The notes below the pieces were generated by a model that saw only the letters and a program-made list of their open reading frames with translations, had not been told where the DNA came from and did not search any database. Below, piece after piece: positions 1-64,000 of a stretch of 64,000 bases of DNA. Each line of letters starts with the position of its first letter. Position 1 is the first letter of the stretch. The DNA comes from a virus. Its lineage: Duplodnaviria > Caudoviricetes. A program made the position numbers and the translations under genes. The DNA lies in the IMG/VR virus record IMGVR_UViG_3300028591_000095, positions 102,641-166,640 of that record. The stretch is one strand, 5' to 3'.

Positions 1-9944: not shown

Positions 9945-9950
9945 AATTGA

Positions 9951-9973
9951 TTCCCGGGCTTAACGCCCGGGAA
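9951..9973. terminator. Hairpin between convergent genes
   Basis: TTCCCGGGC-TTAAC-GCCCGGGAA. Confidence 0.75.
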
Positions 9974-9978
9974 CATCA

Positions 9979-11271
9979 TTATTCTTTCATCAACAATACT
10001 TTTTTGATTATATAGATTACCATCGGAGTGTACAGATATATTTCTCTCAATGATGTAATCCCATTATCAAATAACTGATCTCCAGTGTACAATGACAGAT
10101 CATGGATAGAACGTAATCTTCCATGTATGAAATCATGTATGAGTTGGATGTAAGTATAACGTTGACACTTGTAATGTTGACAGCAGTCGAATCGACATTC
10201 ACAACAATTGCATTCACATTTCTTTGTACACTTACAGTCATAATCTCCAGCAAGAATCCTAGCAATCTCATCTGAGAAATATGTATCACAATATGGAGAT
10301 GCACACCATGGATCATTTGGAATCATTACATGGATATCATTGTCACCGTATCTCGGGAATGATGAATTGACAAAGTTGTATGAATCCATTATATGATATT
10401 TGAAAGTATCCAGATAACGTATTGGAGCATCACGCTCAATCCATTTGAATGGAGATTTCTCATATAAGAAATTCATATCATGCATGTTGAGTTTGTCTTT
10501 GTTCAGTACAAGATTACCATATCGATTATCATCAATAAGTAATCCATGTTTAGCCATGAACATATTACCAGATGGATCGAATAAAGCTTCACCATTAACT
10601 CTACAGATCAAACAGTTATGTCTTGGGTCATAGAACTTGGAGACATAATTATCAACCATATCATTTACCATCTGAATCAATCTTGATCTGTATTCGTAGT
10701 CTTGCTTACCAATGACTGGAGTTAAATCATGACCACCGATTGTCTGAAGATCTGTTTTGAATTCACTGACAGTTTGTCTGTAAACCCATTCGATTTCATT
10801 TGGATTTGTTGAGAATAATTGATATGATATTTTATATGATCCATCTGTATTGAGACCGTCCTGACCAACTTGAGTAACTCTGAACAAATGATTCATGTTT
10901 ACTTGTCTGATTACAAAGAAATCATTTTCTTTTGGTTGGATGGTTCCTGGAATGATGTACGCTTCACCCGGTAGTTCATAGTTTCGAACCGTTGTTGTTG
11001 ATGTTTGTGTGTCTTGTGGTTGTAATGGTGAGAATCCAAGTAATGGAAAATCATCAATTCTGTTGAATCTAAATGGTGAATCGTTACCAAGGATTTGATA
11101 TACATCATTCAAACCAAATGAACTTGTTGATCGATCGTCATTGATATTGAAGTATGTGACAATCGTACGACCATCACCAGTGTACTTATTTACTCTGGAA
11201 TGCATCACTTCATCATATTTATACAATTGACCATCAATGGTTGAACGTTCATCAAATATTATGTTGCCCAT
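9979..11271 (-). CDS. Putative virion structural protein with a Cys-rich patch
   Basis: GEAYIIPGTIQPKENDFFVI resembles jumbo-phage virion proteins; DCKCTKKCECNCCECRFDCCQHYKC. Confidence 0.5.
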   Translation of the reverse strand: MGNIIFDERSTIDGQLYKYDEVMHSRVNKYTGDGRTIVTYFNINDDRSTSSFGLNDVYQILGNDSPFRFNRIDDFPLLGFSPLQPQDTQTSTTTVRNYELPGEAYIIPGTIQPKENDFFVIRQVNMNHLFRVTQVGQDGLNTDGSYKISYQLFSTNPNEIEWVYRQTVSEFKTDLQTIGGHDLTPVIGKQDYEYRSRLIQMVNDMVDNYVSKFYDPRHNCLICRVNGEALFDPSGNMFMAKHGLLIDDNRYGNLVLNKDKLNMHDMNFLYEKSPFKWIERDAPIRYLDTFKYHIMDSYNFVNSSFPRYGDNDIHVMIPNDPWCASPYCDTYFSDEIARILAGDYDCKCTKKCECNCCECRFDCCQHYKCQRYTYIQLIHDFIHGRLRSIHDLSLYTGDQLFDNGITSLREIYLYTPMVIYIIKKVLLMKE

Positions 11272-11342
11272 ACAGACACTCCTTTCATGTTGTAATTTTA
11301 TCGTTGGGTTTATACTATTATAGTATACCCTATTATTTAATT

Positions 11343-11361
11343 ATTCCATATATATATTATT
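11343..11361 (+). promoter_or_regulatory. Putative phage early promoter, copy 2
   Basis: ATTCCATATATATATTATT upstream of the MYG1 gene. Confidence 0.75.
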
Positions 11362-11438
11362 CTTATGAATAGAGAAACGATTCAAATGTTTTTATAATCC
11401 GAAATTTTTAAATTCTCTATTCGGAAAGGAGGTCAGCT

Positions 11439-12266
11439 ATGACCATAAAGCAGTTGGTAGACAACGGGAATATTCCTTGGGTCATGAATATTCCTGACCA
11501 CATCACGAAGGTTGTCGTGCATGATGGAACTTTCCATGCAGACGACGTATTCTGTGTGGCGATTCTGAAAGAGTGTTTCAAAGAGGATATTACGGTCAGA
11601 AGAATTCCTCGAAACGCAGACATTGAGAAGTATGGCTACGATACTCTCATATGTGATATTGGTGGTGAATATGATGGTATGAATTACTTTGACCATCATC
11701 AGTTTCCGGCTAGGTCACTCAGAAAGCAGGAACTCCGTGCTGCAATCGGTTTACTCTGGGATGTCTATGGAAATCAGATGTACCATAAGACTACGTCGAT
11801 GATCAGAGATATCGACAGACATGATTGTGACTCAAGGCAGTTCAGATCTCAGTTAGCTGTAACAATCGGTTCATTCAATCCTGATTGGACAGCATCAGAC
11901 AAAGAGCGCGACAGGTGTTTTGATATGGCTGTTAATGTAGTAAGACAGCTAATCAGAGCATCTATCATCTCAGATACTTTCAATATGAGAGCAATCAGAC
12001 AGGTATCTGAGAATCATACAATTGAAAACAATGTAATGTTCCTGGAGACAAATGCTCCGTATGAATCATTCATATCGGACTACGAGGAGGTGAAAGTCGT
12101 AGCAAGAAAATCCGGTAACCGTTACAAACTCAAAGCAGTGAATGGTTACTCATTCTCACCAACTTGGAGTGGAGATCCACCATTCCCGAATATGCTAATG
12201 AAGCATTGGATAATAGATTGCGGATCTAAAGAAACAGCAATCAAAATCGCAGCTTTACTTAAATAA
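11439..12266 (+). CDS. MYG1-family (DHH-like) nuclease/hydrolase
   Basis: HDGTFHADDVF, DIGGEYD..YFDHHQ, AAIGLLW, IDRHD. Confidence 0.85.
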   Translation: MTIKQLVDNGNIPWVMNIPDHITKVVVHDGTFHADDVFCVAILKECFKEDITVRRIPRNADIEKYGYDTLICDIGGEYDGMNYFDHHQFPARSLRKQELRAAIGLLWDVYGNQMYHKTTSMIRDIDRHDCDSRQFRSQLAVTIGSFNPDWTASDKERDRCFDMAVNVVRQLIRASIISDTFNMRAIRQVSENHTIENNVMFLETNAPYESFISDYEEVKVVARKSGNRYKLKAVNGYSFSPTWSGDPPFPNMLMKHWIIDCGSKETAIKIAALLK

Positions 12267-12284
12267 TGAAAGGTAGGAAAATTT

Positions 12285-13058
12285 ATGAAAGTAAGATCTT
12301 TAAGTACTGATGACCTTAGAAAAGTTTGTAAGACACTCGTTGAAACAGACGGGGATGTCATAGTTACTGCACAGACTCACGGTTTACCACCGGAGTTTGT
12401 AAAGAAGATAAAAAAGGGTGAGTATCTTCCGAGCGTCACAAGCTCGTTCTTCTCACCTGATAGATGGAGAGATCCGGTTCCCGGTTGCACAGAACCTGAT
12501 CCGGTTCAGCTCACCATCGATGAAGAACCCAAGGAGGAAAAAGAAATGTCAGTACCAACAAAAATCAACAGGAGACAAGGAACTCCTGAAGCAACCGTCA
12601 GACGTATCTGTGAAAGATTATGCGAAGGAACACATCTCAACAAAGAGATCGCTAAGGAAGTTGGTGTCTCCGAGAATGTGGTCTCACTGATAAAAATAAA
12701 GAAGAGATACACAGATATCTCTGATAAATATTTCACGTACATCAATGACCATCAGTACAAAGTTCTGAAAACTGGTAAGATCGTTGATATTAATGCAAGA
12801 TCATTGGCATTGATGAAAAAGACCCCACCGACTACTGTTGAAGTTAAGAAGAATGAGACCAAAACAACAGTATCAGCAACAGTCAAAACTTCAGACGAAA
12901 ACGATATCATTCAGGAGATAATCAATCTTGCAACAAAGGTTGTAGGCTCCAAGAAGATATCAGAACTCCCTGAACACATTCAGACAAAGGTGCTTGAAGT
13001 TATTAAGAGTGACATTGAGAATATGTCTCTCAAAGAAATAAAGGAGCTCTGTCAGTAA
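12285..13058 (+). CDS. HTH DNA-binding protein with two HTH-like units
   Basis: VRRICERL...NKEIAKEVGVSENVVSLIK and a similar N-terminal unit. Confidence 0.6.
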   Translation: MKVRSLSTDDLRKVCKTLVETDGDVIVTAQTHGLPPEFVKKIKKGEYLPSVTSSFFSPDRWRDPVPGCTEPDPVQLTIDEEPKEEKEMSVPTKINRRQGTPEATVRRICERLCEGTHLNKEIAKEVGVSENVVSLIKIKKRYTDISDKYFTYINDHQYKVLKTGKIVDINARSLALMKKTPPTTVEVKKNETKTTVSATVKTSDENDIIQEIINLATKVVGSKKISELPEHIQTKVLEVIKSDIENMSLKEIKELCQ

Positions 13059-14215
13059 TGTCAAATTATCAATACCAAAATCCTCTGGATGTGCTTGATG
13101 ATTATATCGATAAACTCACCAGAGGAATCATGCCAGCTGCAATAGATGAGATTACTGAAAAGGAAATCGAAATCAGAATGCGTGAGCTGGCAGCTGAGGT
13201 TGAAGATATTGACGATGCTGATGACGAGGAAATCAATGCTCTTATCTCCGATGCTAAAGAACTCAAAGCGAAAGTTCAGGAGACTAAGAGAAAAGCGACT
13301 CGTAAAGACATCGCTATCTTCACACTCAGTGAAGAAACCAAAGCAAAAATCAGAGAAGAAATGTCATCCTCATATGTCCGCAAGAAGCCATCAGTATATA
13401 ATACGGATGAGCGTACTGAGAAGGACAATAAGGAATACATGATTCTCAAAAAGAGAGCATCTAAAATCAGAAGATGTTACTATCATCCCGAGGATTGGAA
13501 AGCTGCTGTTGATACTTTGCTGGACATAGTAAAGTATGATAGAAAGAACTATCCATGGTTGACTGAAGATGCTTATTATCAGGCGTTCTGGAATGGAGAG
13601 ATCAAACTCAATTGTATCTGTCCGATTCTGTATATAGACTATCACACTCCTATCAAAGACCCACTGACATTATTGGGTATTTATAAGGGTGAGATAACTA
13701 TAGAAGAAGAACCGACATTCGATCCATCTGAGAGAGTTAAGCTCAAGGATGATACAATCTCGATGGTTAAGGTTCATAATTATACAGAAGCAGAAACCGA
13801 TTACATGCAGGACCTCGCATCAAGAGGTTTCGACACTCCGATGAACATAATCTTCAAAGATTCGCACAAGGATCTTTATGCAAGATTCATGCCTTCAACT
13901 AAGAAGAGTGTAGATCCGGAACGTTTGAAGAATTATCTATCATATTTGCAGATGGGCAGTCAAGTAAAAGACCATGACTTCAAACCTTTTGAAGAAGCTG
14001 ACATCATCAGTTATATTCATGCAATGAATCATGGTACTTTGAATACTGCTCTTAATTCTGCAACAACCAAATGGTTGACAGCAATCTCATCTCCTGTACA
14101 GAAGACACAGTTGGACATCGGTATTAAATCAACGGATGTTGTTGTAAATGCTGAAGCTGCAATGAGAGAAGCTGCTATAATGGCAAATATTAAAAGTTTA
14201 TCGTCGATGACATAA
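13058..14215 (+). CDS. Hypothetical protein
   Basis: 385-aa ORF, TAATG coupling to the upstream gene. Confidence 0.7.
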   Translation: MSNYQYQNPLDVLDDYIDKLTRGIMPAAIDEITEKEIEIRMRELAAEVEDIDDADDEEINALISDAKELKAKVQETKRKATRKDIAIFTLSEETKAKIREEMSSSYVRKKPSVYNTDERTEKDNKEYMILKKRASKIRRCYYHPEDWKAAVDTLLDIVKYDRKNYPWLTEDAYYQAFWNGEIKLNCICPILYIDYHTPIKDPLTLLGIYKGEITIEEEPTFDPSERVKLKDDTISMVKVHNYTEAETDYMQDLASRGFDTPMNIIFKDSHKDLYARFMPSTKKSVDPERLKNYLSYLQMGSQVKDHDFKPFEEADIISYIHAMNHGTLNTALNSATTKWLTAISSPVQKTQLDIGIKSTDVVVNAEAAMREAAIMANIKSLSSMT

Positions 14216-14293
14216 ATGTAATACTACTTGCCATAGTATAAATCCGATCCATGTCCAGATCGGGTATGTCAACCTTTCCGAAAAAAGCACAAA

Positions 14294-14317
14294 GATCCTC
14301 CCCATATGGGGAGGATC
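14294..14317. terminator. Bidirectional terminator hairpin
   Basis: GATCCTCCCC-ATAT-GGGGAGGATC between convergent genes. Confidence 0.8.
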
Positions 14318-14330
14318 CACTTGTGTGTTT

Positions 14331-17300
14331 TTAGTTCAGTTTTACTGGTTGTGAATACGCTGTTGTGCAAACGTATTTTTTCTTGTATTTGGAAATGTTA
14401 TCGAGAATGATCTCGGTTCCGCAATTGACAAATGGTATGATTTGGATTGTATTATCTACGTCAGAGATGTCAGCTGAATCTGAAGATGATATGTAAATTG
14501 TAAAGAATCCATCATACTGACCAGCAACTTTGATTCTGTAACAATCATTGTCAATATCGATTGAGTATTTGATTACAGGGATATTCAATATGTCAGATTT
14601 ATGATGTAATGGAATATATGGATTCACAACAGCTTCGTGTTTCCAAAGCTTGTCATACATTGCGAGAATCTTATTATTGTCAACCTCACGTAATCCAAGT
14701 TCTTTAACTGAGAGATTATACAGAGTAACACCATTGATACTTGGTTGATGTATGAATCTTCTGTAATCATTGGTATTATCTAAAATCAATCCGTCAAGAA
14801 TGTTAGCTTCGACATCATGATTGTTAGGATTTGAAATGACGTGTTTTGTATACTCGAACAAATCAGAGTGTTGGAGATTGTAGAACAGGTAGTCGATTCG
14901 TTGATCGATTATGTATCTATTGCTCAACATCATTTTCAGGAATGATTCGTATGTGTTTGTGTGGTAGTAGTTTCCATAAAGATCTATGTAAACATTACCA
15001 TGTGGGAGAATATCTGAATCAAACATATCATCAACCAATTCAACACATTCAAAGTTACGTAATGAATTGAGGTTACATAATTGGATAGATGTTGGTGATA
15101 TGATATGAAGTGATTTTGAATCATTGAGACATCTACCATTTACCCAGAATTCATATCTGTCTCGTGTCAAAGGTGTCGGGATATGTCCAGTCATATCAAT
15201 AATACCGTCAGATGGTATTGTATCCAATGAGTATCTGCAGATACCAACATATGGAGATTTGACTAACTCTATATTTGGATTAGTATCAGTATTGATTGCG
15301 AGTCTTCTGGTATGATCATTATGACGTGTATCTGATATTGGATAACGAACATGTTTCTTTGAGTTGTAGTAATACTTGTATGGATCATCTGGTAATGAGT
15401 TGTCTGGGTATAACCATTTAGATTGAAGATTATAGTATATATCTCTTATAATTAAATTATAGGGGAATCCTCCTTTAGATGGACACGATACAATGAATCG
15501 TTTTGGAATAATATGATACATTGGATTATTGAGTTTAACCCAGTTACCACATTTCAATTCATTATTCTCATTTTTTGTAACGGAGATTGTTATTAAACCA
15601 CCGCAACTTTTGTATGCTGAAGAAGATGATAAGATTGAACAGATGTAATCACCTTCATCAAGATGATCTGAGCTGCATCGTTTTACTGTGAATGATTGAT
15701 TATCTGAATCATCTCCTGATATAAGTTCAAATGTCAATGTAGAAAGATTTCCATTGAACATATCAGGTTCAACACATATTGCAGTCATTCTCGTACTTGT
15801 CTGATATGAATCAACTGGCACGTTTACTGTGCATTCATATGTATTGTAATCTGATGATTGTGTTGTCGTCACATCTTTGAATTTGAATGGAACATAGAAT
15901 TCAAATTCTGAATATGGACGATTGTTGATTGTGATGTCTTTGAATCTGTATACTGGATTCGAAGTATACTTACCATTTGGATCAGGTCTCTCAACTAAGA
16001 AACCTTCAAGAATATATGCTTTGTCGATATCATTTGGTAAATTATCTTCTGTGTACCTGTAATACTCGTATCCGTCAAAGTGTTTTCTTACATTAATCTC
16101 CGAATAGATATCTGCATCGATATGGTCATTGATTGATAAGAATGGTTTGAATCTGACGTTACATGTTGGAGGATTGAGTTCGATGTCAGTAAATATATCT
16201 GATTTATTGAATCCGACATATACTAACAATTTCTGAGTGATGTGTGCTGAGTGAAGTTGTACATCTATTGAATGGAGAACATTATTGGTTTCAAAATCAT
16301 TAGGATTGTCAAACTTAACACCATCAACGATTGTAGTTGATACAATATAATCAGATGGATCAATCCATTCATGATTCTGGTAATCATACATATACAATTC
16401 CAGTTTATCAGTATATGGAAGATCTGTTATACATTCAACAAAACTGTTTGTCACTTGACTTGCTCTACCATTATCGATATAAACTAATGCTGCATTATAT
16501 GAACCAATGTTATACCATGTCGATGGAGTCTCGAGATTTCTGATATATCGGTTCATACGTTCAACGTATTTAGCCCAATAATCAATCTTCAAATCATATT
16601 CATCTATGATATTCTTGAGACGTACTTTGTCATATATTGTAGTAGCTTGAGTGTATTCTTCGATTACACCAGCTTTATACATTTCCAAATCACGAGTTTT
16701 GTTTATTCCTATTTCCTTTTGAGCATTGAATGTTTCGATTTCATTATCCCAAACATCATGGTCATCAGGTTCACTTCTGAGTATTGGATATATCTCAGAT
16801 AATGTCATAGGATTCACATTGTGATTTATCATGTTGACTCTGAATGAATCATATATTGGTTCGGTTTGTTTTGTAGCCGGATTGATAAATCTGTCGTACA
16901 ACCATTCAGAGTTAGCTTGTATCATAGCATCGGTGTGAACTGATGATGCAGTTGCAATAAACTTAGTATGCATCTGACCACCATTTCCGAAGATTACATA
17001 TGGATCTCCGTATGCAGTGACAAGTTGTGCAATACCAATTCTATTGTAGAATAAGTAATCATGTTCAATTGTATCAATCAATGCTCCATCTATATACAAT
17101 GATACTAGTCTGACAGTTTGACCTGCAGATTCACCACGTTCAAATGTTAAACATGCAACATGATAATCATTTGCTGATATGGTTGAGATTATTGATTTGG
17201 TCCATGGATCTGAAACATCTGATCCACGTCCACCAAAGAACATGATGTTGTTATAGTTGGAGTCATCCTGATTATATACACCGAGCATAAATACTGGATC

Positions 17301-20300
17301 TTCCGGATATGTATCCTGCGAAGTACCAAGAATTGTTGCTGGTAATGCATAACCTGTTGATGGATCTGCTTGTACTGGAGTTCCATCAATTCGTTTGAAT
17401 ACAATGTAGATTGTTCTGTTATCCAATGATCCAGCTGTATCAGGACCACTCAACTGTATTTCGTTTGTATTGGTATGAATTTCAAGATTCATAATGACTT
17501 CATGTTCATCACCAATTGAATTCAATATAATCGGTAATGGATGATCATACTCAAAATCATACCATTGGGTTGGTGTAAGATAACGCAAGCAATCATAATA
17601 ATGATCAACGTTATCCATGTATGGCATTTGTGATATGTCGGTTTCGTATATCTGGAATTCACCAATATACTTGAATTGATATTGTTTGTGTTCATCATCA
17701 ATGAATCGATTGTCGATGTTGTCACCAATAAACCAATTCAATCTTGTGTAAACATAATTTGCATTATTCTGAACAAAGATTGGATCTCCAGGGAAATAGA
17801 ACATTTCCTCATACGGAATCTCACTGAGTTCTATTATATTATATGAACCCAACGATGTATCATTATATTCATTCAAGAAATTAGATACGTTATCAGGTAT
17901 AACATGACACTCAATATCATTAAACAGATAATCCTGAATCTTCAAAAGATCAGCTACTTCCAACCATTCACAATCATCAACTTTGGCTTCTAAGAAACCG
18001 TGACTTTGTGAATGATCAATTGATGTAACGATAACAGGGAATCTGTATTCATAATCAGCAGTCTCAAGATAAATCTTCTGACCAACTACGTATGGACCAT
18101 AGACTGAAGTTATTACATCATCATCCGTTGGAATATGTAAAACTTGAGATGGTTTGAAATACATTCTAGCTGATGTATGCTCACCGTAATTACCTACAGC
18201 ATATTCATTGATCATCTGATTTGGTGCATAGATTCTATCGATAGAACCCGGAAGTCTTGTGTTTCTGTTGAGAACCAGTTCAGATACATGTGAGAGTTGA
18301 TTGAATCTGTTTCCAATCAGTAACTCATAATGCATATCAGTGTATTTACGATTAACGATTTGACCATCTACAACATTGAATGTTTCATGAATATTCTGAA
18401 CATCAACCTTTGTGTTGTTCAATTCATTAAGTAATGAGATTGGATCTGCAATATCCGATGATGAACCAACTCTTGAGAATGTGATGTCTGCAGAAACGTA
18501 TGATGAACCTGATGCTGTTATTACTTCAACCTGAACATTATCAATTGGAGTACCATCGAAGAATGCATATTCACATACAGGATACAATGCTACGACTGTG
18601 TATGTTGTACCATCGTATTCATATTTAGGATACAGAATAATGTCAACGTCATTAACAACATCTCCAGTCACTGGATGTGTTGTATGAGCTCCAGCAGTAA
18701 GTGTGAACTTTGCGTATTTCGGTTCATCTCCAACCGTCTGTGGCTCGTAATCAACATTCATTCTGTACATATCGAAGATGTAATGCTGAATTATGTCATA
18801 AACGAAATTACGGAGTCTTATGAACTGTAATCTATATTCATTTATAAGTGATGCAAATGTTGATTCTAAGTTAGGAATACTCTGAGCAAGCGTCATTCTT
18901 ATATTTTCGAATGTACTCTGGTATTGTGTGAAACGAGGTTTATCATACAATGTATTATCAGATACATAATCCTCAATATTAGCAATCAACTCATAGTCAA
19001 TCTGCGAAGCCCATTCTTTGAATTCGAACAGGTTCATTGTTTGATTGATCTTCTTGAAATGTAAATACATCTTACGAACTCTCGGTTTTGCATAATCCTT
19101 AAATCCGTAATTGTAGTATACAGATTTGATGTCACTGTTGAATTCCTGAATGAATCTATAGATGGATACAATACGATTGTTGAAATCGATGTTGTTCACC
19201 ATATCATTAGTTATAGTCCACAAAGCATTTACAGTTTCATAGATTTTGTTGGTTTGTTCATAGAATGGTCCGAATACTAAACGAATCACTTGCTCTGTAT
19301 CTGGGTTCATATATTCAGGATACCGCAGTTTATTATCTGCTTTTACTTTGAGCTTGTAGATTCTGTCTTTCAATAATCCATAAAGTTTCATCTGATTGAA
19401 TGACGTCTCATAGTTTGTCATGAAGTCTGACATATAATCATGAACTGTCGACATGTACTCTGTAAGAAGCTGACACGCTTTGATATCATCATGATATGAA
19501 TTCTTTACAGCTCCAGCTGTGGTTATATCGGGATACTGAACATATTTAGATCCATCAATTTCATTTTCTTTTATCAATGGATATCTAACAAAGTTTCCAT
19601 AGCTGTTGAACACATAGCGATATGGAGTATTGACTATTGCTGAACCTTGTACGACGAATGGAAGTTGATGATATACACCGGATTCAAGTTCACCACTTAC
19701 AGTATTCGGAGCTGTGTAGAAATATGAATAGTTAACACTGGATTCATCATTTCTATTCAATACTGAAGTTATATCGATATCAATATATCTTTCAGAATGA
19801 TGATCATGTGTCAATCTATAAAGGAAATACGATAAGAAGTTATCGTTATTATTATAGAAAAGATTGATTGTGTAGAATAGATAGTTGATTGTGAATGGTG
19901 ATTCCAAAGAATCTTCATCTGGAGTTCCAAGTGTTGTCACACCAGACAATTCATAGTTGATATCAGACGGATATTGCTTCAACAGTTCATCATCAATTCG
20001 ATGTTTCAACATCTTCGACATTACATTGACACATGTTGTACCATCGTAATCATCAAACAAAACTTCACTGATTTTCAACAGTTTATTTTCAGCACTCCAA
20101 TATCTGATATATCCTTGATGCTTGTGAATCTCTGTACAGAACTTATCAAAGTCGAATACAGTTTCACCAGTCATTGGTTCAACGTTAGGTTCACCAGCGG
20201 CTTCGGTATCAGTATATAATACGAAGAATTTGAATATCTCATCACCTTTGAGATTTGTATCAATATAGAATGAATTCTGAATTCCGTTGAAATGTTTAAT

Positions 20301-21986
20301 ATTTGGATTACAGAACAACCAAACCTTTTCTTCAACGTCGTACTTCATGACAATGAAACACTGTTCGGATACAGGTCTATTGAATCTGGTAGGTTCAGCA
20401 GGAATGATGAAATTGTTTGTTATCTGATTGAATAATATCAAAGTATTGAACATCTCATTCTCGAGTACGCTGTATATGTCATTGACATACGTTTTGAATG
20501 TACCATTGTAGAATGTATCAGGTCTGATGCTTTCAAGGTTTATCCAATCGATTCTATTGTCATATACAAGCTTGACATCATTGTATATCTTTTCAAACTT
20601 ATTGATTGATTTCTGTTCAACCAGTGATGTCAATGCTGCAAACTTCAAATAGTTTGAACGTGCTATTGATACAGCATGGAATATAGATTCAATTGGTTTG
20701 ACAATGGCAATATCAACATACCATGCATCTGAATTCTCATTGACATTCCTCAGTTCAGCACCAACAAGTTCAACTCTTCTTGAAAGATCCTTAATGGTAT
20801 CAGCATCATATAATACATTAATGAATACACGATGTGATTGAGAATTATCTCTATCGATTACGATTGGTGGTGTACAGATATCAACAGTGTAATCAACACG
20901 ATTGGTTGATGTTTTGATTGTATCTCCATCCGCAGTAACAGGTTCACCATCGATAGTTTCTACGATACTCTTATTCAGCATATTGAAATAATTCATTGCT
21001 GGATAGATATTTGGGATCTCGAAGAAATACTTCAGTTCATATATAACAACACGAACATTTCCAAGTCGTACATTCTCGGTTACCATGTTACTTGTAGCTG
21101 ATTGAAGTTGTGGAATATGAATACCCTCTTTATCAATGTAACAGAAGTTTCCAGGAACATCTACCGAACCTATCAATCCTTCATAATAGATATCTACAAG
21201 ACCCGACAAAGTAGTATCATCAAATCCTTCATATCCAGTATCTTTCCATGGAATAAGTACATTACCACCATTGAGTTTGTTAGGTTCAAGCATGAATGAG
21301 TAAACCTTTGATGTATCCAATTTATATACAATACATTCAAAGTCGATAGGTTTTCTCCAACGAACTTTGAACATCAAACCGTGATCATCAAAAGCAACCA
21401 TACAATCATTTGAAATCAAACCATTCATGGTAATCAAGATACTGAAATCGAGGATGCCACTATAGAGAGGGGTGTTTGTTAATTCAGATATATGAATCCA
21501 TTTATTAGTTGATTTCACATGCATGTCGTGTAAACGTTGACGAATGAATTCATCACGTTCTCCAAAATGCATCTGGTCGTATGGTACATCGATAACATAA
21601 TACTTTGATGCAGGATCATATGTAACGTATTTGTTGTTAGTGCTTTTGACTGAACATATCACAGCGTGAGTATTGACAACCATCCTACTCATAGCATTCT
21701 TATAATTGAATTTATATGTTTCAATCAATGCATTATTGATGTCATCAAATGTATAATCAGAATCTTGCATGAGATTCAAGAGTTTGTCAAATCCATAGTT
21801 ATTACCTACAACCATAAAAGGTTGCTCATCAATTAATTGGGAACCGGATTTAACCAATGGAAGTAATCTGTCATTGATAGTCTTCCATTTGGTATCATTA
21901 TAAGTAATCAAACCGTTACGATTTCCATTGATGTACTTATGATATTTATAAAACCAATCTTGATAATTGATTGTGCTCATGGTCAT
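14331..21986 (-). CDS. Very large putative virion (baseplate/tail-associated) protein, 2551 aa
   Basis: Size, Y/N/D-rich composition, internal LamG-like segment (YHVACLTF...VSLYIDGAL); AAGGAGG RBS. Confidence 0.55.
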   Translation of the reverse strand: MTMSTINYQDWFYKYHKYINGNRNGLITYNDTKWKTINDRLLPLVKSGSQLIDEQPFMVVGNNYGFDKLLNLMQDSDYTFDDINNALIETYKFNYKNAMSRMVVNTHAVICSVKSTNNKYVTYDPASKYYVIDVPYDQMHFGERDEFIRQRLHDMHVKSTNKWIHISELTNTPLYSGILDFSILITMNGLISNDCMVAFDDHGLMFKVRWRKPIDFECIVYKLDTSKVYSFMLEPNKLNGGNVLIPWKDTGYEGFDDTTLSGLVDIYYEGLIGSVDVPGNFCYIDKEGIHIPQLQSATSNMVTENVRLGNVRVVIYELKYFFEIPNIYPAMNYFNMLNKSIVETIDGEPVTADGDTIKTSTNRVDYTVDICTPPIVIDRDNSQSHRVFINVLYDADTIKDLSRRVELVGAELRNVNENSDAWYVDIAIVKPIESIFHAVSIARSNYLKFAALTSLVEQKSINKFEKIYNDVKLVYDNRIDWINLESIRPDTFYNGTFKTYVNDIYSVLENEMFNTLILFNQITNNFIIPAEPTRFNRPVSEQCFIVMKYDVEEKVWLFCNPNIKHFNGIQNSFYIDTNLKGDEIFKFFVLYTDTEAAGEPNVEPMTGETVFDFDKFCTEIHKHQGYIRYWSAENKLLKISEVLFDDYDGTTCVNVMSKMLKHRIDDELLKQYPSDINYELSGVTTLGTPDEDSLESPFTINYLFYTINLFYNNNDNFLSYFLYRLTHDHHSERYIDIDITSVLNRNDESSVNYSYFYTAPNTVSGELESGVYHQLPFVVQGSAIVNTPYRYVFNSYGNFVRYPLIKENEIDGSKYVQYPDITTAGAVKNSYHDDIKACQLLTEYMSTVHDYMSDFMTNYETSFNQMKLYGLLKDRIYKLKVKADNKLRYPEYMNPDTEQVIRLVFGPFYEQTNKIYETVNALWTITNDMVNNIDFNNRIVSIYRFIQEFNSDIKSVYYNYGFKDYAKPRVRKMYLHFKKINQTMNLFEFKEWASQIDYELIANIEDYVSDNTLYDKPRFTQYQSTFENIRMTLAQSIPNLESTFASLINEYRLQFIRLRNFVYDIIQHYIFDMYRMNVDYEPQTVGDEPKYAKFTLTAGAHTTHPVTGDVVNDVDIILYPKYEYDGTTYTVVALYPVCEYAFFDGTPIDNVQVEVITASGSSYVSADITFSRVGSSSDIADPISLLNELNNTKVDVQNIHETFNVVDGQIVNRKYTDMHYELLIGNRFNQLSHVSELVLNRNTRLPGSIDRIYAPNQMINEYAVGNYGEHTSARMYFKPSQVLHIPTDDDVITSVYGPYVVGQKIYLETADYEYRFPVIVTSIDHSQSHGFLEAKVDDCEWLEVADLLKIQDYLFNDIECHVIPDNVSNFLNEYNDTSLGSYNIIELSEIPYEEMFYFPGDPIFVQNNANYVYTRLNWFIGDNIDNRFIDDEHKQYQFKYIGEFQIYETDISQMPYMDNVDHYYDCLRYLTPTQWYDFEYDHPLPIILNSIGDEHEVIMNLEIHTNTNEIQLSGPDTAGSLDNRTIYIVFKRIDGTPVQADPSTGYALPATILGTSQDTYPEDPVFMLGVYNQDDSNYNNIMFFGGRGSDVSDPWTKSIISTISANDYHVACLTFERGESAGQTVRLVSLYIDGALIDTIEHDYLFYNRIGIAQLVTAYGDPYVIFGNGGQMHTKFIATASSVHTDAMIQANSEWLYDRFINPATKQTEPIYDSFRVNMINHNVNPMTLSEIYPILRSEPDDHDVWDNEIETFNAQKEIGINKTRDLEMYKAGVIEEYTQATTIYDKVRLKNIIDEYDLKIDYWAKYVERMNRYIRNLETPSTWYNIGSYNAALVYIDNGRASQVTNSFVECITDLPYTDKLELYMYDYQNHEWIDPSDYIVSTTIVDGVKFDNPNDFETNNVLHSIDVQLHSAHITQKLLVYVGFNKSDIFTDIELNPPTCNVRFKPFLSINDHIDADIYSEINVRKHFDGYEYYRYTEDNLPNDIDKAYILEGFLVERPDPNGKYTSNPVYRFKDITINNRPYSEFEFYVPFKFKDVTTTQSSDYNTYECTVNVPVDSYQTSTRMTAICVEPDMFNGNLSTLTFELISGDDSDNQSFTVKRCSSDHLDEGDYICSILSSSSAYKSCGGLITISVTKNENNELKCGNWVKLNNPMYHIIPKRFIVSCPSKGGFPYNLIIRDIYYNLQSKWLYPDNSLPDDPYKYYYNSKKHVRYPISDTRHNDHTRRLAINTDTNPNIELVKSPYVGICRYSLDTIPSDGIIDMTGHIPTPLTRDRYEFWVNGRCLNDSKSLHIISPTSIQLCNLNSLRNFECVELVDDMFDSDILPHGNVYIDLYGNYYHTNTYESFLKMMLSNRYIIDQRIDYLFYNLQHSDLFEYTKHVISNPNNHDVEANILDGLILDNTNDYRRFIHQPSINGVTLYNLSVKELGLREVDNNKILAMYDKLWKHEAVVNPYIPLHHKSDILNIPVIKYSIDIDNDCYRIKVAGQYDGFFTIYISSSDSADISDVDNTIQIIPFVNCGTEIILDNISKYKKKYVCTTAYSQPVKLN

Positions 21987-22030
21987 AACCTCCTTTTTAA
22001 AAGTTTACCTCTGGGTTTTTATAAGAAAAA

Positions 22031-22056
22031 TACACCCCGGGTAATCCCGGGGTGTA
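22031..22056 (-). terminator. Intrinsic terminator after the beta' gene
   Basis: TACACCCCGGG-TAAT-CCCGGGGTGTA with a T tract on the minus strand. Confidence 0.85.
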
Positions 22057-22061
22057 ATTAA

Positions 22062-23450
22062 TCATGATGTGATTAATGCTGTTGTAACAGATGTCCATTC
22101 CTTCATACGAATCTCAACAGAATCCTTGACTGGGTTCTGGAAGCATGAGAGATGGAATCCGTACCAATATTTGAGATGTTCATTAGGCACAATGAACATA
22201 TTCAACTGATCACCATCGAAGTCAGCATTGAGACCAGCAAGGATTGGTTCACCAACACTGATAGTATCATCATTGAGTTTGAAACGTCTGACTTTCAGCA
22301 AACAGTTGGATGCGATGTTGTTTACAGGTTCACGCAGCATCATTATCCAAACACCTTCATCAAGTATCTCCTGAAGTATAGCATGAACTATCTCTGGATG
22401 TTTGTTCATGTTTATCATGAGATATGCCTGTTCAAGTGTTATGTTATAACGTACATGAATACGGTGTGTAACTTTGTACTTCATCAGAGTCATGAGCATT
22501 GGGAAAGGTAGGTCAACCTCTCCAGCTGATAAGGTCTGATCAAGAATGATTACACCTCTGCCAGAGAACTCAAATGTTCCTCCGACAATTTCAGAACGAA
22601 CCAATCCTGTCTTTGAAGCCATTTCATTATCGATCAGATGTTCAGTAGCACCTAACCAATACTTCTGGAAACAGTTCAGAGCATTGATCTGTTCTTCTTT
22701 ATAGTACATATCATCCAGTGAACAATAGACTGCACACATCTGTGCATAGAATCTATTGATTCTTGGATAGAAGTAAGATTCTGAGGTTTTGGATACCGGG
22801 CGGAATGCTGTAGAATACACCGGTATCTTTGAAGTGAAAGCGATTTCTTTTTCTGCAAGAATTGTTTCTATATCGGATTTGTTGGTCGAAGTCAAACACG
22901 ATAATATGATTTCTTCAAAATTCTCATAGAAACCATCATGTCCGATTCCTTTCCATTTCAGCTTATTCTTCGGAACCTTTTCAAGAATTGTATTTATATC
23001 GTCCTGGGATACTTTACCACGACGCTTCTTCTTCGGTTCTTTAGAAGCTTCTTCATCTTTGTTGTCTTTATCTGTATATTTAATCGAGCTCTTATCTTTG
23101 TAATCACCAAGGATGAATCGGAGTAAAGCAGTTCCGATTACACGTTTGATAATTCCATAATATACTGGAGTCAGCACACGATGTGGATATATATCCATCC
23201 ATCCAGTCTTCTTGAAGTTCAGAGATCTGAGAGTTATCTCTGTACGACAATGTGGACACTTCTGTCCCAAAAGGTCACGTCCAGTGTAACATCCACAATC
23301 ACACGAAAACTCCGTGTCGGTGAAATTATCTGCATTGATGAGATTGTTTACATTGATTTGGCCGTAGCTATCTTTCTTTATCTTGAATCCGTTATTGAGT
23401 ATCATGTCAACACAATACTGTGCTTCCATGTTGTAACGTACACCTTTCAT
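22062..23450 (-). CDS. RNA polymerase beta' N-terminal (catalytic) subunit, probably of the non-virion RNAP
   Basis: Zn motif CDCG...CPHC, FSGRGVI, LREP, LNADFDGDQLN. Confidence 0.9.
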   Translation of the reverse strand: MKGVRYNMEAQYCVDMILNNGFKIKKDSYGQINVNNLINADNFTDTEFSCDCGCYTGRDLLGQKCPHCRTEITLRSLNFKKTGWMDIYPHRVLTPVYYGIIKRVIGTALLRFILGDYKDKSSIKYTDKDNKDEEASKEPKKKRRGKVSQDDINTILEKVPKNKLKWKGIGHDGFYENFEEIILSCLTSTNKSDIETILAEKEIAFTSKIPVYSTAFRPVSKTSESYFYPRINRFYAQMCAVYCSLDDMYYKEEQINALNCFQKYWLGATEHLIDNEMASKTGLVRSEIVGGTFEFSGRGVIILDQTLSAGEVDLPFPMLMTLMKYKVTHRIHVRYNITLEQAYLMINMNKHPEIVHAILQEILDEGVWIMMLREPVNNIASNCLLKVRRFKLNDDTISVGEPILAGLNADFDGDQLNMFIVPNEHLKYWYGFHLSCFQNPVKDSVEIRMKEWTSVTTALITS

Positions 23451-23472
23451 TCCTATATCCTCCTTATCACTT

Positions 23473-25110
23473 TTAGAATGTTGCGAACAGCTCTGATATC
23501 ATATCGATAACACGGGTTGTCATCAAATACGGTTCATAGAACAATTCAGCACCTAACGAACTTGGGTCATTGTGGTTTACAATTGTGAATGATGATAACA
23601 CTACGTGCATGATCGATTCAGATAAGTCATCTCCTGATGCTTCTGATAACAGGTAACGTGTAATTGAACCATCATTAGTTACATATTTCTTTATATTACT
23701 TATATCTTTCTGAGATAAAGTCTTTGATGATTCTGAGGTAGCCTTACCCATCAGAAGATTTATCAAATCATTTGATACTGTATCTTCTTCATTAAGATTG
23801 TATATACGCATAATCATACTACGTACATACAGAAGCAGAATGAATTTCTGTTCCGTTGAGATAGTTGACAGTGATATTGATGAATGGAATTTATTGTATA
23901 ATACTATACGAATCAGCATTGATGCAAGTTCATTCATCTTGGGAAGATTTTCCATATACCAATTCAATGGTGTGAGGTCAGTTTCCATAATAGCATGACC
24001 GATAATCATATTGAGATCACGACGCATACATGTAAACTCACCAGGATTGAACGAACGTATCATTGATATTGGTGATGAGGATGAGATATTATCTGTCTGA
24101 AGCTGAGAGACGTCATCGACAGATATGAATGTGAATCTGAGTTGAACTTTACGGATTACATTTGTTGCATGTCCAACGATAGCCTTGATCAATCCTACAC
24201 AGGAATGAATTGGACGTTTGAGATATGGATCCCATTCTGATGCAAATGTAAGTTTTATAAGTCCATCACAGAGTAATGATTTTCTCATAATTGATTGTGC
24301 AATAGTAGGTGCAGTAACACCTTCGATAGCCTGCATATCAACTATGTTCGAGTTTGATGTTATACACTGATTAACAGACTTCTGTACGTAGTCATACAGT
24401 ACCAAATACATCTTTGGATTAAGCATATTCATAATCTTAGTGTATGCTTTTGCGAATGATTCGAATAATGTCTTTGGAGAATTACCCGTTGATATGATGA
24501 AATGTTCTATGAAGATATGCATTACTTTCATCATGAATGACAGAATGAATGCATCTTCAAGGAATTCAACTGGGAACAATCCAATCGTATCATCACCAAC
24601 ATCATTATCTCTTACCATCAATCTAATCTTTTCGATTGTCTTGTCTGGGAAGAGTATTGATATCAGACGATCAGAGTATTCTTCAAATGTTGCCATCGTG
24701 TAATCCTGAGAATCAGTAACATACTTGGCAACACACATTGATGTCAGTAAGTCATTGTCCTGATCATATAATGCTGTAAAGAAGTTAATCTGTTCACAGA
24801 TCAAATTCTGAAGATCAACACGTTTAGATCTTAACTTGAATATCTGACAATTCGGATCGAGAACATCGTTCGGAAACAATGCGGTGAAGTTTACGATTAT
24901 CTGAGAACCGTAATGACGCATTACAATATCCTCGGGTTTGGGCTGCCATCTGATAAAACGTGTCTTCTTATACTTCCTACCATGCATTCCAGTTGGCAAA
25001 CCATTGAACGGATATTCAGTTCCATGATTAATGTTATACGTATACTGGTCAGCTTTATCAATTTCGAAAGTATAGATTTCCGTCTTATTGATGATATCGT
25101 CTTTACCCAT
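23473..25110 (-). CDS. Candidate sigma-like promoter-specificity subunit of the non-virion RNAP (phiKZ gp68/AR9 gp226-like)
   Basis: 545 aa, appears mostly helical, directly upstream of beta'; ICEQINFF..LYDQDNDLL pattern; size fits. Confidence 0.45.
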   Translation of the reverse strand: MGKDDIINKTEIYTFEIDKADQYTYNINHGTEYPFNGLPTGMHGRKYKKTRFIRWQPKPEDIVMRHYGSQIIVNFTALFPNDVLDPNCQIFKLRSKRVDLQNLICEQINFFTALYDQDNDLLTSMCVAKYVTDSQDYTMATFEEYSDRLISILFPDKTIEKIRLMVRDNDVGDDTIGLFPVEFLEDAFILSFMMKVMHIFIEHFIISTGNSPKTLFESFAKAYTKIMNMLNPKMYLVLYDYVQKSVNQCITSNSNIVDMQAIEGVTAPTIAQSIMRKSLLCDGLIKLTFASEWDPYLKRPIHSCVGLIKAIVGHATNVIRKVQLRFTFISVDDVSQLQTDNISSSSPISMIRSFNPGEFTCMRRDLNMIIGHAIMETDLTPLNWYMENLPKMNELASMLIRIVLYNKFHSSISLSTISTEQKFILLLYVRSMIMRIYNLNEEDTVSNDLINLLMGKATSESSKTLSQKDISNIKKYVTNDGSITRYLLSEASGDDLSESIMHVVLSSFTIVNHNDPSSLGAELFYEPYLMTTRVIDMISELFATF

Positions 25111-25138
25111 GTATCAAACACCTCTTTCTGAAAATATA

Positions 25139-25762
25139 TTAAATACCGTTGCTGGCAATAGATGTAAACATAACGATCTTATTATTCTTTCTCAGCTCCG
25201 TAGGTACATCTGATTCCACGACTTCGGAAACGTACATGAAATCATCAACGATTGTAATCAGTATTGGAGCTTTTACATCTTTACATTTATTTATTGATTC
25301 TGGGTTAGATGTTGTGAAAGTATAATTAGGGCGTTCGTTTAATATGGGGACTAAATCCCCATATACATATTTCAGATCCGGTAAATTAAAAGCTTTGACG
25401 TATTCTTCAATCACTTTGGAATATGTCTTAGAATAGATCAAGAGGTTCTTGATCTTCTCTTTACTCGACTCGGTAAACATCTTGTACGCGTAAAGATTAT
25501 TAGGTGAGAATGCTATCTTCGATTCGAGGTAGTCATCGAGATTACATTCTAAATCAAACGTATCTTTTATCCATTTAGAGATATTGAAATCAACACGATT
25601 GATGTAGGATGTGAGGATGTCTATATCAGACATCCCCATGATCTTTTCATCCGTTATGTGTTTTGATTTCAAATATCTGACAATGTTATATCCAACCAAA
25701 GATACAATGTCGGTATATTCAATTATCAGACCTTCTCCACCAATGATACGAAGATCAACCAT
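25139..25762 (-). CDS. Hypothetical protein, possible degenerate HAD-like fold
   Basis: 207 aa in the replication/transcription operon. Confidence 0.55.
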   Translation of the reverse strand: MVDLRIIGGEGLIIEYTDIVSLVGYNIVRYLKSKHITDEKIMGMSDIDILTSYINRVDFNISKWIKDTFDLECNLDDYLESKIAFSPNNLYAYKMFTESSKEKIKNLLIYSKTYSKVIEEYVKAFNLPDLKYVYGDLVPILNERPNYTFTTSNPESINKCKDVKAPILITIVDDFMYVSEVVESDVPTELRKNNKIVMFTSIASNGI

Positions 25763-26331
25763 TAAAATGGCATCTCTTCACTTGCTCCAGCATTCTCATC
25801 AAATTCCTCGATACGACAAACAAGAGATTTTCTGTAAGCAACTTTCATCCATGATACCAGTGTTCTCAGAGGAGCATTGAAGATTTTACCGTCAACGTTT
25901 GTTCCTTCGAGAGTGATGGTACGGTTCTCATTGTTCTTGGTGTTGTTAAGTGTAATCTTAACATTGTTACCCTCTGATACAACTGCGATAGTTGTATTGC
26001 CAGGAAGCTTGAAGTTGAGGTTCTGATACTTGTTCTCCTCGATGATATCGATGAACAGTCTCATCTTCTCTCTGTCAAGGAATCCCTGTGGGAGATCTGC
26101 AGGTGATTTGTTCTCATAGAGGTTAGCACCTGTTGAAGGGTCTTTACCGCACTGCTGTCTGATAATGAATTTAGCTGAGATACCATATTGGTTTACCCAG
26201 ATACCAACATCGAGACGACCGTCAGCCTGTTTGAGTTTACCAAAGCTGAAGTTGGTTCTCTGCTTTTCCTCTGATGAATTGTTTCCACCATTGTTGAAGC
26301 TGTTATAGCTTCCATTGTTGCTGTTAAGCAT
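25762..26331 (-). CDS. Candidate single-stranded DNA-binding protein
   Basis: Beta-rich core; acidic C-terminal tail ending EEMPF, like the SSB DDDIPF tail; near DNA polymerase. Confidence 0.5.
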   Translation of the reverse strand: MLNSNNGSYNSFNNGGNNSSEEKQRTNFSFGKLKQADGRLDVGIWVNQYGISAKFIIRQQCGKDPSTGANLYENKSPADLPQGFLDREKMRLFIDIIEENKYQNLNFKLPGNTTIAVVSEGNNVKITLNNTKNNENRTITLEGTNVDGKIFNAPLRTLVSWMKVAYRKSLVCRIEEFDENAGASEEMPF

Positions 26332-26387
26332 TTAAATCACTCCTTTAAATATTCGATGCGAAGTATATAATAGTTCCAGCATCGTTG

Positions 26388-26402
26388 TAATTATATAAAT
26401 AT
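26388..26402 (-). promoter_or_regulatory. Putative phage promoter variant ATATTTATATAATTA
   Basis: Identical 15-mer at 39807-39821; related to the early motif. Confidence 0.6.
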
Positions 26403-26405
26403 CTA

Positions 26406-26939
26406 TTATTCATTTTCATCATGTGATTCACGAATAGAATCCACGTTGTAATACATATTCGCAATATCCGATGATACTATTTCAAATAGATAAGTATAAG
26501 CATAATCGTTGGATGCATTCAGTCTATCAAATAACTGATCATTCACAATCGATTCAAGTGAATTGTATTTGAACAAGTCACACAATTCACAGAGTAAAGT
26601 TACTGCATTATCAAGAACACCCATGGAGTTGAAATCAATACGTTTGATATTCATCTTATCCATGATTCCGTTGATGATATCAGTAACACCATGAAGAACT
26701 GTTGCAACGAACATACGCTTGAGTTCATCATATCTTGGAAGGTCATCAGGTATCTGGTCACGATATTCTTCGATTGCAGTTATACACTGAGACAGTTCAT
26801 GTTTGATTTGCTGATAGTCGATCTGGAACTCCTCAGGTTCTAAGAAGATAACATCATCTCTCATTGCTACGAGTTCCTGGTTGAAGTCGTACGAGACACC
26901 CGTACGACTTTCAATCCAACTATAAATTTCTGACAGCAT
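26406..26939 (-). CDS. Hypothetical protein
   Basis: 177 aa, GAAAGGA RBS. Confidence 0.7.
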   Translation of the reverse strand: MLSEIYSWIESRTGVSYDFNQELVAMRDDVIFLEPEEFQIDYQQIKHELSQCITAIEEYRDQIPDDLPRYDELKRMFVATVLHGVTDIINGIMDKMNIKRIDFNSMGVLDNAVTLLCELCDLFKYNSLESIVNDQLFDRLNASNDYAYTYLFEIVSSDIANMYYNVDSIRESHDENE

Positions 26940-26956
26940 TTAGATCATTCCTTTCG

Positions 26957-28900
26957 TTATGTAAATAGCATCTTGGTGCATTTGAATGAACCTTTATTCT
27001 CTGGAAGATATACGCCGAATACTTTTAACAGCTGTTTGAATGGTGCTAAGAGTTTGTCAATGTTATGCTCTGAATCAATTCCTTCTGATATCCAATCTGG
27101 AATTCTGTCATATGATTCCGGTATACAAATACATGCATCATCTGGTGAATATCTACGACACATTTCCAACAAACGACGAGTACGTGGATTTGAAGATCGT
27201 TCCAATAAGTCATAAGATAACCATACAATGTATACTCTGTCAAGTGGCATTATTTCCTGAGTGGACATGATTTCATTCCATATCTGAGTACCACGCATCT
27301 GTATCGGAAGTTTCTTAGTTTGGTCATAAGTATTAACATCCTTAACACTCTGCTTTGTATACAGTCTGACATCAGTCTTAACCTTACGCTGATATTCATC
27401 ATGTATGCTAAGATATCCATTAATGATATGGTCAAGAGAAATATCATCAGTCGATACGACATATTTATCACACAATCCAAGTATCAGTGGTTCCAAGAAG
27501 TCTGCAGTATCACGTTTCTTGAATGACACACCTTTAGCTTCAATCTCGTGAATGTTTCTTGGAGAGCCTTCTTGAACGAACTGTGAATCAAGATACATCT
27601 TCTTCTGGAATAACAGCATCATTGCATAAGCAAATTCATTCTTGAATACAAGCTTATCTCGATAATGCTTATCTTCAATACCACAGTTGATTGCAAAGTA
27701 TTCTACAAACTTTGGTACAACGAAATCTGCAAATAAACGTGTGCCGAATCCAGCAGCACATATACATGACATCTTGAAGTTTCCTGTATCAGTCTGGAAT
27801 TCCTTGATGAGTTTTGGATAATGTAACATTAATGAATCGGTATCAACAACACATACTAAATCGCGCTGAGCATTTTCAGCACGAACCTCAACATCATTCG
27901 GTATGAATGGATATACGCAAGTTGATACTATTATATTTGATACCTTTGTAGATATTTCAGCGATTGCTTCTGGAGGAGTTACTCCAAATCCAGATATCTG
28001 TAATGATTCCTTTGTACATGTTTCAAAATCAACCATGTGAGACATTAAGTATTTACCAATCACACTCATATCATCATACAGGAAATGATTAAGAACGAGT
28101 CTTGGATTATATGCAAGCATTAACTTACTACGGTCATCATCACTCAATGATTCAGCTATCTTTATCAGGTATATCAGATCAGCTTCACTCTTTCTACGTA
28201 TCATGCTATACAACCGTTGACCCACTTCTTCTGGAGTAAACTTAGCTGTGATTCTGTAGAGCCTTTCATCTTTAGCTCTAAGAACATTAACCATGAAATC
28301 TGTCATCTCATTGATATCTTTCAATTGAATATACTGATCACAATTCGCAATGAATAATTCCAGTATACATATCAATGATGTGGTGAGATTCTTAGCAGAA
28401 CCTGTTGTAGCTGGTGGGATGTAGATTGAATATGATGATGATAACTGGGTTCCGGATTCGCCATAATCAGCATTACAAATAACCTTCTGATTACCCTGTG
28501 CAGTATTGTAGTTGTTGTATTCGATTGTACCTTTGACATACTTGAACATCATCTTCTTAAGTTTCTTTCTCTTACCAAGCCATGTCTCAAGAACCTTAAT
28601 CGAAGGGTCATTGTATTCAGAATGTTGTTTGAAGAATGAACCCGCTCCAGAGATAATAGGTTTTCTCAAAGACAACCAATTGAATGTATCAAGAACCGTT
28701 GTATCAATATATTCATGATATGTATCATTATGAAGTGTACATGGAATATCGATGACTTCTTCCTCCAATTTCTTAGCTATAACAGCTCTCACTTCATCAG
28801 GATTTGCATCAGGATACATTCGCATATAACCATCAACAACGATCTCGGTATACTCATCAACCAGTATATATTGACCCATATAACCATTCCTTTCTATCAT
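26957..28900 (-). CDS. Family B DNA polymerase, polymerase part (split, phiKZ-type)
   Basis: QGNQKVICNADYG (motif B variant), VVDTDSLM (motif C), KKMY, KGV; no recognisable exonuclease domain. Confidence 0.85.
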   Translation of the reverse strand: MIERNGYMGQYILVDEYTEIVVDGYMRMYPDANPDEVRAVIAKKLEEEVIDIPCTLHNDTYHEYIDTTVLDTFNWLSLRKPIISGAGSFFKQHSEYNDPSIKVLETWLGKRKKLKKMMFKYVKGTIEYNNYNTAQGNQKVICNADYGESGTQLSSSYSIYIPPATTGSAKNLTTSLICILELFIANCDQYIQLKDINEMTDFMVNVLRAKDERLYRITAKFTPEEVGQRLYSMIRRKSEADLIYLIKIAESLSDDDRSKLMLAYNPRLVLNHFLYDDMSVIGKYLMSHMVDFETCTKESLQISGFGVTPPEAIAEISTKVSNIIVSTCVYPFIPNDVEVRAENAQRDLVCVVDTDSLMLHYPKLIKEFQTDTGNFKMSCICAAGFGTRLFADFVVPKFVEYFAINCGIEDKHYRDKLVFKNEFAYAMMLLFQKKMYLDSQFVQEGSPRNIHEIEAKGVSFKKRDTADFLEPLILGLCDKYVVSTDDISLDHIINGYLSIHDEYQRKVKTDVRLYTKQSVKDVNTYDQTKKLPIQMRGTQIWNEIMSTQEIMPLDRVYIVWLSYDLLERSSNPRTRRLLEMCRRYSPDDACICIPESYDRIPDWISEGIDSEHNIDKLLAPFKQLLKVFGVYLPENKGSFKCTKMLFT

Positions 28901-28932
28901 AAATTAAAAACAGTACCATACCGTTTTCGAAA

Positions 28933-28947
28933 TAATGATATAAATCT
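28933..28947 (-). promoter_or_regulatory. Putative phage promoter variant AGATTTATATCATTA
   Basis: 13/15 match to the 26388 and 39807 motif; upstream of DNA polymerase. Confidence 0.5.
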
Positions 28948-29041
28948 GAAATGATAATATAATAGTTCCCGTCCAGGGTGGGGTCCAAACTCGATATTAA
29001 TAGTCCATGCCAGGGCTAAATAAGCTAAAGGATGTGTTTCT

Positions 29042-29191
29042 ATGGATTACAAAGAGGATGTCACAAATAAACCATCGATCAATGGTGTCGAACTTGTAGA
29101 CGATCTGGAGATCACTGATATAGGCATCGTCGAAATGCCCACAGAAATGATTTCCGATATCTTTTTAGAAACTTTTGGTTTCCTATTATAA
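29042..29191 (+). CDS. Small 49-aa protein (not in ORF track)
   Basis: AAAGGA RBS; MDYKEDVTNKPSINGVELVDDLEITDIGIVEMPTEMISDIFLETFGFLL. Confidence 0.65.
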   Translation: MDYKEDVTNKPSINGVELVDDLEITDIGIVEMPTEMISDIFLETFGFLL

Positions 29192-29212
29192 TAATGAAAG
29201 TGAGTGATTTAA

Positions 29213-31792
29213 ATGCTTAAGTATGTTAGAGAGCAACTTGAAAAACAAGGTGCTTTCACAGAGTCAACTGTCGTTGAAAAAGATGAGCTTGATGATAATT
29301 TATTTACTGAAGCTGCACACGTTCTTGATGAGTTATCAGACCTTTCAACAGAAGGAACTGGAGAAGAAACTGAGACAAGAGATTTCTCAGCAGTATCAAT
29401 TCCTGTTGAAGATGACTTTGAGATTGATACGGTTGAATTCTGTATGACTGATGGTCGTATGACCGACATTCCCGGTGATGCAACTCTTCAGGAATCATAT
29501 TACAAGAGTCTCAAATCTAAAAATGATTTCTATCAGGAAGCTGTTAATTCGGTAAGACAACTTCCTAGAGAAAGTGAAGAAAACTACCTGAGCCGCGTAA
29601 GCATGAAGATGGATACTCTGTATAATGAATACATGGATGTCATTATTCAGGAAGGTTTATTCGGTTTTGGTGAAATCAAACTTTCTGATGAATCTCTTAT
29701 CTGGACAATTCATATCAACTTCGGCAAACTCAAGAGAGATGGTTCCAGTGAATACAATGTTTCACTTCCTGTATTATATGATGCTCCTAAGAAAAAGATT
29801 CTCAAGAAGCAGCTTGACTGTGTAAAGTTCTGGGATTACTGCAGACTTACAAATGCATATGATGATCTTACTTCATATGCTAATGAGCATAATATCAAAC
29901 TTCCTAAAGACGGTAATATCTGGGATGTATTCAAACCTGAGAAAGTTTGTATTCCTAGAGAACCTAAGGATGCATATAAGATGTTTGTTGTTATAAAGAA
30001 TCTCACATCTGGTGAAGATATCTGGTTCAGTATCGAATCTAAGATCAAGAAAGAAAAGTCTAAATCCGCAGAATCTACAAACGATGAAAAGACTCTCGAT
30101 CTTGAAGTTAAACATGCATCAGCTCCTAATGCTAATTTCGTTGATAAGAAGATGTTCGCTGAATCTGTTGCGATGCTTGAATCTGTTTCACGTTGGAATG
30201 ATAATCTTTATCAGGAAGCTATCAACTTCGGTGGTGCTGGTGATCCACCTGAACTTGCTGGATCAACTCCACAACCTACTCAGCAACAAGCTACACCTCC
30301 AGCTCCAGCAACAGCTCCTGCACCTGATCAGGCTCAACCTGCTGCAAATGATGAACAACCTCCAGCTCCTGATGTAAATGTAAATATTCAGAATGATGAC
30401 GGTAATCCCCCAGCTCCAGCCGATGGTGATACTCCTCCTGATGATAATCCTCCAAGTGATCCTCCTATTGCAGAGAATCCAAATGTAAATGATGTATCTG
30501 ACAGAATCGCTGACGGTGTTAATGAGGAACTCTCTAAGACATCAGTAGGTGACGATGTAGATCTTTCTGCAGATGTTAATGAAGAACCTAACTTTGATCC
30601 TATGGGTTCCGGTGATACAGGAACAGGTGATGAACTCAATGCAACTGCTCCAGATGTTGACATGAATTCTGCTGGTCCTGATGGAATGGATGAAATGAAT
30701 ACAATGGATGATGCTGAATCTCAAGCTGATATGGATTTTGAGAAGATGACTCTCAACCAACTTATCGAACAAGCTCAAGAAAAAGCTAAGGATATGACAA
30801 TCGATCAGCTCAAAGCATTTTTGATGGATAATCAGATGCCTGATGGTCAGACAGTTGGTGATACCGGTGATGCTGATATGGCACCTGAAGAAGATATTCA
30901 AGAAGGTTTCTTCAACTATTCAAGAAGTAACATAAATGGAACTCTTGATACACTGCTCAGAAAAGCTCTTGGAATTCTTAATGATGATAAGATGGATCTT
31001 TCCACATTACTCAAAGAATTCAGAAAGAACGGCAAGAAGCTCAATAAAGCTCTGAACCAGGCTGTTAAGTATGAAACCATTTACAATGAACAAGAGAAGA
31101 AACAAATACAGCTTCTCAATAGATGTCTCTGTGATATCATGAGTATGGTAAAGGATAATTCAACACCTTCAAATACTCAGACTGCAAAGCGTCTCATTAA
31201 AGCATTCTGCTCACAGGCTAAAGCTGTTGGTGCTATAATCGATGCTCATAAGGGTAATAAACCTGTTGGTGAATCAGCTGAAATAGATATCGACGATGAA
31301 GAGATGTTCGAAGAAGGATTCATCACAGCATTGTTCAATGTTCGTGAAAATCTTGAAAGAAAAGCTCAGTTCGTTAGAGATGCTGTAACAGGTCCTATCA
31401 AACGTAAAGCTGATGCCGATAAACTCACAGTCGGTTTCATTAAATCTGAATTTGCTAAACGTAAAGAATCATATACAACAGGTTCAACAAGTCAGTACGG
31501 CAACACATACGGTATAACTCGTGAGATCGAAAGAGATAACTGGAGAACCGATAAGCTTTCTGCATTAAAGTCTCTCGGTACTAAGATTGAACGTAAAGAC
31601 AGAAAACGTGCTAAGTTCAGTGCTGAAGAACTTGAGTGGCTTAATCGTACAACAGAACTTGCATCAGAGTTATATGATGATATAAATTCTGTATTGAAGC
31701 TTGATATTGATTCTGAAGCAGAAAAGCTTATGAATGCTATTGCTAAGGAAGCTTCAGAGCTTCACGAACTCTGTAAGAAATTCAAGAAATAA
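29213..31792 (+). CDS. Putative head core/scaffold-like polyprotein with many xxE motifs and a Pro/Asp-rich linker
   Basis: FTES, FTEA, LQES, YQEA, IQEG, FAES, YQEA, IQEG, VGES, FEEG. Confidence 0.55.
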   Translation: MLKYVREQLEKQGAFTESTVVEKDELDDNLFTEAAHVLDELSDLSTEGTGEETETRDFSAVSIPVEDDFEIDTVEFCMTDGRMTDIPGDATLQESYYKSLKSKNDFYQEAVNSVRQLPRESEENYLSRVSMKMDTLYNEYMDVIIQEGLFGFGEIKLSDESLIWTIHINFGKLKRDGSSEYNVSLPVLYDAPKKKILKKQLDCVKFWDYCRLTNAYDDLTSYANEHNIKLPKDGNIWDVFKPEKVCIPREPKDAYKMFVVIKNLTSGEDIWFSIESKIKKEKSKSAESTNDEKTLDLEVKHASAPNANFVDKKMFAESVAMLESVSRWNDNLYQEAINFGGAGDPPELAGSTPQPTQQQATPPAPATAPAPDQAQPAANDEQPPAPDVNVNIQNDDGNPPAPADGDTPPDDNPPSDPPIAENPNVNDVSDRIADGVNEELSKTSVGDDVDLSADVNEEPNFDPMGSGDTGTGDELNATAPDVDMNSAGPDGMDEMNTMDDAESQADMDFEKMTLNQLIEQAQEKAKDMTIDQLKAFLMDNQMPDGQTVGDTGDADMAPEEDIQEGFFNYSRSNINGTLDTLLRKALGILNDDKMDLSTLLKEFRKNGKKLNKALNQAVKYETIYNEQEKKQIQLLNRCLCDIMSMVKDNSTPSNTQTAKRLIKAFCSQAKAVGAIIDAHKGNKPVGESAEIDIDDEEMFEEGFITALFNVRENLERKAQFVRDAVTGPIKRKADADKLTVGFIKSEFAKRKESYTTGSTSQYGNTYGITREIERDNWRTDKLSALKSLGTKIERKDRKRAKFSAEELEWLNRTTELASELYDDINSVLKLDIDSEAEKLMNAIAKEASELHELCKKFKK

Positions 31793-31806
31793 GGAGGTTG
31801 ACATAA

Positions 31807-32604
31807 ATGGCTGATATCAAAAATATGCTGGACGATATTATTGATAGAACCAATAAATCATATCCAGCATCTGCAGCAAATGTCAAAGATGGAAATCTTG
31901 GAGCTCTTCATAAGATAAATGCTCCAACCACTTTCGACAAAGGTGCTTTCAAAGAAAAGCTTGCAATGTATGTACTTAAAGATGTTATTCAGGCTATGAT
32001 GGTTGATGATACATCTGATCTTGATAACACAATCGACACAGCTATACTCCGTCATATGAATGATGACTGTGGATGTGGCTGCTATAACTATCTCAAGAAT
32101 GCAAAGGAAAGACTTAAGTCTGATCTCATCGGTGATATCATTCAGGAGATAGATGCTAAAACAGATGAAGTTGCAAAGAAGGTTTCTGATACAAAGGATC
32201 CTTCAGTAGCTAATGACGTTGATGTGAAGGATCTTCTGAAGAATGTCGATGACTACGAGGAGTTTACTAAACTTCTTACTGAGAAGACAACAAATCAGGT
32301 TGTTGATCAGATGAAAAAAGTAATCGTTGGTAGTAACCGTGGTCCTGTATGGAACGACAAAGAGGTTGAAGAAGGTATTGGTAACGGAGCCAAGAAACCT
32401 ACAGCTGAGAATAATGCTGTAAAAGAATCTTCTATCATGAAGATATACTCAACTATCATCTACGAGTCATATGTTGATGGTAAACCTACTATCGACGAAG
32501 AGACTGGTATGGAGATGGCATTCATTGAGTATTGTCTTGATCAGCTGGATCATGCTTTTAAAGCAACTCCAAGACGTCCTATTATGGCTAGATATAACAG
32601 ATAA
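31807..32604 (+). CDS. Putative virion/head protein
   Basis: AAGGAGGT RBS; VKES and IYES motifs; directly follows 29213-31792. Confidence 0.5.
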   Translation: MADIKNMLDDIIDRTNKSYPASAANVKDGNLGALHKINAPTTFDKGAFKEKLAMYVLKDVIQAMMVDDTSDLDNTIDTAILRHMNDDCGCGCYNYLKNAKERLKSDLIGDIIQEIDAKTDEVAKKVSDTKDPSVANDVDVKDLLKNVDDYEEFTKLLTEKTTNQVVDQMKKVIVGSNRGPVWNDKEVEEGIGNGAKKPTAENNAVKESSIMKIYSTIIYESYVDGKPTIDEETGMEMAFIEYCLDQLDHAFKATPRRPIMARYNR

Positions 32605-32611
32605 CAAGAAA

Positions 32612-32640
32612 AATGCACCCGGGTTAAACCCGGGTGCATT
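32612..32640. terminator. Bidirectional terminator
   Basis: AATGCACCCGGG-TTAAA-CCCGGGTGCATT. Confidence 0.85.
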
Positions 32641-32643
32641 AAT

Positions 32644-32943
32644 TCATTCATTGTAGAATACAACATTATCGACTGGACATTCGTACACTTTACCATCCTT
32701 TGTATACAATACATATTTATCTGTAATTGTACGTGAATAGCTATCGAGTTCTACTGTCGTTCCTTCTTTACCAGCGATTATGATAGCATGATTATAATCA
32801 TGATATGAACCTTTACGTTCTTCTGATCCACTATCTTTAATTGCAAATACAATTCCTAAGATAATAACTCCGACAATCGCTCCTATCGGTAATGCATTAA
32901 AGATCTTGGTTAATATACTTTCTGAATTTTCATACTTTTTCAT
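32644..32943 (-). CDS. Small membrane-anchored protein
   Basis: N-terminal TM helix LPIGAIVGVIILGIVFAI. Confidence 0.65.
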   Translation of the reverse strand: MKKYENSESILTKIFNALPIGAIVGVIILGIVFAIKDSGSEERKGSYHDYNHAIIIAGKEGTTVELDSYSRTITDKYVLYTKDGKVYECPVDNVVFYNE

Positions 32944-32952
32944 TATACTACC

Positions 32953-33150
32953 TCAATACTTTCCCTGTCCGAATTTGTTCAGCTTACGTTCTTCTTCAGT
33001 TATCTCACGAGGGTTTGATTTAACAACATCACGTGCAGGTGGTAAAGTTGATGGATAGTTATATCCGAACTTCTGTGGCTTTGGTCTATTGAGGAAATCA
33101 AAGTCAGCACTATGGATTCCGAATTTACCTTTGTTCCAATTGATATTCAT
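32953..33150 (-). CDS. Hypothetical protein (start moved to MNINWNK)
   Basis: GGGAGGTGA RBS upstream of the ATG at 33150. Confidence 0.6.
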   Translation of the reverse strand: MNINWNKGKFGIHSADFDFLNRPKPQKFGYNYPSTLPPARDVVKSNPREITEEERKLNKFGQGKY

Positions 33151-33163
33151 TTCATTCACCTCC

Positions 33164-33778
33164 CTAGAAATACATAACCCAATCATTAGCACGTTTCATT
33201 GCTTCAGTGCGTGGTTCAATTACACATGTTATTATACCACCATATGAAGTGAATATGCGTGTGATGTTCTTGATAGATATTGGATCATCTGGATTGTTAC
33301 GATGCTTAGGTATTAACTGTGCAATGTTATTGATGACACTAGCTTTATACTTCTCATTCATATTCTTACGAATACCGATTGATGTAACTTCACATGTGTC
33401 AACAACCCAATCGAATATGTGATTGTATGTTGATATTCCATCACCAATATCGAACACAACTTTCTTATCGTGGTATTTCAAGAAGATGAAACAAACCACA
33501 TCCTGATGTTTACGTATAGCTGTCAGTGCATCAACTAACTTCTGAGCTGTAAGTGTTGATGTATCTGAATTGAGTATCTGTACAGTATTCTCATCAAGAG
33601 ACGTTTTCTTTACAACATTTTCTGTTACAGATTTACACAATGCAGACATTACTATATCACAGTCTTTCTTTTCTATATTAATATCCCACGGACACACAAC
33701 TTCATTGAGATGTTCGAGTGCTTCGGGAGACATCAGAGCTTTTGCTTCCTCAATAGTCATATAATCAAATCCTTTCAT
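33164..33778 (-). CDS. Hypothetical protein
   Basis: 204-aa ORF. Confidence 0.65.
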   Translation of the reverse strand: MKGFDYMTIEEAKALMSPEALEHLNEVVCPWDINIEKKDCDIVMSALCKSVTENVVKKTSLDENTVQILNSDTSTLTAQKLVDALTAIRKHQDVVCFIFLKYHDKKVVFDIGDGISTYNHIFDWVVDTCEVTSIGIRKNMNEKYKASVINNIAQLIPKHRNNPDDPISIKNITRIFTSYGGIITCVIEPRTEAMKRANDWVMYF

Positions 33779-33783
33779 AAAAT

Positions 33784-33809
33784 GGTTGATGGGGATTACC
33801 CCATCAACC
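33784..33809 (-). terminator. Hairpin/terminator overlapping the recombinase stop codon
   Basis: GGTTGATGGGG-loop-CCCCATCAACC. Confidence 0.7.
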
Positions 33810-35135
33810 TAAATCACTTAATATTGAATCAACGTCGAATGGACGAATCTTACCAGAGTTATCAACAGCTGGAGCAACGAGCTTCTCAAGCTCTTCCTTT
33901 GCAACTGTCATGAATGTTTTGAACAACTTCGGATTACTCTTGAATTCATCATGTACTTTCTTCCATGTGAACTTCTCTGAGATTGGTTGACCCTTGTCAT
34001 CGAGTACATACCAACCAGCACGATTTCCCTTAAGTCTTCCCTTCTGGTCGAGAAGCTTTATGAGAGTTCTGATGTTATCACAACCAACATGCTCACCCTG
34101 TTTGTTAATGATAATCTTGAATCCAAGTCCAGTCTTCTCATTACCAGATATATTGGTTGATGACTTAATTGGTTCAAAGATAACTGTGTTTCCTTCGAAT
34201 CCATCAGTATTGACATGGTAACGTGAATCTTCTTTAATCTCTGCAGTAAAGTTGGATACTGTTGATGCGTTGTACTCAACTGCTTTACCACCAGATATCT
34301 TAATAGATGCTGAACCATACTGGAACTGTTTCTTCGGAGGCTGGAACGCACTCATTGAAACATTATCACCCTGATGTGATATTACAATGAGAATGATGTT
34401 TGCTTCTTTAAGCATCGGAAGTATATCAGTAAGAACACCACGGAGAGTTTTAGCAGCCTGCATACCATATGTATTCGAACGAAGTTCTTCGACACCATCC
34501 ATTACTTTCTTATTATTTGCATCATATTCCTTTGCAATGATATCTGTAAGCGAGTCTGCAAATACCAAAGTCGGAGGCATTAAGAATATAGGTTTGTTGT
34601 TTGCATCACGAACTCCAGTATCCTTCAACAGTAAATCTTTATGAGCCATCTTGTTCATATAGATTTCAGTGATGTCGTTCTGGAGAGTATCATATCCGAT
34701 AGCTCCACCCTTGAGAACATAACGAGGATTCTCTCCTTCAAACCAATCATCTGGAAGCTTTGTAATCTGTTTGAGTCGTGCTACAACCAAACGATTCTCG
34801 ATATCGTAATGAACTATATTACCACCATACTTGAATGCGATGTTGGCAATGATGAACTCTGCAAGTGTTGATTTGTATGATTGAGTTGGTCCTGTAACAA
34901 CATTGAATGAACCTGCCTGGAGTCCAAGACACATGCGCTTACCAACAATTTCACCATTCTCTTTGATGATGATTTCATATCCATATGCATAGTCCATTAC
35001 TACGATTCCTGTAGAATATGAGAAGTCTACAAGACTATTCACAGTGAATACTTTAGTACCATTCGCTGACAATATCTCCATCAGCGAAGCACCTGAAAGT
35101 TCTCCAGTGATTATTTCCTTCTTCTTAACTGCCAT
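33804..35135 (-). CDS. RecA/UvsX-like recombinase
   Basis: YSTG..MD, Walker A variant GPTQSYKS, Walker B VFADSL, IVISHQ, SGGKAVEYNAS. Confidence 0.85.
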   Translation of the reverse strand: MAVKKKEIITGELSGASLMEILSANGTKVFTVNSLVDFSYSTGIVVMDYAYGYEIIIKENGEIVGKRMCLGLQAGSFNVVTGPTQSYKSTLAEFIIANIAFKYGGNIVHYDIENRLVVARLKQITKLPDDWFEGENPRYVLKGGAIGYDTLQNDITEIYMNKMAHKDLLLKDTGVRDANNKPIFLMPPTLVFADSLTDIIAKEYDANNKKVMDGVEELRSNTYGMQAAKTLRGVLTDILPMLKEANIILIVISHQGDNVSMSAFQPPKKQFQYGSASIKISGGKAVEYNASTVSNFTAEIKEDSRYHVNTDGFEGNTVIFEPIKSSTNISGNEKTGLGFKIIINKQGEHVGCDNIRTLIKLLDQKGRLKGNRAGWYVLDDKGQPISEKFTWKKVHDEFKSNPKLFKTFMTVAKEELEKLVAPAVDNSGKIRPFDVDSILSDLG

Positions 35136-35137
35136 GA

Positions 35138-35407
35138 TTATACTCCTTCTGGTAAATTAGGATCTACATCCTTAAACATGTCTTCAAGCATCATATTAAA
35201 TACTGACCTGAATTTATCGGGTTTTCCATAATATCTCCATGACATCGTCTCACAACATGGACAATATGCTTGAAGCTCGATTTGATCAACTCCTCTGTCT
35301 CGAACCCATTTGACTGATATCTGATCAGCCTTTGCTGTGAAACAGGTTATCGAACAATCCGGATTGTTACAATCAAATCCGTAAGTCTTTGGAAAATCCA
35401 TAATCAT
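35138..35407 (-). CDS. Small Zn-ribbon protein
   Basis: CNNPDC...CPCC. Confidence 0.6.
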   Translation of the reverse strand: MIMDFPKTYGFDCNNPDCSITCFTAKADQISVKWVRDRGVDQIELQAYCPCCETMSWRYYGKPDKFRSVFNMMLEDMFKDVDPNLPEGV

Positions 35408-36468
35408 TCCTCCTCTTTTTTAGTTATCTCTGATACATACTCATTGATCTTCTTTTCAACATCTACATTCGATTCCTGTTTAATATACGATATCAATTCA
35501 GGTATCGGATTTGCGATTGTTGTACGTTTATCAATATGGATTGTATCTGTGGTATTAGCTTGTTCTTCAGAATCGGTATTTTTACTTTCGACTTTGTATG
35601 TGATGTTTTTATTATTCTTATTTACTGCCATGATTGCTAAGTATTCTTCACGATTCTCTGAATGTTCTTCATTTGGAATGATGAATCTGCATGGAGTTTT
35701 GATATCTGTTGCGATTAATTCTCGTAGATGATCAGGACTGTCGATCCTTATAGTCTTAAACTCCATAGCATATGGATTCGGAATTGTGTATGTTTCATAG
35801 TTATCTTTACAGAATAAGAACTGTTTTGGAGTATCCTCATTGTATTTGGTTCGTAACATCGACCCAGCATAGAAAACATTATCACCGAAGTCAGTATATT
35901 CATGGTAGTGACCAAACACACAAATGTTCGACGCTTTTGCTAATTGATCACTCTTGAATACATAGTCTCCAGTCTTGGTTTGACACGGAGCTAATGTATA
36001 TGATGTAACAACTCCATGTCCAATAATAATATCGTATTTTCTACTGAGCCATTTGGAATAATCCTTATTGTATTCCTGTGGTAGTAACAATACTCGATGT
36101 CCAGATTCCAATACCATCTCACAAGCTTCATTTGTATAATATATATAGACATTTTCTATTTTACTTAGATTCGGAAGGAATATATCATACTGGTCCAAGT
36201 CATGTGAGAATGTACCATGAATGAAATAACACGGAATGTGAGTTCTTGTCTTACCACAATAATTACATGTGATTCGTTGTAACCATTCAGCTGCAAGTTT
36301 AGATTCATCAACATCTAATCTGTGATCGAATACATCACCAAGAATGAATATCGCATTACATTCTTCTTCGGATTCTTTGATATGTTTTAAGAATACAGCT
36401 AATGAATTCAAATAGTCTGATGGTTTTAATTTACTTGATATATGTACATCTGCAATGAATGCGAACAT
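35404..36468 (-). CDS. SbcD/Mre11-like nuclease
   Basis: ADVH, LGDVFD, HGTFSHD, GHG, FGHYH, YAGS. Confidence 0.85.
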   Translation of the reverse strand: MFAFIADVHISSKLKPSDYLNSLAVFLKHIKESEEECNAIFILGDVFDHRLDVDESKLAAEWLQRITCNYCGKTRTHIPCYFIHGTFSHDLDQYDIFLPNLSKIENVYIYYTNEACEMVLESGHRVLLLPQEYNKDYSKWLSRKYDIIIGHGVVTSYTLAPCQTKTGDYVFKSDQLAKASNICVFGHYHEYTDFGDNVFYAGSMLRTKYNEDTPKQFLFCKDNYETYTIPNPYAMEFKTIRIDSPDHLRELIATDIKTPCRFIIPNEEHSENREEYLAIMAVNKNNKNITYKVESKNTDSEEQANTTDTIHIDKRTTIANPIPELISYIKQESNVDVEKKINEYVSEITKKEEE

Positions 36469-36479
36469 GGCTATTCTCC

Positions 36480-37214
36480 TTAATCGTCATATGGATCTTC
36501 AGTCAAATATTCATCTACAGTTTGACGATATTCAAATAATGTATATGATTCGTTGAAGTGTGATGAATCTTCTGATGCTATTTTCTTATACTTGTTGAAT
36601 GTTGTTGGATTTGCGATATCGTATAATTTGATTGGTTTAACTCTACCACCAAAATATGCAACATCCATCTGATTTGTAAAAGGTATCCAATATACTGGAT
36701 GACGTACATCTGTTGAATGTAAATGTCCGTGGATGTTGTAAAGCCCGTTATTCTTGATAGGATAATGTGAGAAAACCATCCGTTTGTATTCGAATGCGTG
36801 TAGTACATAACGGAAGCCCATCTCTCGGTAAGTATTATACTGATACAGATCATTGTTTCCAAGACAAATGATACGATTACATTTAACATTCTTGAAGAAC
36901 CTCTTTACTTCATTGAAGTCTGTGCATTCTCCGTCAACCAGATCTCCTAAGTATATTAGGAGATCGGTTTCAGGAATCTTCTCAACAGCAGATTTTATTC
37001 TGTCGAAGTCTGAACGTTTGTGGCATGCAACGCCACCTTTCTTGTCACGTTTGTACAAGTGCCAGTCGGTCATGACCCAGATATCATGACCGTTCTTCTC
37101 GAAGTTATTTATGTATGCATTCAATGATTCATCCTTGATAGGTTGAGATGCTTTCGCGAATGCATTCATTACATCTTCTTTACAACGTTGCTTCTCAAGT
37201 TTATCCATTTTCAT
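36480..37214 (-). CDS. Calcineurin-like metallophosphoesterase
   Basis: TDWH, YLGDL, LGNND, FSHYP, NIHGHLH. Confidence 0.85.
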   Translation of the reverse strand: MKMDKLEKQRCKEDVMNAFAKASQPIKDESLNAYINNFEKNGHDIWVMTDWHLYKRDKKGGVACHKRSDFDRIKSAVEKIPETDLLIYLGDLVDGECTDFNEVKRFFKNVKCNRIICLGNNDLYQYNTYREMGFRYVLHAFEYKRMVFSHYPIKNNGLYNIHGHLHSTDVRHPVYWIPFTNQMDVAYFGGRVKPIKLYDIANPTTFNKYKKIASEDSSHFNESYTLFEYRQTVDEYLTEDPYDD

Positions 37215-39162
37215 TCATTCCTTTCATACCCAACATGTCATATGTTTCTTCAATTGTACGTATTGGAATATTGTGTTTCTTTGCAAGTTCAGTTTTATGT
37301 GACGTGAATGATGGATTAGGAATTACAAGCAGATTCACTTTAGTGCTGAAATCCGTTACTAACCATCCATGTTGTGTAAGTGCTGCGGTTATTCCCTGAT
37401 CACGAGTTCCAGTAAGTGCTACAGTTCCTTTGATGTTATCCATATTGGGTGTTACTTTAAATTTTATATATGGAAATGTTTTGCATATCAAATCCCAATT
37501 CTGATAAATACCCTGAACAATTGATCTGAGTTTTGCGGATCCGATATTCGGGAACTTGTTTCCATATATAATCAAAGTATCAAGTAATGGTTCTTTATCA
37601 TGATCCTTAACCCAATCAGCCATATTACTCAATGCTACATTCATATCACGCTGGAATATTGTATCAAAGATTATCTTCCAAGTCTTATCAGAAATATCAT
37701 TGATTGGCATTGCACCAAACCATTTATGAAGTTCAACATCTTCAGACGCTTTCCATATCGAGTTGATTATATTAGCTTCAGCTTTATCACCATAACCATC
37801 AAGATATGCTATCTGTCCAGTGTTGATTCCATATAAATCAGGAATACTTTCAACCAGATGACAATCATACAGATCACGAATGATTCCATCTGATATTCCC
37901 ATCATCTTCATCTTCTCACAGTATCTAACAATACCACCAATGATTACAGATGGACAATTGGGATTCAAACAACGAACTGTTTTCATCAATGTATTGAGTG
38001 GTTGACCACATGTTGGACAGTTCTTTGGTATCGGTATATTGAGAGAACCATCATGATGTGAACCAACAAAATATGGTACGATGTTATACATGATATCAAC
38101 TGTATCATCATAACGAAGATCCATCTGCATAACACGATCAAATGTAGATAATGTAACATGATCAACTGTTATATTATCGAACTTGACTGGCTGTAAACGT
38201 GCAACTGGAGTAATCTTTCCAGTCTTACCAATCTGCCATATGATATCACGAAGCTTGGTCTGTTTAACATCTTTGAGAATCTTAACTGCAACTTCGTTAT
38301 CATTATTGATGAAACATTCTTCACCGGGTTCTTCTTCGCATACGGATATAACAACACCATCGATTTTATAATCTTCATCAACATCGATTTCATGATCAAA
38401 TGTCATTGTGTATGTTGCATTATGATTTAAACAATCTTTGATGAATGTCTCCAGACGTTCATAATTTCCTGCGGTAGTTTGAACACTTGCATTCCACAAT
38501 GATGCTGGAATATATTCTCTACCATCAGATGTTAATCCACGTAAATCAATCAATGAAATCCGTTGACACATTTCAACATCACGTGATGTCATTGCGGCGG
38601 CAACATAATCACGTGGACGTTTGTATTGTGAATCTGGATGTGTTCTATTATAATGATCATATGAGTCAACGTCCAGAATCGCTTCAAACTTTAAACCGAC
38701 CGTAGTATATGGCCACGGACGATCATTGTTTTCTCTCCATCTGTCAAGCCAATCAATTCTATCAGCAAACAATTCAGTTACATCAACAGATTCACCATTC
38801 TCATAATCTCCACGTGTGAAGAATCTACGAGTATTGAAATCATATGCAACTGAACAACCATCAAATTTTGGTTGTGCAAGAATTCTCTGGTTGGGATTGA
38901 TCTTTTTGGTATTGATCCACTGCTCATAGGTTTTCTGTCCTTCACGCATTGATGTTCTGATACCATATGTTTTTGGTAATGTACACACAAGGTTGTTTAC
39001 AGCATCGGTCTGTTTGTTACGTGTATATGGTCTGATAGATTCACCACCGTGAGCTGTCATATATTCCTCAAGAAGTCTATCATATTCTTCATCGGAATAT
39101 CCTGTATCCTCTCCTCGGTTGTATTTGTCAATGATGGTTTTTAATTCTTCGGGTGTCCACAT
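37201..39162 (-). CDS. ligA: NAD-dependent DNA ligase
   Basis: SDEEYD, PKFDG, TRGD, IDGVV, WQIGKTGKITPVA, CPTC...CLNPNC, HhH repeats, C-terminal BRCT. Confidence 0.95.
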   Translation of the reverse strand: MWTPEELKTIIDKYNRGEDTGYSDEEYDRLLEEYMTAHGGESIRPYTRNKQTDAVNNLVCTLPKTYGIRTSMREGQKTYEQWINTKKINPNQRILAQPKFDGCSVAYDFNTRRFFTRGDYENGESVDVTELFADRIDWLDRWRENNDRPWPYTTVGLKFEAILDVDSYDHYNRTHPDSQYKRPRDYVAAAMTSRDVEMCQRISLIDLRGLTSDGREYIPASLWNASVQTTAGNYERLETFIKDCLNHNATYTMTFDHEIDVDEDYKIDGVVISVCEEEPGEECFINNDNEVAVKILKDVKQTKLRDIIWQIGKTGKITPVARLQPVKFDNITVDHVTLSTFDRVMQMDLRYDDTVDIMYNIVPYFVGSHHDGSLNIPIPKNCPTCGQPLNTLMKTVRCLNPNCPSVIIGGIVRYCEKMKMMGISDGIIRDLYDCHLVESIPDLYGINTGQIAYLDGYGDKAEANIINSIWKASEDVELHKWFGAMPINDISDKTWKIIFDTIFQRDMNVALSNMADWVKDHDKEPLLDTLIIYGNKFPNIGSAKLRSIVQGIYQNWDLICKTFPYIKFKVTPNMDNIKGTVALTGTRDQGITAALTQHGWLVTDFSTKVNLLVIPNPSFTSHKTELAKKHNIPIRTIEETYDMLGMKGMNENG

Positions 39163-39174
39163 ATATTATCCTCC

Positions 39175-39498
39175 TCAACGTATCAAATGTTTATTTTCAT
39201 CGAAATGTTTCTTATAAAATTTCAATGGATCTTCATACATAGTCTTGATTTCGAAATATTTTAACCATACGATTGTTTTATGCATCGTTTTCACAGTTTG
39301 ACCATTGAATGGACGATAAACCGTTAACATTATATCCGGTTCTGATGAAACTGGTTCCTTTTCCAATTCATATGTTGTTACAGTATATCCATAATAACAA
39401 TCGTCATCCATATGGTGTGGTTCCAACGGTAACGGTTCAAATATTATGAGATGATTTGTCTCGTCGTCTTTTATTGTTTCTGAGTATAATTTAACCAT
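39175..39498 (-). CDS. Hypothetical protein
   Basis: 107 aa, GGAGGA RBS. Confidence 0.65.
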   Translation of the reverse strand: MVKLYSETIKDDETNHLIIFEPLPLEPHHMDDDCYYGYTVTTYELEKEPVSSEPDIMLTVYRPFNGQTVKTMHKTIVWLKYFEIKTMYEDPLKFYKKHFDENKHLIR

Positions 39499-39510
39499 AA
39501 TATCCTCCTA

Positions 39511-39750
39511 TTACACCCATGGTGGTGTATTCTGGTTTCTTGCAAATGGTGAAGCCATACCATTTGTCATATTATTATCTTCTTCATCGTCGATTGGAAA
39601 GTTAACATCAAACATCACTCCAACATTAGACAACAGCTTATCAGCTTCAATGTCCTCTAAGATCTTCGCCATATCTCTTACAGTCATGAACTGATATGCA
39701 TGGAATGGGGTTTTGAATGATTTCTCTCTCATATTCTTGAATACTCTCAT
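39511..39750 (-). CDS. Hypothetical protein (start moved to MRVFKN)
   Basis: AAAGGAGG RBS before the ATG at 39750. Confidence 0.65.
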   Translation of the reverse strand: MRVFKNMREKSFKTPFHAYQFMTVRDMAKILEDIEADKLLSNVGVMFDVNFPIDDEEDNNMTNGMASPFARNQNTPPWV

Positions 39751-39806
39751 ATTCAATTCCTCCTTTAGATATAGAAGTACAAGAATGTTCTTCTTGCCTG
39801 GCACCT

Positions 39807-39821
39807 TAATTATATAAATAT
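39807..39821 (-). promoter_or_regulatory. Putative phage promoter ATATTTATATAATTA for the ligase/SbcD/RecA operon
   Basis: Identical to 26388-26402; directly after a terminator. Confidence 0.6.
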
Positions 39822-39830
39822 GAAAAAATA

Positions 39831-39856
39831 TATTCCCGGGCATATGCCCGGGAATA
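39831..39856 (-). terminator. Intrinsic terminator
   Basis: TATTCCCGGGC-ATAT-GCCCGGGAATA with a T tract on the minus strand. Confidence 0.85.
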
Positions 39857-39861
39857 CCGCT

Positions 39862-41625
39862 TTAGTTCCATCTAGCTGGAGGTGTTTTAGGAGGTTTAGA
39901 AGATTTCTTTGTTTGTTGTGGTTTTGGAGCTGATCCAAACATGGTAACACCAGTTGTATCTACAGGAGCTCCACCTGCAGCCTGCTGACGAGCATCAAAA
40001 TCATTTGTTGCGTCGAGAATAGCTGTATCGATTTTCAGCATAGTGTTTATGTCATGATTGATTGCAGCAAGGATCTTTGTGAATCCTTTAGTAACAACAC
40101 CGAGTTGTTTAATTGAACGCATCCAGAGATCATGGTTTGTCTGATAGAGTCCTGGTCTACCTTCAAGATCTTTAAGATGCTCAGCAAGTTGTTCAGTCCA
40201 TTCTGCAGCTTGTTGTGTTGCAGTCAGACATTGTTCTGTCATATTGTAGAAGTTTGCAGAAACCTTTTCATTATGTCCAACCCAATTACCAGCATCATCC
40301 TGATTAAATCCAAGCTTATCAACTTTATGATTGGGCGTTGCACCGAATAATATCGACTTGATATAGTCTTCATTTGAATCATTTATGATAACTTTTGTTT
40401 TCAAAAGTTGCATACCATTAATTGCACGGAGACCTTGTTCGATGTTGGATATTCTAACACCATTGGTATCAATAAGAAGAGGGCTACCCTGACGATGATA
40501 TCCGCAAGCAGCTGCAATAAACTCTGTTGTCTTATATGCAGTACCAGCAAACAACATAAGGTCCTGATAGTCAAATCCTTTCTTGAGATCATACATGTAG
40601 AATGAATATCCTTTAGAGAATATACCAGATAATCTGTTGTATTTCAACCACTCTCTGATCTGATTACGTTTTACACGACTACGTCTCATATGTTCTTTTA
40701 CAAGACTTCCAAGTTTTATAAAGAACTTTACGATCTTCTTGATCTGAGATATAATCCAACCAAGAGGACTCTGTCCTTCAGTAACACTCTTAGGTTGAGT
40801 ATTTACATTCAAAACAGCTTCAGTGTAGAACTCGGAATAGTTCTCAACACGTGAACAGTATTCATTTACAAGTGATGAATAAGTTGATTCTTCCATCATA
40901 TCAAGTAATACTTGCGACTGGAGAATGAAACTTTCCTGTTGAGCAATCTCTTCTTTGGTTTCATCAAACTCTTCATCACTCATAGGTCCGCCGGATACAG
41001 ATATCTTGTCAATTGTAGTAACAATTGCAGTATCTTCATCCATACCCTGACCGATGAGTTCCTCGTATTCTTTCTTTACTTCTGGATCCTTTGGTTCATA
41101 TTTTTCACCAGTAATCAGCGACTTAGCATACATCAGCTGTTCAAGATGAAATCTCTCTTCACGACCAATGTCACCGTATAAACGTGAAAGGTTTGTATCA
41201 ACTGTATTGGTTGTTGCATCGAAGTAGTCGTTGATAGCATCAGATTCTGAAGAAATAAGTTTGTTGAGTATTTCAACATCTTTTTCATTGTACTGATTGT
41301 TTGGTACATCAGGACCACCATGTTTACCGAAGTCCTTGAGATCATAGTCATCAGGACCTTCAGTGGGTTTCGGTTCATCATCTTTTGGTTCAGTATCAGG
41401 TTCTTCATCATCAAGTGATGGCATGTCACCTGGTTCAGAATCATCTTCATCTTCATCTTCAGTTTCATCATCAGATGATTCTACCTGTTTTTCATCAACA
41501 GTTTCATCTTCGAGATCTGAATGAAGGTTGTCTGGATCTTCTTCGAGATCTTCAGTCTCTTCTATCTCAGGTTCCTCAGCTTTATCAGCTTCAAGAATAA
41601 TGAATCCTTTGTTGTCTGTAAACAT
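39862..41625 (-). CDS. Putative head protein with acidic leader, ferritin-like domain and tagged C-terminal unit
   Basis: LISSESDAINDY...DIGREERFHLEQL; then QQES, FYTEA and amphipathic helix LGWIISQIKKIVKFFIKL. Confidence 0.65.
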   Translation of the reverse strand: MFTDNKGFIILEADKAEEPEIEETEDLEEDPDNLHSDLEDETVDEKQVESSDDETEDEDEDDSEPGDMPSLDDEEPDTEPKDDEPKPTEGPDDYDLKDFGKHGGPDVPNNQYNEKDVEILNKLISSESDAINDYFDATTNTVDTNLSRLYGDIGREERFHLEQLMYAKSLITGEKYEPKDPEVKKEYEELIGQGMDEDTAIVTTIDKISVSGGPMSDEEFDETKEEIAQQESFILQSQVLLDMMEESTYSSLVNEYCSRVENYSEFYTEAVLNVNTQPKSVTEGQSPLGWIISQIKKIVKFFIKLGSLVKEHMRRSRVKRNQIREWLKYNRLSGIFSKGYSFYMYDLKKGFDYQDLMLFAGTAYKTTEFIAAACGYHRQGSPLLIDTNGVRISNIEQGLRAINGMQLLKTKVIINDSNEDYIKSILFGATPNHKVDKLGFNQDDAGNWVGHNEKVSANFYNMTEQCLTATQQAAEWTEQLAEHLKDLEGRPGLYQTNHDLWMRSIKQLGVVTKGFTKILAAINHDINTMLKIDTAILDATNDFDARQQAAGGAPVDTTGVTMFGSAPKPQQTKKSSKPPKTPPARWN

Positions 41626-41637
41626 TATATCACTTCC

Positions 41638-42645
41638 TTATATTACATATTCTTTGTATGATTTAATTACATCAGGGTCGATCTTATTAATTGCATTTGA
41701 TAAGTTTGTTATGTACATATTATGATACTCAAGGAGTTTCTTAATTTTAGCAGCATACTCCGCAAATATCTGTGGAATAGCACTATTAATTTCCAAGAGT
41801 TTCTGAATGTCTTCCTTGGTTGGTATTCTGCCAATCTCGACAAGATTTCCATCTATAGTAAAACCACACTTTGGTGTCACTCCGACAACCGGAGGTTTAA
41901 CATCACCGAGATTATTTTTAATATCCTTTTCAAGTCCGATACCATTGTTAATGCTTTTACATACATTACTTACATTTACTTCAAATGAAAATTCTTTAGA
42001 TTTCATAATTGATAACATCTGACCGTTGAGTGCATCTTTTGTCTCAGCATTATCAACTTCTTTACAGAATATCGAAAAATCTGATTCCTTTTTCGAGAAG
42101 TATGGAAAGAATAGTGCTGTTATACGTGTTTTCATATCAGCATCGCTTCCATAGCCAATTGGAATATCATCAGTACCTTCCAAAATCCGTGTAATTCCTT
42201 TAGCTAAACGTCTGGAAATCGTATCAGTGTTCAGATCATTAACCCAAGCTAATAAGTGGTTGTTAATACGGTTATACAACTTCTGAGGTTTTTCAACAAT
42301 ATAAACCTTAGCATTTGCATTTTTACCTTTGAAATGTCTGGGTTCAATGTATCTGAGATTCTTCACAACAGTTGGGATGAATTTGAATATAGCAGTGACG
42401 ATTTTCTTGATTATTGCAAGAACACGTTTAATGATAGATTCTTTCTTCTGAGGTGTTTCACCATCTTCATCATCCCAATCATCATAGGAGTTATCTTCAG
42501 ATTTACTGAAACCGAGATCGTTCTTAACATTATCCCAGAATCGTGTCAATCTTCCCTCCTGATAGAACGGGTCTTCTGATCTTGTTGCTTCTACTGATTC
42601 CATGAATGTTTCAAATGGAACCAGTTTGATTGAATTAGTATCCAT
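41638..42645 (-). CDS. Tagged head-protein family member
   Basis: KLVPFETFMES...FYQEG...IIKRVLAIIKKIVTAIFKFIP. Confidence 0.65.
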   Translation of the reverse strand: MDTNSIKLVPFETFMESVEATRSEDPFYQEGRLTRFWDNVKNDLGFSKSEDNSYDDWDDEDGETPQKKESIIKRVLAIIKKIVTAIFKFIPTVVKNLRYIEPRHFKGKNANAKVYIVEKPQKLYNRINNHLLAWVNDLNTDTISRRLAKGITRILEGTDDIPIGYGSDADMKTRITALFFPYFSKKESDFSIFCKEVDNAETKDALNGQMLSIMKSKEFSFEVNVSNVCKSINNGIGLEKDIKNNLGDVKPPVVGVTPKCGFTIDGNLVEIGRIPTKEDIQKLLEINSAIPQIFAEYAAKIKKLLEYHNMYITNLSNAINKIDPDVIKSYKEYVI

Positions 42646-43867
42646 ATTCTATTACTCCTTCACTTTTAAAATATGATTGTAAACCATACGAATCATTCAA
42701 TGCATCAGCGTCTGTTCTGGCTACATGGAAATTCGAACGGTGTTGACGGTTAAGCTCTCTACCGACTAATGAATGTTTGAGAATATATTCAATTGCACGA
42801 ATCTGACGATCTACAAGAAGTTGACAAGAATCTTTCAACTTTGATGTTGCATTATACAACATCTGATATGCTGTGATTATATACTCAACATTGAGTACCG
42901 GATTGAATAAATAATCGTAATTGTAACTTTTCATAGTGTCAGATGCTTTTGTGCAGTATTTCTGAATCTTAACAAAATTAACTCTGATGTCATCTACATA
43001 ATTCAGAGCAGCCTTTGTTTTCATCTTTTTCATATTGGTTTTTGTAAAGAACTTCTGATCAGTTGTATCAATTGGTGTATGACCCAACATCTGGAAGTCA
43101 ACCGCTTTAACATTCTCAACAAGCTGTTCAAGTTTGGTTATATAAGTTATTGCAAACTTTTCAACTTTATGAGCTTCATGTTGAATCTCTCCGGGTTTAA
43201 CTTTTGCAGTTTTCATCCATTCAATATATCGAGGATCCGATTGATCGAATTTACTATATACGAACTGTTGATCTTCATATGGTAAGTCTGGAGATATCTG
43301 TTTACCATCTTTATCAGTCAATTTAGAATATAAAACTTTAGAGTCTTTTATTCCCTGAACGATTGTCTCATTGAGTCTATTGAAATATCTTGTTGCATCA
43401 ACCATGTCACGACAGAAGTTTCCAGCAACGATTGTGAGTTGGTTTGAAAATTCGAATAACTTTTCAAACATTGTGACATCGAATGATTCATTCTCTGATT
43501 CATTCGTATCATCCCACGGTCTAGCAGCTTCGGAAACATTATCAGGACTCTCGCACCATCTACGAATGGCATCAAGTTTATTCTTGATACCTTTCTCGCG
43601 TAGTGCATAACTGAGCATCTTTACGATAGCAATTATAAGTCTTGGTAAGAACTTAATGATTTTAATTACAATCTTTTCATTCTTACCTTTACCGATTGCT
43701 TCATTGATAAGACGACCCTCTTGAATAACATAATCAAGTTCTTTGACATATTCAGTGTATAGATCAGTGTCAGTATATTCACAGAGTTCTTCCTCATATG
43801 ATTCCATGAATTCTTCAAATGGAACCAACTTAGTGGAAGTATCCATGTCAAAAGGTTTGAGTTTCAT
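42635..43867 (-). CDS. Tagged head-protein family member
   Basis: KLVPFEEFMES...IQEGRLINEAIGKGKNEKIVIKIIKFLPRL. Confidence 0.65.
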   Translation of the reverse strand: MKLKPFDMDTSTKLVPFEEFMESYEEELCEYTDTDLYTEYVKELDYVIQEGRLINEAIGKGKNEKIVIKIIKFLPRLIIAIVKMLSYALREKGIKNKLDAIRRWCESPDNVSEAARPWDDTNESENESFDVTMFEKLFEFSNQLTIVAGNFCRDMVDATRYFNRLNETIVQGIKDSKVLYSKLTDKDGKQISPDLPYEDQQFVYSKFDQSDPRYIEWMKTAKVKPGEIQHEAHKVEKFAITYITKLEQLVENVKAVDFQMLGHTPIDTTDQKFFTKTNMKKMKTKAALNYVDDIRVNFVKIQKYCTKASDTMKSYNYDYLFNPVLNVEYIITAYQMLYNATSKLKDSCQLLVDRQIRAIEYILKHSLVGRELNRQHRSNFHVARTDADALNDSYGLQSYFKSEGVIEYGY

Positions 43868-43877
43868 CCACTACACC

Positions 43878-44984
43878 TCATTTCATATAATCGTCACTAG
43901 ATTTACCAAGTTTACGAGGATTGAATGTCGAATCAGTTCCAGAATCTTTAAAAAACCAATTTATCTTATCTCTGATACTATTGACTCTCCTGAAATAATC
44001 AATAAGTAAATCTTTTATTATTTTAACTTGTGAATCAGACAATGGTTCATAACCAAACTGTTGTTCAGTCTCTTCTTTACCTTCAGCAAGTTTTTGTAAT
44101 TTTTCGGTAAGTGTATCGTTATTCTGATCTATACGTTTAACAATATCCTCATATCTTTTATGTAATTTTATGATCCGATAAGCATAGTCGTAAAAATTCA
44201 TTATTGATGTCGGATTATGTTCATCTTTTAGTTGAGCAGCCTTTTTGGTTAACATTGAGATTTCGGTAAACTCTTCGACACCTGATAAGAAGTGATCAAA
44301 TATTTCTTTTATATCATCTCTAGTCTTCGCTTCATGGATTGACACCTGTTCCACAATCTTTTCAACATAAAAATCAAATCGATTAGCATCTCTCTCAAGA
44401 TCTTTAAGATCTTCACGAAGTTCATTATATACATTCATATCATATTTCAACTTAATATTTTCCATCGATTTGGTTAGATCTACTCTAATCTGATTATCTG
44501 CAGATGAATATTGCTTCCGGAGTTTGTCAGCTCGTTCGAATTTACTCTTGTAGTCATCGCGCTCTAATTCAGCTTTATTAGATCTTGAAAGCAGGTCTTT
44601 CGTAATAGCTTTTTCATTTTCTAAGTCATCTTTCAATTCTGCGTTATCTTCTTTAAGCTTCACATTGGCTTTCTTCAGCTCTTCAAGAGCGTTCTCAAGT
44701 TCTTTGATTTTGATCTTATTTTTGTTTATCTTGTTGAGAAGAGCTCTTACTAATGCTTTCACAAGTCTTGGGATAAACTTGATAACTTTCACCCAAGTCT
44801 TCTCATTCTCGCCCTTACCAGTAGCAGCATCAAGTATCTTACCCTCTTGAATGATTTCGGACATTTCCATGTAAGAATCTGTCATCTCAGCAAACAGTTC
44901 AAGTTCATCAGGTTCACAACCATCATCAATAGAATTCATGAATTCTTCAAAAGGAGTAAGTTTAAATTCAATAGTTTCATTCAT
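43878..44984 (-). CDS. Tagged head-protein family member with coiled-coil body
   Basis: KLTPFEEFMNS...IQEGKILDAATGKGENEKTWVKVIKFIPRL. Confidence 0.65.
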   Translation of the reverse strand: MNETIEFKLTPFEEFMNSIDDGCEPDELELFAEMTDSYMEMSEIIQEGKILDAATGKGENEKTWVKVIKFIPRLVKALVRALLNKINKNKIKIKELENALEELKKANVKLKEDNAELKDDLENEKAITKDLLSRSNKAELERDDYKSKFERADKLRKQYSSADNQIRVDLTKSMENIKLKYDMNVYNELREDLKDLERDANRFDFYVEKIVEQVSIHEAKTRDDIKEIFDHFLSGVEEFTEISMLTKKAAQLKDEHNPTSIMNFYDYAYRIIKLHKRYEDIVKRIDQNNDTLTEKLQKLAEGKEETEQQFGYEPLSDSQVKIIKDLLIDYFRRVNSIRDKINWFFKDSGTDSTFNPRKLGKSSDDYMK

Positions 44985-45000
44985 TATATTTCATCCCCTT

Positions 45001-45930
45001 TCATTTCATATAATAGTCGATGTTCTTATCGATCTTATCATCACCTATATTCTTAAGGCTGTTTACATCATTGATCAATTTCATCTGGAAATCCTTGAGA
45101 TAATTTATATAGTCAACAATGTGACATGTGTAGTTACTGATTATCTTTTCATAGCGTTGTTTAATAAATTTTTTAGTGAAAGAATATTGTCCTTCATAAA
45201 CCACTTTACCATTGATAGTGACTTTACATTCACCAACAGCGCACCATTCATCATATTTTTTATCAGCTCTAGGATTAACTGGTTCTACACGAATATCAAA
45301 TCCTTTATCAATCTTTTTGATAAGACTGTCAATTGTGTCAGATGTATAATCCAGAATCGTATTCAACTCACCAATTGTCATTGGTTTACCTTGTTTAGAC
45401 GATGATACAAGAATGGTTTCAACTTTTCTATTTCTTTTAATTTCTGAAAGTTTATCCTTATCAGGATCTTCGAACCAGAACTCATTATTTTCAGATGCGT
45501 AACGTAATACAGCTCCAATAACAAGTTCTTCGAAATTATCAGTAATCTTTTTCAACTGTTTTCTCGTCTCATTACAGTATTCTAATTCGTCTTTATTGAC
45601 AAAAACTGTACCATACTTTGAGAGTTTAGATGGTCTTCTATAACCTATATTACGAATGAAACCAGCTATCACACCTATGATAGTTTTGATGATAAGTTTG
45701 ATGGTTTGAAGAGCGGTACGCCTTTTAGGATCATCCATTTCATCTTGAAGTTTCCTAATTTTGGGATCGAAATCGAGAGAATCAAAAACAGGTTGAAACT
45801 TTTTACTGAGTTTGTCGAACAGTTCACCTTCTTGGAAAACATCATCTATCCCAAAGTCATCCAGTTCAACATTTGCAGACTCCATCATCTGCTCAAATGG
45901 TGTGAGGTTAAATTCAATACATTCTTTCAT
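45001..45930 (-). CDS. Tagged head-protein family member (start MKECIEF)
   Basis: NLTPFEQMMES...FQEG...LQTIKLIIKTIIGVIAGFIRNI. Confidence 0.65.
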   Translation of the reverse strand: MKECIEFNLTPFEQMMESANVELDDFGIDDVFQEGELFDKLSKKFQPVFDSLDFDPKIRKLQDEMDDPKRRTALQTIKLIIKTIIGVIAGFIRNIGYRRPSKLSKYGTVFVNKDELEYCNETRKQLKKITDNFEELVIGAVLRYASENNEFWFEDPDKDKLSEIKRNRKVETILVSSSKQGKPMTIGELNTILDYTSDTIDSLIKKIDKGFDIRVEPVNPRADKKYDEWCAVGECKVTINGKVVYEGQYSFTKKFIKQRYEKIISNYTCHIVDYINYLKDFQMKLINDVNSLKNIGDDKIDKNIDYYMK

Positions 45931-45978
45931 TATAATCAATTCCTTTCATATAAGATACATGTCGAAACATTACAGATT

Positions 45979-46002
45979 TGTCCCCGGAATATTCCGGGGA
46001 CA
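45979..46002 (-). terminator. Terminator-like hairpin
   Basis: TGTCCCCGGAA-TA-TTCCGGGGACA; flank shared with 51373-51406. Confidence 0.7.
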
Positions 46003-46007
46003 TTAGA

Positions 46008-49000
46008 TCATCTGTTTCTGAAATGGGTAACGAACTCTCTGATTGGTTGAGATTTTCCAGGTTTAAGACAATTAGATTCGAATATAGGTTCACCCTTGGA
46101 GTAATACTCGATACATTGTTTTATATTAGAGCCATACTTCGGATGTCCAGTGAATTCCCATACGTAGTATTTGAATTCATTGGTTTTGTTGATGTTATCA
46201 TTAATCTTCCAATATCCATTAGCAACAATCTTGAATGCTTCTTCAATGGATTTAACTTCGTAAGTTCCAGCAACCTTTTCGAATGATGATTCAGGATATA
46301 CAAATCCACCTTTACCATCTTCAACAAGTACGAATGTATGGGTGTCATGTCCAGGAAGATCAGTTGACATGAAGTATTTCTTACACTTAATACCGTATGC
46401 ATCCAAATATCCTTCTTCGAATTCTACGAAATCATAGCATATACCGCCACCATTCTTTTCGAATTCTTCTGGAGATTGGAGTTTCCATTTGGTATCGTAA
46501 TCGTGTTCACTGCCACCGACAATTCTACCATTCTCAGGAATACCGTATTTGTATCTTTCAAGATCAGCAACCATATCCTTACATACTTCCAATGGTGAAT
46601 AATCATATGGAACATCTTTGAGTACCTTGGGTTTGACCAACCAGTGCCATTTGAAATCATAAACATTACGTTTCTTTGATTCTCCCAATGTTGTTGGTAC
46701 AGCTTTCTTACGACTCTTATCTGTTACGGAATCGATACGAATGATTCCATACTGTTTTAAACGCACGGGTTCTTCGATCCAAATCTCTTTTGTGATATTG
46801 GCATCATAGACTTTCTTTTCATCAACGAGTTGTTTGGTAGTTCTGTATTTGTATTCACTAAGAGGTTTCTCAGGAATATATACATACCAATCACGAAGTT
46901 TGTTTGCAGTCTTCCAACGACCAATGTTCACAATGATTGCATTGAGACAACCTTCGATTGATGGTGAGAAACATACACGTGGTGTTTCAACATCTTCAAA
47001 CTCAGTCTTTGATGGATCGTATTTATCCAAGTATTCAGGAACTCGCGGTTTGAATATCTGACCATCGAGATGTCCCTCTGGCGATATATGATATACGAGA
47101 TTCTTTTCGAATGGTGATACTTTGTTTTTGATATTCTGGATTACTCCTTCTTGAACTGGTTTGGATTTATCAAGTGTCATAATCCAACTAAACTTCTCAT
47201 CTTTAGATATTGTGAATCCAAGAGATCTATACAATTTAATTGCTTTCTGATTATCCTTGGCAACACGAAGAATCAATCTATCATGTCTCTTTATTTCCTG
47301 TTTGAGTATTGATGTACCGATACCTTTTCCACGATGAGCTTCGTCGATGTATATCTCTCCGATATACCACCATTCACCATCATCAATGTAGTAAGCTTCA
47401 AGTATTCCAATAACATCTTTGCCATCAAGAATCATCTTGGTGTTCTTAAGATTATCATAACAATCTTTTTCGATGAACTTGAGAACATTGGGTTTATTAC
47501 GAACTGATTGATTTATGGATTCCAGTTTCCATTTTCTGATATTCGGAATGTCAGATTCTGTTGCTGGACGGAAACGTATTCTTTTTGGTAATGCAGATTC
47601 CTGAACAGGATTGTTTTTGAGTTCTCGTTTGAGTTCTGAAGTAAAACGTTCAGTTGAAGATTTTCTGAGTTCCTTTTCAGCTTCTTCTTTAGTAATCATT
47701 CCTTCTTTTAGCATATAAGGAATATCCTTGTCAGGATCCCATCGAAGTACAGTCGATTCATCATTCCATTTATCAAAGAGATTACGATTGAACTTCTTAC
47801 CACTCAGCTGTACAATGTATGAGTTATCATAATTGATATCTGATACATAATTATGGGATTTTGTAAGTGGTTCTATCTTACCCTGTTGAGGATCAACCAC
47901 ATAATTCTTACCACCAATTCTCATAAGGATAAATTCGTGTCCACCCTTAGAATCTTTCCAATTGACATGACAATAGAATCTACAACCATCGCCAGCTTTA
48001 GTAAGCTCTGATGCAAGATCTGTGTAGTTTTTGAGTTTGATTTGACGTGAACTGAATACTATTTGATTACCAGGAATATCCAATACATCATCACGAGGAG
48101 AATATACTGGTCTAGGAAGTACATCAAGTCCACGCATTCTTGCTTCGAAACACCATGTACACAGCAAGCAATTCTGATTACCGATTGGATCTTTCTGATC
48201 CTTCTTATATTTATCATGAATCAATTTGATTGCATGTTTTACAAATGATTCCAATGCATCTTGTCGTGGTCCGAGTTTATCATATCCAAGTTTACCGGAT
48301 ACATGATAAGTGATTTCACATTTAGTCACATCATCAAATTCCACATTACCATTATCATTCACAATCAACCATTCTTTGGAAGCATCCATCCATGGATAAC
48401 GATAATAGTTGTCATTCCAATTATGTGTAAGAATCTGATGAACATAACCAGTTTGTTTTATCTCATATGGTTCGAGATCTGGATATCCTTCAATGTATAC
48501 ATGTACATCTTTCAAACATCTACCTGATTCTTTCTTATTGAATTTCAACCATTCTTCATACTGACAGTTGTATGATCCTCTAGGAATTCTATTTTGCAAT
48601 TCCATATCACGCGATATGAATATAGATGCTATTGATTTGTATGGAGTTACAAACAATGGTCGATCCAGTTTCATTTCCGGCATGTAGTTCTCTGGTGATG
48701 CAAAGTATACGTATTTGGAATCCGGTGCTGGAACTTTCATCATCTTTCCAGGTTTCACATCTTCAGTAAACGACAACGTGATTTCACGCATTTCATCCAT
48801 TGTATATGCATGATCAATTGGGATTTCTTCACCTGTGATAGCATCATACGCTTCGGTGTAACAATCATCAGGTTCGTATGAATCATTTTCATCAAACTCT
48901 GATGTTCCAGATGTTTCATCATCCAACGGTCCGACAGATTCTTTGGTAGGTTTATCATTCTTTTTATTGATCTTCCAATTTGAAGTATCAATACCATGAG

Positions 49001-49226
49001 CTTTGGCAGCTCGAAGAATTCGTTTAGCTAAAGCATCTTTATACCTGTCATCAGCATGAGGAAACATTCTCATCGCTTGTGTTATATGTGTCTTAGTATC
49101 TTCTTCATTTTTACCTTTCAATGGGAATGATCGAGTCTCAGGTATACCGAAATCGGAATCATCCATTTCGTTTCTATCATCAGCTGACAACTTTTCTTCC
49201 ATTATAAATTCATTAAGTGTCTTCAT
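46008..49226 (-). CDS. Polyvalent multi-enzyme protein: DUF6582-like, ART-like, papain-fold (Tox-PL-like), GNAT, ART-like, transglutaminase/papain-like
   Basis: DSDFGIPETRSFPL..H..QAMRMF; YFAS..LFVTP; NCLLC..EARMRG..GGHEF..VVDPQ; EIYIDEAHRGKGIG..NQKAIKLYRSLGF; VYHIS..PRVCFSPSIEGCL; GGICYDFVE..HTFV. Confidence 0.75.
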   Translation of the reverse strand: MKTLNEFIMEEKLSADDRNEMDDSDFGIPETRSFPLKGKNEEDTKTHITQAMRMFPHADDRYKDALAKRILRAAKAHGIDTSNWKINKKNDKPTKESVGPLDDETSGTSEFDENDSYEPDDCYTEAYDAITGEEIPIDHAYTMDEMREITLSFTEDVKPGKMMKVPAPDSKYVYFASPENYMPEMKLDRPLFVTPYKSIASIFISRDMELQNRIPRGSYNCQYEEWLKFNKKESGRCLKDVHVYIEGYPDLEPYEIKQTGYVHQILTHNWNDNYYRYPWMDASKEWLIVNDNGNVEFDDVTKCEITYHVSGKLGYDKLGPRQDALESFVKHAIKLIHDKYKKDQKDPIGNQNCLLCTWCFEARMRGLDVLPRPVYSPRDDVLDIPGNQIVFSSRQIKLKNYTDLASELTKAGDGCRFYCHVNWKDSKGGHEFILMRIGGKNYVVDPQQGKIEPLTKSHNYVSDINYDNSYIVQLSGKKFNRNLFDKWNDESTVLRWDPDKDIPYMLKEGMITKEEAEKELRKSSTERFTSELKRELKNNPVQESALPKRIRFRPATESDIPNIRKWKLESINQSVRNKPNVLKFIEKDCYDNLKNTKMILDGKDVIGILEAYYIDDGEWWYIGEIYIDEAHRGKGIGTSILKQEIKRHDRLILRVAKDNQKAIKLYRSLGFTISKDEKFSWIMTLDKSKPVQEGVIQNIKNKVSPFEKNLVYHISPEGHLDGQIFKPRVPEYLDKYDPSKTEFEDVETPRVCFSPSIEGCLNAIIVNIGRWKTANKLRDWYVYIPEKPLSEYKYRTTKQLVDEKKVYDANITKEIWIEEPVRLKQYGIIRIDSVTDKSRKKAVPTTLGESKKRNVYDFKWHWLVKPKVLKDVPYDYSPLEVCKDMVADLERYKYGIPENGRIVGGSEHDYDTKWKLQSPEEFEKNGGGICYDFVEFEEGYLDAYGIKCKKYFMSTDLPGHDTHTFVLVEDGKGGFVYPESSFEKVAGTYEVKSIEEAFKIVANGYWKINDNINKTNEFKYYVWEFTGHPKYGSNIKQCIEYYSKGEPIFESNCLKPGKSQPIREFVTHFRNR

Positions 49227-49228
49227 AT

Positions 49229-50110
49229 CTAGTCTCCTATCGGATCATAATATTTTTTGTCACCATAACCTTTAATATCATTTCTTAATGATTCAATAGC
49301 AGCAACATCACCGTTGTTGTCTTTAAGTATATCCACTAAACTGCCAGTTATGTAACCACAACAAAGATATGTTTCACGTAATTCATGTCTAAAACAATAC
49401 TGCATATTGTTGTATACACCCCAACCAAGGTCATAATATAAATTAAAATCTTTATAACCATCAGATGCAGCAGCTTCTCTTTTAGAATAATAGGTTTTAA
49501 TCAAATCATTAACAAATTCTTCATTGAAGGATTCCTCATAGATTTTCATAACTCGTTTAACGATATCAGTTGCAATTGCGATAGCTTTTGTTTGTGAGAT
49601 GATTTGTCCTTTTTTATTTACGGTTGTATCAGAATAAACACGACCAAACAGACGATATCCTTTTTGATGTTCAGGAAAATCAATATATGTATTCAATTCA
49701 AAAACATGTTTTTGAATTTTCTTTCCAGCAATGATATCATCACAATATCTCTGTAGTGCTGGTTTGATCTCTTTACTTATCTCATCCCATCTATCAAGAT
49801 ATTTAATAATAGAATCATATACCTCAGTATTGATATAAACACCTTTACCAGATTTTGCAATAAGTTTCTGAACGATCTTGAGTTTTGATATGATATCACC
49901 AAGCTTTTTGATTACAGCTCGTATCAATCGTGGAATGAATTTGGCTACTTTCTTCCAAGTAGCCTCATCGTTACCTTTACCAAGAGCTTCATCAAGTATC
50001 TTTCCTTCCTGAATGATTTCAGTGAATTCGTCAACACATTCAACATCGACATCAACAGAATTCATGAATTCTTCAAAAGGAGTAAGTTTAAATTCAATAC
50101 ATTCCTTCAT
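49229..50110 (-). CDS. Tagged head-protein family member (start MKECIEF)
   Basis: KLTPFEEFMNS...IQEGKILDEALGKGNDEATWKKVAKFIPRL. Confidence 0.65.
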   Translation of the reverse strand: MKECIEFKLTPFEEFMNSVDVDVECVDEFTEIIQEGKILDEALGKGNDEATWKKVAKFIPRLIRAVIKKLGDIISKLKIVQKLIAKSGKGVYINTEVYDSIIKYLDRWDEISKEIKPALQRYCDDIIAGKKIQKHVFELNTYIDFPEHQKGYRLFGRVYSDTTVNKKGQIISQTKAIAIATDIVKRVMKIYEESFNEEFVNDLIKTYYSKREAAASDGYKDFNLYYDLGWGVYNNMQYCFRHELRETYLCCGYITGSLVDILKDNNGDVAAIESLRNDIKGYGDKKYYDPIGD

Positions 50111-50125
50111 TATAATCAATTCCTT

Positions 50126-51331
50126 TCATATAAGATATTCATCGACAGCTGATTCTTGGAACATGTCTTCATCTATTATAGATTGGATTGTATCCCATGG
50201 ATCACACATCTCCTGAATAACATCCATGATATCATCAATATCGACATATGATTCTTTTATCATGTTCTGTACAAACTGTTTTCTGATCACAGCTCCTTCA
50301 TCAAGCTTTTTATAAATGTCTTCAAGAGTGATTTTCATAATACGTTTCTGAGTTTCATTGGTTACACGTGCAGCGTTTTCATAATCAAGTTTGTCAATGT
50401 CATTCAAGCATTTCTTATAAATCTCATATTGTTGTCTGGCAGCATCAAGCATTTTAGAGTTACCCTTTCCAGCTTTAACAAAATCTCCAAGAGTTTCAAC
50501 AGTAGAGTCAAGAAGATCTTTGAGGTCTTCGATATTGTCAACGTATGATGTCAATCTCGGACTACCATTGATCTGTTTTCTCAACTTATTACGAATAAGC
50601 TTTTCTTTTGAATTCAATACATTGAACATTCTCATTGCATGTTTCTGATATTTATTATGTTTAACTGAATACAAGTCAGCCCAGTTTTCTTCAGGATCCT
50701 TGTCGTGATCATCAAGATATCGATTGGTGTGATTTATAAGTTTACGAGCAGTTCTTTCAACTTTACCAGTATGACTATGGTCGTAGTCATCAGCTTTCGT
50801 GTGTAACCATTTATCGATATGACCTTCTTCATGTTTACGAAGTCCTTGAGCTATACCCGGATGACGTTTCAGCCATTCCTTATTCATATGGATTGATGGT
50901 TTGTCGTCCTTAAAAGCATCATCAACATATTTCTTTGAATCATCGTCAAGTAAGCCCAGTTGTTTAAATGTTTTTAATGTATCCTCTTTACGTCTTTCTG
51001 GTGCCATCATAAGAGCTGGTTCATCAGGTGATGCCCCTCCAAGACCCTTGGTTGTGAAGTTGATACGAACCGGTTTACCATTCTTATCAACGATATCACT
51101 GTCGATGGTTCCAGTCTTAGGATCATAGTCAGAATCTTTAAGAAACTTCTTTATACGATTTCTCTGTTTAGCAGTCATGTTTTTAAGATCTTTCTCAGTG
51201 TAGTTATCGTTGAGAAATTGATCTAACGTTCTACGAAGTTTCTTAGATGCTTCATTAGCTTCCTGGAATACAGAATCAATGTAATTGTCTACATCCGTTT
51301 TCTCAATACTAATTTCAATAAAATCTTTCAT
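50126..51331 (-). CDS. Tagged protein with zincin-like metallopeptidase motif
   Basis: HEEGH and downstream EENWAD; N-terminal FQEA; C-terminal IKES/IQEM/FQES. Confidence 0.6.
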   Translation of the reverse strand: MKDFIEISIEKTDVDNYIDSVFQEANEASKKLRRTLDQFLNDNYTEKDLKNMTAKQRNRIKKFLKDSDYDPKTGTIDSDIVDKNGKPVRINFTTKGLGGASPDEPALMMAPERRKEDTLKTFKQLGLLDDDSKKYVDDAFKDDKPSIHMNKEWLKRHPGIAQGLRKHEEGHIDKWLHTKADDYDHSHTGKVERTARKLINHTNRYLDDHDKDPEENWADLYSVKHNKYQKHAMRMFNVLNSKEKLIRNKLRKQINGSPRLTSYVDNIEDLKDLLDSTVETLGDFVKAGKGNSKMLDAARQQYEIYKKCLNDIDKLDYENAARVTNETQKRIMKITLEDIYKKLDEGAVIRKQFVQNMIKESYVDIDDIMDVIQEMCDPWDTIQSIIDEDMFQESAVDEYLI

Positions 51332-51383
51332 TATTAATCAATTCCTTTCATATTTATTATATATATAATAAAATTACAGATTT

Positions 51384-51406
51384 GTCCCCGGGATATCCCC
51401 GGGGAC
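51384..51406 (-). terminator. Terminator-like hairpin
   Basis: GTCCCCGGG-loop-CCCGGGGAC. Confidence 0.7.
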
Positions 51407-51414
51407 TTTAAAGA

Positions 51415-53142
51415 TTAAAGCATTGCATCATCAACAGCTGAATTTCGTTTGTTGAATTTCTTTACAAACTTAGCGATTCGATCGGGTTCTTTACCAGACT
51501 TTTGTTTCTTCTTAGATTTACCACTAGGCTGCGACTGTTTAGGTTTCTGTGGTTCATTTGAAGATTCACTAGGTTGAGATTTTAGTTTACCATACTTGGC
51601 TTCCAAATCAGAAAGGAGTTCTTCATCCGATTTTAGTTTACCATACTTGGCTTCCAAATCAGCTATGAGTTTCTCACGCTGTTCTGAAGATTTACTAGTA
51701 CCCATGTTTATAGGTTTATCTCCTTTAGGAAGAGTCTGACCATTCATAGCAAGCTGACGTTTAGCTTCTTTAGCTTGACGCTTTGCAACAGCTGCATTAG
51801 CAGGTGTAACGTAAGTCTTATTGAAATAATCAATAAACTGAGTTGAAGCTTTTTCAACTTGATTTGTTAAAGCAGCACCAACATTTATCAGATGATCGAT
51901 CAGTTTAAATACGTATGTTTTAACAAACTTTTCAAGTTCAGAAGGTCTCATGAAATTACCTGGGTTTTCTGGAGCTCTTCCAAGACTACGCACACGATCT
52001 GCATTTTTGTTATCAGACGCTGCATCAGCATAAGCTTGTTCGTATTGGTCTTTGAATCCAGTGTTGATCCATTTTTCTAAAGCTTTTTGTGATTTAACAA
52101 CGTCATTAGCTTTATCTAAAAGGATCTTACGATATCTGATAAGTTTCTTACCGATATATGTGACCTTAGTGCCTTTATCAGGATTATCAAACATACCATT
52201 CTTTGGTACTGAAATAGATTCAAGCTCATCGATTTGTTGATTATATTCTTCAATGATATCATCAACACGGCTGTTATTAAATATCATCTGATATAAATCA
52301 CTGTGAAGAATATCAACTTCAGAATCTATGCAGTTACTGAATATATTCATAGCTTCTCTGATACTATAAAACCAATCTGAATTAACTTTGATTGTCATCT
52401 CAGTGAGTTTCTGTCCAGGAACTTGTCTTCTAGTAGTCCAAGTACCATCAGGAGCTGTTGAATGTTTCCCTTTGAAAGCTGAAACGCCATTCTTTTTGAT
52501 GTAATCTCTGGCATCATTCGGGATATCATGACCATCGTATGCGTAACTTCTGTTTGGATCTTTCTGATTACGTATTTTTGGTATACGATATTTATGCTTA
52601 TCTCGATTAAGATTATACTTCTTACGTTCGACAGCTTCAGGAGTTCCGATATCATCGGTTATATTTCCGACTGAACTATCCCTCGAATCAATAACATCAT
52701 CATCGGTGTCGTCCTTATCCCAAATATATGTGTCATCTTTATCACCATCTTCAAACGATAATGGTTCAGTTCCAAGATTTTCAGCTTCAACTGTCGGGAT
52801 ATTACCATCAGCAATATCCTGGAGTTTGTCATCAATCTTTTTAGCCTTTTTGGATCGTCTCCAGTCACCAATGGCTCTGGCTAAAGCCATTAATAATCTT
52901 GGAATGAACTTGAGAATCTTGATGATCATGGCTTCGTCTTTACCTTTACCTGTTGCGTCATCAAGAATTCCTTTGAGGACTCCAGCTTCTTGATAGAGTT
53001 CAAGCTCCATCATATGAGCTTTGTACATCTCAAGGAATATATCAGTATAGTCGGTATAGTAATCAGAAACCGATTCACATGAAAATGAATCGGTTTCATC
53101 ATCGAGCATGACTGAATTAGTGAACTCTATGAAGTCTTTCAT
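51415..53142 (-). CDS. Tagged head-protein family member
   Basis: YQEAGVLKGILDDATGKGKDEAMIIKILKFIPRL; basic C-terminal tail. Confidence 0.65.
   Translation of the reverse strand: MKDFIEFTNSVMLDDETDSFSCESVSDYYTDYTDIFLEMYKAHMMELELYQEAGVLKGILDDATGKGKDEAMIIKILKFIPRLLMALARAIGDWRRSKKAKKIDDKLQDIADGNIPTVEAENLGTEPLSFEDGDKDDTYIWDKDDTDDDVIDSRDSSVGNITDDIGTPEAVERKKYNLNRDKHKYRIPKIRNQKDPNRSYAYDGHDIPNDARDYIKKNGVSAFKGKHSTAPDGTWTTRRQVPGQKLTEMTIKVNSDWFYSIREAMNIFSNCIDSEVDILHSDLYQMIFNNSRVDDIIEEYNQQIDELESISVPKNGMFDNPDKGTKVTYIGKKLIRYRKILLDKANDVVKSQKALEKWINTGFKDQYEQAYADAASDNKNADRVRSLGRAPENPGNFMRPSELEKFVKTYVFKLIDHLINVGAALTNQVEKASTQFIDYFNKTYVTPANAAVAKRQAKEAKRQLAMNGQTLPKGDKPINMGTSKSSEQREKLIADLEAKYGKLKSDEELLSDLEAKYGKLKSQPSESSNEPQKPKQSQPSGKSKKKQKSGKEPDRIAKFVKKFNKRNSAVDDAML
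51578..51662. repeat. 34-bp direct repeat, period 51 bp (DLEAKYGKLKS twice)
   Basis: GATTTTAGTTTACCATACTTGGCTTCCAAATCAG at 51578 and 51629. Confidence 0.9.
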
Positions 53143-53145
53143 ATA

Positions 53146-56100
53146 TTACACCATCCATTCAGTGATAGCATTAGCTGCACCAGTTCTGAGCTGCATATTT
53201 TTGCTTACACCAGCAGCATCAAGTTCCTCATCTCTCTTCTTGAGAAGCTTAAGAACTTTCTCACTCTGTTCAACAAACTCTTTGAGTCTTGCTGGAACAC
53301 GAAATGCGTCTGACATCTTCTTATTCTTTCTGAGTATTGAAGTTCCGTAAGCTCCGCCATGTACTATGTTATTAGTAATTCTTGCAAGTTCTCTGAGTTC
53401 TTTTCTCTCATTAACTGTCCAGGTTGCAGTTCCTGCATATGGACCAGTGAGATAGTTCAGATCCTTACTAACAGCCTTCAGAGCTTTCTTCAGAGCCTTC
53501 TTATTCTCAGAAGCTTCGAAGTTCTCAGACTTGATGATTTCGAAAACTCTCATCAAGTCCTTAGGGAATCTACCAAACTTCTTAAGATCGAGGAATGGTT
53601 TGATCATAGCGATACATCCACCGATGATAGCACCTACACCCATAAGTTCTACTAAAGTAAATTCCTGGTAGAACTGAATGCAGTTGTTACTTGCATTGAT
53701 AAGTGGACTGTTGTCGGGTTCGTAAGACTCATCAAAGAACTCAGCGTCGGTAAGAAGTTCCTCAGTATCAGACTCAAATACAAAATCATTTGTATTTACA
53801 AATTCACATTTGTAGTCTTCATATTCAGTTTCTTCCTGAACCATCTGATCTCTAAGGGCTTTTGCGTTGTTGAGATTGTCTGTCATTGATTCGATGTATG
53901 CATCAACATCATCGACTGTAATGTCATCAGTCTCATAAGATTCATAATTACTCATAATATCAACTCCTTCATTGTATAGATCATTCTCATCAGTCTTGTT
54001 GCGAATAAATGCTGCGAGATCAACCCATTGTTTTATGAAATCAGAAACCGCGATCATAACAGTTTCTACATCTGGATCAAAGTCAATTGAGTTTGATTCC
54101 CAATCATCATCGTTAAATTTCTTAGCCTCTTTTTCGAATGCCTCAGTTAACTTGGAAAGTTCAGCTGCAAGTTGTATCAGATGTGAAGCTGTATCAGTTT
54201 TCTCATCTGTAGATGATTCAACTTTTCCGATATATTCTTTAGCCTTAGTATTAAAATTATTGAGTTTATCAATTAATGCTGTTCCAAAGTATTGATCTTT
54301 AAACAATGCATTGTTAATTTCACCCATCAATGCTACAGCCGTGCGAACTAGCTCGATGAATTCATCATCAATAAGATATTTGCCGGAAATTTGTTGTTTT
54401 GGATCCTTCGCAATTTTCTTTTCAAGCTTACGAAGATCTCTCTTATTTTTCCACATTTTGTATTTATTTATCCACTTTTGGATTAAAGCTTTGATCTTAT
54501 TGATGATAGTCTTTATGATTCCTTGCTTTTCACCACCAGATGCTTCCATGTACATGTCATCGATATAATCATCTACATTGAATTCTTCAACGGTATCATC
54601 CTTTGGGGGTTCTGCATCTGATATAAGCCTTCTGAATTCAAATGGATCAAGAGAAAGTTGAGCATTTACAGAATTGATAATTTTCTGATTACCAACCATC
54701 AATTCTTCAATGAACTTGAATATCGTATTGGATAACTTACAAGCTTTATCCACTATATGTTCGTCATAATATGCGTCGTAGTTTATATCGACGATATCCC
54801 AGTCCATGTCATCAAGGTTTGTCATAAGAACACCGAGACTGTTGTATTCTTCAACACACCATCTACAGAACTGATATAATGATATAGGTTGATCACTGTA
54901 CTCATATTTGATATCTTTTATTGATTCAAAGCTTTTGATGATTTCATCATATATTTGATCAACGACATCAGCAGATTGATTGTGAGACATGGCTTTACCC
55001 CATGACTTAACTATGATGTCACATCGAGAAAGAACTGCCATAATTATATCATGATTCCAAGATTTCTTAGACATCTTCTTCTTAGCTTTTTCAGCTTTCT
55101 TGGTATCATGTATAATATTCTTCATCTTGTCGATATATGCAACAGTTCGTTTAGCTCTGAATGTTTTTATCATAGATTTGATTTTAGCAATCAAAGCTTG
55201 AATAGCCATTTTGATCTTACTGCCAATACCGTCTTTCTTATCATCAGCATTAGATTCCTGATAGAGATCGACCTGCATCATCTCAAGGAATGGATCAGCC
55301 ATATAGTAATCTTCGACAGAATATTCATTTGTTGGATCTTGTGGATCATAGTCATCAAGATCATCTAAATCACCAGGATCATCAAAGTCATCGATGTTAA
55401 AGTTATCGGGAGGAGTAAGATCAGGCACATCCTCTAATTCAGATGAGTTATTGACTGAATTATTAGGTTTATCAACTACCCAATCTGGATTCTGAGAATT
55501 GAAATATGTTACTGAATATCTGATGTTCTTTTGAACCATATCAGTGATCATCCATATTCTATTTAAGAATGTAAGGATTCTTTGTCCGGCATATTCACCG
55601 AACTTATCAATCACAGAGTCTTTATTGTCTTTAGTTGGCTCCAAATATTCTCCACAGAATTTCTGACCCATAGCAATCATCATATGATTAAGAAATGGAG
55701 TTACCTCTTTTGCAAGCTCATATTGATGAAGGACTGTATCTGTTTTCTTTGTAACTTTCCAGGTATTTTCATAATATTTTAAGAATCTCGCGGAAAAGTC
55801 ATCAAGTTTATCTGCATATGCGTCAACATTCTGATGATTATCATATAATCCATCAAGAAGATTATGAGCTTCCTTGATATAATTCACTGTCGTATCATCA
55901 AGAATATATTTACCAGAGATTTTCTTCTTTGAAAGCTTTTCTCTCATCTGTGGATCTTTGAGAGATTTCTCAATCTTCTCAGTATATTTCTTACCTCTCC
56001 ACATCTTGTAGCGTTGTATCAAACGTTGAACGAAAGCTCTTATCTTATTGATGATAGTCTTTATGATTCCCTGCTTTTCACCATCAGCAGTACCATTGTC

Positions 56101-56838
56101 AGACTCATAATAGATATCCAAGAAATCAAAATCGGTATCACCGAAGTATTCCATCTTATAGCGTTTTCCAAAACTACCATCAGAAGCTTTGATACTTTTC
56201 AATCTCTTCAGCTGACCTTTGTGTGCATCAGAAAGATTATCGACTATGAAGTTATCAAGATCTGTGAGATCCTTATCACCTACAGTATGACCTTTCTTGT
56301 CGATACGTTCCTTAAGTTCATCAAGTTCTTTACGAGTACGCTTTGAAGCATCAACAAGTGACTCTTTTTCTTTGAGTCTAGCAGAAGGTGTCTTCCAGTA
56401 ATCTGGAACCTGAAGACTCTTAGGAATAAATGATGGAGAATCATTAACAAGTCTCTTGTATTTATTCTTAACATTGCCTGAATCCAGTTCACGTTTGAAA
56501 TCACGAAAATCTTTCATTGTTTCAATCGCGTCAGGATCGATGAACACAGTCTTGTTTGGGTTGGTCTTGTTATTCTCATAAGCTTCTTCAACACCATCTA
56601 CAAGAGAATCAGTTTCAACATCAGCTTCTTCACGAATCATCTCGAGTGTCGACTCTATATAGAACTCAAGTTCATCAACAGTGAGATTCTCATATTCAAA
56701 TGATTCTTTAATCATATAAGCATGAAGATTAACACAATCGATGAGATCTGTTATATCATAGGATTCAGTTTCAACTGTATCGTCTTCTTCCTGTTGATGT
56801 GCTTTGAATAATTTTATCTCTTCGACAATATCATTCAT
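53146..56838 (-). CDS. Concatemeric polyprotein of tagged head-protein units
   Basis: Acidic linker + YxE + amphipathic helix, repeated: YYES..KQGIIKTIINKI; YQES..GIGSKIKMAI; YMEA..KQGIIKTIINKI; YQEF. Confidence 0.65.
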   Translation of the reverse strand: MNDIVEEIKLFKAHQQEEDDTVETESYDITDLIDCVNLHAYMIKESFEYENLTVDELEFYIESTLEMIREEADVETDSLVDGVEEAYENNKTNPNKTVFIDPDAIETMKDFRDFKRELDSGNVKNKYKRLVNDSPSFIPKSLQVPDYWKTPSARLKEKESLVDASKRTRKELDELKERIDKKGHTVGDKDLTDLDNFIVDNLSDAHKGQLKRLKSIKASDGSFGKRYKMEYFGDTDFDFLDIYYESDNGTADGEKQGIIKTIINKIRAFVQRLIQRYKMWRGKKYTEKIEKSLKDPQMREKLSKKKISGKYILDDTTVNYIKEAHNLLDGLYDNHQNVDAYADKLDDFSARFLKYYENTWKVTKKTDTVLHQYELAKEVTPFLNHMMIAMGQKFCGEYLEPTKDNKDSVIDKFGEYAGQRILTFLNRIWMITDMVQKNIRYSVTYFNSQNPDWVVDKPNNSVNNSSELEDVPDLTPPDNFNIDDFDDPGDLDDLDDYDPQDPTNEYSVEDYYMADPFLEMMQVDLYQESNADDKKDGIGSKIKMAIQALIAKIKSMIKTFRAKRTVAYIDKMKNIIHDTKKAEKAKKKMSKKSWNHDIIMAVLSRCDIIVKSWGKAMSHNQSADVVDQIYDEIIKSFESIKDIKYEYSDQPISLYQFCRWCVEEYNSLGVLMTNLDDMDWDIVDINYDAYYDEHIVDKACKLSNTIFKFIEELMVGNQKIINSVNAQLSLDPFEFRRLISDAEPPKDDTVEEFNVDDYIDDMYMEASGGEKQGIIKTIINKIKALIQKWINKYKMWKNKRDLRKLEKKIAKDPKQQISGKYLIDDEFIELVRTAVALMGEINNALFKDQYFGTALIDKLNNFNTKAKEYIGKVESSTDEKTDTASHLIQLAAELSKLTEAFEKEAKKFNDDDWESNSIDFDPDVETVMIAVSDFIKQWVDLAAFIRNKTDENDLYNEGVDIMSNYESYETDDITVDDVDAYIESMTDNLNNAKALRDQMVQEETEYEDYKCEFVNTNDFVFESDTEELLTDAEFFDESYEPDNSPLINASNNCIQFYQEFTLVELMGVGAIIGGCIAMIKPFLDLKKFGRFPKDLMRVFEIIKSENFEASENKKALKKALKAVSKDLNYLTGPYAGTATWTVNERKELRELARITNNIVHGGAYGTSILRKNKKMSDAFRVPARLKEFVEQSEKVLKLLKKRDEELDAAGVSKNMQLRTGAANAITEWMV

Positions 56839-56879
56839 TTAAATCGAACTCCTTTCATATAGAATTAAATAGAATAACA

Positions 56880-56901
56880 CGGTGGGGGACTTCCCCCACC
56901 G
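56880..56901 (-). terminator. GC-rich hairpin, probable terminator
   Basis: CGGTGGGGGA-CT-TCCCCCACCG. Confidence 0.65.
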
Positions 56902-56934
56902 GTCATTCCAGGAGGATATACTTATGCAATCAAA

Positions 56935-57198
56935 TTACATAAATCTACCAGGCTTAGGTGTAGTAGCCGGTGTAGGCTGTACATAGCCGATTGCGAGATC
57001 AGACTGTTCGATATCCATGTCGAACTGTCCACTCTTGAGACGATTGTTACCACCTGCAACGATTCCCTCAGGATCGAATGAATTGAATGCAGACTGGAAG
57101 AGATCCTTGAAATGTGATGAACCAGGATTGTATGCCTCCTGAACGGGCTCGTCGTCGAATCCGAAATCCAGATCCATTTCTTCAAACAGATTGTTCAT
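56935..57198 (-). CDS. Small tagged protein, 87 aa
   Basis: Acidic leader then PVQEA. Confidence 0.6.
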   Translation of the reverse strand: MNNLFEEMDLDFGFDDEPVQEAYNPGSSHFKDLFQSAFNSFDPEGIVAGGNNRLKSGQFDMDIEQSDLAIGYVQPTPATTPKPGRFM

Positions 57199-57321
57199 AT
57201 CGTTATTACCAGTAATGATTTATACAGTCGCTGCAGACTGTTCAAGTATGAGATTAGTATTACTGGATGACCCTCTTTCATAGTTATTAGCAGCTATTCT
57301 AATCCCATATTAGTATTAAGT

Positions 57322-58686
57322 TTATTTACCATACATATCGAGCAACCAGTTATTCACATATAACATGTTCACTGCCACGATCAACCTGTACGTATGAGTG
57401 TAGTGAGCATTTGTGAATATCAGTTTCTTGTTTTTCCAGTCCATGCAGTAGCCATCGTTGATAATTGTACGATTCTCTCTCAACTTAACAGACATGAACA
57501 GATCAACATCTATGTTATGTTCGATGTGGTAATCTATGATTTTAATCAATGCATCATCCAGACATGGTTTGATATCAATTTCTGTTTCACCCCAGTCCAA
57601 CTGAATGATTGGTTTAGTTCGTATCTCCCATCCATATAGGAGTGGAAAGTCCTTATCATTGAATGAATCCGAGAATATCGGAATCACAACTGAATCACTT
57701 CTGGGAGCTAAGTAACGAACTGGTCCAGGGTTAGGAACGGATAAATCAAATAGTCCAATTGTATTGAACTCACATCTCATTGTGAATGTAATCGGACAGT
57801 CGGATTCAACAAGATTATTGCTTTTGGTAGCAGTGTTATATGAGAAATCATGTATTGAACACAAGATTGGACTCATATAATATGTGTAGAATGCATCCCG
57901 GTGTTTACCACTACTGAAGCGGTATGATACAGGAAATACACTATTCATATTTAGATAATCAACGAACCTTGCAACACTACCATTTTCATCATGTATTGGT
58001 ATACCTGCATACCTAGCAGTCTCTGCAAGAAATCCATCAGGAATTGCCAACTCCAACGCAGTATCAATATCGAAGAAACAATTTTCCATTGGAATCTTGT
58101 TGATTAGATAGGATGCCCAGCGTAGCTGTTCTGCAACACTCTGGAATGACAAAACAAAGTCCAGGAATAATACGACTCTGTTTATTTTACCCCTCCATTC
58201 AATTCCCTTCCGTTTGTCAAAGAATAACTTTTCCATTTCGGAGCGATTCTGGAAACGATTGGAGATTGGTCCCCAGGTAGTAGTTCCAAAACTACCAGCT
58301 GCTAATCTATTATCTAAACCCGATAATGATACACGTGGATTGACAATGCACAATGGATATGCCTGTGTACGAATCTGCTTTGGAGTATGACGTAACTGGC
58401 GGTGTGCAATTGTCGTTGAAGGAAGTGCTGTTGCAAATGTGTTCGGTGGAAATTGATCCAGTATATACCGCATTGCGATTGCAGTAACATTACCCACAGC
58501 ATGTACAATGTCAGTACCACTTTCACATGCCAATGAGATATCGAAGTTATGCTGTAAAGAAGGATCATGTTCATCCAACCCAGCATACAAATATCCCAGA
58601 CGTGTGTCAACGATTCGACCGTCTACCAGACCCTGTCTGAAGTCATTGACATTAACCTTGTTCGGATGCATATCTGAATAACTCAT
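57322..58686 (-). CDS. Putative virion structural protein
   Basis: 454 aa next to a baseplate-like gene. Confidence 0.5.
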   Translation of the reverse strand: MSYSDMHPNKVNVNDFRQGLVDGRIVDTRLGYLYAGLDEHDPSLQHNFDISLACESGTDIVHAVGNVTAIAMRYILDQFPPNTFATALPSTTIAHRQLRHTPKQIRTQAYPLCIVNPRVSLSGLDNRLAAGSFGTTTWGPISNRFQNRSEMEKLFFDKRKGIEWRGKINRVVLFLDFVLSFQSVAEQLRWASYLINKIPMENCFFDIDTALELAIPDGFLAETARYAGIPIHDENGSVARFVDYLNMNSVFPVSYRFSSGKHRDAFYTYYMSPILCSIHDFSYNTATKSNNLVESDCPITFTMRCEFNTIGLFDLSVPNPGPVRYLAPRSDSVVIPIFSDSFNDKDFPLLYGWEIRTKPIIQLDWGETEIDIKPCLDDALIKIIDYHIEHNIDVDLFMSVKLRENRTIINDGYCMDWKNKKLIFTNAHYTHTYRLIVAVNMLYVNNWLLDMYGK

Positions 58687-58779
58687 ACCAAGATAACCTG
58701 ACAGACTTTATGTGTCGTATCACATTGAGAATGAACTAACATGTCAGGTCCTGCCTTCCTACTTATTTACGAAATAACT

Positions 58780-59172
58780 TTAGTTCATCCTTGACATTAG
58801 TACGCTCATGACAGATTGTAGCTTTTCAATATTGAAGTATCTGATATACTCAAAATCGAAAACATTAATCGATGGGCATCGATTCAATATCATCAAGGGT
58901 CTCCACATGTTCGTCATACCATAACGGTCGTACGCACATTTCTTTGGATTCCTAACGTACTTTTTATCAAACTTCTCCACCGTATACATATCAGGTATTC
59001 CCTCAATGATACGATAGAATTGTAGCGGTAACATGTCGATTACAGCATACCATGATTGTTCTGAATCAGGGTTTGTGAGTTTCACCGATGTTGTCACATT
59101 CTGAAATGTAAACAGATCTGAACGTTCCAACTTGATTAATTCTCTGACCAAAGTTTTCTCTTCAGAAGTCAT
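58780..59172 (-). CDS. Baseplate wedge protein, T4 gp53-like (LysM-like)
   Basis: YVRNPKKCAYDRYGMTNMWRPLMILN matches the RPDxxSxxxYGxxxxWWxIxxxN pattern. Confidence 0.6.
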   Translation of the reverse strand: MTSEEKTLVRELIKLERSDLFTFQNVTTSVKLTNPDSEQSWYAVIDMLPLQFYRIIEGIPDMYTVEKFDKKYVRNPKKCAYDRYGMTNMWRPLMILNRCPSINVFDFEYIRYFNIEKLQSVMSVLMSRMN

Positions 59173-59186
59173 TAGGCATCACCCAT

Positions 59187-59471
59187 TTATATAGTCTCTC
59201 TAACGTAGAGATTGAATAAGTCATTGTCGGTACATATCAGAGTACCGATCATATCACCATGCTCATTATTAACGCCTTCCGATTTCGATGTACTAAACTT
59301 GACATCGAATGTTTCAGAAGTATTAATAGCTCCAGAAGAATAATCCACTGAAGAGAACAAAGGAGACGTGACAGAGATTATATCTCCATCACGTAATATG
59401 CCCTTTGTCTTTATTATGCACGATGACGAGATTGGTACCTGAGGTCCCGAATCTCTATACGATAATATCAT
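59187..59471 (-). CDS. Hypothetical protein
   Basis: 94-aa ORF filling the operon gap. Confidence 0.5.
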   Translation of the reverse strand: MILSYRDSGPQVPISSSCIIKTKGILRDGDIISVTSPLFSSVDYSSGAINTSETFDVKFSTSKSEGVNNEHGDMIGTLICTDNDLFNLYVRETI

Positions 59472-59482
59472 AACCGCTGATA

Positions 59483-64000: not shown

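Follow-up and report, generated by a model that had tools for sequence, protein, structure and literature searches.

Modules of a multi-enzyme protein in an uncultivated phiKZ-like jumbo phage are joined by a motif shared with its capsid protein and prohead protease

The window analyzed here is a 64,000-nucleotide stretch of DNA (positions 102,641 to 166,640 of IMG/VR record IMGVR_UViG_3300028591_000095) from an uncultivated phiKZ-like jumbo phage. The genome encodes split multisubunit RNA polymerase beta subunits, and the 166.6-kb record is rated 62% complete. On the minus strand, closely packed within a co-directional run of leader-tagged genes, lies the gene for a 1072-aa protein (P0001) that has at least two unrelated catalytic domains in one chain: a GNAT and a Gln_amidase domain recognized by Pfam, along with a protease fold and two ADP-ribosyltransferase (ART)-like folds recognized by structure. 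A preliminary description of this ORF had divided it into six domain-sized blocks, and our profile and structure searches recovered all six at the positions it gave. The features are as follows, an arrow marking the position after the last residue of a joint motif.

46008..49226, minus strand: P0001 gene, probable polyvalent protein, 1072 aa, uninterrupted by stops
49194..49226, minus strand: candidate capsid-targeting leader, MKTLNEFIMEE, aa 1-11, with likeness to the T4 CTS
48939..49193, minus strand: module A, DUF6582 family, aa 12-96, ending KPTKE↓S (E96)
48762..48938, minus strand: two acidic spacer peptides, aa 97-125 (CYTE↓A end) and aa 126-155 (SFTE↓D end)
48249..48761, minus strand: module B, ART-like fold with weak structural scores, aa 156-326, ending DALE↓S (E326)
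47598..48248, minus strand: module C, papain-fold glutamine-deamidase family (PF15644), aa 327-543, with a helical tail carrying NNPVQE↓S (E543)
47148..47597, minus strand: module D, RimI-like GNAT acetyltransferase cassette, aa 544-693, ending KPVQE↓G (E693)
46599..47147, minus strand: module E, second ART-like fold, aa 694-876
46011..46598, minus strand: module F, transglutaminase-like cysteine protease fold, aa 877-1072
41638..62384, minus strand: co-directional gene block that includes the target gene, with 11 genes that have motif-ended leaders
G000 64683-65594, minus strand: prohead protease

The gene context of P0001 and its co-directional block were conserved in a 237-kb relative. We queried 50,697 deposited phage genomes with the gene (megablast) and with the capsid protein (tblastn), and neither search returned a cultured relative. 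Ten neighbours scanned with PHROG and Pfam yielded almost no usable annotation, and their weak matches to Syntaxin, TRI5, CorA, and Ferritin were judged to be noise of coiled or acidic sequence. The prohead protease matched PHROG 3014/207 ('head maturation protease', 3.1e-11) and scored 23.0 bits against Pfam Peptidase_S80, slightly below the cutoff of 23.4.

Module D matched GNAT (PF00583) at 1.1e-13 and 51.9 bits (cutoff 20.7), and the residues of its acetyl-CoA motif, R632-x-x-G635-x-G637, were kept in 55-58 of 61 homologues. Module C scored 30.2 bits against Gln_amidase (PF15644; cutoff 24.1) and its triad was kept, with C353 present in 66 of 67 homologues and both H430 and D445 in all 67; it is a member of the papain-fold toxin 1/glutamine-deamidase family, with putative deamidase activity. 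The structure matches of module F comprised CPR-C4 (Z 12.1; 156 aligned residues, rmsd 3.7), vasohibin (Z 10.1), and LapG (Z 8.7). Its catalytic C930 and H963 were invariant (64/64 homologues), and a close relative, P0154, scored 21.1 against PF04473 (cutoff 20.5).

Module A of P0001 itself scored 18-22.6 bits against DUF6582 (PF20223), below the Pfam cutoff of 27.3, and 12 of the 17 segments homologous to it had a DUF6582 match (best 4e-10). The DUF6582 module held an N-terminal position in most homologues. Ahead of it we noted a feature absent from the preliminary description, a possible 11-residue leader with an IME↓E end. Its first residues, MKTLNEFIME, are identical to the T4 CTS, MKTYQEFIAE, at 7 of 10 positions, a likeness over only 10 residues that was spotted post hoc, and the I-M-E end aligns with the column of IQE↓A ahead of internal copies of module A. 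Residues 1-11 possibly represent a capsid-targeting leader.

The domain assignments of the preliminary description agreed with our searches, although both ART-like calls were made at weak structural scores (Z <=5.8). For module B, of which the AF2 model had a pLDDT of 91, ADP-ribosyltransferase-superfamily chains made up the majority of the 50 best VIA-align rows. The best Foldseek match against PDB had an E of only 0.31, and, because that list was mostly Ig-like noise, the ART call was drawn from VIA-align and the Atlas matches only (ART-PolyVal and Arr-ms, TM 0.39-0.53). The beta-1 motif of this module, VYFAS, has Phe in place of the His of H-Y-E ARTs, and model confidence was low in the tail around E326. 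In the region of the model that covers module E, ARTs were the sole matches (Z 4.8-5.3). Here, H713 (82/84 homologues), E814 (84/84), and E819 (81/84) were kept, E744, R750, and D808 were likewise retained (81-84 of 84), and the sequence matched PHROG 10766, of unknown function. No Pfam ART family, including ART-PolyVal, matched P0001 at E up to 1, and none matched 48 module-E homologues at E up to 0.1. Additionally, neither structure model had a Foldseek match in PDB at E up to 0.001, and the profile of modules E and F returned one chance-level match (E 0.37) among PDB sequences. The nearest named clusters in an ESM Atlas feature search were Arr-ms and Tox-ART-HYD1 (0.82), a value under the tool's meaningful level, so that these are leads only. 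The likeness once seen between the YFAS and YHIS stretches of the two ART-like blocks dissolved on comparison (BLASTP E 0.45, hhalign probability 0.1), ruling out modules B and E as paralogues; they would constitute two families of phage domains, both putatively ART-like in fold and matching no Pfam family here.

Five Glu motifs had been reported at the junctions of these modules, and codon coordinates confirmed each of them (E codons: TKE↓S, 48939-48941; FTE↓D, 48762-48764; ALE↓S, 48249-48251; VQE↓S, 47598-47600; VQE↓G, 47148-47150). VQE↓S (E543) and VQE↓G (E693) flank the GNAT exactly, and the presence of two [IVFY]QE[GAS] sites in P0001 had a shuffling probability of P = 0.002. The looser pattern x-x-E-[GASD] occurs 26 times in P0001, and TKE↓S, FTE↓D, and ALE↓S are therefore meaningless alone. 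Support for TKE↓S and FTE↓D came from relatives only, in which both are swap points; in the former, P3 is Thr, against Val, Ile, or Tyr in relatives, and the E96 column there reads PVKE↓S or NVQE↓S. ALE↓S did not stand as a conserved joint, since most relatives fuse B to C without Glu at that place: the E326 column reads PhiQE↓[GSA] in non-fused homologues and mostly lacks Glu in relatives with B fused to C. The homologue alignment bore out the earlier statement that blocks E and F, the last two, lack a separating motif. A candidate E-F joint at TLGE↓S (E849) was ruled out, as homologues read ...PTSKGQ↓KDTRNYFT, without Glu. The likely products are fewer than six separate enzymes. Module boundaries coincided with motifs at E96, E155, E543, and E693. 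Separately, we observed CYTE↓A at E125, which the preliminary description lacked; PDDCY.E was kept among homologues.

The genome has 26 sites of the form [IVFY]-Q-E↓[GAS], whereas 500 shuffles averaged 3.9 and never exceeded 11. Thirteen proteins had it inside their first 70 aa (0.66 expected), and 11 of the 13 were in the block around the target, where the N-terminal leaders of 21-61 aa end in [IVFY]QE↓[GA] and several begin MK..IEF, resembling the target. This sharing with the neighbours' leaders had been pointed out before, and it extends to the major capsid protein and the prohead protease. Specifically, the capsid protein reads NNFIQE↓SYN in its propeptide region (aa 116-119), with the [IV]QE↓SYN site kept in 115 of 120 homologues (57-93% identity), and the N-terminus of the protease reads CFVQE↓A (aa 32-35).

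The P0001 family comprised 1,411 representatives, which range from 188 to 2368 aa and have their modules shuffled. Among 151 members there were 213 motif sites, whereas the reversed motif had 28 and PhiQD[GAS] had 25, and the family logo was K-P-[VI]-Q-E↓[SGA]. Within 150 diverse homologues, aligned modules account for 36% of residues, yet only 2 of 204 motif sites lay deeper than 12 residues within one. The motif, with its weaker forms Phi-[KT]-E↓[SAD], is placed at the joints between modules and hardly ever within them. Because the motif codons differ between sites (CAA/CAG, GAA/GAG), the peptide is what is conserved, and a DNA recombination signal was ruled out as the main explanation of the motif.

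This motif is the exact point at which relatives have acquired, dropped, or traded cassettes. Domain swapping at the motifs had been put forward as something to look for in homologues, and in close relatives we found cassettes lost, replaced, or stacked precisely there. In ~30 of these the GNAT is missing and the sequence reads ...NNPVQE↓GVIQNIKN, while P0157 has another, 272-aa cassette at the GNAT position and P0156 has the GNAT and the 272-aa cassette in tandem, both with a PhiQE end. Closer to the N-terminus, P0152 and P0153 have a 250-aa insert exactly between CYTE↓ and YYTE↓, and in P0154 and P0164 an HExxH module (a ~320-aa cassette) is inserted at the E96 column, between PVKE↓ and NVQE↓SVGP. 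Modules E and F together, or B, also occur as standalone genes with short motif-ended leaders, for example MFEEFNHFFQE↓S.

Because its modules are joined by the phage's own capsid-maturation site motif, it is likely that P0001 enters the head, is cut there into separate enzymes, and is injected. We favour, with fair confidence, the reading that it is a polyvalent head-cargo protein with enzymes arranged like beads on a string, which the head protease would cut before ejection. The N-terminal part would target the protein to the prohead core, and an S80/gp21-type prohead protease would cut at E96, E125, E155, E543, and E693 during head maturation, with E11 and E326 as further possible cuts. Such processing would yield an ~11-kDa A module, a pair of small acidic peptides, B-C still fused (or B and C apart), the GNAT, and E-F. 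All of them would remain in the head, be ejected along with the DNA, and act on host proteins in the manner of T4 Alt.

Delivery and action of P0001 as an intact chain, in which the motif is a recombination-tolerant flexible joint and the protease removes at most the N-terminal leader, appears unlikely. As precedent, the virion RNA polymerase of N4 is transferred unprocessed, as are several polyvalent proteins of plasmids (PMC5512222), and the mapped cleavages of SPN3US, the protease's own excepted, are removals of N-terminal propeptides (PMC10052503); moreover, recombination at a shared joint would likewise give cassette indels at the motif. However, the joint peptide is conserved though its codons vary, its strict Gln-Glu-small pattern exceeds the needs of flexibility, and a linker role makes no sense for the identical motif in the capsid protein, the protease, and the leaders of unrelated neighbours. 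Very unlikely, in our judgment, is cutting of the chain by its own cysteine peptidases, module C or F, in place of the prohead protease. The motif is carried by 23 of 150 representative homologues that have neither module, as well as by the capsid protein, the protease, and neighbours without such a peptidase, and Glu at P1 is a known hallmark of gp21/S80-type prohead proteases; these points weigh against the presence of two papain/transglutaminase-like modules with intact Cys-His residues and the proposal by Iyer et al. 2017 (PMC5512222) that embedded peptidases release domains. It is scarcely probable that P0001 is a late, non-virion, cytoplasmic multi-enzyme protein that owes its motif likeness to shared ancestry of linker segments, a reading for which one may cite that packaging is itself deduced and that Pfam gave no match to MuF, portal, MPTase, or another known head-anchoring domain in P0001 at E up to 1, but against which the gene sits among 11 genes with motif-ended N-terminal leaders in a conserved co-directional block (237-kb relative), the N-terminus resembles the T4 CTS and the neighbours' MK..IEF starts, and the modules also form standalone genes with short motif-terminated leaders.

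The preferred reading, that of head-loaded cargo freed by the capsid maturation protease, can be set against head-protein processing in T4, phiKZ, 201phi2-1, and SPN3US, with which the likeness lies in the Glu-P1 motif and in a protease gene near the capsid gene. T4 gp21, phiKZ gp175, and SPN3US gp245 cleave after Glu in X-x-E motifs, and in T4 both Alt and the internal proteins (IPI-III) are targeted by a CTS, undergo trimming, and leave by ejection (PMC9026906, PMC10052503, PMC5694885, PMC8442874). The motifs are L/I-x-E in T4, S/A-x-E in phiKZ, and A-x-E in SPN3US, and proteases of the gp21/S80 type cut the capsid protein, themselves, and many internal or ejection proteins, with propeptides that have multiple sites. 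In T4, processing is blocked when P1 is Asp. Compared with the phiKZ and SPN3US sites, the putative cleavage motif here has V, I, F, or Y at P3 and a fixed Gln at P2. Unlike substrates in T4, phiKZ, and SPN3US, P0001 has motif sites deep between folded modules (E543, E693) and not just in N-terminal propeptides; since the SPN3US cleavages, the protease's own excepted, remove N-terminal propeptides, the searched literature offers no direct precedent for freeing several folded enzymes from a single chain. T4 Alt is an ART that is head-packaged, protease-trimmed, ejected, and host-modifying, the course predicted here for P0001, but it is one enzyme trimmed at both ends, whereas P0001 has five enzyme-like modules in a chain. 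The T4 CTS ends in I-x-E↓, as does the start of P0001, and it is from this likeness that a CTS role is proposed there.

Polyvalent proteins (PMC5512222) likewise unite several unrelated enzymatic effectors (ART, GNAT, peptidases) in a single chain encoded by a phage, with GNAT adjoining ART among the architectures described, and they too are encoded beside virion or late genes, are extremely mosaic, and are predicted to be packaged and injected. P0001 lacks the MuF, portal, or MPTase anchors that are typical of many polyvalent proteins and not obligatory. Release through embedded peptidase domains (MPTase and others) was proposed for polyvalent proteins, whereas the joints of P0001 carry a head-maturation motif; that account (PMC5512222), as far as we found, mentions neither a common motif between domains nor processing by the prohead protease, and the searched literature did not link polyvalent proteins to the Glu-cutting prohead proteases of giant phages. 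We infer that P0001 is a variant of the polyvalent phage proteins that is processed in trans by the head protease. Both components were known already, and their proposed combination would be the new part. If confirmed, cleavage would explain how one gene delivers several independent enzymes at infection, would give a simple sequence rule that predicts mature injected proteins in uncultivated jumbo phages, and would provide a natural template for packing large capsids with foreign proteins.

Whether a general cargo grammar operates in a large clade of uncultivated jumbo phages appears evenly balanced. Under such a grammar, a short CTS-like leader or DUF6582 module would load enzyme cassettes, in any number, that each end in [VI]-Q-E↓small, and the capsid maturation protease would free the injected enzymes. 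Effector swaps would then be insertions or deletions of motif-to-motif cassettes, and tailed phages would possess a trans-processed viral polyprotein system that serves as a plug-in protein-delivery platform. Finally, at the C-terminus of the chain, the module F tail, SQPIRE-F, aligned with SQPIQE↓S of longer relatives, and P0163 extends beyond the target's C-terminus at SQPIQE↓S.

The open reading frame at 46008-49226 (minus strand) is real, and its 1072-aa product, hereafter the target, starts 2 nt past the stop of the upstream gene within a long co-directional block. The record (166.6 kb, rated 62% complete, the window being its right-hand 64 kb) comes from a phiKZ-like jumbo phage that encodes split multisubunit RNA polymerase beta subunits, a family-B DNA polymerase, a UvsX-like recombinase, SbcD and an NAD ligase. 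Neither the target gene nor the capsid protein had a match among deposited phage genomes, and the lineage is therefore uncultivated. In a syntenic 237.6-kb relative (contig L022), the DNA ligase (15724-18900) has 1058 aa and a weak HNH_3 match, suggesting an HNH or intein-like insertion; the ligase of the window (37201-39162) has 653 aa.

All six domain assignments in the preliminary description were recovered, both ART calls reading as an ART-like fold with weak support (target residues):

Module A, aa 12-96: DUF6582; the target is below cutoff, while 12 of 17 homologous segments match (best 4e-10).
Module B, aa 156-326: ART-like fold, weak; AF2 pLDDT 91.1.
Module C, aa 327-543: papain-fold glutamine-deamidase family; Gln_amidase 30.2 bits, cutoff 24.1.
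Module D, aa 544-693: GNAT; 1.1e-13, R-x-x-G-x-G intact.
Module E, aa 694-876: ART-like fold; E+F model pLDDT 90.9.
Module F, aa 877-1072: transglutaminase-like Cys protease; CPR-C4 Z 12.1, vasohibin Z 10.1, LapG Z 8.7.

Among the 50 best VIA rows for module B, ART-superfamily chains were in the majority (Tpt1/KptA, HopF, TreX, Arr, pertussis S1, diphtheria toxin and PARPs; best Z 5.8), Atlas returned ART-PolyVal and Arr-ms at TM 0.39-0.53, and the Foldseek search of the B model against the PDB was empty. Because VYFAS stands where H-Y-E-type ARTs carry His, B may be a divergent or inactive ART. ARTs were the sole matches to the E part of the E+F model (PltA, Arr, pertussis S1, TreX, Scabin and CARDS; Z 4.8-5.3); module E had no Pfam family, and its PHROG, 10766, is of unknown function. 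Modules B and E were not detectably related, and their kinship was rejected. C353, H430 and D445 of module C were conserved in 66-67 of 67 homologues, C930 and H963 of module F were invariant in homologues, and PF04473 scored above cutoff in a close relative.

Close relatives resolved the junctions to a single residue and bore out the suggestion that homologues swap domains at the motifs, with cassettes lost, replaced or placed in tandem (a slash after Glu marks the proposed prohead-protease cut):

Target: ...ELKNNPVQE/SALPK[GNAT]DKSKPVQE/GVIQNIKN...
About 30 relatives, flanks 76-91% identical: ...ELKNNPVQE/GVIQNIKN..., GNAT missing.
P0157: a different 272-aa cassette, ending ...TKMFQE/.
P0156: GNAT and the 272-aa cassette of P0157 in tandem.
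P0152, P0153: a 250-aa insert between CYTE/ and YYTE/, the latter aligned to SFTE/D of the target.
P0154, P0164: an HExxH module of ~320 aa between PVKE/ and NNVQE/SVGP, the latter aligned to PTKE/SVGP of the target.
P0163: extends beyond the target C-terminus at SQPIQE/S; the target reads SQPIRE-F, then stops.

The proposed joints VQE/S (E543) and VQE/G (E693) bracket the GNAT exactly. The insert positions show that TKE/S and FTE/D, also proposed earlier, are genuine swap points, and that CYTE/A (E125), previously overlooked, is a joint. Motif codons varied among sites (CAA/CAG, GAA/GAG), so selection acts on the peptide rather than on a DNA signal. The last 14 residues of the target, SQPIREFVTHFRNR (46011-46055, minus strand), align with SQPIQE/SMFNG... 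of P0163, which is longer (1494 aa) and carries further modules; the target C-terminus looks like a decayed joint left by loss of downstream cassettes.

Matches to the looser x-x-E-[GASD] number 26 in the target; only comparison among relatives tells real joints from chance. Two sites of the stricter motif lie in the target (P = 0.002, shuffling). An exhaustive HMMER search (E <= 0.001) gathered a family of 1,411 representatives of 188-2368 aa with modules in many orders; in the best 150 of these plus the query, the motif (logo K-P-[VI]-Q-E/[SGA]-[AVF]) occurred 213 times, whereas PhiQD[GAS] gave 25 matches and the motif in reverse 28. Just 2 of 204 sites in 150 representative homologues lay more than 12 residues deep in an aligned module, where 36% of residues lie. 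Module E nearly always starts directly after PhiQE, independent of upstream content, and, as described earlier, no joint separates it from F. ALE/S (E326), by contrast, did not hold as a conserved joint: the B model ends in a tail of low confidence that includes E326, and unfused B modules have their terminal PhiQE/ at this column, but B-C-fused relatives read ...GPSKGGIL/EY..., without Glu. B-C is probably a single product in most phages; in this phage it may be one product or two. A-x-E is the SPN3US motif. In P0066 (428 aa) and related representatives, a CxxC...CxxC zinc-ribbon-like segment (...CDSCGKTYG..PFQE/G) directly precedes the motif opening module E, and recurs as a small module in several homologues.

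Across the 132 predicted proteins of the genome, [IVFY]-Q-E-[GAS] occurred 26 times (shuffle mean 3.9, maximum 11 in 500 shuffles), and 13 proteins carried it within the first 70 residues versus 0.66 expected. Among these was the head maturation protease (CFVQE/A, aa 32-35; PHROG 3014 at 3e-11; Pfam Peptidase_S80 23.0 bits, cutoff 23.4). The major capsid protein reads NNFIQE/SYN (aa 116-119), with [IV]QE/SYN kept in 115 of 120 homologues (57-93% identity), as would be expected for a propeptide cleavage site. The E-motifs reported at the ends of neighbouring leaders were confirmed in 11 genes around the target, whose acidic leaders, 21-61 aa long, end in IIQE/G, VFQE/G, FYQE/G, LYQE/A, PVQE/A, IYQE/G or CIQE/A. 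Prohead proteases cut after Glu (T4 L/I-x-E, phiKZ S/A-x-E, SPN3US A-x-E), and their substrates in these phages include the capsid protein, the protease itself and a large number of internal or ejection proteins (PMC9026906, PMC10052503, PMC5694885). Judged from sequence, [IVFY]-Q-E-[GAS] is the probable head-maturation signature of this phage.

The target N-terminus, MKTLNEFIME, is identical at 7 of 10 positions to the T4 capsid targeting sequence (CTS), MKTYQEFIAE (PMC8442874); both end in I-x-E, and no other protein of the 132 matched the T4 CTS as well. Neighbours begin with MKECIEF, MKDFIEF or MNETIEF, IQE/A precedes internal module A copies of other phages at the aligned column, and standalone module genes have short leaders (e.g. 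MFEEFNHFFQE/S). MKTLNEFIME fits a CTS-like loading signal, a ten-residue, post-hoc likeness. Outside the window, a 192-aa ORF beside the major capsid gene (G000 61386-61964, minus strand) has a CTS-like start, MKDLFTFVMEAE, and no PHROG match; it is a possible scaffold or core protein.

We consider it likely that the target is loaded in the prohead core, cut by the prohead protease and delivered with the DNA as several products. Loading would proceed via the N-terminal part, and cleavage would fall at E96, E125, E155, E543 and E693, with E11 and E326 as further possible sites. Module A, small acidic peptides, B-C, GNAT and E-F would then enter with the DNA to modify host proteins by ADP-ribosylation, deamidation, acetylation and proteolysis; precedents exist in T4 Alt and the phiKMV Rac GNAT. 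That the chain stays uncut and merely has a conserved joint is unlikely; N4 vRNAP, which enters the head without processing, speaks for it. That module C or F processes the chain itself is highly improbable, since 23 of 150 representative homologues lack both and still carry the motif, which the capsid protein and the protease also contain. That the target is a cytoplasmic protein is very unlikely.

The target is a polyvalent protein as defined by Iyer et al. 2017, among whose listed architectures GNAT stands beside ART (PMC5512222). For such proteins, release of domains by embedded peptidases was proposed, with RNA-virus polyproteins as analogy (PMC5512222), whereas the joints of the target carry the putative prohead-protease motif. 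The mapped SPN3US cleavages, the protease's own excepted, all remove N-terminal propeptides (PMC10052503). The literature searched contained no link of polyvalent-protein joints to a prohead-protease motif and no account of cassette exchange at such joints; polyvalent proteins are therefore a known kind, and a putative head-protease motif at the joints, with cassette exchange there, appears to be new.

Further proteins of the window carry the motif or a leader:

29213-31792, plus strand: 859-aa ORF without a PHROG family, with five PhiQE[GAS] (starting at aa 92, 107, 145, 333 and 562), the most in the genome, on the opposite strand and distant from the leader-tagged block; it could be a further head protein that is cut several times.
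53146-56838, minus strand: 1230-aa neighbour starting MNDIVEE, with internal LYQE/S (aa 526-529); a possible second cargo protein of the bead-on-a-string type.
5294-9580, minus strand: 1428-aa RNA polymerase beta-type subunit starting MNIYQE/AV (motif at residues 4-7); if this is the virion RNA polymerase, it could lose a six-residue peptide from its N-terminus.
59483-60433 and 60433-61419, minus strand: adjacent paralogues, similar in body, whose 60-aa leaders (...VSVGDIYVEQALAQLNVAYSLVASYAKDVAYVEYMAEMNGVDIYQE/GFF) are almost identical; both are candidate abundant inner-head proteins.
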